Position numbers and translations under genes: made by a program
NCBI GenBank assembly: GCA_963720545.1
Contig: OY970399.1
Span: 3,168,001 to 3,232,000 of the forward strand
Direction of reading: 5' to 3'
DNA length: 64,000 nt
DNA from: an uncultured Acidobacteriota bacterium
GTDB lineage: Bacteria; Acidobacteriota; Vicinamibacteria; Fen-336
Notes under the pieces: generated by a model
The model's input: the letters and a program-made list of their open reading frames with translations, nothing else
What the model was told of the DNA's origin: nothing
Databases searched by the model: none
Shown here: in pieces, positions 1-64,000 of the stretch
Numbering within the stretch: the first letter of the stretch is position 1
Layout: each line of letters opens with the position of its first letter

Positions 1-283
1 CGGCCGGCGCGCCGGGAACGGCGGCCGCTTTTGGCGCCCCCTTGCCTCCTGGCGCCAGCTGCTTCGGAGCGCCCTTGCCGGCAGCCGCGGGCGGCGCGGG
101 GGCCGGCTTGGCCGAAGCACCCTTCTTCACAGGGACGGCGGGCGCCGGCTTGACGGCAGCCTTCTTCGCGGCGGGCGCCGCCGGCTTCGCCTTGGCCTTC
201 GGCTGTGGCTTCGCCTTCGCCTTTGCCTTCGCCTTCACGGTGGGCCTGGCCTTGGCCTTGGCTTTGGTCTTGTGGGTCGACAT
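1..283 (-). CDS. Lys/Ala/Pro-rich histone-H1-like low-complexity protein, 5' part only (runs off the left end)
   Basis: Not in the ORF track because it has no stop in the window. ATG at 283 follows AAGGA/AGAAG. Reads MSTHKTKAKAKARPTVKAKAKAKAKPQPKAKAKPAAPAAKKAAVKPAPAVPVKKGASAKPA and stays open to position 1. Confidence 0.75.
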   Translation of the reverse strand, partial: MSTHKTKAKAKARPTVKAKAKAKAKPQPKAKAKPAAPAAKKAAVKPAPAVPVKKGASAKPAPAPPAAAGKGAPKQLAPGGKGAPKAAAVPGAPA

Positions 284-332
284 CGTTTCTTCTAGTCCTT
301 TCGCCTGTCTGGTGCGAGGCGGGTTGGGCGCG

Positions 333-1439
333 TCAGGGCAGGAACCGTTCCGGGTGCTTGAGCTTCGCGGGCAGGTACTCGTCCATGACGTAGTTGAGGT
401 CGTGCTTGGCGAAGGCCTGCTGCTCGGCACGCACGCCCATCTTCAGCAGCTGCTCGAAAGCCTTCGCCCACTGCGGAAAGTGCTGGAAGAACGGATCGTT
501 CTTGAGGGCGTCCTTGGCCCGCTTGATGTCGACGTCCTTCAGCGGATGCGTGGGCAGCTTGTAGTCGATGATGTCCTGCGGCGTCACGCCGAGGAAGCGC
601 GCCTGCGGCACGCAGAAGTACTCGTTGAGGTGCGCGTTGTTGCCCGAGCCCACCTTCAGTGTGCGGTAGATGTTGGCGATGCCGTACGGATCGCAGTCGA
701 CGAACACGTACACCGGGATCTTCTTCTCGTCGGCGAGCCGGCGCACGAAACGCCGCACCGCGCGCGTCGGCACGCCCGCCATCGACACCAGGATGCAGTC
801 GGACGTGTCCCAGAAGCGGTGGCGGTTGAGGCGCTCGAAGATGCCGCCGGTTTCGATGCAGAGGATGAACTTGGCCTTGGTGCGGAAGCCGAGCTCGTCG
901 ACGGCGGAGGGAATGCCGTAGGCGCCGGAACCGAACTTGGTGCAGTCGATCTCCTGCACCTTGCCGGTGCCCATGTCGCGGTCCACGACCACCAGCTCCC
1001 CGGCCACCAGCCCGCCGTGTTCGTCGGGCGTGAAGTGCAAGAGCTCCTTGTGGACGCCGTAGAACGACTCGATGTCGTCCATGATGGTGTCCGACTCGGA
1101 CTGGTCGTCGCAGCGCGCGTCGTCCCAGTTCTTCGTCTGGTAGTACGCGTCGCGCTTGGTCGCGAAGTCGCCGGTTTCGATGAGCGTCTTCGACAGCGAC
1201 ACCATGCGCAGCGTCTGGGCGAACGTCTTCACGGTCGAAACCGTTAGGGTGCGCTCCTTCTTCTTGCCGGCCATCTCGAAGTGGCCCTTCTTCGCCGTGT
1301 AACGGACGTTCGAGAGGCTGCGCAGCGGGAACTTCATCTCCGGCTTGCCGCCGGCGACGATCTTGTCGTGGATGGTCTGCGAGGACGAGACGATCTTCGA
1401 AACGACGGCGCCCGCCGCGGCGGATTTCGCCTTGGCCAA
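333..1439 (-). CDS. top6A: DNA topoisomerase VI subunit A (Spo11/Top6A family)
   Basis: ATKRDAYY catalytic-Tyr motif, Toprim IETGG and DCDPYG, C-terminal AEQQAF. Likely TTG start at 1439 with GGAGG 6 nt upstream. Confidence 0.93.
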   Translation of the reverse strand: MAKAKSAAAGAVVSKIVSSSQTIHDKIVAGGKPEMKFPLRSLSNVRYTAKKGHFEMAGKKKERTLTVSTVKTFAQTLRMVSLSKTLIETGDFATKRDAYYQTKNWDDARCDDQSESDTIMDDIESFYGVHKELLHFTPDEHGGLVAGELVVVDRDMGTGKVQEIDCTKFGSGAYGIPSAVDELGFRTKAKFILCIETGGIFERLNRHRFWDTSDCILVSMAGVPTRAVRRFVRRLADEKKIPVYVFVDCDPYGIANIYRTLKVGSGNNAHLNEYFCVPQARFLGVTPQDIIDYKLPTHPLKDVDIKRAKDALKNDPFFQHFPQWAKAFEQLLKMGVRAEQQAFAKHDLNYVMDEYLPAKLKHPERFLP

Positions 1440-1521
1440 CGACAACCTCCAGCTGATCAGTAACTTGTGGGGTCCGCCGGCCGGCAGGACCGTCGCACAG
1501 AATACCACAAGGCGTGCGGCA

Positions 1522-2463
1522 TCAGGCCAGCCCGGCGCCGTACGTCTTCAGGTACTTCATGCCGGTGTCGCACAGCACGGTGACGATGGTCGCGTCCTTG
1601 CCGAGCTCCTCGCCGAGGCGCAGCGCCGCGATGACGTTGGCCCCGGTGGAGGTGCCGGCGAACAGGCCCTCCTCGCGCGCCAGGCGCAGCGCCATGGCCG
1701 TGGCGTCGGCGGTCGAGACCTGCTCGATGCCGTCGGCGACGGCGTCGTGCCACAGCGGCACGACGAATCCGGCGCCGACGCCGTCGATGCTGTGCGAGCC
1801 CGGCTTGCCGCCGGAGAGAACAGGAGACTCGGCCGGCTCCACGGCGACGACGCGCACGCGTGGGCTGCGGCCGCGCAGGTCTTCGGCGATGCCGCGCAGC
1901 GACGCGGCGGTGCCGACGCTCTGCACGAAGCCGTCCACCTCTTCACCCGTCTGCATCCAGATCTCGTCCGCCATCTGGCGGTAGGCCGACACCTGGTCGG
2001 TGTTGTTCATCTGGTCGGTCCAGAAGGCGCCGCTTTGGGCGGCAACGACGCGCGCCGCCTCGATCATGTCGCGCGTCAGCTTCTCGGTCATGCCGCGGCC
2101 CTCGCTCGGGATGACCTGCAGCTGCGCGCCCAGGATGCGCATGTGGTCGAGCTTCTCTTTCGAGAACGCGTCCGAGGTGACGATGTGCAGCGGATGGCGC
2201 TTCACGGCGCACACCAGCGCCAGCGACACGCCGGTGCTGCCGCCGGTGTACTCGACCACGGCACCGCCCGGCTGCAACCGTCCGTCGTTCTCGCCTGCCT
2301 CGATCATGGCGAGCGCCATGCGGTCCTTCATGCTGCCGGTCGGGTTTTCGCTCTCGAGCTTCAGCAAGATGCGCGCGCCGCTGTGCGGCACGATGTGGCG
2401 CAGCGGCAGCAGCGGGGTGTGGCCGATGCGCTGCAGGATGTCGCTCGGCTGCTGCCGCGCCAC
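1522..2463 (-). CDS. PLP-dependent cysteine synthase/cystathionine beta-synthase family protein (divergent substrate loop)
   Basis: IGHTPLL, KLESENPTGSMKDR (PLP Lys), VGTAAS, EGLFAGTSTGA, CDTGMKYL. GTG start abuts the top6B stop. Confidence 0.88.
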   Translation of the reverse strand: MARQQPSDILQRIGHTPLLPLRHIVPHSGARILLKLESENPTGSMKDRMALAMIEAGENDGRLQPGGAVVEYTGGSTGVSLALVCAVKRHPLHIVTSDAFSKEKLDHMRILGAQLQVIPSEGRGMTEKLTRDMIEAARVVAAQSGAFWTDQMNNTDQVSAYRQMADEIWMQTGEEVDGFVQSVGTAASLRGIAEDLRGRSPRVRVVAVEPAESPVLSGGKPGSHSIDGVGAGFVVPLWHDAVADGIEQVSTADATAMALRLAREEGLFAGTSTGANVIAALRLGEELGKDATIVTVLCDTGMKYLKTYGAGLA

Positions 2464-4230
2464 CTACAGCATCGCCTCGCGGCTGCGCTCCAGCGTGTCG
2501 CGCAGGGTCGCCACCACCTTGCCTTCCTGCTTCTCGGAAAGAGCCAGGATCTCGCGCAGCGCGATGCCGATGTGCGGGATGAACTTGTCGATGTAGCCGC
2601 GCTTCTTCAGCTCGGCGTCGGCGCGGCGCTGGTGGCGGATGTGCGCGCCGAGGCGGCGGCCGACGTCCATGAGGCCGAGGCGCAGCTCCTTCACGATCTC
2701 CGGATAGTGGGCGATCGCCTCCTTCGACTCCGAGGTGAACGGCACCCACACCGAGGCGATGTGGATCATCACCACCATCGGCCCGGAGGGCAGCGCGCCC
2801 TTCGACATCGACAGGCCGTAGGACCGCCAGTCGATCGACAGCGTCGCCTTGGTGATGGCGCACGCCGAGCTCTGGTACTGAAGCGGCACGCGGTTGGCGA
2901 GGCGGTACAGCTCGATGAGCTCGTCGGCGGGCAGCGCGCCGCCGTAGGCGAGGCCGACCTCCACCTGGAACGGGTTGCCGCGGTAGACGGCCGGCGGGCG
3001 CGTCACCGCCTCGAAGTACGCGGCCTGCGGCACGCGCTTGCGCAAGCCCGCGACCACCGCGTCCTCGCCGATGGGCGACAGGCAGTTGGTGGGCGGCGCC
3101 ATGATCTTCACCGACTGGATCGCCTTGTGGATGCGCTCGACGTCCGCCGTCTTCAGGTCGCGCGGCCGCGCCGTGGCGCGCACCTGCGCGAGCTTCACGA
3201 CTTCGCCCACGACCTTGTCGGTGACGCGCGAGAAATCGGCCTTGAGGGCTGCCGACAGCTGCCGCGCCGGGCTGTCCTGGAGCATCCGCATCAGCATGCC
3301 GAGCTCGACTCCGTGCGGGTGCGGCTTGATTTCCTTCGGCTCCTCGGGAAGTTCCTTCACCGCGCGCGCGAAGTGCACCGTGTCCTGGCCGGGCGCCGTG
3401 TAGAAAATCTCGGCGTGCGGGTTCGCGAGCGCCGTCTGCTCGACGTAGTCGTCCACCGAGCGGCGGCCGCGCTTGTAGGTCGCCTGCAGCTCGATCTCGA
3501 CACGGGTGCCGTGCTTCACGTCCCATTCGCGGGTGTCGTCGCGCAGCACCAGCGGCTCGTTCTTGCGCGTGTCGATCGTGATCTCGAAGAGGTGCGCCGG
3601 CCCCTTGCCGCCGGTCTTGCTGGTGATCGTGACCGGCTTGCCGGTGGTGAGCTGCCCGTACATCCCGGCCGCGGAGACGCCGATGCCCTGCTGGCCGCGC
3701 TGCTGCTTCATCGTGTGGAACTTGCTGCCGTAGAGAAGCTTGCCGAACACCCGCGGAATCTGCTTGCGGACGATGCCGGGGCCGTTGTCTTCGACGGCGA
3801 TGCGGAATCGGTCTTCGGCGAGGCCGGTGATCTCGATGCGCAGGGTGGGGAGGATGCCGGCCTCGCTGCAGGCGTCGAGCGAGTTGTCCACGCATTCGCG
3901 CACCGCGGTGAGGAGTGCCTTTTGCGGGTTGTCGAAGCCAAGCAGGTGGCGGTTCTTGACGAAGAACTCCGACACCGAGATCTCACGCTGCTTCATGCCG
4001 AGCGCCTCGGCGGTCATGCGGCGGGGCGGCGCCTGTGGCACTGGCTCGTCGGCGGCGGCGGACGCTTCGACCGGCACGGGAGCGGGGGGGGTCGTCGCTT
4101 CCTTGCGCTTGCGCGGCGCGGCTCTGGCTACCACCGCTGCTTCTTCGGCGGCCTCCAGCGCCTGTTCCTCGAACAGCCCCATTTGCGGCGCAGCACCGCG
4201 CAGCGCACCCGCGCCAGGTCTCTTGCTCAT
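2464..4230 (-). CDS. top6B: DNA topoisomerase VI subunit B (GHKL ATPase)
   Basis: REISVSEFF, ECVDNSLDA, EDNGPG, LLYGSKF, RGQQGIGVS, ANRVPL, VPFTSESKEAI. Confidence 0.95.
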   Translation of the reverse strand: MSKRPGAGALRGAAPQMGLFEEQALEAAEEAAVVARAAPRKRKEATTPPAPVPVEASAAADEPVPQAPPRRMTAEALGMKQREISVSEFFVKNRHLLGFDNPQKALLTAVRECVDNSLDACSEAGILPTLRIEITGLAEDRFRIAVEDNGPGIVRKQIPRVFGKLLYGSKFHTMKQQRGQQGIGVSAAGMYGQLTTGKPVTITSKTGGKGPAHLFEITIDTRKNEPLVLRDDTREWDVKHGTRVEIELQATYKRGRRSVDDYVEQTALANPHAEIFYTAPGQDTVHFARAVKELPEEPKEIKPHPHGVELGMLMRMLQDSPARQLSAALKADFSRVTDKVVGEVVKLAQVRATARPRDLKTADVERIHKAIQSVKIMAPPTNCLSPIGEDAVVAGLRKRVPQAAYFEAVTRPPAVYRGNPFQVEVGLAYGGALPADELIELYRLANRVPLQYQSSACAITKATLSIDWRSYGLSMSKGALPSGPMVVMIHIASVWVPFTSESKEAIAHYPEIVKELRLGLMDVGRRLGAHIRHQRRADAELKKRGYIDKFIPHIGIALREILALSEKQEGKVVATLRDTLERSREAML

Positions 4231-4277
4231 GGCTCAGGATAGTAACAGGCGAGAGTGTAGGATCGCGTCCAGGACCC
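4231..4277. promoter_or_regulatory. Divergent promoter region top6B/kynA
   Basis: Minus strand: TG-T-TACTAT 8 nt before the top6B ATG. Plus strand: TAGGAT at 4258-4263 and AGGA before the kynA ATG. Confidence 0.5.
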
Positions 4278-5054
4278 ATGCCAGCCGCTGATAAATCTGT
4301 GACTTACGGGAGTTACCTGAAGGTCCCGGAGCTGCTTTCGCTGCAGCAGCTCATGTCCTCGCCGCGCGAGCACGACGAGCCGCTCTTCATCATCATTCAC
4401 CAGGTCTACGAGCTGTGGTTCAAGCTGATGCTGCACGAGGTCGACTCGGCGGCGAAGCACCTGCGCGCCGGCCGTGTGGCCGAAGGAACGCGTCTGCTGC
4501 GGCGGGTGGTCGAGATCCAGCGCGTCCTCATCCAGCAGATCCGGGTGCTCGAGACCATGCGCCCGCAAGACTTCCTCGCTTTCCGCTACCACCTCAATCC
4601 GGCTTCCGGGTTCCAGTCGGTGCAGTTCCGCGAGCTCGAATGCGCGCTGGGGATGCCGGATCCGAAGATCCTCGACCACCTGCGCTGCGCGCCCGACGAG
4701 CGGCAGCGGCTCACCGACCGGCTCGAAGCGCCCGGCCTCAACGGTGTGTTCGACGCGGTGTTGAAGGAGCGCGGGTTCGACCTCGCCAGCGAGGACGCGC
4801 GGCGCGAGTCGTACCGGGCGCTCTATGCGAACGCCGAGGACCATCCCGACCTCAACGCCCTCGCCGAGGTGCTGATGGACATCGACGAGGCGCTGGCGTT
4901 GTGGCGGTTCCACCACGTGCAGATGGTCGAGAGGATGATCGGAGCGAAACCTGGCACCGGAGGCAGCGAGGGGGTCGCCTACCTGGCGACGACCCTGAAA
5001 AAGCGGGCATTTCCCGACCTCTGGCTGGCGCGCACAGGCCTCCAGAGAGCGTGA
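4278..5054 (+). CDS. kynA: Tryptophan 2,3-dioxygenase
   Basis: TYGSYLKVPELLSLQ, HDEPLFIIIHQVYELWFK, ASGFQSVQFR, GTGGSEGVAYL, FPDLW. ATG at 4278. Confidence 0.93.
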   Translation: MPAADKSVTYGSYLKVPELLSLQQLMSSPREHDEPLFIIIHQVYELWFKLMLHEVDSAAKHLRAGRVAEGTRLLRRVVEIQRVLIQQIRVLETMRPQDFLAFRYHLNPASGFQSVQFRELECALGMPDPKILDHLRCAPDERQRLTDRLEAPGLNGVFDAVLKERGFDLASEDARRESYRALYANAEDHPDLNALAEVLMDIDEALALWRFHHVQMVERMIGAKPGTGGSEGVAYLATTLKKRAFPDLWLARTGLQRA

Positions 5055-5073
5055 ACGTTACACTGTAGGGCTG

Positions 5074-6156
5074 ATGGACGACCGCAACGGGATTCGGGGA
5101 ATCATCCTCGCAGGCAGCTGGGAAGAAAGCTCGTTCGAGGCGCTGCTTCCGCGCCCGCTCGTGCCGGTGGCCCTGACGCCGCTCATTTCGCATGTCTTCG
5201 GCTGGCTGCGCGACGGCGGCATCGCCCACGCCACGGTGTGCGCGAACGGCGCCTCGAAACCGATCCGGGAGTTCGTCGAAAGCGCCTCGGGCGAAAGCCT
5301 CGCGGTCGGGTTTCACCAGGACGAGACTCCGCGCGGCCCCGCCGGCGCCGCCCGCGACGCGGCGCTCGCAAGCGACGGACGCCTGTTCGTCGTCTGCGAC
5401 GCCTCCACCATCCCGGTAGCCGAGATTTCCGACCTGCTCGAAACTCACCTGCGCGCGCGCGCCGCGGTGACGCTGGTGGTGCACGGCGACGTCGCCGCCT
5501 CGCCCTACGAGTCGCGGCCGTGGACGCCCGGCGACATCTACATCTTCGACCGCCGCGTGTTCGACCACGTCGCGGCCAACGGTTTCCAGGACATCAAGGA
5601 AAGCCTCATTCCCAAGCTGCACGCCATGGGCGAAGGTGTCGTAACTCACTTCGTCCCCGGCGCCTGCCCCCGCGTCCTCAACACCGAGAGTTATCTTTCG
5701 GTGAACGCCTGGATGGTGGAGCAAGTGGCAGCCTGGAAGTACACCAAGAGATCTTCGCTCGGCGAGTACCGCGTGCTCGGCCAGGGCCTGCGGCACCCGA
5801 CCGCCGGCATCGACCCGTCCGCGCGCGTCATCGGCCCGGTGCTGCTCGGCCCGGGGGTGTTCGTCGGCCCCGGCGCCACCATCGTCGGCCCGGCGTCGGT
5901 GGGGCCGAACACGCGCATCGAAGCCGACGCGGCACTGTCGCGCAGCGTCGCCTGGAGCCACTGCGTCGTTGGCGCCGGCGCGCTCGTCGACCGCTCGCTG
6001 CTGGTCAATGACGCCGTGGTCAAGCCGGCCGAGACGGTCTACGGCACCGTGCGCCATGCCCAGCGATCGCGCTGGAGCCAGGCGCAGAGGATCCTCCAGT
6101 CCGCCTCGCCCGGCGGCGCCGCGCCGGACGTCGCCCTCAAGCACGTCGAAGCGTGA
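5074..6156 (+). CDS. NDP-sugar pyrophosphorylase-like protein (NTP-transferase fold plus left-handed beta-helix), degenerate active site
   Basis: GIILAG...LPRPLVPV, PRGPAGA, C-terminal hexapeptide repeats (VIGPVLLGPGVFVGPGATIVGP). Confidence 0.75.
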   Translation: MDDRNGIRGIILAGSWEESSFEALLPRPLVPVALTPLISHVFGWLRDGGIAHATVCANGASKPIREFVESASGESLAVGFHQDETPRGPAGAARDAALASDGRLFVVCDASTIPVAEISDLLETHLRARAAVTLVVHGDVAASPYESRPWTPGDIYIFDRRVFDHVAANGFQDIKESLIPKLHAMGEGVVTHFVPGACPRVLNTESYLSVNAWMVEQVAAWKYTKRSSLGEYRVLGQGLRHPTAGIDPSARVIGPVLLGPGVFVGPGATIVGPASVGPNTRIEADAALSRSVAWSHCVVGAGALVDRSLLVNDAVVKPAETVYGTVRHAQRSRWSQAQRILQSASPGGAAPDVALKHVEA

Positions 6157-7880
6157 AGGTCCATCTCGTCATCATCGACTCGCGCCCCGAATACTTTCGC
6201 GGCGCGGACCGCACCACGTCGCTGGTGCAGATGCCGTTCGGCAGCGGCGACCTGCTCAACCACCTGACCAGCCAGCTGAAGTCGGCGTGCGTGCCCGGGG
6301 TCTCGATCCTGACCGACTTCAACGTGCGCGCCGGCTACGAAGACGCGGTGCGCGCCATTTCGCCGAGCGTCGACAAGATAGTGCCGCTGTCGCGCTTCAG
6401 CCGCTTCCTCGCGGCGCACGAGCCTTCCGACTGGCTGCTGATGATCGACCCGCGCTGCTATCCGTCGGACGGCTACGGCGCCGAGGACCTCGTGGAGGGC
6501 GCCGCCGCCGATCCGCGCTGGGTGCGGCACCTGGTGGCGCTCGAGGACATCGAGAGCGGCGCCAAGGAATTCGTGCAGCTCGATGCCGAGGGCCGGGTGG
6601 CGAAGGTGCAGCGCTACTACGAGGCCGTCACCTGGTCGCTGACCTCCGGGGTCGCGTGCTCGCTGCTGCCGGTGTCGAGCGCCCTCATCATGCAGGAGCT
6701 GCCGTTCTCCTCGCTCCCGGAGCTGCGCAGCGCTCTGGCGGCGCGCGGCGTGCCCTGCCAGGACGTGCCGGTTTCGGGCGGCGTCTACGACCTGAAGGAA
6801 GAGCGCGGCCTGCTCGAGATGGGCCGCGCCTCGGCTGTGGGCCTGTTCGCGCGCGGCGGCGAGGAGTCGGACCGCAGCCCCTCGGCGCACCTCGACGCGG
6901 CGGCGCGCATCGTCGGCCCGGTGGTCATCCAGGAAGAAGTGGCCGTCGATGCGGAGGCGCTCATCCTCGGCCCCACCATCCTCGGCAAGGGGTGCCGCAT
7001 CGGCCGCGGCGCGGTGGTGGCGCAGTCGGTGGTGCCGGCCGGCGCGGTGGTGAAGGACGGCGCCACCTGGCGCCATCGGCTGGTCGTCGGCCTGCCGCCG
7101 CAGGAAGGCGAGCGGCCGCGGCAGCGGCCGTTCCCGGGGGTAATGAGCGGCGTCGGCGTGCGCGTGCTGCACTCGGACGGCCCGCGCAGCAAGAGCATCT
7201 ACCCGGCGGTGAAGCTGGTGGTCGAGTCGTTCCTGGCGCTGACCGCGCTGGTGTTGCTGTCGCCGCTGCTGCTGCTGGTCGCGCTCCTGGTGCGGCTCGG
7301 CTCCAACGGGCCGTCCCTCTACGGCGACAAGCGCGAGGGCATGGGCGGGCAGGTGTTCCGCTGCTGGAAGTTCCGTTCGATGGTGGTGAACGCGCACGCG
7401 CTGCAGCAGAAGCTGCGCGAAGCGAGCAACGTCGACGGGCCGCAGTTCAAGATCGAGAACGACCCGCGGGTGACGCGCCTCGGCGGCATCCTGCGCAAGA
7501 CCAACATCGACGAGCTGCCGCAGCTCATCAACGTCGCGCTCGGGCAGATGAGCTTCGTCGGGCCGCGGCCGTCCCCGTTCCGCGAGAACCAGACCTGCAT
7601 CCCCTGGCGCGAGGGCCGGCTCTCGGTGCGGCCCGGCATCACCGGCCTGTGGCAGATCTGCCGCCGTGACCGCTCCACCGGCGACTTCCACCAGTGGATC
7701 TACTACGACCTGCTGTACGTGCGCCACATGTCGCCGTGGATGGACGTGAAGATCCTCGGCGCAACCTTCATCACCCTGGGCGGAAAACGCAGCGTGCCGC
7801 TCACCTGGATCATCTCGCCGGAGCGGCTGGGAACCGTGACGGCCCATGACGACCTGAGGTCCCAGCCTGCCCGTGCCTGA
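6153..7880 (+). CDS. Initiating phosphoglycosyltransferase (bacterial sugar transferase domain) fused to an N-terminal NTP-transferase-like/LbH region
   Basis: C-terminal FRCWKFRSM, NDPRVTRLG, KTNIDELPQLINV, MSFVGPRP, VRPGITGLWQ. One hydrophobic helix. Hexapeptide repeats upstream. GTGA overlap with the previous gene. Confidence 0.85.
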   Translation: MKVHLVIIDSRPEYFRGADRTTSLVQMPFGSGDLLNHLTSQLKSACVPGVSILTDFNVRAGYEDAVRAISPSVDKIVPLSRFSRFLAAHEPSDWLLMIDPRCYPSDGYGAEDLVEGAAADPRWVRHLVALEDIESGAKEFVQLDAEGRVAKVQRYYEAVTWSLTSGVACSLLPVSSALIMQELPFSSLPELRSALAARGVPCQDVPVSGGVYDLKEERGLLEMGRASAVGLFARGGEESDRSPSAHLDAAARIVGPVVIQEEVAVDAEALILGPTILGKGCRIGRGAVVAQSVVPAGAVVKDGATWRHRLVVGLPPQEGERPRQRPFPGVMSGVGVRVLHSDGPRSKSIYPAVKLVVESFLALTALVLLSPLLLLVALLVRLGSNGPSLYGDKREGMGGQVFRCWKFRSMVVNAHALQQKLREASNVDGPQFKIENDPRVTRLGGILRKTNIDELPQLINVALGQMSFVGPRPSPFRENQTCIPWREGRLSVRPGITGLWQICRRDRSTGDFHQWIYYDLLYVRHMSPWMDVKILGATFITLGGKRSVPLTWIISPERLGTVTAHDDLRSQPARA

Positions 7881-8970
7881 TACGAACCTGGATGGCTATG
7901 TCGAAACATTGCGCGGCGTCGCCGTGCGCTCGGTGGCGCGCATGTATTCGCCCGGCGACCGCGCCTTCGTCTTCTGCCTGCGCGACAACGACGGCGACGT
8001 CCGGCCGGAGGGGCTGAGCCGCCGCTACACGGCGATCACCCTCATCGGCCTGGCTCGCGAGGACGCGGCGACCGTGCGCGCGGTGCTCGGCGAGCACTCG
8101 CTGGCGCAGGTGTACGAGAAGCTGCTCGAGGATGTCGCGACGCATACGAACCTCGGCGACGTGGCGCTCACGCACTGGGCGGGCACGGCCATCGGCCACG
8201 CGGGCCGGGCGAAGGCGCTGGCGCGCCTCACGCAGCTCGCCCCGCAGCAGGGCGCTCACCACACCGTGGAACTCGCGTGGGTGGTGACGGCTCTCTCGGT
8301 CGACCCGGAAAAGCCGGCGCCAGAGCTGCGCGACGCGGTGGCGAAGCGCCTGGTGACGGCGCAGAACGAGCGGGTTTTCCCGCACCTCATCGGCGGCAAC
8401 GACGGCTTGCGCGCGCATGTCGCGTGCTTCGCCGACCTCGTCTACCCGACGCAGGCACTCGCGCACCATCACCGCGCCACCGGCGACGGCGCGAGCCTCG
8501 CGGCCGCTGCGGCGTGCGGCGACTACATGTGCGACACCCAGGGGCCGGCGGGGCAGTGGTGGTGGCATCACGACCATCGCACCGGCAAGGTGCTCGAGGG
8601 CTACCCGGTCTACGCCGTGCACCAGGACTCGATGGCGCCGATGGCGCTCTTCGACCTGCAGGATGCGACCGGCAGGAACTACGACGCGGCCATCCGCAAG
8701 GGGCTCGCGTGGCTGCGCAGCAGCCCCGAGCTCGACGGCGGCACGCTGCTCGACACCGGCAACGACATCATCTGGCGCAAGGTCGCAAGGCGCGAACCCA
8801 ACAAGCTGTCGCGCTCGCTGCAGGCGGTGGCGAGCGGCGTGCACCAGGGCCTGCGCGTTCCCGGGCTCGACACGCTGTTCCCGCCGGTGACCACCGACCG
8901 CGAGGACCGGCCGTATCACCTCGGCTGGGTGTTCTACGCGTTCCCGCCGAGCCGGCGGCACTTCTCATGA
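7873..8970 (+). CDS. Hypothetical protein in polysaccharide operon (possible alpha/alpha-toroid enzyme)
   Basis: 365-aa ORF overlapping both neighbours. Motifs FADLVYP, GQWWW, YPVYAVHQDSMAPMAL, EDRPYHLGW. Confidence 0.65.
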   Translation: MPDTNLDGYVETLRGVAVRSVARMYSPGDRAFVFCLRDNDGDVRPEGLSRRYTAITLIGLAREDAATVRAVLGEHSLAQVYEKLLEDVATHTNLGDVALTHWAGTAIGHAGRAKALARLTQLAPQQGAHHTVELAWVVTALSVDPEKPAPELRDAVAKRLVTAQNERVFPHLIGGNDGLRAHVACFADLVYPTQALAHHHRATGDGASLAAAAACGDYMCDTQGPAGQWWWHHDHRTGKVLEGYPVYAVHQDSMAPMALFDLQDATGRNYDAAIRKGLAWLRSSPELDGGTLLDTGNDIIWRKVARREPNKLSRSLQAVASGVHQGLRVPGLDTLFPPVTTDREDRPYHLGWVFYAFPPSRRHFS

Positions 8971-9761
8971 TCGCGCCTTCCTCGCGCGCGTCGCTGCCGC
9001 TCCCCGGCGGCGGCAGCGTGCCGCTGCGGCGCATCCTCGGCGTGCCGGTCGCGGCCGTAACCATGGCGCAGGCGCTCGACCTGGTGACGGCGGCGATTGC
9101 GACGCGCAAGCGCCTGCAGATCGGCGTCGTCAACGCCGCCAAGGTCGTGAACATGGGCCGCGACGCCTTCCTGCGCGACGACGTGCTGAGCTCCGACGTG
9201 ATCTTCGCCGACGGCATGGCGGTGGTGTGGGCCGGCAAGGTGCTGGGCGAGCCGCTGCCCGAGCGCGTGCCCGGCATCGATTTGATGATGGGCATCATGG
9301 CGCGCGGCAACCAGCGCGGCTGGCGCGTGTTCTTCCTCGGCGCGACCCGCGAGGTGCTCGACGAGGTGCTGGCGCGGGCGCGCGTCGACTTTCCGGGCCT
9401 GGTGGCGGCGGGCTCGCAGGACGGCTACTTCAAGCCAGACGCCGAAGAGGCGGTGGCAGCCGCCATCGCGGCGGCGCGCGCCGACGTCCTGTTCGTCGCC
9501 ATGACCTCGCCGAAGAAGGAGAAGTTCCTGGCGCGCTTCAGCGACGCCATGGGCGTGCCCGTCTGCCACGGCGTCGGCGGCTCCTTCGACGTCTACTCGG
9601 GCAAGGTGCAGCGCGCCCCCGAAGCCTGGCAGCGGCTCGGCATGGAATGGCTTTATCGTGTGAAGCAGGAGCCCGGCCGGCTCTGGCGCCGCTACCTGGT
9701 GACGAACGCGCTGTTCGGCAGGATGCTGGCGGCGGAGTGGCTGCGGCGCCGCACCGGCTAG
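8967..9761 (+). CDS. WecG/TagA/CpsF family glycosyltransferase (GT26)
   Basis: VNAAK, ADGMAVVW, ERVPGIDL, FVAMTSPKKE, GVGGSFDV, EWLYRVKQEPGRLWRRY. ATGA overlap at 8967. Confidence 0.92.
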   Translation: MIAPSSRASLPLPGGGSVPLRRILGVPVAAVTMAQALDLVTAAIATRKRLQIGVVNAAKVVNMGRDAFLRDDVLSSDVIFADGMAVVWAGKVLGEPLPERVPGIDLMMGIMARGNQRGWRVFFLGATREVLDEVLARARVDFPGLVAAGSQDGYFKPDAEEAVAAAIAAARADVLFVAMTSPKKEKFLARFSDAMGVPVCHGVGGSFDVYSGKVQRAPEAWQRLGMEWLYRVKQEPGRLWRRYLVTNALFGRMLAAEWLRRRTG

Positions 9762-9774
9762 AAGGCCAGGACCA

Positions 9775-11190
9775 ATGATCCGCACGCTGGCGCTGTTCGC
9801 CTACATCCTCGGCTTCTCGGGGTACGCCTACCGGAACTGGTACCTGTCGCTGTGCGCGCTCATCATCCTCAACCCGGTCAACCAGCATCCCGACATGCCC
9901 GATGCGATCCTCGGCATTCCAGGCCTCAGCCCGTGGAACTTCCTGCTGCTGAACGTGGTCATGGCGTGGCTGCTGCAGCGCGGCCGGGAACGCGCGCGCT
10001 TCGATCCGCCGCCGCTGATCGCTGCCCTGTCCTTCTGCTATTTCACGGTGCTGATGGTCGGCTGGCTGCGGATGTACGTGGACATCGCCGACATCGAGGG
10101 CGTCTCGAAACTCGACCTCATCACCGACTGGCTGATCAACAGCATCAAGTGGGTGGTTCCGGGGATCCTGCTGTTCGACGGCGCACGCACCCCCAAACGC
10201 CTGCGCCTCGCGATCCTGACGATCTGCGGGATCTACGTGCTGTTCGCCCTGCAGGTGCTGAAGTGGATGCCGCCGTGGACCATCCTGAACGGCGACGAGC
10301 TGCAGAAGCGCGCGATCAAGCTGATCGAGAAGGAGATGGGCTACAGCCGCGTCAACATGTCGATGATGCTAGCCGGCGGCAGCTGGGCACTTTTGTGCGC
10401 GCGCGAGATCTTCACGGCCAAGCGCGTGCGGCTGCTGGCGTTCGGGCTGTTCCTGATGGTCGGCTTCGCGCAGGCGATGACCGGCGGGCGCATGGGTTAC
10501 GTCACCTGGATCGCGATCGGCGCCATCCTCAGCTTCGTGCGCTGGCGGCGTTACCTGATCCTGGGGCCGGCATTGATCATGGTGATCATCGCCTTCGTGC
10601 CCGCGGTGCGCGACCGCGCCCTCACCGGAGTCCAGGACAGCAACATGTCCGGCGAGGAGGTGCAGGTGAACACCGCCGAGATGACCTCCGATCGCACCAT
10701 CATCTGGCCGGCGGTCATTGAAAAGATCAAGACGGCGCCGGTGGCCGGCTTTGGCCTGATGGCGATGAAGCGCACGGGCCTGTCGCAGGAATTCCACGAC
10801 CTCGAGTTTCCGCACCCGCACAACGCCTACCTCGAGATCCTGCTCGATGCCGGGCTCATCGGGTTCATCCCGGTGGTGGGGTTCTTCCTGGTGGTCTTCT
10901 TCTATTCGGCGCGGCTCTTCATGCGGCCGCGCAACGCCAGCGAGCGTGCGGTGGGCGGCATGACCTTCGCGCTGGTGCTGGCGCTGATCGTCGCCGCGTT
11001 CGGCAGCCAGCATTTCCTGCCGCAGGAAGGCGGGGTGGGCATGTGGTGCGCGATCGGCCTGTGCACGCGGCTCACCGCCGACCGCGCCCGCGCCCGGGTG
11101 CGTGCGCGCCGCGACCGGCTGGCCGGCCGGCACGCGTCGCTGGCGGCGCCGGCGCCGCCGGCAGCGCCGCCGCGGGCAGCCGCGCGTTGA
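9775..11190 (+). CDS. O-antigen ligase/Wzy-like polymerase family membrane protein
   Basis: Multiple hydrophobic segments, TGGRMG, DRTIIW, HPHNAYLEILLDAGLIG. Confidence 0.85.
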   Translation: MIRTLALFAYILGFSGYAYRNWYLSLCALIILNPVNQHPDMPDAILGIPGLSPWNFLLLNVVMAWLLQRGRERARFDPPPLIAALSFCYFTVLMVGWLRMYVDIADIEGVSKLDLITDWLINSIKWVVPGILLFDGARTPKRLRLAILTICGIYVLFALQVLKWMPPWTILNGDELQKRAIKLIEKEMGYSRVNMSMMLAGGSWALLCAREIFTAKRVRLLAFGLFLMVGFAQAMTGGRMGYVTWIAIGAILSFVRWRRYLILGPALIMVIIAFVPAVRDRALTGVQDSNMSGEEVQVNTAEMTSDRTIIWPAVIEKIKTAPVAGFGLMAMKRTGLSQEFHDLEFPHPHNAYLEILLDAGLIGFIPVVGFFLVVFFYSARLFMRPRNASERAVGGMTFALVLALIVAAFGSQHFLPQEGGVGMWCAIGLCTRLTADRARARVRARRDRLAGRHASLAAPAPPAAPPRAAAR

Positions 11191-12162
11191 GGATCCCCTA
11201 CGTCTACCTGCTGGCGGCGAGCCATTCCGGCTCGACGCTCCTCGCCATGCTGCTGAACGCGCATCCCGACCTCGCCACAGTCGGCGAGATCGTCTCGGGC
11301 AGCCACCGCGTGCTCGACGGCTATCGCTGCTCGTGCCGCCGATTGATCGTCGAGTGCCCGTTCTGGGCGCAGCTCAGCGAGCGCATGCGCGCCCGGCATC
11401 CCGCGTTCAACCTCGCCGACTTCGGCATCAGGCTGCAGATGCAACAGCCGTGGTGGGTGGCACGCGCGCTGCGCGCCGAGCACCGCGGTGCCTTCCTCGA
11501 AGGCGTGCGCGACGCGGCGCTCGCCGCCTCGCCCGCGTTTCGCAGCCACATCCGCGTGCAGGAAGAGCGCCTCGCCGACTTCGCGCGCACCGTCCTCGAG
11601 CTGCGCGGCGCGCGCATCCTGGTCGATTCCTCGAAGCTCGCGCACCGGCTGAAATTCGTGCTGCGCATGCCTTCCTTCGACGTCAAGGTGATCCATCTGG
11701 TGCGCGACGGCCGCGCGGTGGCGCTCACTTACATGGACGAGCAGTCGTTCGCCGACGCCGCCGACCCGTCGCTGCGCCGCGGCGGGCGCGGTGCGCAGGC
11801 GGCGGCGCGCGCGATGCCCATGGCGCGCGCGGCGGGCGAATGGCGGCGCGCGGTCGCGGGCGCGACCAACCTGCTCGGCGGCCTGGAGCCGTCGCGCTGG
11901 ACGCGCATCACCTACGAGGACCTGTGCAGCGACACCGACGGCCACGCTCGACAAGGTGTTCCGCTTCATCGGCGTCGACCCGGGCCGCATGCGCCGCGAG
12001 TTCCGCAGCGCCGAGCACCACGTGGTGGGCAACGGCATGCGGCTCGACAGCACCTCCGAGATCCGCCTCGACGAACGCTGGCGCTCGGTGCTGACGGCAC
12101 CCGAGCTGCGCGAGTTCGACGCCGCCGCGGGCGCCGAGAACCAGCGCTTCGGATACCGCTGA
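11187..12162 (+). CDS. PAPS-dependent sulfotransferase, one frameshift near 11941
   Basis: 5'-PSB ASHSGSTLL, VDSSK, IHLVRDGRAV, ITYEDL. The natural C-terminus (ATLDKVFRFIG...HHVVGNGMR...NQRFGYR) lies in another frame ending at 12162. Confidence 0.8.
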
Positions 12163-12164
12163 AC

Positions 12165-13403
12165 GTGTCCGGCGCCGTCGTGCTGCGCCGCTGGCCGCAT
12201 CCCTATCGCGCGATCCTCGCGATCTGCAGCGACCTCGACGAAACCCCGACGCGCGCCGTCTACGAGGACACCGCGCGCTTCCTCAACACGGCGCAAACCG
12301 TCGGCGCGATGGGGCAGGGCGTCGATCTCGAGGTGGGCAACACCATCTATTTCGACATGCCGAAAGAGCAGTTTTCTTACCGCAATACCGACGATGCCGG
12401 CCGCGCGCGCCTGCACCAGCTCATGCGCAGCGGCCACATCGACGCGTTCCACTCGTTCGGCGACTACGCGACAACGCGCGCCCACGCCGCGCGCGCGCTC
12501 GACGACCTGGTGCGCCACGACTGCACGCTCGGCGTGTGGATCGACCACGCGGTAGCGCCGTCGAACTTCGGCGCCGACATCATGCGCGGCAGCGGCGACG
12601 TGGTAGGGCACGAGGCGTATCACGCCGACCTGACCTGCGGCTTCGGCGTGCGTTATGTCTGGCGCGGCCGGGTCACGAGCGTCATCGGCCAGGACGCGCC
12701 GCGCTCGCTGCAAGGCGTCTTCGACCCGCAGCATCCCGCCGCCTCGCTGCGCACCGTCGCAAAGGAATGGGCCAAGGGTGCCTTGGCGCGCGCCGGCAAC
12801 GCCAAGTACGACATCCACCCGGCGAACGAGGTGCTCCGCCCCGCCAGGCTGCGCGACGGCCGGCAGGTGTTCGAGTTCCTGCGCGCCAACCCCTACTGGG
12901 AATCGGTGACCACCGGCGAGACCGCCGGGGGGTTTGCGGGCGTCGTCACGCGGCGCATGCTCGACACGCTGGTGCGGCGCGGCGGCGTGCAGATTCTCTA
13001 CACGCACCTCGGCAAGATCGCGCGGCTGGACGAGCCTCTCGAGGCGGAGACGCGCGCCGCGCTGCGGCTGCTGCGCGACTACCGCGACGCCGGCGGCATC
13101 CTGGTGACGACCACGCGCCGGGCCCTCGACTTCGCGCGCGCACGCCGCGAGGTCTCGGCGGTGGTGCAGGTGGCGGCGGGCACCTGCGAGGTCGCTCTCA
13201 CCGTACCCACCGAATGGACCGAAGTTTCACCGGACAACCCGCGCAGCATGCTGTGCGGGCTCACCGTGCACGTGCCGAAAGCGGCCGCCTATCGCGTGCT
13301 GATCAACGGCGCGCGCTACGACGGCTTCGCGCAGAACCCGGCCGACGAGACCGGCGAGCGCAGCCTGTCCCTGCCGTGGCCGCGGCTTGCCTGGCCCGGC
13401 TGA
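12165..13403 (+). CDS. Hypothetical protein, possibly polysaccharide deacetylase-like (NodB/CE4-type barrel)
   Basis: WPHPYRAILAICSDLDET, DAFHSFG, VWIDH, ILYTHLG are metal-ligand-like motifs. GTG start just after the sulfotransferase stop. Confidence 0.55.
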   Translation: MSGAVVLRRWPHPYRAILAICSDLDETPTRAVYEDTARFLNTAQTVGAMGQGVDLEVGNTIYFDMPKEQFSYRNTDDAGRARLHQLMRSGHIDAFHSFGDYATTRAHAARALDDLVRHDCTLGVWIDHAVAPSNFGADIMRGSGDVVGHEAYHADLTCGFGVRYVWRGRVTSVIGQDAPRSLQGVFDPQHPAASLRTVAKEWAKGALARAGNAKYDIHPANEVLRPARLRDGRQVFEFLRANPYWESVTTGETAGGFAGVVTRRMLDTLVRRGGVQILYTHLGKIARLDEPLEAETRAALRLLRDYRDAGGILVTTTRRALDFARARREVSAVVQVAAGTCEVALTVPTEWTEVSPDNPRSMLCGLTVHVPKAAAYRVLINGARYDGFAQNPADETGERSLSLPWPRLAWPG

Positions 13404-13420
13404 GCGCTATACTTCCGCGC

Positions 13421-13597
13421 ATGGCATTCGAGGGCTCCCGCGAGAAACTCGGCATCGTCTCGGAACTCTGGGCGTTCATGAAGATCCGCAAGAAGTGGTG
13501 GCTGGGACCGATCCTGGTGATGATCGCGCTCCTCGGCCTGCTGATCGTCTTCACCCAGGGCACCGCCATTGCGCCCTTCATCTATACGCTCTTCTGA
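13421..13597 (+). CDS. DUF5989/SxtK-like small membrane protein
   Basis: 58 aa with ELWAFMKIRKKWWLGPI and the characteristic APFIYTLF end. TATACT 7 nt upstream. Confidence 0.85.
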   Translation: MAFEGSREKLGIVSELWAFMKIRKKWWLGPILVMIALLGLLIVFTQGTAIAPFIYTLF

Positions 13598-13602
13598 GCT
13601 AG

Positions 13603-14491
13603 CTACAGCCGCCAGGCGGACGCGACCGCGAAGATCAGGATCGTCAATCCCGCGGTCAGCAGGCTGTTGCGGTCGCGAATTGCGAACGCCACCGGATCGC
13701 CCTCGAGCTTGCCGCGCTTCGCCAGGAACCAGATGCGCAGGATCCAGTAGAGCAGCAGCGGACACATCGTCCACAGGACGTTGACGTTGCGGTAGTAGCG
13801 CCGCACGTCCTCGCCGCTTATGTACATGGCGAGGACCAGCACCGCGAGGAAGCCGCTGGTGGCGCCGCAGGTGAGGATCAGGTCGAGCTCGTCGATGCGG
13901 TAGTTGCGGCCGAGCGCCTGCTGGCCGTTGCCGGCGAGCACCAGCCGCAGCTCGGTGTAGCGCTTGACGAAGGCGAGGCTCAGGAACATGAACATCGAAA
14001 ACGCCAGCAGCCATGCCGAGACGGCCACCTGCGCGGCCTCGCCGCCGGCCAGGATGCGCAGCGTGTAGAGGCTGGCCAGCAGCATGACGTCGAGCAGCAG
14101 CTTGCGCTTGAAGTAGGCGGAGTAGGTGACGGTCGCCACCAGGTAGAGAAGCAGCAGCGCCAGGAACGAACGCGGCAGCTTCCCCAGCAGCGCCACTGCC
14201 GCGGACGCTCGCGAGCAGCAGGACGAAGCCAACGGCGCCGGCGCGCACCGACAGGGCGCCGCTCGCGAACGGCCGGTGCTTCTTGTGCGGATGCTGGCGG
14301 TCGGCCGTCAGGTCGAGGAGGTCGTTCAGCACGTAGCCGCCCGAGGCGACGAGGCAGAAGGCTGCGAAGGCCATGAGCACGGCCGTGACCCTGGCCACGT
14401 CGTAAACGTGGTGGGCGAGGATCAGCGGCACGAAGACCAGCGTGTTCTTCACCCACTGATGAGGCCGGAGCGCTTTCGACCAGGCTCTCGT
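13603..14491 (-). CDS. UbiA-family prenyltransferase (decaprenyl-phosphate phosphoribosyltransferase-like), frameshift near 14200
   Basis: LRPHQWVKNTLVFVP, YVLNDLLD, DRQHPHKKHRPFASG in one frame. YSAYFKRKLLLDV, LRILAG, KRYTEL, GDPVAFAIRD in another. GAGGAGG precedes an in-frame ACG at 14491. Confidence 0.8.
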
Positions 14492-14513
14492 GGCGTTCCT
14501 CCTCGCTGCGGCT

Positions 14514-15598
14514 TCAGGCGCCGTCGACGCGCCTGGCGAAGCGCTCGAACAGGTAGCTGGAATCGTGCGGCCCGGGTGACGCTTCCGGGTGGTACTGTAC
14601 CGCGAACGCGGCGAGATCGTCGTGCGTGAAGCCCTCGAGGCTGCTGTCGTAGAGGCTCACGTGGGTGGCGCGCGCGCCCGCCGCCGCCAGGCTGTTCCCG
14701 TCTACGGCAAAGCCGTGGTTCTGGCTGGTGATCTCGACGCGGCCGGTCTCCCGGTCGAGCACCGGGTGATTGGCGCCGTGGTGGCCGGTCTTCAGTTTGT
14801 AGGTGGTCGCGCCGAGCGCCAGCGCCAGCAGCTGCTGGCCGAGGCAGATGCCGAAGACCGGCAGCCTGCCCAGGACCGAGCGCAGCGTGTCGATGGTGCC
14901 CGAGACCGCCGCGGGGTCGCCCGGCCCGTTGCCCACCAGCAGGCCCGCGGGCTTCAACTCGAGGATCTGGCCGAGCGACGCGTCGCCGCGCAACACGTAG
15001 ACGGCGTTGCCGCGCGCCACGATGTTCTTGACGATCGTCGACTTGATGCCGCAGTCGAGCGCGACCACGGCGCGCCCCAGCGAGGGATCGCCGACCAGGA
15101 AGCCGCCCTCGGGCATGACCTTTACCGCGAGGTTCTGTCCGTCCATGGTGGCAAGGCCGCGGGCGCGCGCCACGATTTCCGTCGCGCTCTCCATCTCGGT
15201 GGTGAGCACGCCGCGCAGCGCGCCCAGCACCCGCAGCCGCCGGGTGAGGGCGCGGGTGTCGATGCCGGTGAGGCCGATGACGCCGTTCTCGCGCAGGTAC
15301 GAATCGAGGTCGCCGGTGGCGCGCTGGTTGCTGACGCGGCGCGACAGCTCCTTCACGACGAAGCCGGAGAGGAAGGTGCCGCGCGACTCGGCGTCCTGCT
15401 GGTTGATGCCGTAGTTGCCGATCTGCGGCGCCGTCATGGTGACGATCTGACCGCAGTAGGACGGGTCGGTGAGGATCTCCTGGTAGCCGGTCATGGCGGT
15501 GTTGAACACCACCTCGCCTTCCGCGGTGCCGGACGCGCCGAAGCCGCGGCCCGTGAACACGCTGCCGTCCTCGAGCCCAAGCCGGCAGATCGCGGCCA

Positions 15599-15599
<1 letters not shown>
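14514..15599 (-). CDS. carA: Carbamoyl-phosphate synthase small (glutaminase) subunit
   Basis: GEVVFNTAMTGYQEILTDPSY, GNGPGDP, FGICLGQQ, TSQNHGF, QYHPEASPGPHD. TGATG overlap with the carB stop. Confidence 0.96.
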
Positions 15600-19105
<3,506 letters not shown>

Positions 19106-19146
19106 GCGGTCCGACGGCCAAGTCTACACGGGTAAGCTGTGCAGCG

Positions 19147-20357
19147 ATGAAAGGCATCTCCGTCGCGTTCTTTCACGGGCTTTGCCGCGCGCTCACGCTC
19201 GCTCAGCGCATGGCCGTGAAAGCCGCCGGCGCAACGAGGCGGCGTCGGCCACCGCCAGACGGGGCGGAAATCCTGCTGACGGCAACCTTTCACTCGGACA
19301 ACTGGATCGGCGCCCACATCCGGCCGCTGGCAGCCTCCGCCGCGGTGAACAGGGTGCGCATCGTCGCCACCCGCACCGTTCCGGATGTCGAGAAAGTCGT
19401 GGCGATCTACCCGCCTGACCTGCTGCGCAAGCTGATCGGCGGCGTCCCCGCGCGCCTCGTGTGGTTCACATGGGAAGCGCTGCGGCGCCCAGCCGACATC
19501 GTCGGCGGCTTCCACCTGCTCTTCAACGGGCTGCTCACGACCGTCCTGGCGAAACTCACCGGAGCGCGTTCTCTCTACTTCTGCGTCGGCGGCGCCGCCG
19601 AAGTCGAAAAGGGCGGGCTGGCCTCGGAGAACCGCGTGTTCACGAGGATGCGCACAGCAGACGTGGTCGTGGAACGGCGCCTGCTCGCCGCCGTTTCCGA
19701 CTTCGACCAGGTCATCACCATGGGCACGGCGGGGAAGCGCTACTTCGAAACGAAGCGCGTGACGAGCCCGATCGCCATCGTCTCCGGCGGCATCGACACG
19801 AAGCGCTTCGAACCATTCACGGGCGAACCCGAATGGGACGTGGTCTTCGTCGGCCGCTTCGCACCCATCAAGCGCCCCGACCTGTTTCTGCGCACCGTCG
19901 CAGAACTGAAAAAACAGCGACCTGCGATCCGCGCCGCGATGCTCGGCGACGGCGTGCTCAAGGCTGATATGGAAGCCCTCGCAAGGGAACTTGGGCTCCA
20001 GGAGGCCGTGACCTTCGCCGGACTGCGCCCGGATGTCGAGCGCTACGTCCGCCGCTCACGCATCTTCGTCAACACCTCCGACTCGGAAGGCCTGCCGCTC
20101 TCGGTGATGGAAGCCATGGCCTGTGGCGTGCCGTGCGTCGTCTCCGACGTCGGCGACATGCGCGACCTGGTGAAGGACGGCGTCAACGGCCACGTCGTCC
20201 CCGGCCGCACGCCCAAGGACTTCGCCGACCGCATCGGGCCCCTGCTGGCCGACCCGACCCGCCTCGCCCAGTTCCGTCTCGCCGCCCGCACCGCCGCCGA
20301 ATCCTGCGAGATACAACGGTCGCCGCCCGCTGGACCGAAATCTTGCGCGACTTCTAG
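19147..20357 (+). CDS. Glycosyltransferase family 4, probable frameshift near 20315
   Basis: FVGRFAPIKRPD, SDSEGLPLSVMEAMACGVP, SDVGD. The natural end VAARWTEILRDF* is in another frame with stop at 20357. Confidence 0.85.
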
Positions 20358-21553
20358 CGGGTCGGGATTTCGATTGTGCGGGTGTAGTAGCCGAGGTCGA
20401 GGCGGCGGGTGCGCAGGCCGGGGGCGCGGATGGCGAGGGCGATCTGGTAGCGGCCTAGGGTCTTTGGCTTGAAGGTGTGGGACCAGAGGGTCCATGGTGC
20501 TTCCGGGCTGCGGTCGACGGTATCTACGGCTTCGAACTTTGCTTCGGGGGTGAAGCGGATGCGTAGTGCGCCGTTCGGGATGCGGCCGCCCCACTGGACG
20601 CCGGTGATCCGGTAGGAAACTGAGCCTGCGGTCGAGCGCATGACGTCGACGCGCACCGCGACAGCGGCGGGATCGATTGTGGCGGGCTCGAAGTCCTTCG
20701 CGAACTGCGGGCCTTCGGGGCGGCGGCCGGATGCGATGAGGGCGCGGTCGCGTGAGTTCGTTGGTTGGTGGGTGCGGCCGGCGTATTCGCGCATCTGGCT
20801 GGTGGCCGGGGCGTCGTCGGCGACGAGTTCGATCGCGTTCACCCACTTGATGGCCGTGCAGGCGTACCAGCCGGGCATCACCAGGCGCAGCGGCGCGCCG
20901 TGGTCGCGACTGAGCGGCTCGCCGTTCATCGTGGTGGCCAGGAATGCTTTCGCCCTGCGCAGCTCGTCGCGGCTGAAGATCCAGCTGGCGCCGGCGGTCG
21001 AGCCGGCGTCGAGTGCTGCGTGCTCGTCGTAGCCGCTCACCAACACGCGCATTGCGCCTTGCGGCCGGGCGGGTTCGAGGATGGAATCCAGCGGTACCCC
21101 GGTGAAACGGGCGGCGCTGATGAAGCCGAAGCGGGCACCCACCGAGTTGCCTGCGCATTCGAGCAGGTGCGTGCCTTGCGGCACTGCCTTGCGCTGCAGG
21201 TCGGCGATTCCCAAGTGCTGCGGCTTTGCGACCAAGCCGGTGATGTTCACCGTCCAGGTGCTGGCTGCGGGCAGGTCTTCCGGTGCTCCGGTGCGGATGA
21301 AGAACTGTTCGCTGCCGGTTACGAGGGTGCCGGGCGTGAGTGCTTGCAGGTCGAGCGCGCGGCGTTGTCCGAGTCCCGCGCCGATGCTTGTGCCGGTGGG
21401 GAACGCGCCGTCGTCAACGAAGGGCACGATGCCCACTTTGCGTTCATTGGCGCGGGCCGCGAAGCCGTGGGCGAGCGCTGCGTCGACCGGCGTGAGGAAA
21501 GCAGCGAGTGCCGTCGCCGAGGTTTCGAGAAATGCGCGCCGCGAACCCGTCAA
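20354..21553 (-). CDS. Tat-exported molybdopterin oxidoreductase, sulfite oxidase family
   Basis: TTG start gives MTGSRRAFL (twin-arginine). FFIRT, LECAGN (Mo-ligand Cys), MNGEPLSRDHGAPLRLVMPGWYACTAIKWV. Confidence 0.82.
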   Translation of the reverse strand: MTGSRRAFLETSATALAAFLTPVDAALAHGFAARANERKVGIVPFVDDGAFPTGTSIGAGLGQRRALDLQALTPGTLVTGSEQFFIRTGAPEDLPAASTWTVNITGLVAKPQHLGIADLQRKAVPQGTHLLECAGNSVGARFGFISAARFTGVPLDSILEPARPQGAMRVLVSGYDEHAALDAGSTAGASWIFSRDELRRAKAFLATTMNGEPLSRDHGAPLRLVMPGWYACTAIKWVNAIELVADDAPATSQMREYAGRTHQPTNSRDRALIASGRRPEGPQFAKDFEPATIDPAAVAVRVDVMRSTAGSVSYRITGVQWGGRIPNGALRIRFTPEAKFEAVDTVDRSPEAPWTLWSHTFKPKTLGRYQIALAIRAPGLRTRRLDLGYYTRTIEIPTR

Positions 21554-21557
21554 ATGC

Positions 21558-21575
21558 CGCGATGCTAGCATCGCG
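21558..21575. promoter_or_regulatory. Perfect 18-bp palindrome forming a putative bidirectional extended -10 promoter
   Basis: CGCGATGCTAGCATCGCG reads TG-C-TAGCAT on both strands, each followed after 8 nt by an in-frame start (GTG 21580 on +, TTG 21553 on -). Confidence 0.65.
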
Positions 21576-21579
21576 ATCC

Positions 21580-23121
21580 GTGGCATCCCCGGTCTTGCTC
21601 GCGCTGCTGCTCGCTTCCGCGGTGCGCTTTCCCAACTCCGGCGCGGCTGCCGCGCAGCCCGCATTCCTGCGCGGCGTGGAGGCGCTCCACAACTTCCAGT
21701 ACGAGGACGCCGTCGAGGCGTTTCGCGAGGCTCAGGGCAACGACCGCGGCTTTGCCATGGCGTACTGGGGCGAGGCGATGGCCTGCAACCAGACGCTGTG
21801 GCTCAACCAGGATGCCGACGCCGCGCGCGCGGCGCTCGCACGGCTTGCGCCGACACCTCAGGCGCGGCTGGCTCTGGCGCCGACCGAGCGCGAGCAGGGC
21901 TACCTGCGGGCCATCGAGGCGCTGTACGGACCGGGCGAGCGCGCAGCGCGCGATCGTGCCTATGGCGAGTCGATGCGCGAGCTGGCTGGCACGTATCCGG
22001 CCGACCTCGAGGCACGGGCATTCCTCGCACTGGCGCTCATGGGCACCGCGGCGCGCAGTCCGGCTCTCCTTGGCGATGCGGGCGACGATCAACACCAGCA
22101 TGCGCTCGTTGGCAGCGCCGTGCAGCGAGAAGCGGCGGCGATCCTTCGCTCGGTCCTCGCCCTTCGCCCCGACCACCCCGGGGCGCTGCACTACCTGATC
22201 CATGATTACGACGATCCTGCGCACGCGCGCCTGGCGCTGCCCGCGGCGCGCGCCTACGCGAAGGTGGCGCCCGGATCGAGCCACGCGCTGCACATGCCGG
22301 CGCACATCTTTGTGCAGCTCGGCATGTGGCATGACGCGGCTGCCGCCGACCAGGCGTCCTTCGACGCTTCCGATGCATGGGTGAAACGCAAGGCTCTTGG
22401 CATCGCCATGCGCGACTATCACAGTCTCTCGTGGCTTCTTTACGAATCCCTCCAGTTGGGGCGCTTCGCCATGGCGCGCTCGACACTCGACACGATGCAG
22501 TCGGCGGTGAGCGCGTCTGGCGGCGCACCGCGATTGAAGGCGCTTTTCTCCGACATGCGTTCGCGCTACGTGATCGAGGCGCGCGCCTTCGACGATCTGG
22601 CCGGCGCGCGCAGCTTCGACACCAACGGCGAGCTGTTCGCCATCGGCATGAGCGCCGTCGCGCGGCGCGATGCGGGCAGCGCCGATGTTGCCCTCGCCGA
22701 GCTCAAGCGGCGCACAGGCGGCGGGCAGCGCCTCGACATCGCGGTGATGGCGAACGAGCTTGGCGGGCTGCGCGCGCATGCCAATGGGCGGGCGGACGAG
22801 GCGCGCGCGCTACTTGGCGAAGCCGTCAGGCTGGAGCTGCAGCTGCCGCCGCCGCTGGGCCTGCCGCAGCCGGTCAAGCCGGCCGCGGAGTTGTACGCAG
22901 AGACGCTCCTGGCGCTGGGCCAGCCGCGCCTCGCCGCGGCCCAGTTCGAGCGTGCGCTGCAGCGCTGGCCGAACCGCTCGCTTTCGCTCCTTGGCCTGGC
23001 GCGCGCGCGCGCCGCTGCGGGCGAGCGCGTTGCCGCGCGGCGCGCGTATCAACGGTTCCTCGCGAACTGGAGCGGCGCCGACGGGTCGCTGCCCGAACTC
23101 CGGGAGGCGCGCGCTTACTAG
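21580..23121 (+). CDS. Secreted TPR-repeat protein
   Basis: Hydrophobic signal peptide, GVEALHNFQYEDAVEAF, AMAYWGEAM, DHPGALHYLIH, HALHMPAHIF, helical repeats. Confidence 0.75.
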   Translation: MASPVLLALLLASAVRFPNSGAAAAQPAFLRGVEALHNFQYEDAVEAFREAQGNDRGFAMAYWGEAMACNQTLWLNQDADAARAALARLAPTPQARLALAPTEREQGYLRAIEALYGPGERAARDRAYGESMRELAGTYPADLEARAFLALALMGTAARSPALLGDAGDDQHQHALVGSAVQREAAAILRSVLALRPDHPGALHYLIHDYDDPAHARLALPAARAYAKVAPGSSHALHMPAHIFVQLGMWHDAAAADQASFDASDAWVKRKALGIAMRDYHSLSWLLYESLQLGRFAMARSTLDTMQSAVSASGGAPRLKALFSDMRSRYVIEARAFDDLAGARSFDTNGELFAIGMSAVARRDAGSADVALAELKRRTGGGQRLDIAVMANELGGLRAHANGRADEARALLGEAVRLELQLPPPLGLPQPVKPAAELYAETLLALGQPRLAAAQFERALQRWPNRSLSLLGLARARAAAGERVAARRAYQRFLANWSGADGSLPELREARAY

Positions 23122-23128
23122 CGCCTGC

Positions 23129-25797
23129 TCAGCGACGAGCTCCGGCCGGTTCGCGGAATGGCTCGCGCCGGCGGTACAGGGCGAGCCGCTTGTCGATGTC
23201 GGCGGCGAGCGCGGCCGAGCCGTTGGCCGCGGCCAGCGCGGATGCTTCGGCGGCGGCCGCCGCCGCGCGCTCGAACTGGCTGTTCGCCGCGTAGGCTGCT
23301 GCGAGCGTGTCGAGGATGACGGGCTCGCGCCGGCCGCTTTGCTGCGCCGCGCCTTCGGCAAGCGTGAGCGCGCGCGCCGGGTTGCGAACCTTCGGGTTGT
23401 CGTGGGTCGCGAGGATCCAGGCGGTCTCGTTCATCGGCACCGCCCATTCCGGTCGCAGTCGCAGCGCGGCTTCGAATTGCACAACGGCCGCCTCGCGCTG
23501 ACCTTCGGTGCGCAGGGCGAGCCCAAGATTGTTGTGCGCTTCCGCATCGTCCGGCGCGAGGCGCAGCGCCGCGCGAAACTCCGCCGCCGCCGCCGCCATT
23601 CGGCCTTGCGCGCCGAGCACGCTGCCGAGGCCGTTATGCGCTGCGGCCAGTTGCGGATCGAGGGCGAAGGCGCGGCGGTAGTGGCCAGCCGCTCGTCGAG
23701 GCGTCCTTGCTGCTTCCGCGCACGCGCCAGGTTGTAGTGCGCGCTCGCCAGTCCGGGTGCCAGCCGCACGGCCGCCTCGAAGTGCGCCAGCGCCTCTTCG
23801 CTGCGCCCTTTTTCGCGAAGCGCAACGCCCAGTCGGTCGTGCAGCTCCGCGTTGTCGGGCCGCGCCGCCAGGGCGCGCTGCAGCGGCGGCAAAGCCTCGT
23901 CCCACTGCGCCTGCGCCGCCAGTGCCGAGCCGAGGTAGGCGTTCGCCTCGGGCGCATCGGGATCGAGCGCCAGCGCGCGGCGATAGGCGGCAACAGCTTC
24001 GGCAAGCTTGCCTTGCTTCGCCAGCACGAAGCCGAGCTCGGTGGCGGCGCGGGCGTCCTCAGGCACATCGGAGCTTGCCGTGCCGAGCAGCCTTGCCGCC
24101 TCGTCGGCCTGTCCGTTCGCGGCCAGCGCATGGCCCAGCAGCAGCCGTGTCTCGGGCGAGTCGGGTTCGAGCGCCAGCGCAGCGCGAAAATGCACGACGG
24201 CTGCGGTGTTTTCGCCGCGCGCGGCGAATACACCGGCGAGCTGCAGCTGGGCGCGGACGTTTTGCGGCCCCACCGCGACCGCCTGCTGCGCTGCGCGCAA
24301 GGCGGCGTCGAGATTGCCGGCGGCCGCGGCGATCTTCGACATCTGCAAATGGCAGTCGGCGAAGCCAGGACGCTCGTGCAGCATCTCCGCGCACAGCGCA
24401 CGCGCTTCCGGATACTGCTTCTCCTCGACCAGCTTGTTGAGGCGCTGGTCCTTGCGGAAGAACCCGATCAGGTCCTTGGGATCGTCCTTGCTGCGGTCGA
24501 ACCGGGTGCTTGCGCGCCGTCGCCGCGCCCCAGGTAGCCCAGCGCTTCGAGGCGTTCGCGCGCCTCGGTGTCGAGGGACGCCGGCTTGGACGCTGGTGCG
24601 CGGCCGCCTGCCGCCAGCATCTTCACGAGCGCCTGGGAGAGGGCATCGGCGCGGGCGGGATCGCGCTGCAGGAGGTTCACCTTCTCGCCGGGATCGGCAC
24701 GCAGGTCGTAAAGCTCGGGACGCGAGGTTTCGATGTACTTCCAGCCGTTGTCGATGACGCCGAGCAGCGAGCTGGCGCCGTAGTAGCGCGTCGGCGTGAC
24801 GGTCTCCGCATAGAGGGTGCGCGGGCCGCCGTCGCCGCCGCGCCCCGCAAGCCAGGGGGAGAGGTCGAGGCCCTGCACGCCGGGCGGCACTGCGGCGCCA
24901 GCCTGCGCGAGGATCGTTGGCATGATGTCGATGAGGCTGACGGGAAGGGCGACGCGCCGCGGCGCCGGGAGCCCTCCGGGCGGCCGCATGATGAGCGGCA
25001 CGCGCAGGGCGCCTTCGTAGATGAAGAAGCCGTGGTTCAGCTCGCCATGTTCGCCGAGCATCTCGCCGTGGTCGCCGGTGAGGACGATGAGGGTGTCGTC
25101 GTAGAGCCCGAGCGCACGCAGCTTGTCGAGCACCTGTCCGACGCAGCGATCGACGAACGCGACCTCACCGGCATAAGGATCGTCGCGCCATTGCGAGGCG
25201 AACGGCTCGGGGGGCTCGTAGGGATCGTGCGGGTCGTAGAAGTGAACGAACAGGAAGAACGGCTCGCGCTTGTGGGCATCGAGCCATTCGCCGGCGACGC
25301 GGGCGGTCTCGCCGCCCTTGCGTTCGCTCAGGTCGCCGATCTTGTGGACAGCCTGGAAGCGGTCGTCGTAGCTGTCGAAGCCCTGGCTCGTACCGAAACG
25401 GCGGTCGAGGACGAAGCTGCTGACGACGGCGCCGGTGCGCAGGCCCTTCGCAGCCAGGCTGCGCGCCAGCGTGGCGCTGCCTTCCGGCAAGCCGGTTCAG
25501 CAAGTTGTCGCGCAGGCCGTGCGTCGGAGGTAACGTGCCGGTGAGCATCGAGACGTGCGCCGGCAGCGTCATCGGCACCGGCGTGTGCACGTTTTCGAAC
25601 AGCACGCCCGCGTGCGCCAGCGCGTCGATGTTCGGCGTGGCCGCGCGCGCGAAGCCGTAGGCGCCGAGGTGGTCGGCGCGCAGCGTGTCGATGCTGATGA
25701 GCACGACGTTGCGGACGCTGCGGCGCGGGTGGCCGCAGGTCGCGACCACCCAACATGCGGCAAGGCCAGCGGCGAGAAGCGCGAGGCGCCTGGACAC
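23129..25797 (-). CDS. Alkaline-phosphatase-superfamily sulfatase-like hydrolase with long C-terminal TPR array, about 3 frameshifts
   Basis: Possible lipoprotein signal (VATC), LISIDTLRADH, TLPAHVSMLTG, HFYDPHDPY, GDHGEMLGEHGE, ELYDLRADPGE, then TPRs. Pieces are ORFs 25165-25797, 24468-25490, 23431-24384 and 23129-23905. Confidence 0.8.
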
Positions 25798-25859
25798 GCC
25801 CGATCCTAGCAGGCGGCTCGCCGGCGCGAGCCGCCTCGATTGCCGCCCATATGCGCGGC

Positions 25860-28800
25860 CTAGAAGGCGAAGCGCAGCGTCAACTGCAACAGGCGCGGGA
25901 AGCCGCGGGTCGCGGTGATGGTGCCGAACGAGGACGACCCGAAAGCGGTGTCAGGTCCGTTGAACTGCGTGTTGTTGAACAGGTTGATCACCTCGAAGCG
26001 CACCATCACTTCCTTGCTGCCGCCGATCGGCTCGATCTTCTGCACCGCGATGTCGGTCTGCGTCTTGAACGGCGTGCGCACCCGGGTGTCGGTGCGCGGC
26101 GCGTTGCCGAAGGTGAATGCCGGCGCCAGCGACCAGGCGTCGGGGTTGAACCAGTTGGCGATGCACTCGCATTCCGGATCGTAGTGACTGTCGGTGTTGC
26201 CGGAAGTCTTCGGGTCGGTGCCGGTGAGGTTCGGACGCTGCTGCCGCCGAACAGGCCGGAGTTGTTGTTCGACTGGATGATCGCCACCGGGAAGCCGCGT
26301 CTGTAGGTAGCCGACGCCGGTGACCGCCCAGCCGCCGAGCAGCACGCGCGCCAAGCCCGGCTCGGAAAGGTGCGACTTGTTCCTGCCGAACGGCAGCTCG
26401 CCGGTGCAGCGCGAAGTTGAGCCGGTGCGGCTGCTCGGTGACCGACGGCGAGTATTCGCTCTCGACGTCGTAGCTGTTGACCGGGCGGTTGCGGCTGGTG
26501 CTGTTGTTGCTGAACTGGTTCAGCTCGCCGAAGATGTTGTTCTTGTTGCGGCTCCAGGTGTAGTTGATGCGGCCGCCCCAGCCGTTCACGATCGGCCGCT
26601 CGAGCCGCAGCACGATCGAGTGATACTGCGCGCGCCCGCCGCTGACCTGGGCGGCGAGGAGGTCGCCGAACTGCGGATACGGCCGCAGCAGCTGGCCGCG
26701 CGCGATCGTGGGCTGGTCGGCGAACGCGCCGAACGCCGGGTTGCCGAAGAACGGGTTCGGCACCTGGTCGAGCAGCGCCGCGCCGAGGGACTGGTACTTC
26801 GGGTCGAGCTGGTTGATGTTGAGGGTCGCGTCGTCGTTGCCGCCGAGGCCGAGCCGCCGCGAGGTGGCGCCGATGTAGCCGATGCCCGCGACGATGCTGC
26901 CCGGGGAACTCGCGCTGCAGGTCGAGCGAATACTGGTGCACGTAGGCCGACTTGCGGAACTGATCGACGAAGTGCGACGGCGCCGCCCGCGCCGGTGAGG
27001 ATGCCGCCGGCGCTGCCCGTCGGCTGTTCGATGCCGTTCGGGAACGGGTTCACGATGCTGCAGCCGGCGCACGGCGTGAGGCCGCCGTTGGTGGAGCCGA
27101 TGAGGTCGGTGACCTGCGTGAACCCGCGCGTGCCGAGGCTGGTGCTGCTGATGCCCGGGTACTGGTGCGGCGCCCAGAACAGGCCGTAGCCGCCGCGCAC
27201 GACGGTCTTCGGGTCCGAGCGACCAGGCGACGCCGACGCGCGGCGCGAACTTCGTCTTCGACGGATCGCTCTGGTGCGTCTGATAGCCGTCGACGCCGGC
27301 GTACATCGAGGCCGCCGCGCAGGTCGAGCGCCGGGCACCTGCACCGGCCAGGCCCCGTCGCGATCGAAGCCCGACGGTGAGGCGGTTGTCCTTCTCCTGC
27401 AGGCCCTGCTCGAACTCGTAGCGCAGGCCGACGTTGACGGTCAGGTTGGAGTTGACGCGGAAGTCGTCCTGCACGTAACCCGCGTAGTAGTTGATGAACG
27501 CGTCGGTCGGCGCCGACACGCGTGATCGAGCCGGTCGAGGGATAGCCGAGCAGGAAGGCGGCGAGCGCGTACGGGTTGCTGGTTGTCGGCGTTCAGCGGA
27601 TCGGCGCTCGTAAACTGGCCGTCGAAGAAGAAGCGGCCGCTCGACTGGCTGGGGTTGAAGTTGCGCGCGCCGATCTGGCGATAGTCGACGCACCGACCTT
27701 GACGGTGTGCCGGCCCAGCAGCTTCGACACGGAGGCGTTCGCGTCCTACGAGTAGTAGGTGAGTGCGTTGATCGGGCGCTCGCCGAACATGTAGCCGTTG
27801 TAGTCGGTGCCGTAGGAGCCGATCGCGAAGTACGGGAACTTCTTCACCGGCACCTGGCTGACGAAGCTCGGCGAGAAGCCGAGCGTGCCGGGGTCGAAGC
27901 CCGCCACCGGCACGCAGTCGTCGACGAAGCTGGTGAAGCCGAAGCGCACGTGCGCGGCGGTCGTCTGGTTGGGCGTGATGGTGTTGTTGATCGCAACCGC
28001 GTGCACCGTGCGATAGAGCGCACCGTCGCCGGGATCGGCGTGGTTGGCGCCGATGTCCTGCGTCACGCCGTCCTTCAGATACGAGCGCGGCTGCGGCTCG
28101 ACCGAGTGGTAGTACGCGTACATCGCCGAGCGTGCGGAAGTTCTCGCTCCAGATCTGATCGAGCTTCGGTGAGTGATCGTCTTCGAGTTGTCGACCAGCT
28201 GCGAGCTCGCCTGGCCGGCCTCCGGCCAGTACTGCCGCATGGCGAGCGCCACCGGGTTGAAGCGGTCGGCGGGGATGATGTTGCCCGGGAACGGGCGTGC
28301 GCATGAACTGGCCGGGATTGTTGGGGTCGGGGCGCGTCGTGAGCGGGTCGTAGACGGTGATGCCGCTTTGCGAGAAGTCGCCGCCGAGCTCGCGCGCCGT
28401 CGGCGGCGCGCACGCCCGAGTCGTCGATGGTGTTGCTCTTGTAGCCTTCCGCCGACGCCAAGAAGAAGGTCTTGTTCTTGACGATCGGGCCGCCGAAGGA
28501 GCCGCCGTACAGGTAGAAGTAGGTGTCGGGCTTGTCGCAGGAGCCGGTGCCGGCCTCGCACGCCTTGCGCGCGAAGTACGACAAGGACCGCGTCGATGCC
28601 GGCCGGTTCTGGCCGACGCAGGCTGCCGTGCCACGACGTTGGATCCCGACTTGCCGGTCATGTTGAAGACGCCGCCGCCGGTGCGGCCCATCTCGGCGTC
28701 GTAGGTGGTGACCTGCACCTTCACTTCTTCCACCGCCTCGATCGACGGGATGATGGTGGCGCGGTTGCGCAGGTCGACGATCGCGACGCCGTCGAGGGTG

Positions 28801-29383
28801 TAGTTGTTGCCGCGCCGCGGCCCGCCGCCGAGCGACAGCAGCGAGGAGTTGGTCTGGTCCTGCTGGCGCACGAACTGCGGATCGCCGCTATGGGTGACGC
28901 CCGGGGTGATCGTCGCGAGGAAGAACGGGTTGCGGCCGGCGGTGGGCAGCGTCTGCGATGGTCTTGTTCATCGAGCAGTGCTGCCGACCGACGCGTTCGA
29001 CGTCTCGATCGCGACTCCGCCGCCCTCGACCGTGACTTCTTCCGAGAGTTCGCCGACCTCGAGCGTCACGTCCATGGTGATGAACTGCTGGGTGCCGATG
29101 CGCATGTTCTTGCGGTCGATCGTCTTGAAGCCCTGCATGGTGACCTTCACCGTGTAGATGCCCGGTTCCACCTGCACGAACGCGTACTCGCCGTCCGCGT
29201 TGGTGAGCGCACTGCGGGTGCGTGCCGTTCGCTTCGTTCAGCAGGTTCACGTGCACACCGGGCACGACACCGCCAGAGTCACGAACTGCGCCGCGCAGCC
29301 CGCCGTGATACGTCTGCGCCAGCAAGGGTACGGCTGCCAGTAAAAGTCAAAGCCGTGATGAGCGCGTTTCGAGGATTCGCCAT
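25860..29383 (-). pseudogene. TonB-dependent receptor (carboxypeptidase-regulatory-like N-domain, Oar-like), heavily frameshifted as sequenced
   Basis: ATG at 29383 with GGAGG. Fragments QTYHGGLRGAVRD, VEPGIYTVKVTMQGFK, NNYTLDG, VEEVKVQVTTYDAEMGRTGGG, YVQDDFRVNSNLTVNVGLRYE, C-terminal PRLLQLTLRFAF. Many frame changes, may be sequencing error. Confidence 0.8.
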
Positions 29384-29500
29384 GAGGGGACCTCCGCCGT
29401 CTGTGCGTCTACTGCGACCTCAACGTCGTGAAAATATGTGAACTATACGCCGCTGCCAGGATTTACAACCCTGCCGATACTGACTTGCGTGAACTTGAAC

Positions 29501-29533
29501 AAAAAAATCCCGGCCTCAGGCTGGCCGGGTTTT
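29501..29533 (-). terminator. Rho-independent terminator downstream of wecB (possibly bidirectional)
   Basis: AAAAAAAT-CCCGGCC-tcaggct-GGCCGGG-TTTT. Confidence 0.75.
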
Positions 29534-29555
29534 GATGCGCCTGACGAAAAACGGT

Positions 29556-30650
29556 TCAGCGCGTGACGAAGGCGTCGATTTCGGCGGCGACTCGTTCGCC
29601 GGCGTGGCCGTCCCATGAGGGAATGTCACTGCCTTTGGGCCAGGTGCCGCTGAGGATTTCTTCGACGCCGCGGCGGACCGCATCGATGTCGTTGCCGACG
29701 AGGCGGTTGGTGCCGAGTTCCACGGTGACCGGGCGCTCGGTGTTGTCGCGCAGCGTGAGACAGGGGACCTTGAGGACGCTGCTCTCTTCCTGGATTCCGC
29801 CCGAGTCTGTGAAGACTACGGCGGAGTCGGCGAGCAGCGACAGGTTGTCGATGTAGGGCAGCGGGTCGAGGCACAGAAGCGGCATAGCGAGCTTCGAGCC
29901 GAGGCCGTTCTTTTCGGCCGATGCGCGGGTGCGGGGGTGGACGGGAAAGACGAGGGGCAGCTTTGCGCTCAACTCCTGCATCAGGTCGAGCAGGCGGCCG
30001 AGGACCTTCGGGTCGTCCACGTTCGAGGGGCGGTGCAGGGTGACGAGGCCAAACTTGCCGCGTTCGAGGCCGAGCTTCGCCGCGGCGTTACGGGCTCGGG
30101 CGGCGGGCAGCTGCTTCATCAGCGTGTCGATCATGACGTTGCCGACGTAGCGGACCTTGGCGCCGTCCACGCCTTCCTTCTCGAGGTTGCGCATGCCCGC
30201 AGGCTCCGACACCAGCAGCAGGCCGCAGATGGCATCGGTGAGCAGGCGGTTGATCTCTTCGGGCATGGTGCGGTCGAAGCTGCGCAGTCCGGCTTCGACG
30301 TGCACCGCGGGAATGCCGAGCTTCACCGCCGCGAGCGCGCAGGCGACCGTGCTGTTGACGTCGCCGAACACCACCGTCGCCGCCGGCCGGCTGGCGAGGA
30401 TGTGGCTCTCGTACCGCTCGAGGATGCGCGCGGTCTGCGCGCCGTGGCTGCCCGAACCAACGTCGAGGTGCACGTCGGGCTTCGGGATGCCGAGCTCGGT
30501 GAAGAACACGTCGTTCATCGCCGGGTCGTAGTGCTGTCCGGTGTGCACGATGCGGAACGCCGGGCTCTTGCGAGCCTGTAGCGCGTGCACCACCGGCGCC
30601 AGCTTCATGAAGTTGGGACGCGCTCCGGCAACGAGATCGATCGGTGGCAT
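29556..30650 (-). CDS. wecB: UDP-N-acetylglucosamine 2-epimerase (non-hydrolysing)
   Basis: GARPNFMKLAP, HTGQHYD, FGDVNST, HVEAGLRSFD, PEEINR, TLHRPSNVD, TDSGGIQEE, TERP. Confidence 0.95.
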   Translation of the reverse strand: MPPIDLVAGARPNFMKLAPVVHALQARKSPAFRIVHTGQHYDPAMNDVFFTELGIPKPDVHLDVGSGSHGAQTARILERYESHILASRPAATVVFGDVNSTVACALAAVKLGIPAVHVEAGLRSFDRTMPEEINRLLTDAICGLLLVSEPAGMRNLEKEGVDGAKVRYVGNVMIDTLMKQLPAARARNAAAKLGLERGKFGLVTLHRPSNVDDPKVLGRLLDLMQELSAKLPLVFPVHPRTRASAEKNGLGSKLAMPLLCLDPLPYIDNLSLLADSAVVFTDSGGIQEESSVLKVPCLTLRDNTERPVTVELGTNRLVGNDIDAVRRGVEEILSGTWPKGSDIPSWDGHAGERVAAEIDAFVTR

Positions 30651-30726
30651 GATGAGTGGCTCTTTGGTGGGGAAAGCGATCAGTGGTGGAACTTAGCACG
30701 CGCACCGAAGCCGGGCCGATGGCACT

Positions 30727-32715
30727 GTGAGGCCCGTCGCATGGTACGGCGCGCGCCTGCGCGCGATGCGGCCGGCGGAGGTGTCGTGGCGCATAGCGCA
30801 GCGCCTCAGCGAACGCCGGCGGCGCCGCGACCACTCGCCTTCTGCTTCTCTGCTGCCGGGCCTGGCTGAAGCTGCTGCTGCACTCCGCCTTCTTGCCTCG
30901 GGTGGTCCCACGCGCGACGCACGCTTCTTTGGCGTGTCTTTTCCTTATCCGGGGTCCGAATCGATCGACTGGTCGCGCGACTACAAGAACGGCGTCAGCG
31001 CGCCGCTGCGCTTCTACGCCGACCTCGACTACCGCGACGAGCGGGAAGTCGGCGACAGCAAGTACACCTGGGAGCTGAACCGCCACCAGTTCCTGCTGCC
31101 GTGGGCGCTCGAATACCGAAAGACCGGTGACGAGACGGCGGCGGCGGCGGTCGCGAGCGTCGTCCTCGACTGGATCGCACGCAACCCGCGTTATCTCGGC
31201 ATCAACTGGATCAGCGCGCTCGAGCACGCGCTGCGCATCCTCAACTGGGGAATCGCCTTCGACCTGTGCCGCGGTTCGGCGGCGGTCGAACGTTCTCTGC
31301 CATTCGTGACGGCTGCGGTCGCCGAGAAGGCGCTGTTCATTCGCGACACGCTGTCGCTGCACTCGTCGGCGAACAACCACCTGATGGGCGAGCTCATTGG
31401 CCTGCTGGCCGGGGCCGCCTACTTTCCGGACGCCGCGGGCGTTTCGGCTTTCGGCCGCTTTGCGCGCACCGAGGTGATGCGCGAGGCGGCGAAGCAGAAC
31501 CACGCCGACGGCGTCAACCGCGAACAGGCGATCTACTACCACCATTACACGACCGAATACATCCTCACGGCGGAGAGGTTGTGCCAGCGCACCGGCGAGC
31601 CGCTCGGCGTTGACGTGCAACAGCTGGCGCATCGTATGCTGGCGTTCATCCACGCCATGACCGACGATTCAGGCCAGCCGTTCGAGATCGGCGACCGCGA
31701 CGACGGTTCGGTCACAGGCCTCAATCTCGGCAGCGGGGTGTCGGTGTTCGAATCACTCCTCTGGACCGCGGCCGTGCACTTCCAGGATGGCGACTGCGGC
31801 GCCCACGCGGCGCGCATCGCCGCCCGCTCAGGTCGCGAAGCGGTGCCCGATGCGCGCACAGCCTACTGGTATCCCGACACGGCGCCGGCGCTCGCCGCTG
31901 GTCGTTCGCCCCGCCGGCACTTCTTTCCGGACGGCGGCTACTTCCTCTCCACGGACGAGGGCCATTCGCTGCTCTTCAAGGCGAGCCCGTTCGGCTATCC
32001 GTCGATCGCCGCCCACTCGCACTGCGACCAGCTGTCCGTGCTGCTGCGGGTGTCCGGCCAGGACCTGCTGACGGACGGCGGCACCTGCGTCTATCACACC
32101 GAAGAAAAATGGCGCCGCTACTTCAAGGGCACCACGGCGCACAACACGGTGCGCGTGGACGAACGGGACCAGGCCGAGTATGCCGGTGCCTTCCTCTGGG
32201 CGACTCACGCCGAAGGCCGGCTCGATCCGCCGCGTGAAATGGGCGGGAGCTTCGAGATCGTCGGCCGCCACGACGGCTACCGGCGCCTCGCCGACCCAGT
32301 GAGCCACCAGCGCAACGTTTCGTGGCGTGCGGGAGTCGGCTACCGCATCGTGGACGTCCTCACCGGAGAGAAGCCGCACCGTTTCGAGCTCGTCTGGAAC
32401 GTCGGCAGCGCCTTCACGGCGCATCGCGTCGAGCTGCCGGTGGATCGAGTGGCGGCGGCGTGGCGCATCGATGGCTCCGCGGGTCCGGTGGCGCACGTGG
32501 TGGTGATCGCGGCACGCCGTACTGGCGCAAGCCAGTACCACGGTGACACGGAGCGGCCGGCCGGCTTCGAGTCGCGCGCCTACCTCGAGAAGACGCCGTG
32601 CGACCAGCTGGTGGTGAGCGCCGCCGGCGACGCTTCCTGGACGGCGGCCACCTACGTCGTTTTTGGTGGCGAGCTGCCGGACATGCGATCCCTCGAGGGG
32701 CGGTGGGACAGCTAG
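30727..32715 (+). CDS. Heparinase II/III-like polysaccharide lyase family protein
   Basis: KYTWELNRHQFL, NPRYLGINW, ANNHLMGE, EQAIYYH, IGDRDDG, AHSHCDQLS, AHNTVRVD, GRHDGY. Confidence 0.85.
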   Translation: MRPVAWYGARLRAMRPAEVSWRIAQRLSERRRRRDHSPSASLLPGLAEAAAALRLLASGGPTRDARFFGVSFPYPGSESIDWSRDYKNGVSAPLRFYADLDYRDEREVGDSKYTWELNRHQFLLPWALEYRKTGDETAAAAVASVVLDWIARNPRYLGINWISALEHALRILNWGIAFDLCRGSAAVERSLPFVTAAVAEKALFIRDTLSLHSSANNHLMGELIGLLAGAAYFPDAAGVSAFGRFARTEVMREAAKQNHADGVNREQAIYYHHYTTEYILTAERLCQRTGEPLGVDVQQLAHRMLAFIHAMTDDSGQPFEIGDRDDGSVTGLNLGSGVSVFESLLWTAAVHFQDGDCGAHAARIAARSGREAVPDARTAYWYPDTAPALAAGRSPRRHFFPDGGYFLSTDEGHSLLFKASPFGYPSIAAHSHCDQLSVLLRVSGQDLLTDGGTCVYHTEEKWRRYFKGTTAHNTVRVDERDQAEYAGAFLWATHAEGRLDPPREMGGSFEIVGRHDGYRRLADPVSHQRNVSWRAGVGYRIVDVLTGEKPHRFELVWNVGSAFTAHRVELPVDRVAAAWRIDGSAGPVAHVVVIAARRTGASQYHGDTERPAGFESRAYLEKTPCDQLVVSAAGDASWTAATYVVFGGELPDMRSLEGRWDS

Positions 32716-32718
32716 TTC

Positions 32719-34614
32719 ATGTGCGGCATCACGGGGTTCTTCAACTTCAAGAGCGGCGCGGCGGCGCCCGACCAGGACGTACTCGCGCGCATGATGACAG
32801 CGATCGCGCACCGCGGGCCCGACGACGAGGGCATGCTGATCGACCGCTCGGTCGCGCTCGGCTTCAGGCGCCTCGCGATCATCGACCTGAGCGGCGGCCA
32901 CCAGCCGATGGCGAGCGACTGCGGCCGCTACACGCTGATCTTCAACGGCGAGATCTACAACTACCAGGACGTGCGCGCCGAGCTGGTCCGCAGCCACGGT
33001 GTGTCGTTCCGGACCAATTCCGACAGCGAGGTCATCCTCAACGCGTACCGGCAGTGGGGCGCAGCGGCGGTCGAGCGCTTCAACGGCATGTTCGGCTTCG
33101 CCATCTGGGATCACCGCGACGAGACGCTGTTCCTGGCCCGCGACCGCTTCGGCAAGAAGCCGGTCTTCTACGTGCGCACGCCCGAGGGCTTCTGCTTCGC
33201 CTCTGAAGTGAAGTCGCTGTTGCAGCACCCGCGGGTCAGCGCCGCCGTGGACGTGGAGCGCCTGCCGGCATTTCTCGCCTATCGCTACGTGCCCGGCGAC
33301 GAGACGCTGTTCCGCGACGTCCAGTGCCTGCCCCCCGCCTCGCACCTCACCGTGTCGATGCGCGCGGGTTTAGGCGAGCCGGTGCGCTACTGGGACTACT
33401 CGTTCGCGGAGCCGTCGCCGGAACCTTCGGTTGGCGAATCGCTCGAGAAGCTCGGCACGCTCGTCAAGGACTCCGTGCGCCTGCGCATGATCGCCGACGT
33501 GCCGGTTGGCGCCTTCCTCTCCGGCGGGCTCGACTCGTCGATAACGGTCGCGCTGATGGCGAAGATCCATCCCGAGCGGCTCAAGACCTTCTCGATCGGC
33601 TTCGACACCGGTTTCAGCGAGGAAGGCTACGCGCGCATCGTCGCGAAGCAGTTCGACACCGACCACCACGAGATCATCGTCTCGTCGCAGGATCTCATCG
33701 CGCACATGCCGGCGGTGCTGCACGCGCGCGAGACGCCGATCACCGAAGCGTCCGACATCCCCATCTCGCTGCTCGCCCGGCTCGCGCGCCAGAAGGTCAC
33801 CGTGGTGCTTTCGGGCGAGGGCAGCGACGAGATCTTCGCCGGCTATCCCAAGTACGCGTTCGAGCGGCGCTTCGGCGCTGCGCTGCGGCTCGTGCCCGGT
33901 GCGGCGCTGCGGGGTGCGGCGGGAACGCTGCCCTTCTCGCTGCGCCGCGCGCAACTCGCGCTCGAGTGCCTGGCGCAGCGCGACCGCTTCGAGGGCTACG
34001 CCGGCTGGTTCGGCGCCTTCGGCCCGGAAGCGCGCGAGCGGCTGCGCGGCCCGAACTTGCCGCAGGCCGACCCGCACGCCTTCGCCCGCGCCGCCGTCGC
34101 CGGCCACACGTTCCCGGGGCGGGTTGACGAGATGCTCTACCTCGACACCCGCCACTGGCTGCCCGCGAACCTGCTGCTGCGCGGCGACCGCATGGCGATG
34201 GCGCATTCGCTCGAGCTGCGGTGTCCCTTTCTCGACTACCGCCTCGCCGAGTTCGCCGCGCGCGAGATGCCGACGTCGCAGAAGATCCGCGGCAGCCGCG
34301 GCAAGTGGCTGCTGCAGCAGTGGGCGAAGACCTTCCTGCCGGCGGAGATCTTCGAACGGCCGAAGTGGGGGTTCAAGGTGCCGCTCTACGCGTGGTTCCG
34401 CGGCCCGCTCGCGAAGGTGTTCCGCGACGTGATGTTCTCGCCCGCGGCGCGCGCCCGCGGCTACTTCAACGAAGCCGAACTGCGGCGCCTCATCGACCAG
34501 CACGAGAGCGGCAGGATCAACCTCGAGAAGCAGCTGTGGATCCTGTTCCAGCTGGAGCTGTGGCACCTGATGTACGTCGATCACACGCTCCAGGCGACCG
34601 ACTCGCTGGCCTGA
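32719..34614 (+). CDS. asnB: Asparagine synthase (glutamine-hydrolysing)-family amidotransferase
   Basis: MCGI N-terminus, HRGPD, FNGEIYN, RDRFGKKP, FLSGGLDSS, LSGEGSDE, SLELRCPFLD. Confidence 0.92.
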   Translation: MCGITGFFNFKSGAAAPDQDVLARMMTAIAHRGPDDEGMLIDRSVALGFRRLAIIDLSGGHQPMASDCGRYTLIFNGEIYNYQDVRAELVRSHGVSFRTNSDSEVILNAYRQWGAAAVERFNGMFGFAIWDHRDETLFLARDRFGKKPVFYVRTPEGFCFASEVKSLLQHPRVSAAVDVERLPAFLAYRYVPGDETLFRDVQCLPPASHLTVSMRAGLGEPVRYWDYSFAEPSPEPSVGESLEKLGTLVKDSVRLRMIADVPVGAFLSGGLDSSITVALMAKIHPERLKTFSIGFDTGFSEEGYARIVAKQFDTDHHEIIVSSQDLIAHMPAVLHARETPITEASDIPISLLARLARQKVTVVLSGEGSDEIFAGYPKYAFERRFGAALRLVPGAALRGAAGTLPFSLRRAQLALECLAQRDRFEGYAGWFGAFGPEARERLRGPNLPQADPHAFARAAVAGHTFPGRVDEMLYLDTRHWLPANLLLRGDRMAMAHSLELRCPFLDYRLAEFAAREMPTSQKIRGSRGKWLLQQWAKTFLPAEIFERPKWGFKVPLYAWFRGPLAKVFRDVMFSPAARARGYFNEAELRRLIDQHESGRINLEKQLWILFQLELWHLMYVDHTLQATDSLA

Positions 34615-34628
34615 TACACTTCCGCGGC

Positions 34629-34979
34629 GTGCACGCCTTCATCACCGGGATCGCCATCAGGATCGGGCAATATTTCTGGCACCGCAAGCTGCTCATGGCA
34701 GCGAGCGCCATCCTGTTGGTCGAGCTGTTCCTGCGCTACGTCCTGCCGCGCTCGCGGGCGTATTCACTGTGGACCCGGGCTTTCCAGGCGGTCGGCAAGG
34801 TATGGACGGTGGTGCTTCTCTCCATCATCTATCTGTTGTCAGTCGGCCCCATCGCCGTGGTCATGCGTCTCCTGGGCAAGGACATGCTCGACAAGCGGGT
34901 CGAGACGGAACCGTCGTTCTGGCGTCATCACGAACCAGGTCCGTTGCCGCCGGCGGCCGCCGCGCGACACCAGTTCTGA
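34629..34979 (+). CDS. SxtJ-family membrane protein
   Basis: Hydrophobic 116-aa ORF with PIAVVMRLLGKDML, SFW and a QF end, directly upstream of the carbamoyltransferase. Confidence 0.75.
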   Translation: MHAFITGIAIRIGQYFWHRKLLMAASAILLVELFLRYVLPRSRAYSLWTRAFQAVGKVWTVVLLSIIYLLSVGPIAVVMRLLGKDMLDKRVETEPSFWRHHEPGPLPPAAAARHQF

Positions 34980-34988
34980 GGTGAAGTG

Positions 34989-36731
34989 ATGAACGTGCTG
35001 GGGATTTCCTGCTTCTATCACGACGCCGCCGCGGCCCTCCTTCGCGATGGTGAGGTCGTGGCCGCCGCCCAGGAGGAGCGCTTTACCCGCAAGCGCCACG
35101 ACGCCGATTTTCCGATGAATGCCGTGAAATACGTGCTGCGTGAGGGCGGCATCACCGTCGACCAGATCGACTCGGTCGGGTTCTACGACAAGCCGATCCT
35201 GAAGTTCGAACGCATGCTGACGACCTACGTCGCGACTTTCCCGCGCTCGTTCGGTTCCTTCCGCAAGGCCCTGCCGGTCTGGGTCCACGAGAAGCTGTGG
35301 ACACCGTCGGTGATCCGCAAGAAGCTCGCGCCATACAAGGGCCCGATCCTGTTCGCCGAGCACCACATGAGCCATGCGGCATCGGCGTTCCTGGTTTCGC
35401 CGTTCGAGGAGGCCGCGATTCTCACCGTCGACGGCGTCGGCGAGTGGGCGACCTCATCGTTCGGCGTGGGCCACGGCACCGACATCAAGCTGCACGAGGA
35501 GATTCGCTTCCCGCACAGTCTCGGCCTGCTCTACAGCGCCTTCACCTACTACCTCGGCTTCAAGGTCAACAGCGCCGAGTACAAGGTGATGGGTCTGGCA
35601 CCGTACGGCAAGCCGGTGCACTTCGACCGGATCATGAAGGAGATGGTCCACCTGCAGCCGGACGGTTCTTTCAAGCTCGACATGAAGTACTTTGCGTACG
35701 ACTACGGCCTGCGCATGACCAGCGGCGCCTTCGACGAGTTCTTCGGCGGGCCGCCGCGCGTTGGCGAATCGCGGATGAACGAGCGCGAGTTCGACATCGC
35801 CGCCTCGGTGCAGAAGGTCTGCGAAGAAGTGGTGCTGCAGATGGTGCGCCACCTCCACCAGACCACCGCGCTCACCGACTTGTGCATGGCCGGCGGCGTG
35901 GCGCTCAATTGCGTGGCCAACGGCAGGGTGATCCGCGAGACGCCGATCAAGCGGTTGTTCGTGCAGCCCGCCGCGGGCGATGCCGGCGGCGCGGTCGGGG
36001 TGGCGCACTACATCTACAACACCCTCGAGAAGAAGCCGCGCGGCAAGGCGTGGACGCACTCTTACCTTGGACCCGAGTACAAGGATGCCGAGATCACCGA
36101 GTACCTGCAAAGCGTCGGCGCCAGCTACGAAACCCTGTCGGACGCCGAACTGGTGCAGAAGACCGCCAGGCTGATGTCGGAAGGCAGCGTGGTCGGCTGG
36201 TTCCAGGGCCGCATGGAATTCGGACCGCGGGCCCTCGGCGGTCGCAGCATCCTCGCGGATCCGCGCGACCCGAAGATGCGCGACACGCTCAACATGAAGA
36301 TCAAGTTCCGCGAGGGTTTTCGCCCGTTCGCGCCGTCGGTGCTCGCAGAGAAATCGAGCGAATGGTTCGAGATGGATTGCGACAGCCCGTTCATGCTGCT
36401 GGTGGCGCCGGTGCGCGAAGGCAAGCGCGTGATCCCGGCGGTCACCCACGTCGACCATTCCGCGCGCGTCCAGACCGTGACTCGCGAGGACAGCCCGCTG
36501 TATTTCGCCCTGATCGAGGAATTCGGCCGGCTGACCGGGGTGCCGATCGTCATCAACACGTCCTTCAACGTGCGCGGCGAGCCGATCGTATGCACCCCGC
36601 ACGATGCCTACATGTGCTTCATGCGCACCAACATGGATATCCTGGTGGTCGGCCATCAGTTGTTGCTGAAGCCGAACCAGCCGCCGCTGAAGGAAGACAT
36701 CGACTGGCGAGCGCTGTTCCCGCTCGACTAG
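34989..36731 (+). CDS. O-carbamoyltransferase (NodU/CmcH/TobZ family)
   Basis: [82 protein letters not shown]. Confidence 0.95.
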
Positions 36732-36746
36732 GCGGCACTACCCCGG

Positions 36747-37898
36747 CTAGCGCGCCGCGGCGCGCTCGAGAGCGCGCCGATACACCTCGAGGGTGCGCGC
36801 CGCCACCACCGCCGGATGGAAGCGCTCGGCGGCGATGCGCCGCCCGGCGGCGCTCATCGCGGCGGCGAGCGGTGGTTGTGAGAGCACTGCCTCGAGGCGC
36901 GCCGCCACGTCCGCCGGGTCATGCGGATCGACGAGAAAGCCCGACTCGCCGTCGCGCACCATGTACGGCATGCCGCAGCGATTCGAGGTGACCACCGGGA
37001 TCGCGGCGGCCATCGCCTCCTCGATGCCCATCGGCGAGTTCTCCTCGAGCGAGGTCAGTGCGAAGACGGCGGCAGTCTCGAGTTCCGCGCGCACCTGTTC
37101 GTAGGGGATGAGGCCGAGGCGCACCACCGAGTCCTGCAGCCCGTGCGCTGCGACCGCGGCTTCCAGTTCCCGGCCGTACTGCGCGTGCGCCACCTTGCCA
37201 GCGAGCCGCAGCTGTGCCGCGATGCCGCGCTCGCGCAGGCGCTGCAACGCCTGCACCAGCACCAGGGTGTTCTTGCGCGGCGAGATCTCTGCGGCGCAGA
37301 AGATCCGGCCGGGAACCACGCGCCTTGCGACCGTGAAGAAGTCCTCGCGGATCGGGTTGTCGATGTCGTGGACGATCGCGCCGGTGCGCCCCGTGAGGAA
37401 CTCGCGGACGTACGGGCTGATCGAGACGATGTGCTGCTTGTCGGCCCAGCCGCGCACCTCGAACGGCTTCCAGACCTGGGCGCGCAGCCACGGCAGCTTG
37501 TTGCCCGAGACCAGCGTGTCCTTGTGGATGAAGCCGTGGACGGTGAACACCCGCGGTGCCGGAAGCGGCAGGCCGTTCACCATCATCCCGTAGGTGTCGT
37601 GCGCGTGCACCAGGTCGGGCTTCAGTTCGAGCAGGCGTGCGCTTACCTGGCGGCGGCCGGGGCCGATGGCGTTGCGCAGCACCGAGACGCGCGGCTGCGG
37701 CAGGCGGTGGATGGTGACGCCCTGCCACGCAGCCTCCTGCGGCGACTCGACCGACGGATCCTGGGTCACCACATGCCAGTCGATCTGCGGCGCGGCGCGG
37801 GCGAGATACTCGACCAGCGTGACGCTCACCGACTGCACGCCGCCGGACGGCCGCCCGGGATCGGCGGGGAAGCTGGTGACGACGGCGATGCGGGTCAC
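36747..37898 (-). CDS. Glycosyltransferase family 4
   Basis: SGGVQ, PDLVHAH, ISPRKN, EENSPMGIEEAMAAAIPVV. GTG at 37898 overlaps the upstream stop. Confidence 0.88.
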   Translation of the reverse strand: MTRIAVVTSFPADPGRPSGGVQSVSVTLVEYLARAAPQIDWHVVTQDPSVESPQEAAWQGVTIHRLPQPRVSVLRNAIGPGRRQVSARLLELKPDLVHAHDTYGMMVNGLPLPAPRVFTVHGFIHKDTLVSGNKLPWLRAQVWKPFEVRGWADKQHIVSISPYVREFLTGRTGAIVHDIDNPIREDFFTVARRVVPGRIFCAAEISPRKNTLVLVQALQRLRERGIAAQLRLAGKVAHAQYGRELEAAVAAHGLQDSVVRLGLIPYEQVRAELETAAVFALTSLEENSPMGIEEAMAAAIPVVTSNRCGMPYMVRDGESGFLVDPHDPADVAARLEAVLSQPPLAAAMSAAGRRIAAERFHPAVVAARTLEVYRRALERAAAR

Positions 37899-39073
37899 GG
37901 ATGCCCGTGCTTTTTGGGCGTTGCCTGGCGGAAAACCTGCTCGAATCGCGGCATCACACTTTCGAAGGCGTGATTCTCCACGAAATAGCGGCGCGCGTTC
38001 TGCGAGGCCTGCGCCCACGCGGTGGGCGCGCCCAGCAGCCGCCGCAGCGCCGCCGCGAGCCCCGCGGCGTCGCTCGCGAACTCGCCCAGGGAGCGCGCGG
38101 CGATCAGGCCGTCGGGGTCCACGGTCGAGACGATCGGCAGGCCATGGCTCCACGCTTCGAGGAACGTGTTGGGGAAGCCCTCGAACTCGGACGTGCAGCA
38201 AAGCGCCTGGCGGCCCTGGTAGAAGTCGTCGAGCTGGTGGCGCCGCAGCCGGCCGACCACGGTCACGTTTGCGGCCGCGGCGGCGCGCTCGCGCAGCGCG
38301 GCCGAGTAGGCGCTGTCCTGGTCCCACGGTCCGGCGACGTCGAACTCGATCTCGGGGACGAGCGCCGCCACCTCGAGCAGCAACTCGAGGCGTTTCACCG
38401 GCGCCACCCGGCCGATCCACGCGACCCGGACCCTGCCGGCGTGCGGCGGCGCGGGCGGCACGTACGCGGCATCATCCGGCCCCTCGCACGGCATCGGGAT
38501 CATGATCGATTCGCGTGCGAACCCGTCGCGCAGCATCTGCTGCTGGCGGCGCGTCTGCACCACGACTTGATTCGCGCGGCGCAGGCCGTGGCGATAGAGG
38601 ACGCGCTCGCGCACCGTGCGCAGCGCGGGCAGCGCCGGATCGCAGTCGGGATCGCTCGCGACAGAATAGACGAAGCCGCGGCCGTTGCGTCGCGTCCAGA
38701 ACGCCACCTGCCCGGTGACGTACTCGGCCGTGTTCTGGTAGTACACGGCGGCGTTGGCGCGGCGCATGGCCGCGACCAGGCTGGTCCAGCGCGGCGAGAA
38801 GAAACGCATTCCCGGCAGGCCGGCGCCGCGGCGGCAGGCGGACAGGACGCGCACCGAGTCGAGCGGCTTGCCGTCCTCGTGGCCTTCGTCCCAGGTGATC
38901 ATCGAGACATCGTGGCCGCGGCGGGCCAGCCAGCGCGCCATGATGCTCTGCTGGTGCTCGATGCCGCCGATGTAGCCCTGCTGCTCGCCGCTCATGGCGC
39001 CGAACGCGTTGTGCGCCACGAAACAGACCGACAGGGGCGGCAACGGCGATGGCGACGACGAGTCCGGCGCCAT
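37895..39073 (-). CDS. Glycosyltransferase family 4
   Basis: GGIEHQ, WIGRVAPVKR, TSEFEGFPNTFLEAWSHGLP. Confidence 0.9.
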   Translation of the reverse strand: MAPDSSSPSPLPPLSVCFVAHNAFGAMSGEQQGYIGGIEHQQSIMARWLARRGHDVSMITWDEGHEDGKPLDSVRVLSACRRGAGLPGMRFFSPRWTSLVAAMRRANAAVYYQNTAEYVTGQVAFWTRRNGRGFVYSVASDPDCDPALPALRTVRERVLYRHGLRRANQVVVQTRRQQQMLRDGFARESIMIPMPCEGPDDAAYVPPAPPHAGRVRVAWIGRVAPVKRLELLLEVAALVPEIEFDVAGPWDQDSAYSAALRERAAAAANVTVVGRLRRHQLDDFYQGRQALCCTSEFEGFPNTFLEAWSHGLPIVSTVDPDGLIAARSLGEFASDAAGLAAALRRLLGAPTAWAQASQNARRYFVENHAFESVMPRFEQVFRQATPKKHGHP

Positions 39074-39085
39074 CGTCGCCGGGAT

Positions 39086-40387
39086 CTAGCGCCGGATGTC
39101 CAGGCCGTACAGGCTCTGGAACGCGGCGTACACGGTTTCCGCCGCGACGCTGGTGATGGTGACGCCGCCCTCGGTCTGCGCCGAGCTGACCGCCTGGCTG
39201 TTCGACTTGTTGCCGGACAGCTCGAGCCGCGCGATGCGGACTGCGTGCAGCGGGTCGAGCGCGCCGCCCGAGATCTCGTTGTCCACCAGGAACCAGTCCT
39301 CGCCGCCAGTGATGTAGATGGACGAGCACTCCCACACGGCGCCGTCGCCGCAGGCCCGCCGCGGCCCGGTCATGTTGCTGATCTGGTTGCGGACCGCATA
39401 CGACTTGCGGTCGCGCGCCTCGCCGCCGAGGTCGCCGCCCGCGAAGATGCCGATGGTGCAGTCGTGCAGGTTGTTGGCGAGGAACCAGACGTTCTCGCTG
39501 CCGTACTGGTAGCCGACGCATGGGCCGGGATTGAACGAGGCGGCGGAGTTGCCGAACACCTCGTTCTCGGAAACGATGATGTCCTTGCCCATCTTGATGC
39601 CGATGCCGCTCTGGTTGGTGGGACCGATCTTGTTCTTGCCGATGTACACGGAGCTGATGGTGCCGCGCCCGCTTTCGTAGGGGTAGGGGTTCACCTGCAC
39701 GCCGTCGCCGCTGTTGCGGTACGCCTCGTTCTCCAGGATCCAGACCCGCCGCGAGCCCTGGCCGGGCGAGATCGCGTGCGCGTCCTGGTCGAAGCGCGCG
39801 TGGGTGTCGCCGCGGTCGTGCACCTTGTTCCTGTAGATGACGATGTCCGAAGCGTCGCCGATGCCGATGCCGGCGCTGGCACCCTGCTGCGAGTACGGGC
39901 CGGAGATGTCGGAGTTGCGCAGCGCGATGTGGTCGCCGGTGAGGCCGATCGTCGCTTCTTCGCCTGCGAACACCAGGCCGTCGAGGATGCACCAGCTGCC
40001 GCGCACCAGCCAGGAGCCGGTGATGCGGTGCCCCTCGCCGCCGACGATGAAAGCGGGCGCGGCCTGGGTGCCGGCGCAATGGATCTCTTCCTCGCCGTGG
40101 GTGCCGCGCACTTCGACGACGGCGCCGGGCCCGACGTTTTGCAGCGCCTCCGGCCCGTCGGCGAACGCGGTGGCGGCGCCGTGGGTCTCCTTCAGGCCAA
40201 GCGGCGGGTCCGGGATGCCGAGGTACTGTCCGCGCACGCCCAGAGAGCCGGTGGCGGATCCGCCGCCCGGCGCGTCCGCGTCGCCGCCGTCGTTCGTGTC
40301 GCTCGCCCCGCAGGCGGACGCGCACAGGCACATGGCCAGGACGACAAGCACTCTTGCAAGGCCCGGAGGCATCTCGAACTTGAACAT
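39086..40387 (-). CDS. Lipoprotein with right-handed parallel beta-helix (pectate-lyase-like fold)
   Basis: Hydrophobic signal ending ASAC, then Asn/Gly-rich coils (YRNKVHD, LENEAYRNSGDG, SENEVFGN, ANNLHD). Start codon uncertain (40402, 40387 or 40372). Confidence 0.75.
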   Translation of the reverse strand: MFKFEMPPGLARVLVVLAMCLCASACGASDTNDGGDADAPGGGSATGSLGVRGQYLGIPDPPLGLKETHGAATAFADGPEALQNVGPGAVVEVRGTHGEEEIHCAGTQAAPAFIVGGEGHRITGSWLVRGSWCILDGLVFAGEEATIGLTGDHIALRNSDISGPYSQQGASAGIGIGDASDIVIYRNKVHDRGDTHARFDQDAHAISPGQGSRRVWILENEAYRNSGDGVQVNPYPYESGRGTISSVYIGKNKIGPTNQSGIGIKMGKDIIVSENEVFGNSAASFNPGPCVGYQYGSENVWFLANNLHDCTIGIFAGGDLGGEARDRKSYAVRNQISNMTGPRRACGDGAVWECSSIYITGGEDWFLVDNEISGGALDPLHAVRIARLELSGNKSNSQAVSSAQTEGGVTITSVAAETVYAAFQSLYGLDIRR

Positions 40388-40398
40388 GACCGTCACCG

Positions 40399-41367
40399 TC
40401 AACGTTCGCCGGGGGCCGGTGCGGCCTCGCTGCTGCGCGCCAGACGTCTTGCGATGCTGGCGCTCACTGCCGCGAACTCGGCCTGCGAAGCGAAGTCCCT
40501 CTCCAGGCGCTGCATGTAGGGCGCCATCTTGCTGCGACGTTCTGCCGAAGAACCGGGGCCGTCCGCGTACATCATCGCGAGGTCGACGACGGTCCAGAAG
40601 TACGAAGGATCCTGGCGCAACGAGAGGAGGTAGAAGTGTTCCGCGGCGTCACGATTCCCCAAGGCATTGTACGCCGCGCCCCGGAGGTAGTCGATGCGTC
40701 CTGGCTTCGCCGGTGACGGCCAGCGCGCCGCAGCGGGCAGGAGCGCGAGGCCCCGTCCGGGCTCGCCGTGCTCGATCAGCCAGTGGGCCGCTTCTGCATC
40801 CGCTTCGCGCCGGTCGCGCAGCCAGCTGGTGCCGAGGGCACCGGCAATGAGGACGCCGGTGAGCAGCGTGCCGGCGAGGCTTCGACCGCGCTCGGCGCCC
40901 GCGGCGCCACGCGGCGTCCGCATGCGCGCGTAGAGCCACGCGGCCAGGGCGAGCGCCGCGAACAGTGCGGTCTCGGCCAGCAGGCCCGCGGGGATCAGGC
41001 CCTGCACCGGGCCGAAGGCGCGCGTCGAGAGCGGCCAGAGCAGCATGCGGTCGCTCGATTGCAGCATGTCGAGCACGTCGTGGAGGGCAATCGAGCCGAG
41101 GGTGATGACGAACGCGGCGCGCCGAGAGACCCCGAGTGCCCGGCGCACCGGGAGGGTGAGCAGAAGCGCGTAAAAAAAACCGCAGGGAAGCGAGTGGCTG
41201 CATGCCCGCGCCGCCGCCACGCCCAGAACAGCCAACACCTGGCTTGCAACATCTGGTGCATACGCCAGGACCGCCAGGGTGAGAAGTGTGAACCGACGTG
41301 TCACCAGACGTTCACCCAGGACCTCCCGGGCCGCAATTGCGGTCAGTCCGTGACCCACTACGGGCAT
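40399..41367 (-). CDS. Membrane-bound metal-dependent hydrolase (YdjM-like) with C-terminal TPR-like region
   Basis: VGHGLT, APDV, SHSL, ALHDVLD, LLWPLS motifs followed by a helical TPR-like segment. Confidence 0.7.
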   Translation of the reverse strand: MPVVGHGLTAIAAREVLGERLVTRRFTLLTLAVLAYAPDVASQVLAVLGVAAARACSHSLPCGFFYALLLTLPVRRALGVSRRAAFVITLGSIALHDVLDMLQSSDRMLLWPLSTRAFGPVQGLIPAGLLAETALFAALALAAWLYARMRTPRGAAGAERGRSLAGTLLTGVLIAGALGTSWLRDRREADAEAAHWLIEHGEPGRGLALLPAAARWPSPAKPGRIDYLRGAAYNALGNRDAAEHFYLLSLRQDPSYFWTVVDLAMMYADGPGSSAERRSKMAPYMQRLERDFASQAEFAAVSASIARRLARSSEAAPAPGER

Positions 41368-41369
41368 AC

Positions 41370-41385
41370 AGTGACGGCCCTCACG
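41370..41385. promoter_or_regulatory. Secondary CRP-like site
   Basis: AGTGA-CGGCCC-TCACG immediately upstream of the ATG at 41367 (- strand). Confidence 0.4.
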
Positions 41386-41483
41386 CGGCGTTCACACCGC
41401 GTCCGGACGTTACTTTCGGTGACGCAGGTGCTTGTGGCAGATTCGATAAACCCCAGCAGGATCATCGAAATACAGGCAGGCAG

Positions 41484-41526
41484 TGTGACAAGCATCACAG
41501 AACTGTCGTAAGCCCTCACCCACAAT
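41484..41526 (+). promoter_or_regulatory. Consensus CRP-family site plus -10 box (class II geometry)
   Basis: TGTGA-CAAGCA-TCACA at 41484-41499. CACAAT at 41521-41526 puts the site centre at -41.5. Confidence 0.7.
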
Positions 41527-41721
41527 GACGGCGCCGACGGTTCAGACGGGCCGCCTGCAATCCATAGAGCAACAGACCGGTCGTTCACGCTGTCTCCAAC
41601 ACGGGGATGCCAGCGATTGAAGCGAAGCGGTGACCCCTCCGGGTGGGAGTTCCTTGTACCGACGTCATCAAGTCTCGAATCTCCTGCGCCGTCAATTAAG
41701 CCGTCAAACCGTGAGTCGCAA

Positions 41722-44295
41722 GTGTTCAATCAATATATTTTGAAGTCGTTCCTGGCCGCCGCTGCCAGCCTTGTCGCTGCTTCCGCGTTTGCACAGTATC
41801 AGCCCCCTCTGGGCATTCCCGCGCCGCCCTTCGGCATCAACGAGCCGAAGCGCGCCGTGACGGCTGTTGCCAATCCTGGCCAGCTGCCTTCAACACTCGC
41901 TGCGGGCGCCGTCGTCGAGGTCCGTGGAAATCATTCTGACGAAACAATCACTTGCAATGGCACCGCCGCAAATCCCGCTTTCCTCGTCGGCGGCGCCGGG
42001 GTGAACCTCACCGGCGACTGGACGATCCGCGGCAGCTACTGCATCCTCGATGGCCTCAAGTTCTCCGGCAGCCATAGCCTCGGCATCCTCGGGAATCACA
42101 TCGCAGTACGCAACAGCGACTCGACCGGCGTGCCCGGCGAAGGCCCGACTGCCGCGTTTGCGAGCGGCGGCGGCGCTTCGGACGTGGTGTTCTACAGGAA
42201 CACCGTGCACGATCACGGCAACGTCAACGCGAACAACGACCAGGACGCCCACTGCATCTCGGTGAGCCTCGATTCGACGCGCATCTGGATACTCGAAAAC
42301 GAGACCTATCGGTGCTCGGGCGACGGCATCAACCTGAACACCTATCCCTACAACACCGCCAACCGCGACCGCATCGGCTTCGTCTACATCGGCAAGAACA
42401 AGAGCCACGACAACAAGCAGAGCGGCATCTGGACGAAGCAGTCGCACGACGTGATCGTTTCGCAGAACGAGGTCTGGAACCATCGCATCGGCAACTCGTC
42501 CTACGGGCAGTGCATCGGCTATCAGTACGGCACCCAGCGCGCCTGGTACCTCTTCAACAACCTGCACGACTGCAACGTCGGCGTCGGCATTTCCGGCGAC
42601 CTTGGCGGGGAAGCGGCGAACCGCGACACCTACATCATCGGCAACACCTTCACGCGCATCACCGGCGCCGGCTGCGGCGGCGGCGTGTGGGACTGCGCAC
42701 CCGTCTACCTCACCGGCGGCGCTCGCTACCACGTGGTCGCCAACACGGCGACCGCCAGCAGCGAGGGCATTCACGCGGTGCGCGGCGGCCCGCTCTATTC
42801 CCTGGGCAACGTCGGCTTGCCGATCGATTCCGAGATCTCCTCGCAGGCGGAGACCGGCGACGTCTACGCGGTTTTCCAGCAGCTCTACGGGATAAGCATC
42901 CGCGGCGCCAACCCGAGTCCGACGCCGACGCCCAATCCGACGCCGACGCCGACGCCTAACCCGACGCCGACGCCGAATCCGACGCCGAGCCCGACTCCGC
43001 GGCCGACGCCGACGCCGACACCCAATCCGACGCCGACGCCTAACCCGACGCCGACGCCGACTCCGAACCCGACGCCGACGCCGAACCCGACTCCGACGCC
43101 GTCGCCGGGCTCCGGTTCGCTCACGGTCGACGATACCTCGGTGGCCGAGCCGCGCACCGGCACGCGTGAAGCCAATTTCGTGGTGCGCCTCTCGCGTCCG
43201 CTCTCCCGCACCGTCTGGGTCGATTACACGACGGTGCCGGGCAGCGCCTCGACGAGCGACTTCGTCCCCGCCTCCGGCCGCCTCTACATCCCGGCCGGAT
43301 CCAGGGAGCGCACCATCGAAGTCGCGGTTCGCAGCGACACCGTACGCGAGACGCCCGAGACGTTCCGCGTGCGGCTCAGCAACCCCAACGGGGCCTCGCT
43401 GGCCCGTGCCGAAGCCGTTGGCCGCATCGTCCAGCCGGGGTCGCTCACCGACTTCGACGGCGACGGCAGGGCCGACCCGACCGTGTTCCGTCCGTCCACC
43501 GGCGTGTGGTGGGAGAACCACTACTACTGGCATCGAGAAGTCCAGTGGGGTGCCTGGAACGACGTCCCGGTTCCCGGCGACTACGACGGTGACGGCAAGA
43601 CCGACCAGGCCTACTGGCGGCCCTCCACCCGCACGTTCTGGGTGAAGTTCAGCAGCAACCAGTCGGTGAACTCGCAACAGCTGGGCGGCGACGGCGACGA
43701 CCCCACGGTCGTTGCCGACTACGATGGCGACGGCAAGACCGATTTCGCCACGTATCGCCGCGGTGACGACGTCGGCGACGACAGCGTCTGGACCATCCGT
43801 CAAAGTTCCGACGGCCAGGTCAAGACGTACCGGTTCGGCAAGGGTGGCGACACTCCCGCGCCGGCCGATTACGACGGTGATGGCAAGGTCGACCTGGCTG
43901 TCCAGCATGGGCCGCGCGATCAACCCGCCGAATTCGTGATCCGCTCCTCCGAAACCGAGGAAGTCAGCACTGTGCCCTTCGGCAACGGCGGCGACGTCGC
44001 TGTCTGCGCGGACTTCGACGGCGATGGCAAGGCCGACGTGGCCGTGTGGAAGGCCGTCGGCGGCCGCTGGCAGGTCCGCCGCAGCGATGGTGGCGGCACG
44101 GCCACGGCTACGCTCGGGCAGCCGGGCGACAAGGTGGTTCCCGCCGACTACGACGGCGATGGACGCACCGACCTCGGGATCTTCCGGCCGTCGACCGGGA
44201 CCTTCTCGTTCTTCTACAGCCGCAATTTCGGAACCAACAGCATCAGGTGGGGACAGGCGGCCGACTATCCGGTCGCGAACTCACTGGCGCACTGA
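41722..44295 (+). CDS. Secreted multidomain protein: beta-helix, Pro/Thr linker, Calx-beta, FG-GAP/VCBS-type repeats
   Basis: Signal peptide ending AFA-Q, beta-helix coils, PT repeats, [11 protein letters not shown]...[11 protein letters not shown]alx-beta, six D(F/Y)DGDG(K/R)xD repeats. Confidence 0.85.
42910..43105 (+). repeat. Coding tandem repeat (ccgacg)n, Pro-Thr/Asn linker
   Basis: Encodes [24 protein letters not shown]... Confidence 0.9.
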
Positions 44296-44354
44296 GGCCG
44301 CAAAGGGCTCGACCAGAACCGCGGCGTCCCCCCCAGGGGACGCCCGGCAAACCG

Positions 44355-44383
44355 GCCCGCCTGGCGACAGGCGGGCTTTTTTT
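44355..44383 (+). terminator. Rho-independent terminator
   Basis: GCCCGCCTG-gcga-CAGGCGGGC-TTTTTTT, preceded by a second hairpin GGCGTCCCC/GGGGACGCC at 44323-44344. Confidence 0.85.
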
Positions 44384-44390
44384 CCCTTCA

Positions 44391-44420
44391 TTGACAGCTT
44401 CCTCACCTTCATGACACGAT
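44391..44420 (+). promoter_or_regulatory. Putative sigma70 promoter for the export operon
   Basis: TTGACA, 18-nt spacer containing TG, then CACGAT. Confidence 0.5.
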
Positions 44421-44478
44421 CCGCCGTTCCCCTTCGGCTACCGGCTTGTAGATCGCCTCAATGCCGTATGGATTACCC

Positions 44479-45117
44479 ATGAAGAACTTCCATCCCCTGA
44501 TCCTTTCGAGCCTCCTCTGCGGGAGCGGCAGCGTCGCGTTGGCGCAAGCTCCTGCGGCCAGCCCCCGCCCCGCAGCGGCGGCGCCGGCTTCGGTGCCAGC
44601 CTCGGCACCAGCACCTCGCGATCCGCGCTCCGAATACCGCATCGGCTCCGGCGACGTGCTGCAGGTCTACGTATGGAAGGAACCCGACCTGTCGCGCGAC
44701 GTCACGGTGCGCATGGACGGCAAGATCAGCGTGCCGCTGCTCGGCGATGTCGAGGCGGCGGGGCGCACGCCGCAGCAACTGGGCGCCGAGCTCGCCACCG
44801 GCTGGAGCAAGTTTCTCGCTGCGCCGCAGGTGACGCTGGGCGTCGTCCAGCCGAACAGCACCCGCTTCTACGTTCTGGGCAAGGTCGGAAAGGCGGGCGA
44901 GTTCCCGCTCACCGGACGCGTCACGATCCTGCAGGCGCTGGCGCTCGCCGGCGGCACTTCCGAATACGCCAAGACCGACCAGATCGTGGTGATTCGCCAG
45001 GACCCGGGGCAGGGAGGCCAGACCTTCATCCCGTTCAATTACAAGCGCATCGAGGAAGCCAAGGACATCGCGCAGAACATCCTCCTGCGCCCCGGCGACA
45101 CGATCATCGTCCCGTGA
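44479..45117 (+). CDS. wza: Polysaccharide export OPX (Wza-like) protein, short periplasmic type
   Basis: YRIGSGDVLQVYVW, VRMDGKISVPLLG, YVLGKVGKAG, LQALALAGG. Ends at LRPGDTIIVP with no C-terminal membrane helix. Confidence 0.88.
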   Translation: MKNFHPLILSSLLCGSGSVALAQAPAASPRPAAAAPASVPASAPAPRDPRSEYRIGSGDVLQVYVWKEPDLSRDVTVRMDGKISVPLLGDVEAAGRTPQQLGAELATGWSKFLAAPQVTLGVVQPNSTRFYVLGKVGKAGEFPLTGRVTILQALALAGGTSEYAKTDQIVVIRQDPGQGGQTFIPFNYKRIEEAKDIAQNILLRPGDTIIVP

Positions 45118-46436
45118 CGTCCGCGACGCCGGGCCGCAAGCCAAGCCGTTGCCTGTGCTCGTTGTTCGCGACCGCCTTGCTGCTCGGCGGGCTGGCAGCG
45201 CCGGTGCTTGCGCAGGCTCCATCCGGCCCGCCCGATACGCAGGTAGGTCAGCCGGTGCAGGGGCCGCCGCCCCCGTCGAGCCGCCCGGCGCGCCGCGAAC
45301 CGCGCTTCTCGCTGTGGGCGCGCGCCGAGGAGAGCTACGAGGTGAACCCGCAGCTGCGGCAGGACGGCGACGACCTCAACTCGTTCGTCGACAACCTCAG
45401 CGCCGGGCTCGGCTATACATTCCGCGGCCCGCGCGGCGACCTCACGTTCAACGTCGACGGCGGCCGCCTCAACTATCACGACCTTCCCGACCTCAGCCGC
45501 TGGACCTACGGCGGCGGCGTGAAGGGCCTCTACAACTTCTCGCCGCGAGCCTCCTTCGCGGTGCGCGAGCGTTACACCGTCTCGGCGCAGAACGCTGCCG
45601 CCGTGCTCGAGTCGAGCGGCCTGCCGGTGTCGCTCGTCAACAGCCGCACCAACGCGGCCGACGCCAACCTGCACCTGGGCGTGACCCGTCGCACCAACCT
45701 CGACCTCGGCGTGCGCCACGAAAAGATCACCTTCGACGCAGACGCCTCGCTGCCCGGCACCGGCCCGCTGGTCAGCGGTAACGTCCTCACCGCCGACGCG
45801 CGGCTGTCGCGCCGCATCGGCAACGAGGACAACATCGGGCTCGGCTACTCGTATGCCTTCAACCTCGTGAGCGGCACCGGCGCCGACGTCCAGACAGCCT
45901 ATCTCTCGTGGAGCGGCCGCCTCGGACGCCGTGTCGGCGCGGCCCTCACCGGCGGCGCCAGCAGGCTGTCGCCGCTCGAGGTGACAGGGGTGCCCGGAGT
46001 GCCGCCGGATCCCACGGCGCCGCCGATCGCGCCGATCGCGGCGAAATGGCGGCCTTCGGGTTCCGCCGCCCTGACAGCCGAGTTCCGCCACGGCTCGCTC
46101 GGCGCCGGATATTCGCGCACGGTCGGCCAGGCATTCGGCTTCGGCGTCGAGCGCGTCGCCGACATCGCAGCGCTGTACGGCGACCACCGTTTTGGCCGCA
46201 ACACCACGATGAGCTTCAACGGCAGCTTCGGCCGCACCCGCGAGGCGAGCGGGTCCGACGTCAACAGCTTTGACACGATATCCGCGGGTGCCGCGTTGCG
46301 ACACCTGCTGTCGCGGCGTTTCGAATTGAACGGCGGCTACACCTACGGGCGGATCAAGCCCGCCGACACGCTCATCGCCCCTTACCGGACGGGCCGCGCC
46401 TTCCTGGCGCTCGCATACGGCAGGCTGCGCGAATGA
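45114..46436 (+). CDS. Outer-membrane beta-barrel protein associated with polysaccharide export
   Basis: Signal peptide, alternating amphipathic strands (SAGLGYTF, GVKGLYNF, LGYSYAFN, LNGGYTY, FLALAY). GTGA overlap with wza. Confidence 0.75.
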   Translation: MTSATPGRKPSRCLCSLFATALLLGGLAAPVLAQAPSGPPDTQVGQPVQGPPPPSSRPARREPRFSLWARAEESYEVNPQLRQDGDDLNSFVDNLSAGLGYTFRGPRGDLTFNVDGGRLNYHDLPDLSRWTYGGGVKGLYNFSPRASFAVRERYTVSAQNAAAVLESSGLPVSLVNSRTNAADANLHLGVTRRTNLDLGVRHEKITFDADASLPGTGPLVSGNVLTADARLSRRIGNEDNIGLGYSYAFNLVSGTGADVQTAYLSWSGRLGRRVGAALTGGASRLSPLEVTGVPGVPPDPTAPPIAPIAAKWRPSGSAALTAEFRHGSLGAGYSRTVGQAFGFGVERVADIAALYGDHRFGRNTTMSFNGSFGRTREASGSDVNSFDTISAGAALRHLLSRRFELNGGYTYGRIKPADTLIAPYRTGRAFLALAYGRLRE

Positions 46437-46470
46437 ACGTCAGCCGCTCCCACCGCTAGACAGGCCGCCC

Positions 46471-47463
46471 TTGAAACTCGCAAAGCTGAAGTCGGCGGTT
46501 AAGTCGCTTCACGCCTCGCGCCACGCGTGGCGCCTCGGGCGGCCGTTCCATCCGCGGGGGGTCGCGGTCCTGATGTACCACCGCATCGGCCGCGTCGCGC
46601 CGTTCTATGGCCTCGACCCGGAGACCTTTCGCAAGCACATCGAGTGGCTCGCCGCCAACTGCGAGATCGTCGCGCCGCAGGACCTGCAGGAGAGCTGCCG
46701 CCTGAGCAAGAGCAGCCGCCGCCGCAAGGTGGTGCTCACGTTCGACGACGGCTTCGCCGGCTACTACCAGCACGCTTATCCGGTGCTGAAGCGCCACGGC
46801 GCGCCCGCGGCGGTGTTCCTCGCGACCGCCTCGATCGACGACCCATCGCTGTTGATCTGGCCGGACCGTGTGACCCTCGCGGTGACGCGCACCGAGCGCC
46901 AGTCGATCGCGGCGCCGTGGAACGAGCGGCTGCATTGCGACCTGTCGACGCCGCGCGCCCGCCGGGTGTTCATCCACGACTTCAAGATCGCCGCCAAGCT
47001 GGCGCCCGACGCGGAACGTCGTCGTATGATCGAGCAAATGCTCGCGGCGCTCGACATCCGCGACCTGGCCACCTCCCGGCAGATGATGAACTGGGACGAA
47101 GTGCGCGCCGCATCCGACCTCACCACCTGGGGCGGCCACACCCACACGCATCCCGTCCTCAGCAGGGTAGCCGACGCAGACCTCGACTACGAGGTGCGGA
47201 TGTCGCGTGACCGGATTGCGGAAAACACGGGATCGGCGCCGCGATTCTTCGCCTACCCGAATGGGCGGACGATGGATTACGACGAGCGCAGCCGGGCCGC
47301 CTTGAGCAAGTACGGTTTCGAGATCGCCTTCGCCACCGATGAAGGGCTGAACGGGCCGGCCACCGACTGGCACGCCGTCCGCCGGCTGCCCGGCGACTGC
47401 AACGTCGCCGAGCTGGCATGGATGCTGTCGGGCCTTGGCGCCGCCGGACGGAACCCGACCTGA
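46471..47463 (+). CDS. Polysaccharide deacetylase (CE4/NodB)
   Basis: VLMYHRI, LTFDDGF, GGHTHTHP, FAYPNG. Confidence 0.9.
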   Translation: MKLAKLKSAVKSLHASRHAWRLGRPFHPRGVAVLMYHRIGRVAPFYGLDPETFRKHIEWLAANCEIVAPQDLQESCRLSKSSRRRKVVLTFDDGFAGYYQHAYPVLKRHGAPAAVFLATASIDDPSLLIWPDRVTLAVTRTERQSIAAPWNERLHCDLSTPRARRVFIHDFKIAAKLAPDAERRRMIEQMLAALDIRDLATSRQMMNWDEVRAASDLTTWGGHTHTHPVLSRVADADLDYEVRMSRDRIAENTGSAPRFFAYPNGRTMDYDERSRAALSKYGFEIAFATDEGLNGPATDWHAVRRLPGDCNVAELAWMLSGLGAAGRNPT

Positions 47464-48632
47464 GGCAAGCATTCATCTTCGGCCGCAGCGTGACTGCGCT
47501 CGCGGCAATGCGCTCGTTCGGCGCAGCCGGGATACCGCTACGGGTGTTTGGCGCAGCGGGCACGTTCGCGGTGCGCTCGCGCTATTACAGCCGGCATCCG
47601 CAGGTCAGCGGCGAAGACCTCGTCGAAGCGCAGCTCGCCGGCTTTCTCGAGAGCCTGGGCGGCGAGGGCGCGGTGCTGTTCCCCTGTTCGGACGACTGGC
47701 TGAAGGCGGTGGCGGCGCTGCCCGCGACGTTGCGGCAGCGCTTCCCGACTTCGCTGCCGGCACCCGAGACGATCGAGGACTTCGCCGACAAGCTGCGTTT
47801 CGCGGGCGTGATGCAGCGACTGGCGCTGCCGCACCCCCGCACCCGGCTCATCTCCTCGGCGGCGGAGGTCGATGCTCTGCCCGACGACGCCTTCCCGCGC
47901 TCGTTCCTGAAGCCCGCGAACTCGCAGGCGTTCGCGCGTGTCTACAGCGCCAAGGCGTTCCGGCCGACGACCCGCGCCGAAGCCGCGGCGGCGTGGCGCA
48001 TGGCCCACGCCGACGGCCACGTCCTGCTGTTCCAGGAATACATCCAGGGCCCGCCCAGCGAGCACTACTTCGTCGACGGCTTCATCGACCGCCACGGCAC
48101 GCCGCGCGCCGTGCTGGCGCGCCGCCGGGTGCGCATGGATCCGCCCGACCTCGGCAACAGCAGCCAGATCGTCTCGGTGCCGCCCGACGAGATCCGGCCC
48201 GCGCTCGACGACACGCTGCGGCTGATGCGCGCGGTGTCGTACCGCGGGATCTTCAGCGTCGAGTTCAAGCACGACCGGGCGGACGGCCTCTACAAGTTCC
48301 TCGAGGTGAACGCGCGGCCCTGGTGGTACCTGGCGTTTGCCGCGCACTGCGGCATGGACGTGGCGCGGATGGCGTACGCCGATGCGCTTGAACAGGACGT
48401 GGCAACCATCGCGAACTACAAGGTCGGCGAGCGCTGCACCTACCTGCTGCCCGACTTCAAGGCCGCGCGGCGTGCGATCCGCGCCGGCGACCTCAGTTAT
48501 GGAGCGTGGCTGCGCAGCCTGCGCGGCTCGAGCTGGCCGGTGTTCGAGTGGCACGATCCCGGACCAGCGCTCGCGATGCTGTCGCTGCACGTGCCCGCCT
48601 TCTTCCGCCGCAGCCCAGGGCAAGAACGGTGA
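47418..48632 (+). CDS. ATP-grasp carboxylate-amine ligase (D-aspartate-ligase-like)
   Basis: LFPCSDD, LKPA, FQEYIQG, SVEFKHD, FLEVNARPW, DPGPA. Exact start uncertain. Confidence 0.82.
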   Translation: MDAVGPWRRRTEPDLRQAFIFGRSVTALAAMRSFGAAGIPLRVFGAAGTFAVRSRYYSRHPQVSGEDLVEAQLAGFLESLGGEGAVLFPCSDDWLKAVAALPATLRQRFPTSLPAPETIEDFADKLRFAGVMQRLALPHPRTRLISSAAEVDALPDDAFPRSFLKPANSQAFARVYSAKAFRPTTRAEAAAAWRMAHADGHVLLFQEYIQGPPSEHYFVDGFIDRHGTPRAVLARRRVRMDPPDLGNSSQIVSVPPDEIRPALDDTLRLMRAVSYRGIFSVEFKHDRADGLYKFLEVNARPWWYLAFAAHCGMDVARMAYADALEQDVATIANYKVGERCTYLLPDFKAARRAIRAGDLSYGAWLRSLRGSSWPVFEWHDPGPALAMLSLHVPAFFRRSPGQER

Positions 48633-50299
48633 ACGGCGCCGAGCGCGTCTGCGCCACCCTGGGAGCATTGGGCTCCGATACCGTCTTCGGGTTGCCCGGC
48701 AGCCAGAACGTCGGCCTGTACGCGGCGGCGGGGCAGTCGCCCCTGCGGCTCTGCGGCGCCACCTCGGAGACCGCCGCCGCCTTCATGGCCAATGGCTACG
48801 CGCGCGCCACCGGCGCTCCGGGAATCCTGTTCACGATCCCCGGTCCCGGGTTCGCGTTCGCGCTGCCCGGCATCGCCGAGGCGTGGCTCGACTCCGTGCC
48901 GCTCATACACTTTACGGGCATGCCGGCGCGCGCCCCGGGTCGCGCCTTCCAGCTGCAGGCGATCGACCAGGCGGCGATGGCCAGGCCGGTCGTGAAGGCC
49001 GTGATCGAGGTGCAAGCGGGCGCCCAGGTGGATGCGGCCGTGCGCGAGGCGCATGCCCTGAGCCTCGCGGGCGAGCCGGGGCCGGTGCTGGTGCAGCTGG
49101 CGCCGGAAGCGCTCAGCGAACGGGCCGACCCGGGCCGCGCCGCGCCGCCGATGCCGACCTTACAGGCGCAGCCGGATGGCGCTGCGCTCGAGGCGCTGGT
49201 GGCGCGGCTGCGTGCGGCGCATCGCCCGCTGCTCTACGCCGGCCAGGGCGCACAGGACGAGGGTGCCTTGCTCGCGAGCCTCTGCGAAGCCGCGCGCGCG
49301 CCGCTGCTCACCACCACCTCGGGCCGCGGCGCGGTGGCCGAAAGCCACCCCTGGCTCATTGCCTCGGATCTGGCGCCCTCGGCGGCCGTGCAGGACCTGT
49401 TCGCCGCCGCCGACCTGGTGCTGGCGATCGGCGTGAAGTTCTCGCACAACGGCGCGCGCGGTTTTCGCCTGGCGCTGCCGCCGGCGAACCTGGTGCACGT
49501 CGACAGCGCACAGCGCAACCTCGGCGCCAACTACCCCGCGTCGCTGAGCCTCGGCTGCGACGCCCACCTGCTGTTGCGCGCGCTGGTGCCGCGGCTCGGC
49601 GGAGCCTCCTCGCGCTGGACCGCCGCCGAAATCGCGGCATGGCGTGTGCGGCTTGCGGCCGTAGACGGCGCGGAAGAGCCATTGCTGCGCGGCACGAAAC
49701 CGCCCGAGGCCGCCGCGTTCTTTGCGGCGCTTGGCGCGGCGTTGCCGGCGCAGGGCGTGCTGACGCTCGATTCGGGCCGTCACCAGATGCTGGCGCGGCG
49801 GCACCTGCGCATCAAGGGGCCGCGCAGCTTGATGGCGCCGACCAACTTCCAGTCGATGGGCTACGCGATTCCGGCGGCGATCGGCGCGCTCTGCGGCCGG
49901 CCCGACGCGACCGCGGTGGCGGTGGTGGGCGACGGCGGCTTCGCGCTCAGCGGCATGGAGCTGCTGTCCGCGGCGCGTGAGCGGTTCGACCTGACCGTGG
50001 TCGTCTGCAACGACGGCCACTACAGCCTGATTCGCGACCAGCAACTGGGCGCGCACGGCACTGCCCACGGCACTTCATTGTGGAACCCCGACTTCGCCCG
50101 CTTCGCCGCGGCTGCCGGCGTGCGCCACGTGCGCGTCCGCGGCGACCTGCACAAGGCTGTCGGCGAAATGTTGGCGCCGGGCCGCGGCGTCGTCCTGGCG
50201 GAGGTGGTGTTGCGCGATTCGGTGCGTCGGCGCCTGTCGCAGTTGCGGGACAAGGCGGCCGGGCGGGCGCGCGGGCTGCTGCGTTTCGCGAGGCGTTGA
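48629..50299 (+). CDS. Thiamine-diphosphate-dependent enzyme (acetolactate synthase-like)
   Basis: VFGLPG, ETAAAFMANGYAR, PGPG, SMGYAIPAAIGA, GDGGF...ND ThDP motif. GTGA overlap with the ligase. Confidence 0.88.
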   Translation: MNGAERVCATLGALGSDTVFGLPGSQNVGLYAAAGQSPLRLCGATSETAAAFMANGYARATGAPGILFTIPGPGFAFALPGIAEAWLDSVPLIHFTGMPARAPGRAFQLQAIDQAAMARPVVKAVIEVQAGAQVDAAVREAHALSLAGEPGPVLVQLAPEALSERADPGRAAPPMPTLQAQPDGAALEALVARLRAAHRPLLYAGQGAQDEGALLASLCEAARAPLLTTTSGRGAVAESHPWLIASDLAPSAAVQDLFAAADLVLAIGVKFSHNGARGFRLALPPANLVHVDSAQRNLGANYPASLSLGCDAHLLLRALVPRLGGASSRWTAAEIAAWRVRLAAVDGAEEPLLRGTKPPEAAAFFAALGAALPAQGVLTLDSGRHQMLARRHLRIKGPRSLMAPTNFQSMGYAIPAAIGALCGRPDATAVAVVGDGGFALSGMELLSAARERFDLTVVVCNDGHYSLIRDQQLGAHGTAHGTSLWNPDFARFAAAAGVRHVRVRGDLHKAVGEMLAPGRGVVLAEVVLRDSVRRRLSQLRDKAAGRARGLLRFARR

Positions 50300-50369
50300 C
50301 GCCTGGTGTGAGCGCCGCCACTCCCCGGCCGCGGGGACGCTTTTGGGACCCTCGATTCTCAGGCCCGAA

Positions 50370-50378
50370 TGATAAAAT
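50370..50378 (+). promoter_or_regulatory. Putative extended -10 for the co-polymerase/kinase/PPTase/NRPS/PKS unit
   Basis: TG-A-TAAAAT in an AT-richer intergenic gap. Alternative TACACT at 50421-50426. Confidence 0.45.
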
Positions 50379-50487
50379 CCTCAGTTGCTGCTTTCGGCAT
50401 CGCAGCGGCAGGCGACTGGATACACTAAGTGTCATCGAAAGGGCCCACGAGAGGCGCTGCCAACAGCCCTTCGCGGGAGGGTGAGAA

Positions 50488-52017
50488 GTGAGCGAAGAGC
50501 AAGACTTCGAGCAGGCCGGATCGCACAGCCTCAAGCGCTATCTCGAGATCCCCAAGCGGCGCCCCTGGCACATCGTGGTGCCTTGCATCAGCCTCGCCAT
50601 CGTTGCGCTCGGCGTCAGCTTCCTCATCCCCAAGCTCTACAAGACCCAGACCATGATCCTGGTCGAGAGCCAGAAGGTGCCGGAGTCGATCGTGCGCCGC
50701 AGCTCCGAAGACGAGCAGGCGAAGCCGCGGCTCGCCACCATCCGCCAGGAGATCATGAGCCGCACGCGCATCGAGACCGTGCTGAAGGAGCTGAATCCTT
50801 ACCCAGACCTCATGGGCCGAACCCCGCTCACCAGCATCGTCGAGAAGATGCGCTCCGCCACCGAGATCGTCGTCAAGGGCAACGAGGCCTTCAGCATCGA
50901 GTACGTGCACGAGGACCCGAAGAAGGCCATGGAGGTGACCAACCGCCTCGCCACCTTGTTCATCGACGAGACCTCGCGTTCGCGCGAAGACAGCGTCAAG
51001 GGCGCGAACTCGTTCCTCGAGGAGCAGCTTGCGGACGCGAAGAAGGAGCTCGACGAGAAAGACCGCGAGGTGCGCCGCTACAAGGAGCTGCACACCGGGC
51101 GCCTGCCCGAGCAGACGCCTTCCAACCTGGCGGCGCTCGAGCGCTTCCAGATGGAGCGGCAGAACATCGAAACGCAGCTGTCGTCCGCGCGCCAGCGCGA
51201 GTTGATGCTGGAGCGTGGCGTCGGCGACACCATCACCACCCCCAGCGGGCAGGTGGTCGCCGCCGTCGACCCGAACCGCGACCTCAACAAGGCGCGCGAG
51301 GAGCTCGCGGTGATGCGCACCCGCTACACCGACGAACACCCCGACGTGCGCGCGCAGCTGGCGCGCATCGCGCGGCTGGAGCGCGAAGCCGGCGACGCCG
51401 AGCGCCGCGCCGCCGCCACCACCACGCCGCCGGCGCCGCCCGCCGGCAACCGCATGCAGCTGGAGCAGGTGCGCAGCGACATCCGCGCCCTCGAGATGCG
51501 CAAGGGGCAGACCGAAGCGCAGATGAGCGCCTACCAGGGCCGCGTCGAGGACTCGCCGCGCACCGAGCAGGAGCTGAAGACGCTGACGCGCGACTTCGAC
51601 CAGTTGAACGAGAACTACAAGTCGCTGCTCGCGAAGAAGATCAATGCGCAGATGGCCGAGAAAATGGAGGAGCGCTGGAAGGGCGAGCGCTTCAGCGTCC
51701 TCGACCCGGCCTACGTGCCCGAGGAACCGTACTTTCCGAACCGCACGCTGTTCGCGCTGGTGGGCGCCGTCGCCGGCCTCATCATCGGCCTCAGCCTCGC
51801 GTTCGGCGCCGAACTCTTCGACCAGTCGGTGAAGGACCAGGACGACCTCGCCGACCTCATTCCGCAGCCGGTGCTCGTGATCTTCCCGAGCATCCCGGCG
51901 ACCATCGGACCGGCCCGCGGCGGGCGCAGCGGCGGCGGCGGCTATACGGCGCGCGGCTCAGCCGACGTCCTCGAGCTCGACGAATGGCGGTCGCGCGGCA
52001 GGGCGTCCCGTGGTTGA
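50488..52017 (+). CDS. Polysaccharide co-polymerase (Wzz/Wzc-N, GumC-like)
   Basis: N- and C-terminal TM helices, coiled coil, RYTDEHPDV, FSVLDPAYVPEEPYFPNR. Confidence 0.9.
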   Translation: MSEEQDFEQAGSHSLKRYLEIPKRRPWHIVVPCISLAIVALGVSFLIPKLYKTQTMILVESQKVPESIVRRSSEDEQAKPRLATIRQEIMSRTRIETVLKELNPYPDLMGRTPLTSIVEKMRSATEIVVKGNEAFSIEYVHEDPKKAMEVTNRLATLFIDETSRSREDSVKGANSFLEEQLADAKKELDEKDREVRRYKELHTGRLPEQTPSNLAALERFQMERQNIETQLSSARQRELMLERGVGDTITTPSGQVVAAVDPNRDLNKAREELAVMRTRYTDEHPDVRAQLARIARLEREAGDAERRAAATTTPPAPPAGNRMQLEQVRSDIRALEMRKGQTEAQMSAYQGRVEDSPRTEQELKTLTRDFDQLNENYKSLLAKKINAQMAEKMEERWKGERFSVLDPAYVPEEPYFPNRTLFALVGAVAGLIIGLSLAFGAELFDQSVKDQDDLADLIPQPVLVIFPSIPATIGPARGGRSGGGGYTARGSADVLELDEWRSRGRASRG

Positions 52018-52882
52018 GTCGCGCAAGCAGAAGCGCGCCCGCGAGCGCGAGGAATACCGTCACAGCGACGGCGGCACCATCGAGCCGGGCGACCGCGACC
52101 TCCTGGCGCGCGAGCGCCCGACGAGCGACTATGACATCGAGTTCTCGTCGGCAGCCTCGCCCATGGAGGAGGTGAGCTTCGCCACCGTCGCCGAGGTGCG
52201 GCCCCAGCCCGCCTCGCGGCCGGTGGAGTCGGCGCTCGGCGAGAACCACCTCATCTCCGAGGAATTGCGCCTGCTGGTGGTGAAGCTGCGCATCATCGCC
52301 GAGCAGCGGCCGTTTCGCTGCATCGGGATAGCCAGCGCGCTCGGCAACGAGGGCAAGACGACGCTCTCCATCGGCATCGCGGCGGCGCTGGCGCGCGAGA
52401 CCGACACCAACGTGCTGCTGCTCGAGGCCGACCTGCGCCGTCCCGGCATCGAGAACTCGCTCGGCCTGCCGGCGGTGCCCGGCGTCGGCGAATGGATCCA
52501 GGGTGAACCCGGTCCGGTGGCGCTGCGCGTGGTGACTCCGCCCGGATTCTCGGTGCTGAGCGCCGGCAAGACCTCGTTCGAGCGCCCCGAACTCCTGAGC
52601 GGCGGGCGCATGAGCAGCCTGCTGCGCGCCGCGCGCCAGCAGTTCGACTACGTGGTCGTCGACTGTCCGCCGATCCTGCCGGTGGCCGACACCGTCATGC
52701 TGCAGGACCGCCTCGACGGCTTCCTGCTGGTGGTGCGTTCGCGTGCCAGCCCGCGCGAAGCCGTGAAGCGCGCCGCTGCCGCGCTCAAGCCCGACCGCAT
52801 CCAGGGGATCTTGTTCAACGACAGCCAGGAAGCCCTTCACAGCTACGACAAGTACTACTCCCACTACCGCTATCGCCAGTAA
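52010..52882 (+). CDS. CpsD/CapB-family BY tyrosine kinase
   Basis: Walker A SALGNEGKTT, A' LLEADLRRP, B VVVDCPP, C-terminal Tyr cluster YDKYYSHYRY. Confidence 0.92.
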   Translation: MVESRKQKRAREREEYRHSDGGTIEPGDRDLLARERPTSDYDIEFSSAASPMEEVSFATVAEVRPQPASRPVESALGENHLISEELRLLVVKLRIIAEQRPFRCIGIASALGNEGKTTLSIGIAAALARETDTNVLLLEADLRRPGIENSLGLPAVPGVGEWIQGEPGPVALRVVTPPGFSVLSAGKTSFERPELLSGGRMSSLLRAARQQFDYVVVDCPPILPVADTVMLQDRLDGFLLVVRSRASPREAVKRAAAALKPDRIQGILFNDSQEALHSYDKYYSHYRYRQ

Positions 52883-52892
52883 CCGCGCCGGC

Positions 52893-53672
52893 ATGCTCGG
52901 CGAGGGGGAAGTGGTCTTTGCGTTCGTGCCGCTCGACCATGAACCCGGACCCGCCGAGCACGCCTTGATCGACGCGGAAGAGCGCGCCCGCAGCGAACGC
53001 TTCGTGTACCCCGCGGACCGCCGCCGCTACGTGGTCGCACACGCGGCGTTGCGCCAGTTTCTCGCCGCAACGCTTGGGATCGCGGCCGATGCCGTCCGCT
53101 ACGCCGGAGCAGCGCTCGGCAAGCCGCGGCTGCGTAGCGCCGGCGCCGACGGTCCCTTCTTCAACATGTCGCATTCGGGCGAATTCGCGCTGCTCGCGGC
53201 GACTCGCTGCGGCCCGCTCGGCGTGGACCTCGAGGCGCAGCGCGAGGTGGCCCTGCTTGCCGAGGTCGCCGCAAAAAATTTCTCCGCGGCCGAGTGCCGC
53301 CAGCTCTTCGACCTCCCGCCTGCGGACCATGCTGGGGCATTCCTTCGCTGTTGGACGCGCAAGGAGGCGCTCATCAAGGCCGACGGGCGTGGTTTGTCGC
53401 TGCCGCTCGACAGTTTCGACGTGGAGCTTTGCGGCGGCGCCGGCAACCTCCTGCTCCGGGCTGCCGACGCCGCCGGGCTCGACGGCAGCAAGACTTGGAG
53501 CATCAACGACTTGAAGGCGCCCGTGGGCTACGCCGCCGCCGGCGCGCTCGGCACCGGCGTGTGTCTTCCCGCACGCTGGCGGGAGGTTGTGGGCCCGTCA
53601 CTGGGCGGCGCGAACCCGCACGCTAAGATCGCTTCATCCATGCAACCCAATGGGCCGGGCGGCCGCGCGTGA
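52893..53672 (+). CDS. Sfp-type 4'-phosphopantetheinyl transferase
   Basis: GKP, FNMSHSG, GVDLE, WTRKEALIKADGRGL. Confidence 0.92.
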   Translation: MLGEGEVVFAFVPLDHEPGPAEHALIDAEERARSERFVYPADRRRYVVAHAALRQFLAATLGIAADAVRYAGAALGKPRLRSAGADGPFFNMSHSGEFALLAATRCGPLGVDLEAQREVALLAEVAAKNFSAAECRQLFDLPPADHAGAFLRCWTRKEALIKADGRGLSLPLDSFDVELCGGAGNLLLRAADAAGLDGSKTWSINDLKAPVGYAAAGALGTGVCLPARWREVVGPSLGGANPHAKIASSMQPNGPGGRA

Positions 53673-53682
53673 GCCGCACAGC

Positions 53683-60003
<6,321 letters not shown>

Positions 60004-63000
60004 GTGAGCTACCAGGACGCCTACGATCCCGAAGAGGGCATCGCCATCATCGGCCTCGCCGGCCGCTTCCCGGGCGCCGCGGACGTGGACGAATTCTGGC
60101 GCAACCTCGAGGCCGGCCGCGAGACGATCGCGAGCTTTGCGCCCGGCGAACTCGAGCCGGCGCTGGGCGAAGAGGCGCCGTCGCGCAACGACCCCGCGTA
60201 CGTGCGCGCGCGCGGCATTCTCGAGGGCATCGACCTCTTCGACGCGTCGTTCTTCGGCATCACGCCGAAGGAGGCCGAGATCCTCGACCCGCAGCAGCGC
60301 GTGTTCATGGAGGCGGCCTGGCACGCCCTCGAGAACGCCGGCTACGACGCACGCGCCTTCGGCGGCGCCATCGGCGTGTTCGCGGGCATGAGCAACAACA
60401 CCTATTTCCGCGAGAACCTCGCGGCGCGTGCCGACGTCACCGACCTGGCGGGCTGGCTGACGACGATGATGGCGAACGAGAAGGACTATCTCGCGACGCG
60501 CATCGCCTACAAGTTCGACCTGCGCGGCCCGGCGCTCAACATCCAGACCGCGTGCTCCACTTCGCTGGTCGCCGTGTGCGCCGCGGTGCAGAGCCTGCTG
60601 ACCTACCAGTGCGACCTGGCGCTTGCCGGCGGCGTCTCGATCACGCTGCCGCAGCGGCGCGGCTACCTGCACCAGGAGGGCGGCATCACCTCGAGCGACG
60701 GCCATTGCCGCACCTTCGACGCGAGCGCCTCGGGCACCGTCTTCAGCAATGGCCTGGGGCTCGTCGCCCTGCGCCGCCTGCGCGACGCGCTCGCCGACCG
60801 CGACACGATCTACGCGGTCATCAAGGGCGCCGGCATGAACAACGACGGCTCGGCGAAGGTGAGTTTCACCGCGCCCAGCGTTTCCGGGCACGCCGCCGTC
60901 ATCGCCCTTGCGCAGGCGCTCTCCGGCATCGACCCGCAGACGATCTCCTACGTCGAGGCGCACGGCACCGCGACACCACTCGGCGACCCGGTCGAGCTTG
61001 CGGGATTGACGCAGGCGTTTCGCGCCGGCGGTGCCGCAGGCACCGGTTTCTGCGCGATCGGCTCGGTGAAGAGCAATGTCGGCCACCTCGACGCCGCCGC
61101 CGGCGTCGCGGGCCTCATCAAGACGGCGCTGGCGCTGCACCACAAGACGCTGCCCGCGAGCCTGCACTTCCAGGCGCCGAATCCCAAGCTCGAGCTCGAG
61201 TCGTCGCCCTTTCGCGTGGTGACGGCGCGCGAGGACTGGCGGCCGGCTCCGGGCTTTCCGCGGCGCGCCGCGGTCAGTTCGTTCGGCGTCGGCGGCACCA
61301 ACGCCCATGTGGTGCTCGAAGAGGCGCCGCCGCACGCAGGAGCCGGCGGCGGGGACAGCGACGGCGAACAACTGCTGGTGCTCTCGGCGCGCTCGCGCGA
61401 AGCGCTCGATCTCGCGACCGGGCACCTCGGCGAGTATCTCGCGAGCCGCAGCGACATTGCGCTCGCCGACGCCGCGTTCACGCTGCAGGCGGGCCGCCGG
61501 CGCTTCAACCACCGGCGCGCGCTGGTGGTGCGCGATCGCGCCGACGCGCTGCAGCAGCTGGCGGCGGCGGGGAAGGCGGTCGCAACCGAGAGCGCCGACG
61601 AGGGCCGCACGGTTTCCTTCCTGTTTCCCGGACAGGGCTCGCAGGCGCCGTCGATGGCGCGCGGGCTGTACGACGGCGACCCGGCGTTTCGCAGCGACAT
61701 CGACGAGTGCGCGCAGGTGCTGCGCGCCGCCCTCGGCTTCGACTTGCGCGAAGTGCTCTATCCGGCGCCGGCACAGGAAGCAGCGGCGGCGGAGAGACTG
61801 CTGCAGACTTCGGTCACGCAGCCGGCGCTGTTTGTCGTCGAGTACGCGCTGGCGCGTGCGTGGCAGCGGCTGGGCGTCGAGCCCGACGGCATGCTGGGCC
61901 ATTCGGTCGGCGAGTACGTCGCCGCCACGCTTGGGTCGGTGTTCACCCGCGACGACGCCCTGCGCCTCGTGGCGCAGCGTGGCCAACTGATGCAGGCGCT
62001 GCCGCCGGGCGCCATGCTCGCCGTGAAGGCCGGCGCCGAAGCCGTGGCGGAGCTGCTGGCCGCGTTCGATGGCGCTGGCGTCGAGATTGCCGCCCGCAAC
62101 GCGCCGCTCCTGACCGTGGTCTCCGGGACGGAAGAGAAGATCGCCGCCTTCGAGGAGCGCGCGCGCGGTGCGGGCCTCGCCGCGAAGCGCCTCGCCACCT
62201 CGCACGCGTTCCACTCGGCGATGATGGAGCCGATCCTCGAAACCTTCACGAAGCTGGTGGCCGCGACGCCGCGCAGCGCGCCGCAGCTGCCATGGGTCTC
62301 GAGCCTCACCGGCACGTGGATCACGACCGCCGAGGCGCAATCGCCGGCGTACTGGGCCGAGCAGCTGCGCCGCCCGGTGTTGTTCGCCACCGGCGCTGCG
62401 ACGCTCCTCGCCGATCCACGGCGGGTCACGCTCGAGGTCGGGCCAGGCCAGCAGCTCACGGGTCTCGTCCGCCAGACGGTTCAAGGCCGCGCCGGTGCGG
62501 CATCGCTTGCGCCTTCGCTCCTCGCGGCGGCCGCTCGCTTGTGGACCGTCGGCGTCGACCTCGACTGGACGGCGTTCCAGCAAGGCGCCGCGCGGCGACG
62601 TGTGCCGCTCCCCGGCTATCCGTTCGAACACAAGCGCTATTGGGTCGAACCCGGGACCCAGGCGCTGCCCCCGGCCGCCGTCGCCTTTTCACAACCGGAA
62701 CAACATGAGGAACAGCAGATGACAGTCACCGCCGTTTCCGCCCCCGCGCGCATCGACGCCCTGGTGGTCCGGCTGCAGGCGCTCTTCTCCGACTTGTCGG
62801 GCATCGACGCCGCGAGCCTGCCGCCGGGGACCGCCTTCCTCGAACTCGGGCTCGACTCGCTGTTCCTCACCCAGGCGGCGACGCTGCTGCAGAAGACCTT
62901 CGGCGTGAAGGTGACGTTCCGCGAGCTGCTCGACGAGCTGTCCACGATCGGCGCGCTGGCCGCCCACCTCGACAAGCTCCTGCCCCCGGACGCGGCGCCC

Positions 63001-64000
63001 GCGGCGCCCGGCACGGCGGCGCATGCAGCTGCGGCAGCGCGTCCCGCGGCCGCCGCCGCGGCGGCGACATTCGCCGGTGCCGGCGGCAGCGCCGTGGAAC
63101 GCCTGATCGCCGACCAGCTCGAGTTGATGCGCCAACAGCTCGAGATGATGCGCGGCGGCGCTCCGGCCCCGGCGGCGGCAGCACGGCCCGCGGAGCTTGC
63201 GCCACAGGCGGCAGCGCCGGCGCGCGTGGTGACGAACGCGCCGCCGATCGCCGCACCGGTTGTCGCCTTCGGCCCGTACCGTCCGCCCGCCAAGGGTCCG
63301 ATGGGCGGCCTCACCGAGCGCCAGCAGCAGGGCCTCGCCGCCATCATCGAGCGCTATACGAAGAAGACCGCGGGCTCGAAGGCGGCGACCGCGAAGAACC
63401 GCCCGCACCTCGCCGATCCGCGCTCGGTTGCCGGCTTCCGCCTCATGTGGAAGGAAATCGTCTACCCGATCGTCACGGTGCGCTCTCTCGGCTCGCGACT
63501 CTGGGACGTGGACGGCAACGAGTACGTGGACCTCACCAACGGCTTCGGCATGATCTTCTTCGGCCACAACCCGCAGTTCGTGCGCGACGCGGTGAAGGCG
63601 CAGATGGACCAGGGCGTCGAGATCGGGCCGCAGTCGCCGCTGGCGGGCGAAGTTGCCGAGCGCGTGGCGCGCATGGTCGGCATGGACCGCGTCGCTTTCT
63701 GCAACACCGGCTCGGAAGCGGTCACCGCGGCGATCCGCCTGGCGCGCACGGTCAGCGGCCGCGACAAGATCGCGATGTTCGCCGGCGCCTACCACGGCAT
63801 CTTCGACGAGGTGCTGGTGCGGCCGGCAGGGCAGCGCTCGATGCCGATCGCCCCGGGCATCCCGGCCGGCATGGTCGACAACGTCGTGATCCTCGACTAC
63901 GGCAGCGACAGCGCGCTGGAATACCTGAAGGCGCACGGCTCGGAGCTGGCTGCGCTGCTGGTGGAGCCGGTGCAGAGCCGGCGCCCAGACCTGCAGCCGC
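60004..64000 (+). CDS. Type I PKS KS-AT-ACP-class III aminotransferase, partial (runs off the right end)
   Basis: Absent from the ORF track because it has no stop. GTG directly after the NRPS TAA. IAIIGLAGRFPG, QTACSTS, EAHGTAT, GHLDAAAG, AT GHSVGEY and HAFHS, ACP LGLDSL, aminotransferase WDVDGNEYVD, CNTGSEA, YHG, VEPVQSRRP. Confidence 0.95.
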   Translation, partial: MSYQDAYDPEEGIAIIGLAGRFPGAADVDEFWRNLEAGRETIASFAPGELEPALGEEAPSRNDPAYVRARGILEGIDLFDASFFGITPKEAEILDPQQRVFMEAAWHALENAGYDARAFGGAIGVFAGMSNNTYFRENLAARADVTDLAGWLTTMMANEKDYLATRIAYKFDLRGPALNIQTACSTSLVAVCAAVQSLLTYQCDLALAGGVSITLPQRRGYLHQEGGITSSDGHCRTFDASASGTVFSNGLGLVALRRLRDALADRDTIYAVIKGAGMNNDGSAKVSFTAPSVSGHAAVIALAQALSGIDPQTISYVEAHGTATPLGDPVELAGLTQAFRAGGAAGTGFCAIGSVKSNVGHLDAAAGVAGLIKTALALHHKTLPASLHFQAPNPKLELESSPFRVVTAREDWRPAPGFPRRAAVSSFGVGGTNAHVVLEEAPPHAGAGGGDSDGEQLLVLSARSREALDLATGHLGEYLASRSDIALADAAFTLQAGRRRFNHRRALVVRDRADALQQLAAAGKAVATESADEGRTVSFLFPGQGSQAPSMARGLYDGDPAFRSDIDECAQVLRAALGFDLREVLYPAPAQEAAAAERLLQTSVTQPALFVVEYALARAWQRLGVEPDGMLGHSVGEYVAATLGSVFTRDDALRLVAQRGQLMQALPPGAMLAVKAGAEAVAELLAAFDGAGVEIAARNAPLLTVVSGTEEKIAAFEERARGAGLAAKRLATSHAFHSAMMEPILETFTKLVAATPRSAPQLPWVSSLTGTWITTAEAQSPAYWAEQLRRPVLFATGAATLLADPRRVTLEVGPGQQLTGLVRQTVQGRAGAASLAPSLLAAAARLWTVGVDLDWTAFQQGAARRRVPLPGYPFEHKRYWVEPGTQALPPAAVAFSQPEQHEEQQMTVTAVSAPARIDALVVRLQALFSDLSGIDAASLPPGTAFLELGLDSLFLTQAATLLQKTFGVKVTFRELLDELSTIGALAAHLDKLLPPDAAPAAPGTAAHAAAAARPAAAAAAATFAGAGGSAVERLIADQLELMRQQLEMMRGGAPAPAAAARPAELAPQAAAPARVVTNAPPIAAPVVAFGPYRPPAKGPMGGLTERQQQGLAAIIERYTKKTAGSKAATAKNRPHLADPRSVAGFRLMWKEIVYPIVTVRSLGSRLWDVDGNEYVDLTNGFGMIFFGHNPQFVRDAVKAQMDQGVEIGPQSPLAGEVAERVARMVGMDRVAFCNTGSEAVTAAIRLARTVSGRDKIAMFAGAYHGIFDEVLVRPAGQRSMPIAPGIPAGMVDNVVILDYGSDSALEYLKAHGSELAALLVEPVQSRRPDLQP

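Follow-up and report, generated by a model that had tools for sequence, protein, structure and literature searches.

Gene content of the locus

The window analysed here is a stretch of 64,000 nucleotides from an uncultured Acidobacteriota bacterium. At its end lie five genes arranged head to tail on the + strand, which encode a polysaccharide co-polymerase (50488..52017), a BY-kinase (52010..52882), an Sfp-type phosphopantetheinyl transferase (PPTase; 52893..53672; PF01648, PF22624), the peptide synthetase NRPS1 (53683..60003) and a polyketide synthase (PKS). The PKS starts at 60004 and overruns the window by 785 nt, ending at 64785 in continued numbering (L001:4-4785; 1593 aa). The original prediction had given these positions, the + strand and gaps of −8, 10, 10 and 0 nt; all were reproduced for the five open reading frames, and the five gene labels were backed by Pfam and NCBIfam profiles. 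The co-polymerase and kinase genes overlap by 8 nt, 10 nt separate the kinase from the PPTase, and NRPS1 and the PKS abut without a gap, with AGGAG immediately 5′ of the PKS GTG start codon. The gap of 10 nt between the PPTase and NRPS1 assumes that NRPS1 starts at ATG 53683; ATG 53650 would mean a 23-nt overlap. The run had also been said to contain no visible terminator, and our scan of it gave 0 intergenic terminators; all + strand matches lay within NRPS1 or the PKS, and the total of 5 matches against a shuffle mean of 7.9 was at chance level. An extended −10-like element, TGATAAAAT (50370..50378, +), is a candidate promoter of the run by pattern match only, and was not among the output of a consensus promoter scan, which returned 0 sites. 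From spacing only, we infer that the five genes are co-transcribed; the 5% of sampled words present in one RNA run were too few to count as transcription evidence.

NRPS1 has the architecture C(DCL-type)-A(Thr)-T-E-C(DCL)-T, with the code DFWNIGMVHK and all catalytic motifs intact. Its first C domain is conserved, intact and groups with post-epimerase (DCL) domains, and its second module has no A domain. Because NRPS1 combines a Thr code with an intact E domain, D-allo-Thr is the expected first residue of its product. Domain profiles and motifs identified the PKS as KS-AT(malonyl)-ACP-aminotransferase with intact Cys, Ser and PLP-Lys motifs, and the closest solved match of the aminotransferase was MycA (PDB 6KFM, E 1e-134); a homology search with the whole PKS as query returned mostly unrelated KS-AT domains.

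Beyond the window, the assembly line resumes on the opposite (−) strand. There we found a JmjC oxygenase (L001:4813-5673), two alpha/beta-hydrolases, namely hydrolase 1 (L001:5713-6621; Cys119/His263) and hydrolase 2 (L001:6597-7397; Arg at the nucleophile position), NRPS2 (L001:7394-10681; C-A(Thr)-T, with no thioesterase), a Cys-rich gene for which the Atlas names no family (L001:10915-11880) and a Wzx flippase (L001:11949-13574; PF13440, 43 bits, over cut-off). The C domain of NRPS2 groups with fused post-aminotransferase C domains, and NRPS2 is the module that follows the aminotransferase. The A domains of NRPS1 and NRPS2 are both of the Thr type. Domain profiles detected a single KS and no KR, DH, ER or fatty-acyl ligase domain in the line. 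The PPTase was the only copy found in the genome in a search with our own model. Codon use was atypical in the PPTase (5th percentile), the hydrolases and the Cys-rich gene (3rd-6th percentile range).

An export operon on the + strand precedes the line. Its Wza/OPX export protein (44461..45117) matched PF02563 with 87 bits, over cut-off, and TIGR03027 with 139 bits (cut-off 180). The next gene (45255..46436, +) had no Pfam match; it is likely an outer-membrane beta-barrel of the export operon by its position, by a similarly placed gene with PF10082 and by 23-29% identity of its product to genes beside Wza and the co-polymerase in relatives. Three further + strand genes encode a CE4 polysaccharide deacetylase without a hydrophobic segment (46471..47463; PF01522), an ATP-grasp-like ligase of uncertain start (47418..48632; PF15632 below cut-off) and a thiamine-pyrophosphate (TPP) enzyme resembling acetolactate synthases and decarboxylases (48629..50299; PF02775/02776/00205). 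The co-polymerase scored over cut-off for PF13807, just under it for PF02706 and 247.8 against 278.85 for TIGR03007, and has two hydrophobic membrane segments, at 29 and 421. The BY-kinase was assigned from its motifs (Walker A, Walker B and a C-terminal cluster of five Tyr), with TIGR03018 and TIGR01007 below cut-off. Wzc function is split here between two overlapping frames and two polypeptides, which rules out a fused co-polymerase-kinase. Together with Wza and Wzx, these two proteins provide features of the Wzx/Wzy pathway.

Glycan-tailoring genes identified by profile matches lie upstream (29556..40402) and encode a UDP-GlcNAc 2-epimerase, a heparinase-like protein, an Asn-synthase-type amidotransferase, a carbamoyltransferase, two GT4 enzymes and a beta-helix protein. 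By the same means we found a separate + strand operon (5074..13403), lying 31-39 kb before Wza, with a priming glycosyltransferase, WecG, a Wzy_C protein and a sulfotransferase. This operon, whose priming glycosyltransferase and Wzy_C genes lie at 6153-11190, about 33-38 kb from Wza (Wzy_C covers ligases too), is a candidate for the first steps of the pathway that the export operon serves. On each strand, one half of the line comes behind a Wzy-pathway gene. The three-gene peptide-polyketide line is interleaved, on both strands, with genes for Wzx/Wzy export.

Linkage to polysaccharide loci in other genomes

The original prediction raised the question whether the wzc-PPTase-NRPS-PKS linkage is conserved in other genomes. 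The broader association held and the exact gene order did not. Within the aminotransferase clade, delimited by a quick tree (SH-aLRT 97), at least one of Wza, co-polymerase, BY-kinase, priming glycosyltransferase, Wzx and Wzy occurred in 22 of 33 other loci, as against 0 of 19 outside the clade, in a hand-picked set in which kin are not independent and some of the loci had seeded the gene models. Two or more of these genes were present in 17/33 clade loci, and one of them or a glycosyltransferase in 25/33. Counted per gene, 58 of 802 non-megasynthase genes in clade loci belonged to this set, compared with 0 of 278 outside. Random 40-kb windows of this genome reached 12% and 3%, the former being the comparison for 22/33. 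These results support a tie between the line and polysaccharide loci that is far beyond chance. Wzx (16/33) and the priming glycosyltransferase (14/33) accompanied more clade loci than did Wza (7/33), the co-polymerase (6/33) and the BY-kinase (6/33). A co-polymerase or kinase directly before the PPTase or NRPS1 was seen in 0 of 6 genome orthologues and 0 of 18 metagenome loci with flanking genes.

Four of the six full orthologues lie in Wzy loci (G687, G061, G063 and G064), and no closer carrier than G064 was found in 399 genomes of its phylum. In Variovorax paradoxus VAI-C, the line, PPTase, both hydrolases, Wza, Wzc and a priming glycosyltransferase form one co-directional run. The line is accompanied in other loci by the deacetylase, ATP-grasp and TPP genes: the deacetylase is 31-33% identical to copies in orthologous loci G061 and G063, and the ligase (40-41%) and TPP enzyme (46%) have copies in G687 and G063. 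This trio separates Wza and the barrel gene from the co-polymerase here, genes that adjoin in relative G007. Three myxobacterial loci have an ACP directly 5′ of the line, and in G067 MBOAT and Wzx genes precede it. Eight of the 33 clade loci had no polysaccharide gene, and in five (G928, G1063, G229, G080 and G1341) none was found over the full 40 kb; G1341 nonetheless retains the hydrolase pair. Metagenome loci, mostly one-sided views, had a polysaccharide gene in 7/18 and a core gene in 2/18. The closest relatives (L149, L153 and L157; KS 76-79%) had none in the 7-10 kb upstream, the only side visible, where sigma factor and LuxR genes or housekeeping genes are found. Among 60 related genomes, 25 had co-polymerase homologues and 0 the aminotransferase; the export operon thus exists without the line. 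Related proteins numbered 6690 at E 1e-50, part of them outside the clade, and 36 of 301 genomes of one order carry the family.

The hydrolase pair and product release

Hydrolase 1 scored 74.9 against TIGR03100 (cut-off 168.45) and hydrolase 2 scored 90 against TIGR03101 (cut-off 202.75). Neither has a hydrophobic segment. Sequence comparison showed that the Cys and His of hydrolase 1 are invariant, and a fold search with it returned only generic alpha/beta-hydrolases (13-20% identity). Clade loci contained the hydrolases without a thioesterase (13), a thioesterase without the hydrolases (17) or neither (4), and never both (0). Since it never occurs alongside a thioesterase in these loci, the pair, a Cys-nucleophile enzyme with a dead partner, is likely the release or transfer enzyme, as judged from sequence. 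An ordinary Ser thioesterase terminates many clade members, and in five sister loci a stand-alone thioesterase that substitutes for hydrolase 1 likewise has a Cys. Three relatives have a different, larger PKS/NRPS that, with the same hydrolase pair, adjoins a full Wzy operon. The second PKS/NRPS of this genome likewise has this pair at its end, and the flanks read there contained no export operon.

A proposed pathway and its alternatives

Established NRPS/PKS logic suggests the steps from priming to NRPS2 extension. The PPTase would prime four carriers, and NRPS1 would load L-Thr and epimerise it to D-allo-Thr, with its first C domain adding a donor of undefined nature. The A-less second module would receive its residue, probably Thr, in trans. 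The PKS would then add one malonate, the aminotransferase would convert the beta-ketone to an amine and NRPS2 would add Thr. Hydroxylation of a tethered residue by the JmjC enzyme may also take place. The product would likely be a short threonine peptide bearing a 3,4-diamino-acyl unit. We slightly favour the view that cytoplasmic transfer places this diamino-acyl threonine peptide on a lipid-linked repeat unit. The Cys-hydrolase pair would move it to a sugar before flipping and export. Genome context suggests that the acceptor is probably a free amine left by the neighbouring deacetylase, a candidate for making a free amino-sugar acceptor, and that the decorated unit would pass to Wzx, Wzy, the co-polymerase/kinase and Wza.

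The line likely makes a threonine-rich, amine-bearing tag that would be placed on the sugar chain. The original prediction of a hybrid peptide/polyketide-polysaccharide pathway is partly supported: glycan decoration by the product is what we infer, and the anchoring role that it also allowed is unlikely because the line has only a single KS and lacks both reducing domains and a fatty-acyl ligase. The conserved, intact first C domain of NRPS1 could accept an acyl chain, as a lipid-like anchor tying the polysaccharide to the cell surface would need, but it groups with post-epimerase (DCL) domains and the cassette has no KR/DH/ER or fatty-acyl ligase, making such an anchor very improbable. A small diffusible glycopeptide, whose peptide would be joined to a single repeat unit or to a few sugars and which Wzx would flip for release without polymerisation, as proposed for carenaemin, would agree with the priming glycosyltransferase (14/33) and Wzx (16/33) being commoner beside the line than the co-polymerase, kinase and Wza (6, 6 and 7), and passages of PMC8313283 propose peptide-repeat-unit coupling from two mutants. 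The line here, however, sits inside a Wza/co-polymerase/kinase operon, and carenaemin, as described in those passages, is encoded at two loci that are not linked, by a line that differs in domains and codes; we consider this explanation unlikely.

We similarly doubt that the product is a free unglycosylated peptide (a surfactant, chelator or signal) for the same biofilm state, clustered with polysaccharide genes for co-regulation and joint transfer. None of the 19 related aminotransferase lines outside the clade has EPS genes beside it, the line is accompanied from locus to locus by glycan-tailoring genes, and profile searches identified no dedicated exporter gene in the cassette, although the five clade loci devoid of polysaccharide genes over 40 kb, the regulators upstream of the closest relatives, the Ser thioesterase that ends many members and the variable gene order would all suit a free product. 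Chance insertion of a cassette unrelated to the export operon, or decaying away from it, receives very little weight from us. The cassette was not found in the 60 relatives, the PPTase, hydrolases and Cys-rich gene have atypical codon use and the second PKS/NRPS cluster may use the same PPTase as well, yet the catalytic motifs are all intact and the same association recurs in distant bacterial groups.

If decoration of the sugar chain is true, assembly-line natural products and exopolysaccharide biosynthesis, fields treated apart, become joined and a large orphan family is explained; relatives of the 'exosortase A system-associated' hydrolases 1 and 2 gain a testable role. Extraction-based screens would miss the products, because they would be polymer-bound. 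More tentatively, the hydrolase 1/2 pair may be a general adaptor that joins interchangeable NRPS/PKS lines to Wzy lipid-linked repeat units, so that many soil and water bacteria would export polysaccharides with assembly-line peptide-polyketide side chains. At this locus the side chain would be a D-allo-Thr, 3,4-diamino-acyl peptide, whose free amine could make the polymer more positively charged or link chains to one another, like extracellular peptidoglycan stems. V. paradoxus VAI-C is a cultured carrier with an annotated record, and so the question is directly testable. Passages on polyketides or synthetases were absent from the available text of the V. paradoxus EPS-mutant paper (PMC3283707), PMC9850573 and PMC1569441. 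The literature searched, with most subscription journals and supplements outside it, described neither this line nor a Wzy polysaccharide carrying an NRPS/PKS product.

Comparison with known systems

MycA/McyE-type beta-aminating modules are primed with a fatty acid or polyketide. Their order of KS, ACP, class III aminotransferase and then a dedicated C domain (PDB 6KFM/6KFR/6KFU) is also found here, but this line is primed by a threonyl peptide from an upstream Thr NRPS module, and it has three short modules, no thioesterase and a polysaccharide-locus setting.

XrtA/PEP-CTERM EPS loci use a discrete ligase and carrier (cf. the name of TIGR03098), whose place the multidomain NRPS/PKS occupies here. 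Work by Craig et al. in 2011 reportedly linked N-acyl amino acid synthases to PEP-CTERM. The best-scoring models for the co-polymerase, kinase, Wza, amidotransferase and both hydrolases are those of the XrtA system, all six (TIGR03007, 03018, 03027, 03100, 03101 and 03108) below curated cut-off. Exosortase PF09721 was not found in the genome (94.8% complete; positive control detected in 1/14), nor were PEP-CTERM proteins (positive control detected in 0/14). Given the sub-cut-off scores and the lack of an exosortase, we rejected membership of the XrtA system.

SyrC and CmaE have an alpha/beta-hydrolase fold with a Cys nucleophile. Hydrolase 1 shares both of these features, but it is found in lines that have no A-less module as well, and it takes the place of the terminal thioesterase. 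According to passages of PMC8748450, SyrC/CmaE-type aminoacyltransferases shuttle tethered units between carriers and serve A-less C-T modules.

The ATP-grasp-like enzyme could attach amino acids to a glycan without an NRPS, a point that we count against our preferred reading. An ATP-grasp route to amino-acid addition is proposed for the C. difficile flagellin glycan in the text available from PMC5207246; the passages on the peptidylamido-glycan name ATP-grasp and FemAB-like genes, and the term NRPS does not occur in the papers on it. A conserved orphan NRPS-PKS of Roseobacter, with a sugar-transfer gene, a PPTase and an uncharacterised product, is described in part of PMC4337385; compared by description only, it has four genes and no export machinery.

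Carenaemin of Collimonas arenae Cal35 is made by a hybrid PKS-NRPS with an aminotransferase and E domain, and its activity needs a Wzy-type locus; its authors propose, in passages of PMC8313283, that the peptide is put on a repeat unit and then flipped. Those passages describe a diffusible antifungal product, two unlinked loci and different A-domain codes (Ser, Gln-like and Leu-like), with a pyruvyl transferase and a thioesterase in the cluster. Both A domains here are of the Thr type and the cassette has no thioesterase, which rules out identity with the carenaemin (cpl) cluster.

Passing a thioester-tethered unit to a glycan has precedent in DltABCD, in NodA/B/E/F of Nod factor synthesis and in the V. 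cholerae O1 tetronate system. Their carriers are discrete and the unit handed over is one amino acid or one acyl group, whereas the line here is a multi-module peptide-polyketide one.

Gene organization of the locus

On a single contig of 4.09 Mb and 68.7% GC, the five genes running from the polysaccharide co-polymerase through the BY-kinase, PPTase and NRPS1 to the PKS lie where the original prediction had placed them, with gaps of -8, 10, 10 and 0 nt. The lack of a visible terminator was also borne out: our scan found none between these genes, and its five hits in all are at chance level. A candidate extended -10 element is located 110 nt upstream of the co-polymerase gene, and translational coupling of NRPS1 and PKS is suggested by an AGGAG motif located at the stop codon of NRPS1. 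Together, these signals make it plausible that the run is co-transcribed. Just 5% of the words sampled were present in one RNA run. Two membrane segments are found in the co-polymerase, and the separate kinase combines Walker A/B motifs with five tyrosines at its C terminus, which indicates that two genes divide the Wzc function between them.

NRPS1 (2106 amino acids) has the domain order C-A-T-E-C-T, with an A-domain code, DFWNIGMVHK, that code tables assign to Thr, intact motifs in the E domain, and a second module without an A domain. Its first C domain is as conserved as the others and keeps HHALLDG. When 121 C domains were placed in one tree, both of those from NRPS1 clustered with post-epimerase domains; no second epimerase-bearing NRPS was found in the source genome. 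The PKS (1593 amino acids; KS-AT-ACP-aminotransferase) has intact active-site motifs, and MycA is the closest relative of its aminotransferase among solved structures. Beyond the window, the contig continues with opposite-strand genes (L001:4813-13574) for Wzx, a Cys-rich protein, NRPS2, the alpha/beta-hydrolases 2 and 1, and a JmjC oxygenase. NRPS2 (C-A-T) carries the same Thr code as NRPS1 and has no thioesterase. Because its C domain grouped, in the same tree, with C domains fused behind the aminotransferase in two other genomes (G064 and G069), NRPS2 is the next module. The Cys-rich protein (321 amino acids; L001:10915-11880, minus strand) falls in no Pfam family, is kept beside the line in two genomes (G061 and G063) and two further loci (L154 and L196), and matched only unnamed clusters (0.96-0.97) in an Atlas look-up.

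Glycan genes extend far upstream. Genes for a deacetylase, an ATP-grasp protein and a TPP enzyme lie between the Wza/barrel genes and the co-polymerase; glycosyltransferases, an amidotransferase and a carbamoyltransferase are encoded farther upstream; and a priming transferase and a Wzy_C gene are found about 33-38 kb upstream of Wza. These last two belong to an operon at window 5074-13403 that also encodes WecG and a 738-amino-acid sulfotransferase; the priming glycosyltransferase in it is fused to hexapeptide repeats. Within the glycan locus, the genes at window 32719-36731 (an Asn-synthase-type amidotransferase, an SxtJ-like small gene and a carbamoyltransferase) suggest that amidated and carbamoylated sugars are made there. 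In the stretch at window 24468-29500 few genes score well, and several short ORFs there may be broken genes, one of them a sulfatase.

Linkage to polysaccharide loci

Genomes matching the aminotransferase region numbered 12 of 401, 36 of 301, 15 of 301 (including the source genome) and 20 of 401 in four samples, and a pattern scan for this region returned 17 loci. We read 52 neighbourhoods of 16 to 81 kb, mostly 40 kb: 40 hand-picked from the samples for long contigs and spread, ten of the 17 scan loci, and two plasmid records. A quick aminotransferase tree with a midpoint root placed this locus in a clade of 34 (SH-aLRT 97), with 19 loci outside. Among the other 33 clade loci, 22 had at least one core gene (Wza, co-polymerase, kinase, priming glycosyltransferase, Wzx or Wzy) and 17 had two or more; 25 had a core gene or a glycosyltransferase, and eight had none. 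By contrast, core genes were found in none of the 19 loci outside the clade. Counted per gene read, core genes made up 58 of 802 in the clade and 0 of 278 outside; overlapping pieces may have caused a few to be counted twice. Random 40-kb windows of the source genome contained one core family in 12% of cases and two in 3%. As some of the counted loci supplied the Pfam-checked proteins that seeded the local labelling models, and kin are not independent, we attach no P value to the linkage.

The full orthologous three-module line occurs in six genomes, with 50-61% identity in NRPS1 and PKS. Four of these lines, spanning Gammaproteobacteria and Mycobacteriaceae, are inside Wzy loci (G687, G061, G063 and G064), with all sugar genes downstream of the line in G064; the remaining two have no core gene in view on contigs of only 16 and 30 kb. 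In Variovorax paradoxus VAI-C, a line of the wider family shares one co-directional run with a PPTase, both hydrolases, Wza, Wzc and a priming glycosyltransferase. The predicted wzc-PPTase-NRPS-PKS linkage is thus kept elsewhere in kind (22/33 clade loci versus 0/19) but not in gene order: the succession kinase-PPTase-NRPS was absent from every other locus read, and in G687 a barrel gene, an epimerase gene and two opposite-strand genes stand between kinase and PPTase.

Variants of the line were also seen. A shortened version (L201), in which no PKS was seen, has only the C-A-T of NRPS1 and then a docking-thioesterase, followed by a polysaccharide lyase, a deacetylase, a GT4 and Wzx. Three myxobacterial loci (L032, L036 and L029) have an ACP and an acyl-ligase-like gene ahead of the line; these genes are themselves preceded in G067 by an MBOAT and a Wzx, hinting at transfer across the membrane.

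Origin of the cassette

Polysaccharide genes were not found over 40 kb in five clade loci: G080 (L055), G229 (L053), G928 (L079), G1063 (L128) and G1341 (L094). The closest relatives of the line (KS 76-79%, aminotransferase 77-79%; NRPS1, PKS and NRPS2 in tandem) have upstream of it either housekeeping genes or a sigma factor and two LuxR regulators. A metagenome search with the first C domain found 60 loci, 41 of them with an N-terminal match of at least 43%; 23 of the 41 were left out because their A domain was distant or they had under three flanking genes, and the remaining 18, mostly upstream-only views, included seven with a polysaccharide gene and two with a core gene.

Among 60 relatives of the source genome, 25 had a co-polymerase homologue and none had the aminotransferase, and the export genes of the source genome are closer to those of G007 (47% and 67%) than to those of G687 (26% and 39%). 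These results indicate that the line is an optional cassette, probably acquired, within a native export operon that does not require it. In G007, which has the nearest orthologue of that operon (L130), the flanking genes encode an amidotransferase and what is likely a discrete carrier protein, not an NRPS/PKS.

Release of the chain

Clade loci carried either hydrolase genes without a thioesterase (13) or a thioesterase without hydrolase genes (17), never both, and four had neither; in G080 the thioesterase sits on a separate NRPS. Hydrolase 1 has an alpha/beta-hydrolase fold in which Cys119 and His263 are invariant (16/16 sequences). In hydrolase 2, Arg occupies the position of the nucleophile in 11 of 12 sequences (the other one is truncated), and in G378 the two hydrolases form a single fusion. 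We infer from these genes that the hydrolase pair offloads the chain. Five sister loci, including Mycobacteriaceae, have in place of the pair a stand-alone TubC_N docking-thioesterase with Cys for Ser (L052:11380-12387, L023:14726-15709 and L025:14596-15579); many other clade members have the ordinary Ser. A Cys nucleophile, as in SyrC/CmaE-type enzymes, favours transfer over hydrolysis, although it is not decisive. A transfer role is reported for enzymes of this type (PMC8748450).

The pair is also found with other assembly lines. A second, larger PKS/NRPS of the source genome (six PKS genes and a two-module NRPS; G000:C1:3793934-3838138; L147 and L148) ends in a hydrolase 1/2 pair. Three relatives (G020, G028 and G036) have the pair, together with a large PKS/NRPS, next to a complete Wza-PCP-kinase-priming GT-Wzy-deacetylase-GT operon, and in G034 the pair lies beside the same Wzy-type operon at a contig end.

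Proposed pathway

On balance, we lean towards a pathway in which the line builds a peptide-polyketide unit, the hydrolase pair transfers it to a lipid-linked repeat sugar, and the decorated polymer is exported. The PPTase would prime the carriers, NRPS1 would make X-D-allo-Thr and extend it by another residue, loaded in trans, the PKS would add one malonate and aminate the ketone to give a 3,4-diamino-acyl unit, and NRPS2 would add Thr, with possible hydroxylation by the JmjC enzyme. In the cytoplasm, the hydrolase pair would then move the unit to the repeat sugar, where deacetylation probably supplies a free amine as the acceptor, and Wzx, Wzy, the co-polymerase/kinase and Wza would export the product. 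The domain steps follow established assembly-line logic, and the sugar acceptor is read from genome context.

We consider it unlikely that the product is a small diffusible glycopeptide, and similarly improbable that it is a free peptide co-regulated with export. That it serves as a lipid anchor seems very improbable, as does chance insertion of the cassette. The hybrid pathway of the original prediction, a reading of the genes, remains the best account of a system that is real, intact and conserved in kind, but not in order.

Comparison with known systems

The beta-aminating module of MycA/McyE works alike, but here the line is amino-acid primed. The locus is similar to XrtA/PEP-CTERM loci, but does not belong among them: none of the six models reached its cut-off, and a search of the source genome gave no exosortase. 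A PEP-CTERM search found no such proteins, with its control scoring in 0 of 14. The nearest published idea is carenaemin, which requires both a PKS-NRPS and an unlinked Wzy-type locus and for which a repeat unit has been proposed as the attachment site (PMC8313283). Other reports note a Roseobacter NRPS/PKS/GT/PPTase cluster as uncharacterised (PMC4337385) and describe a peptide on an amino sugar of C. difficile flagellin, naming no NRPS (PMC5207245, PMC5207246). We found no account of this line in full-text searches of literature outside subscription journals. The locus contributes the longer D-allo-Thr subfamily with its A-less module, together with the clade-versus-outgroup control and the mutual exclusivity of hydrolases and thioesterase.
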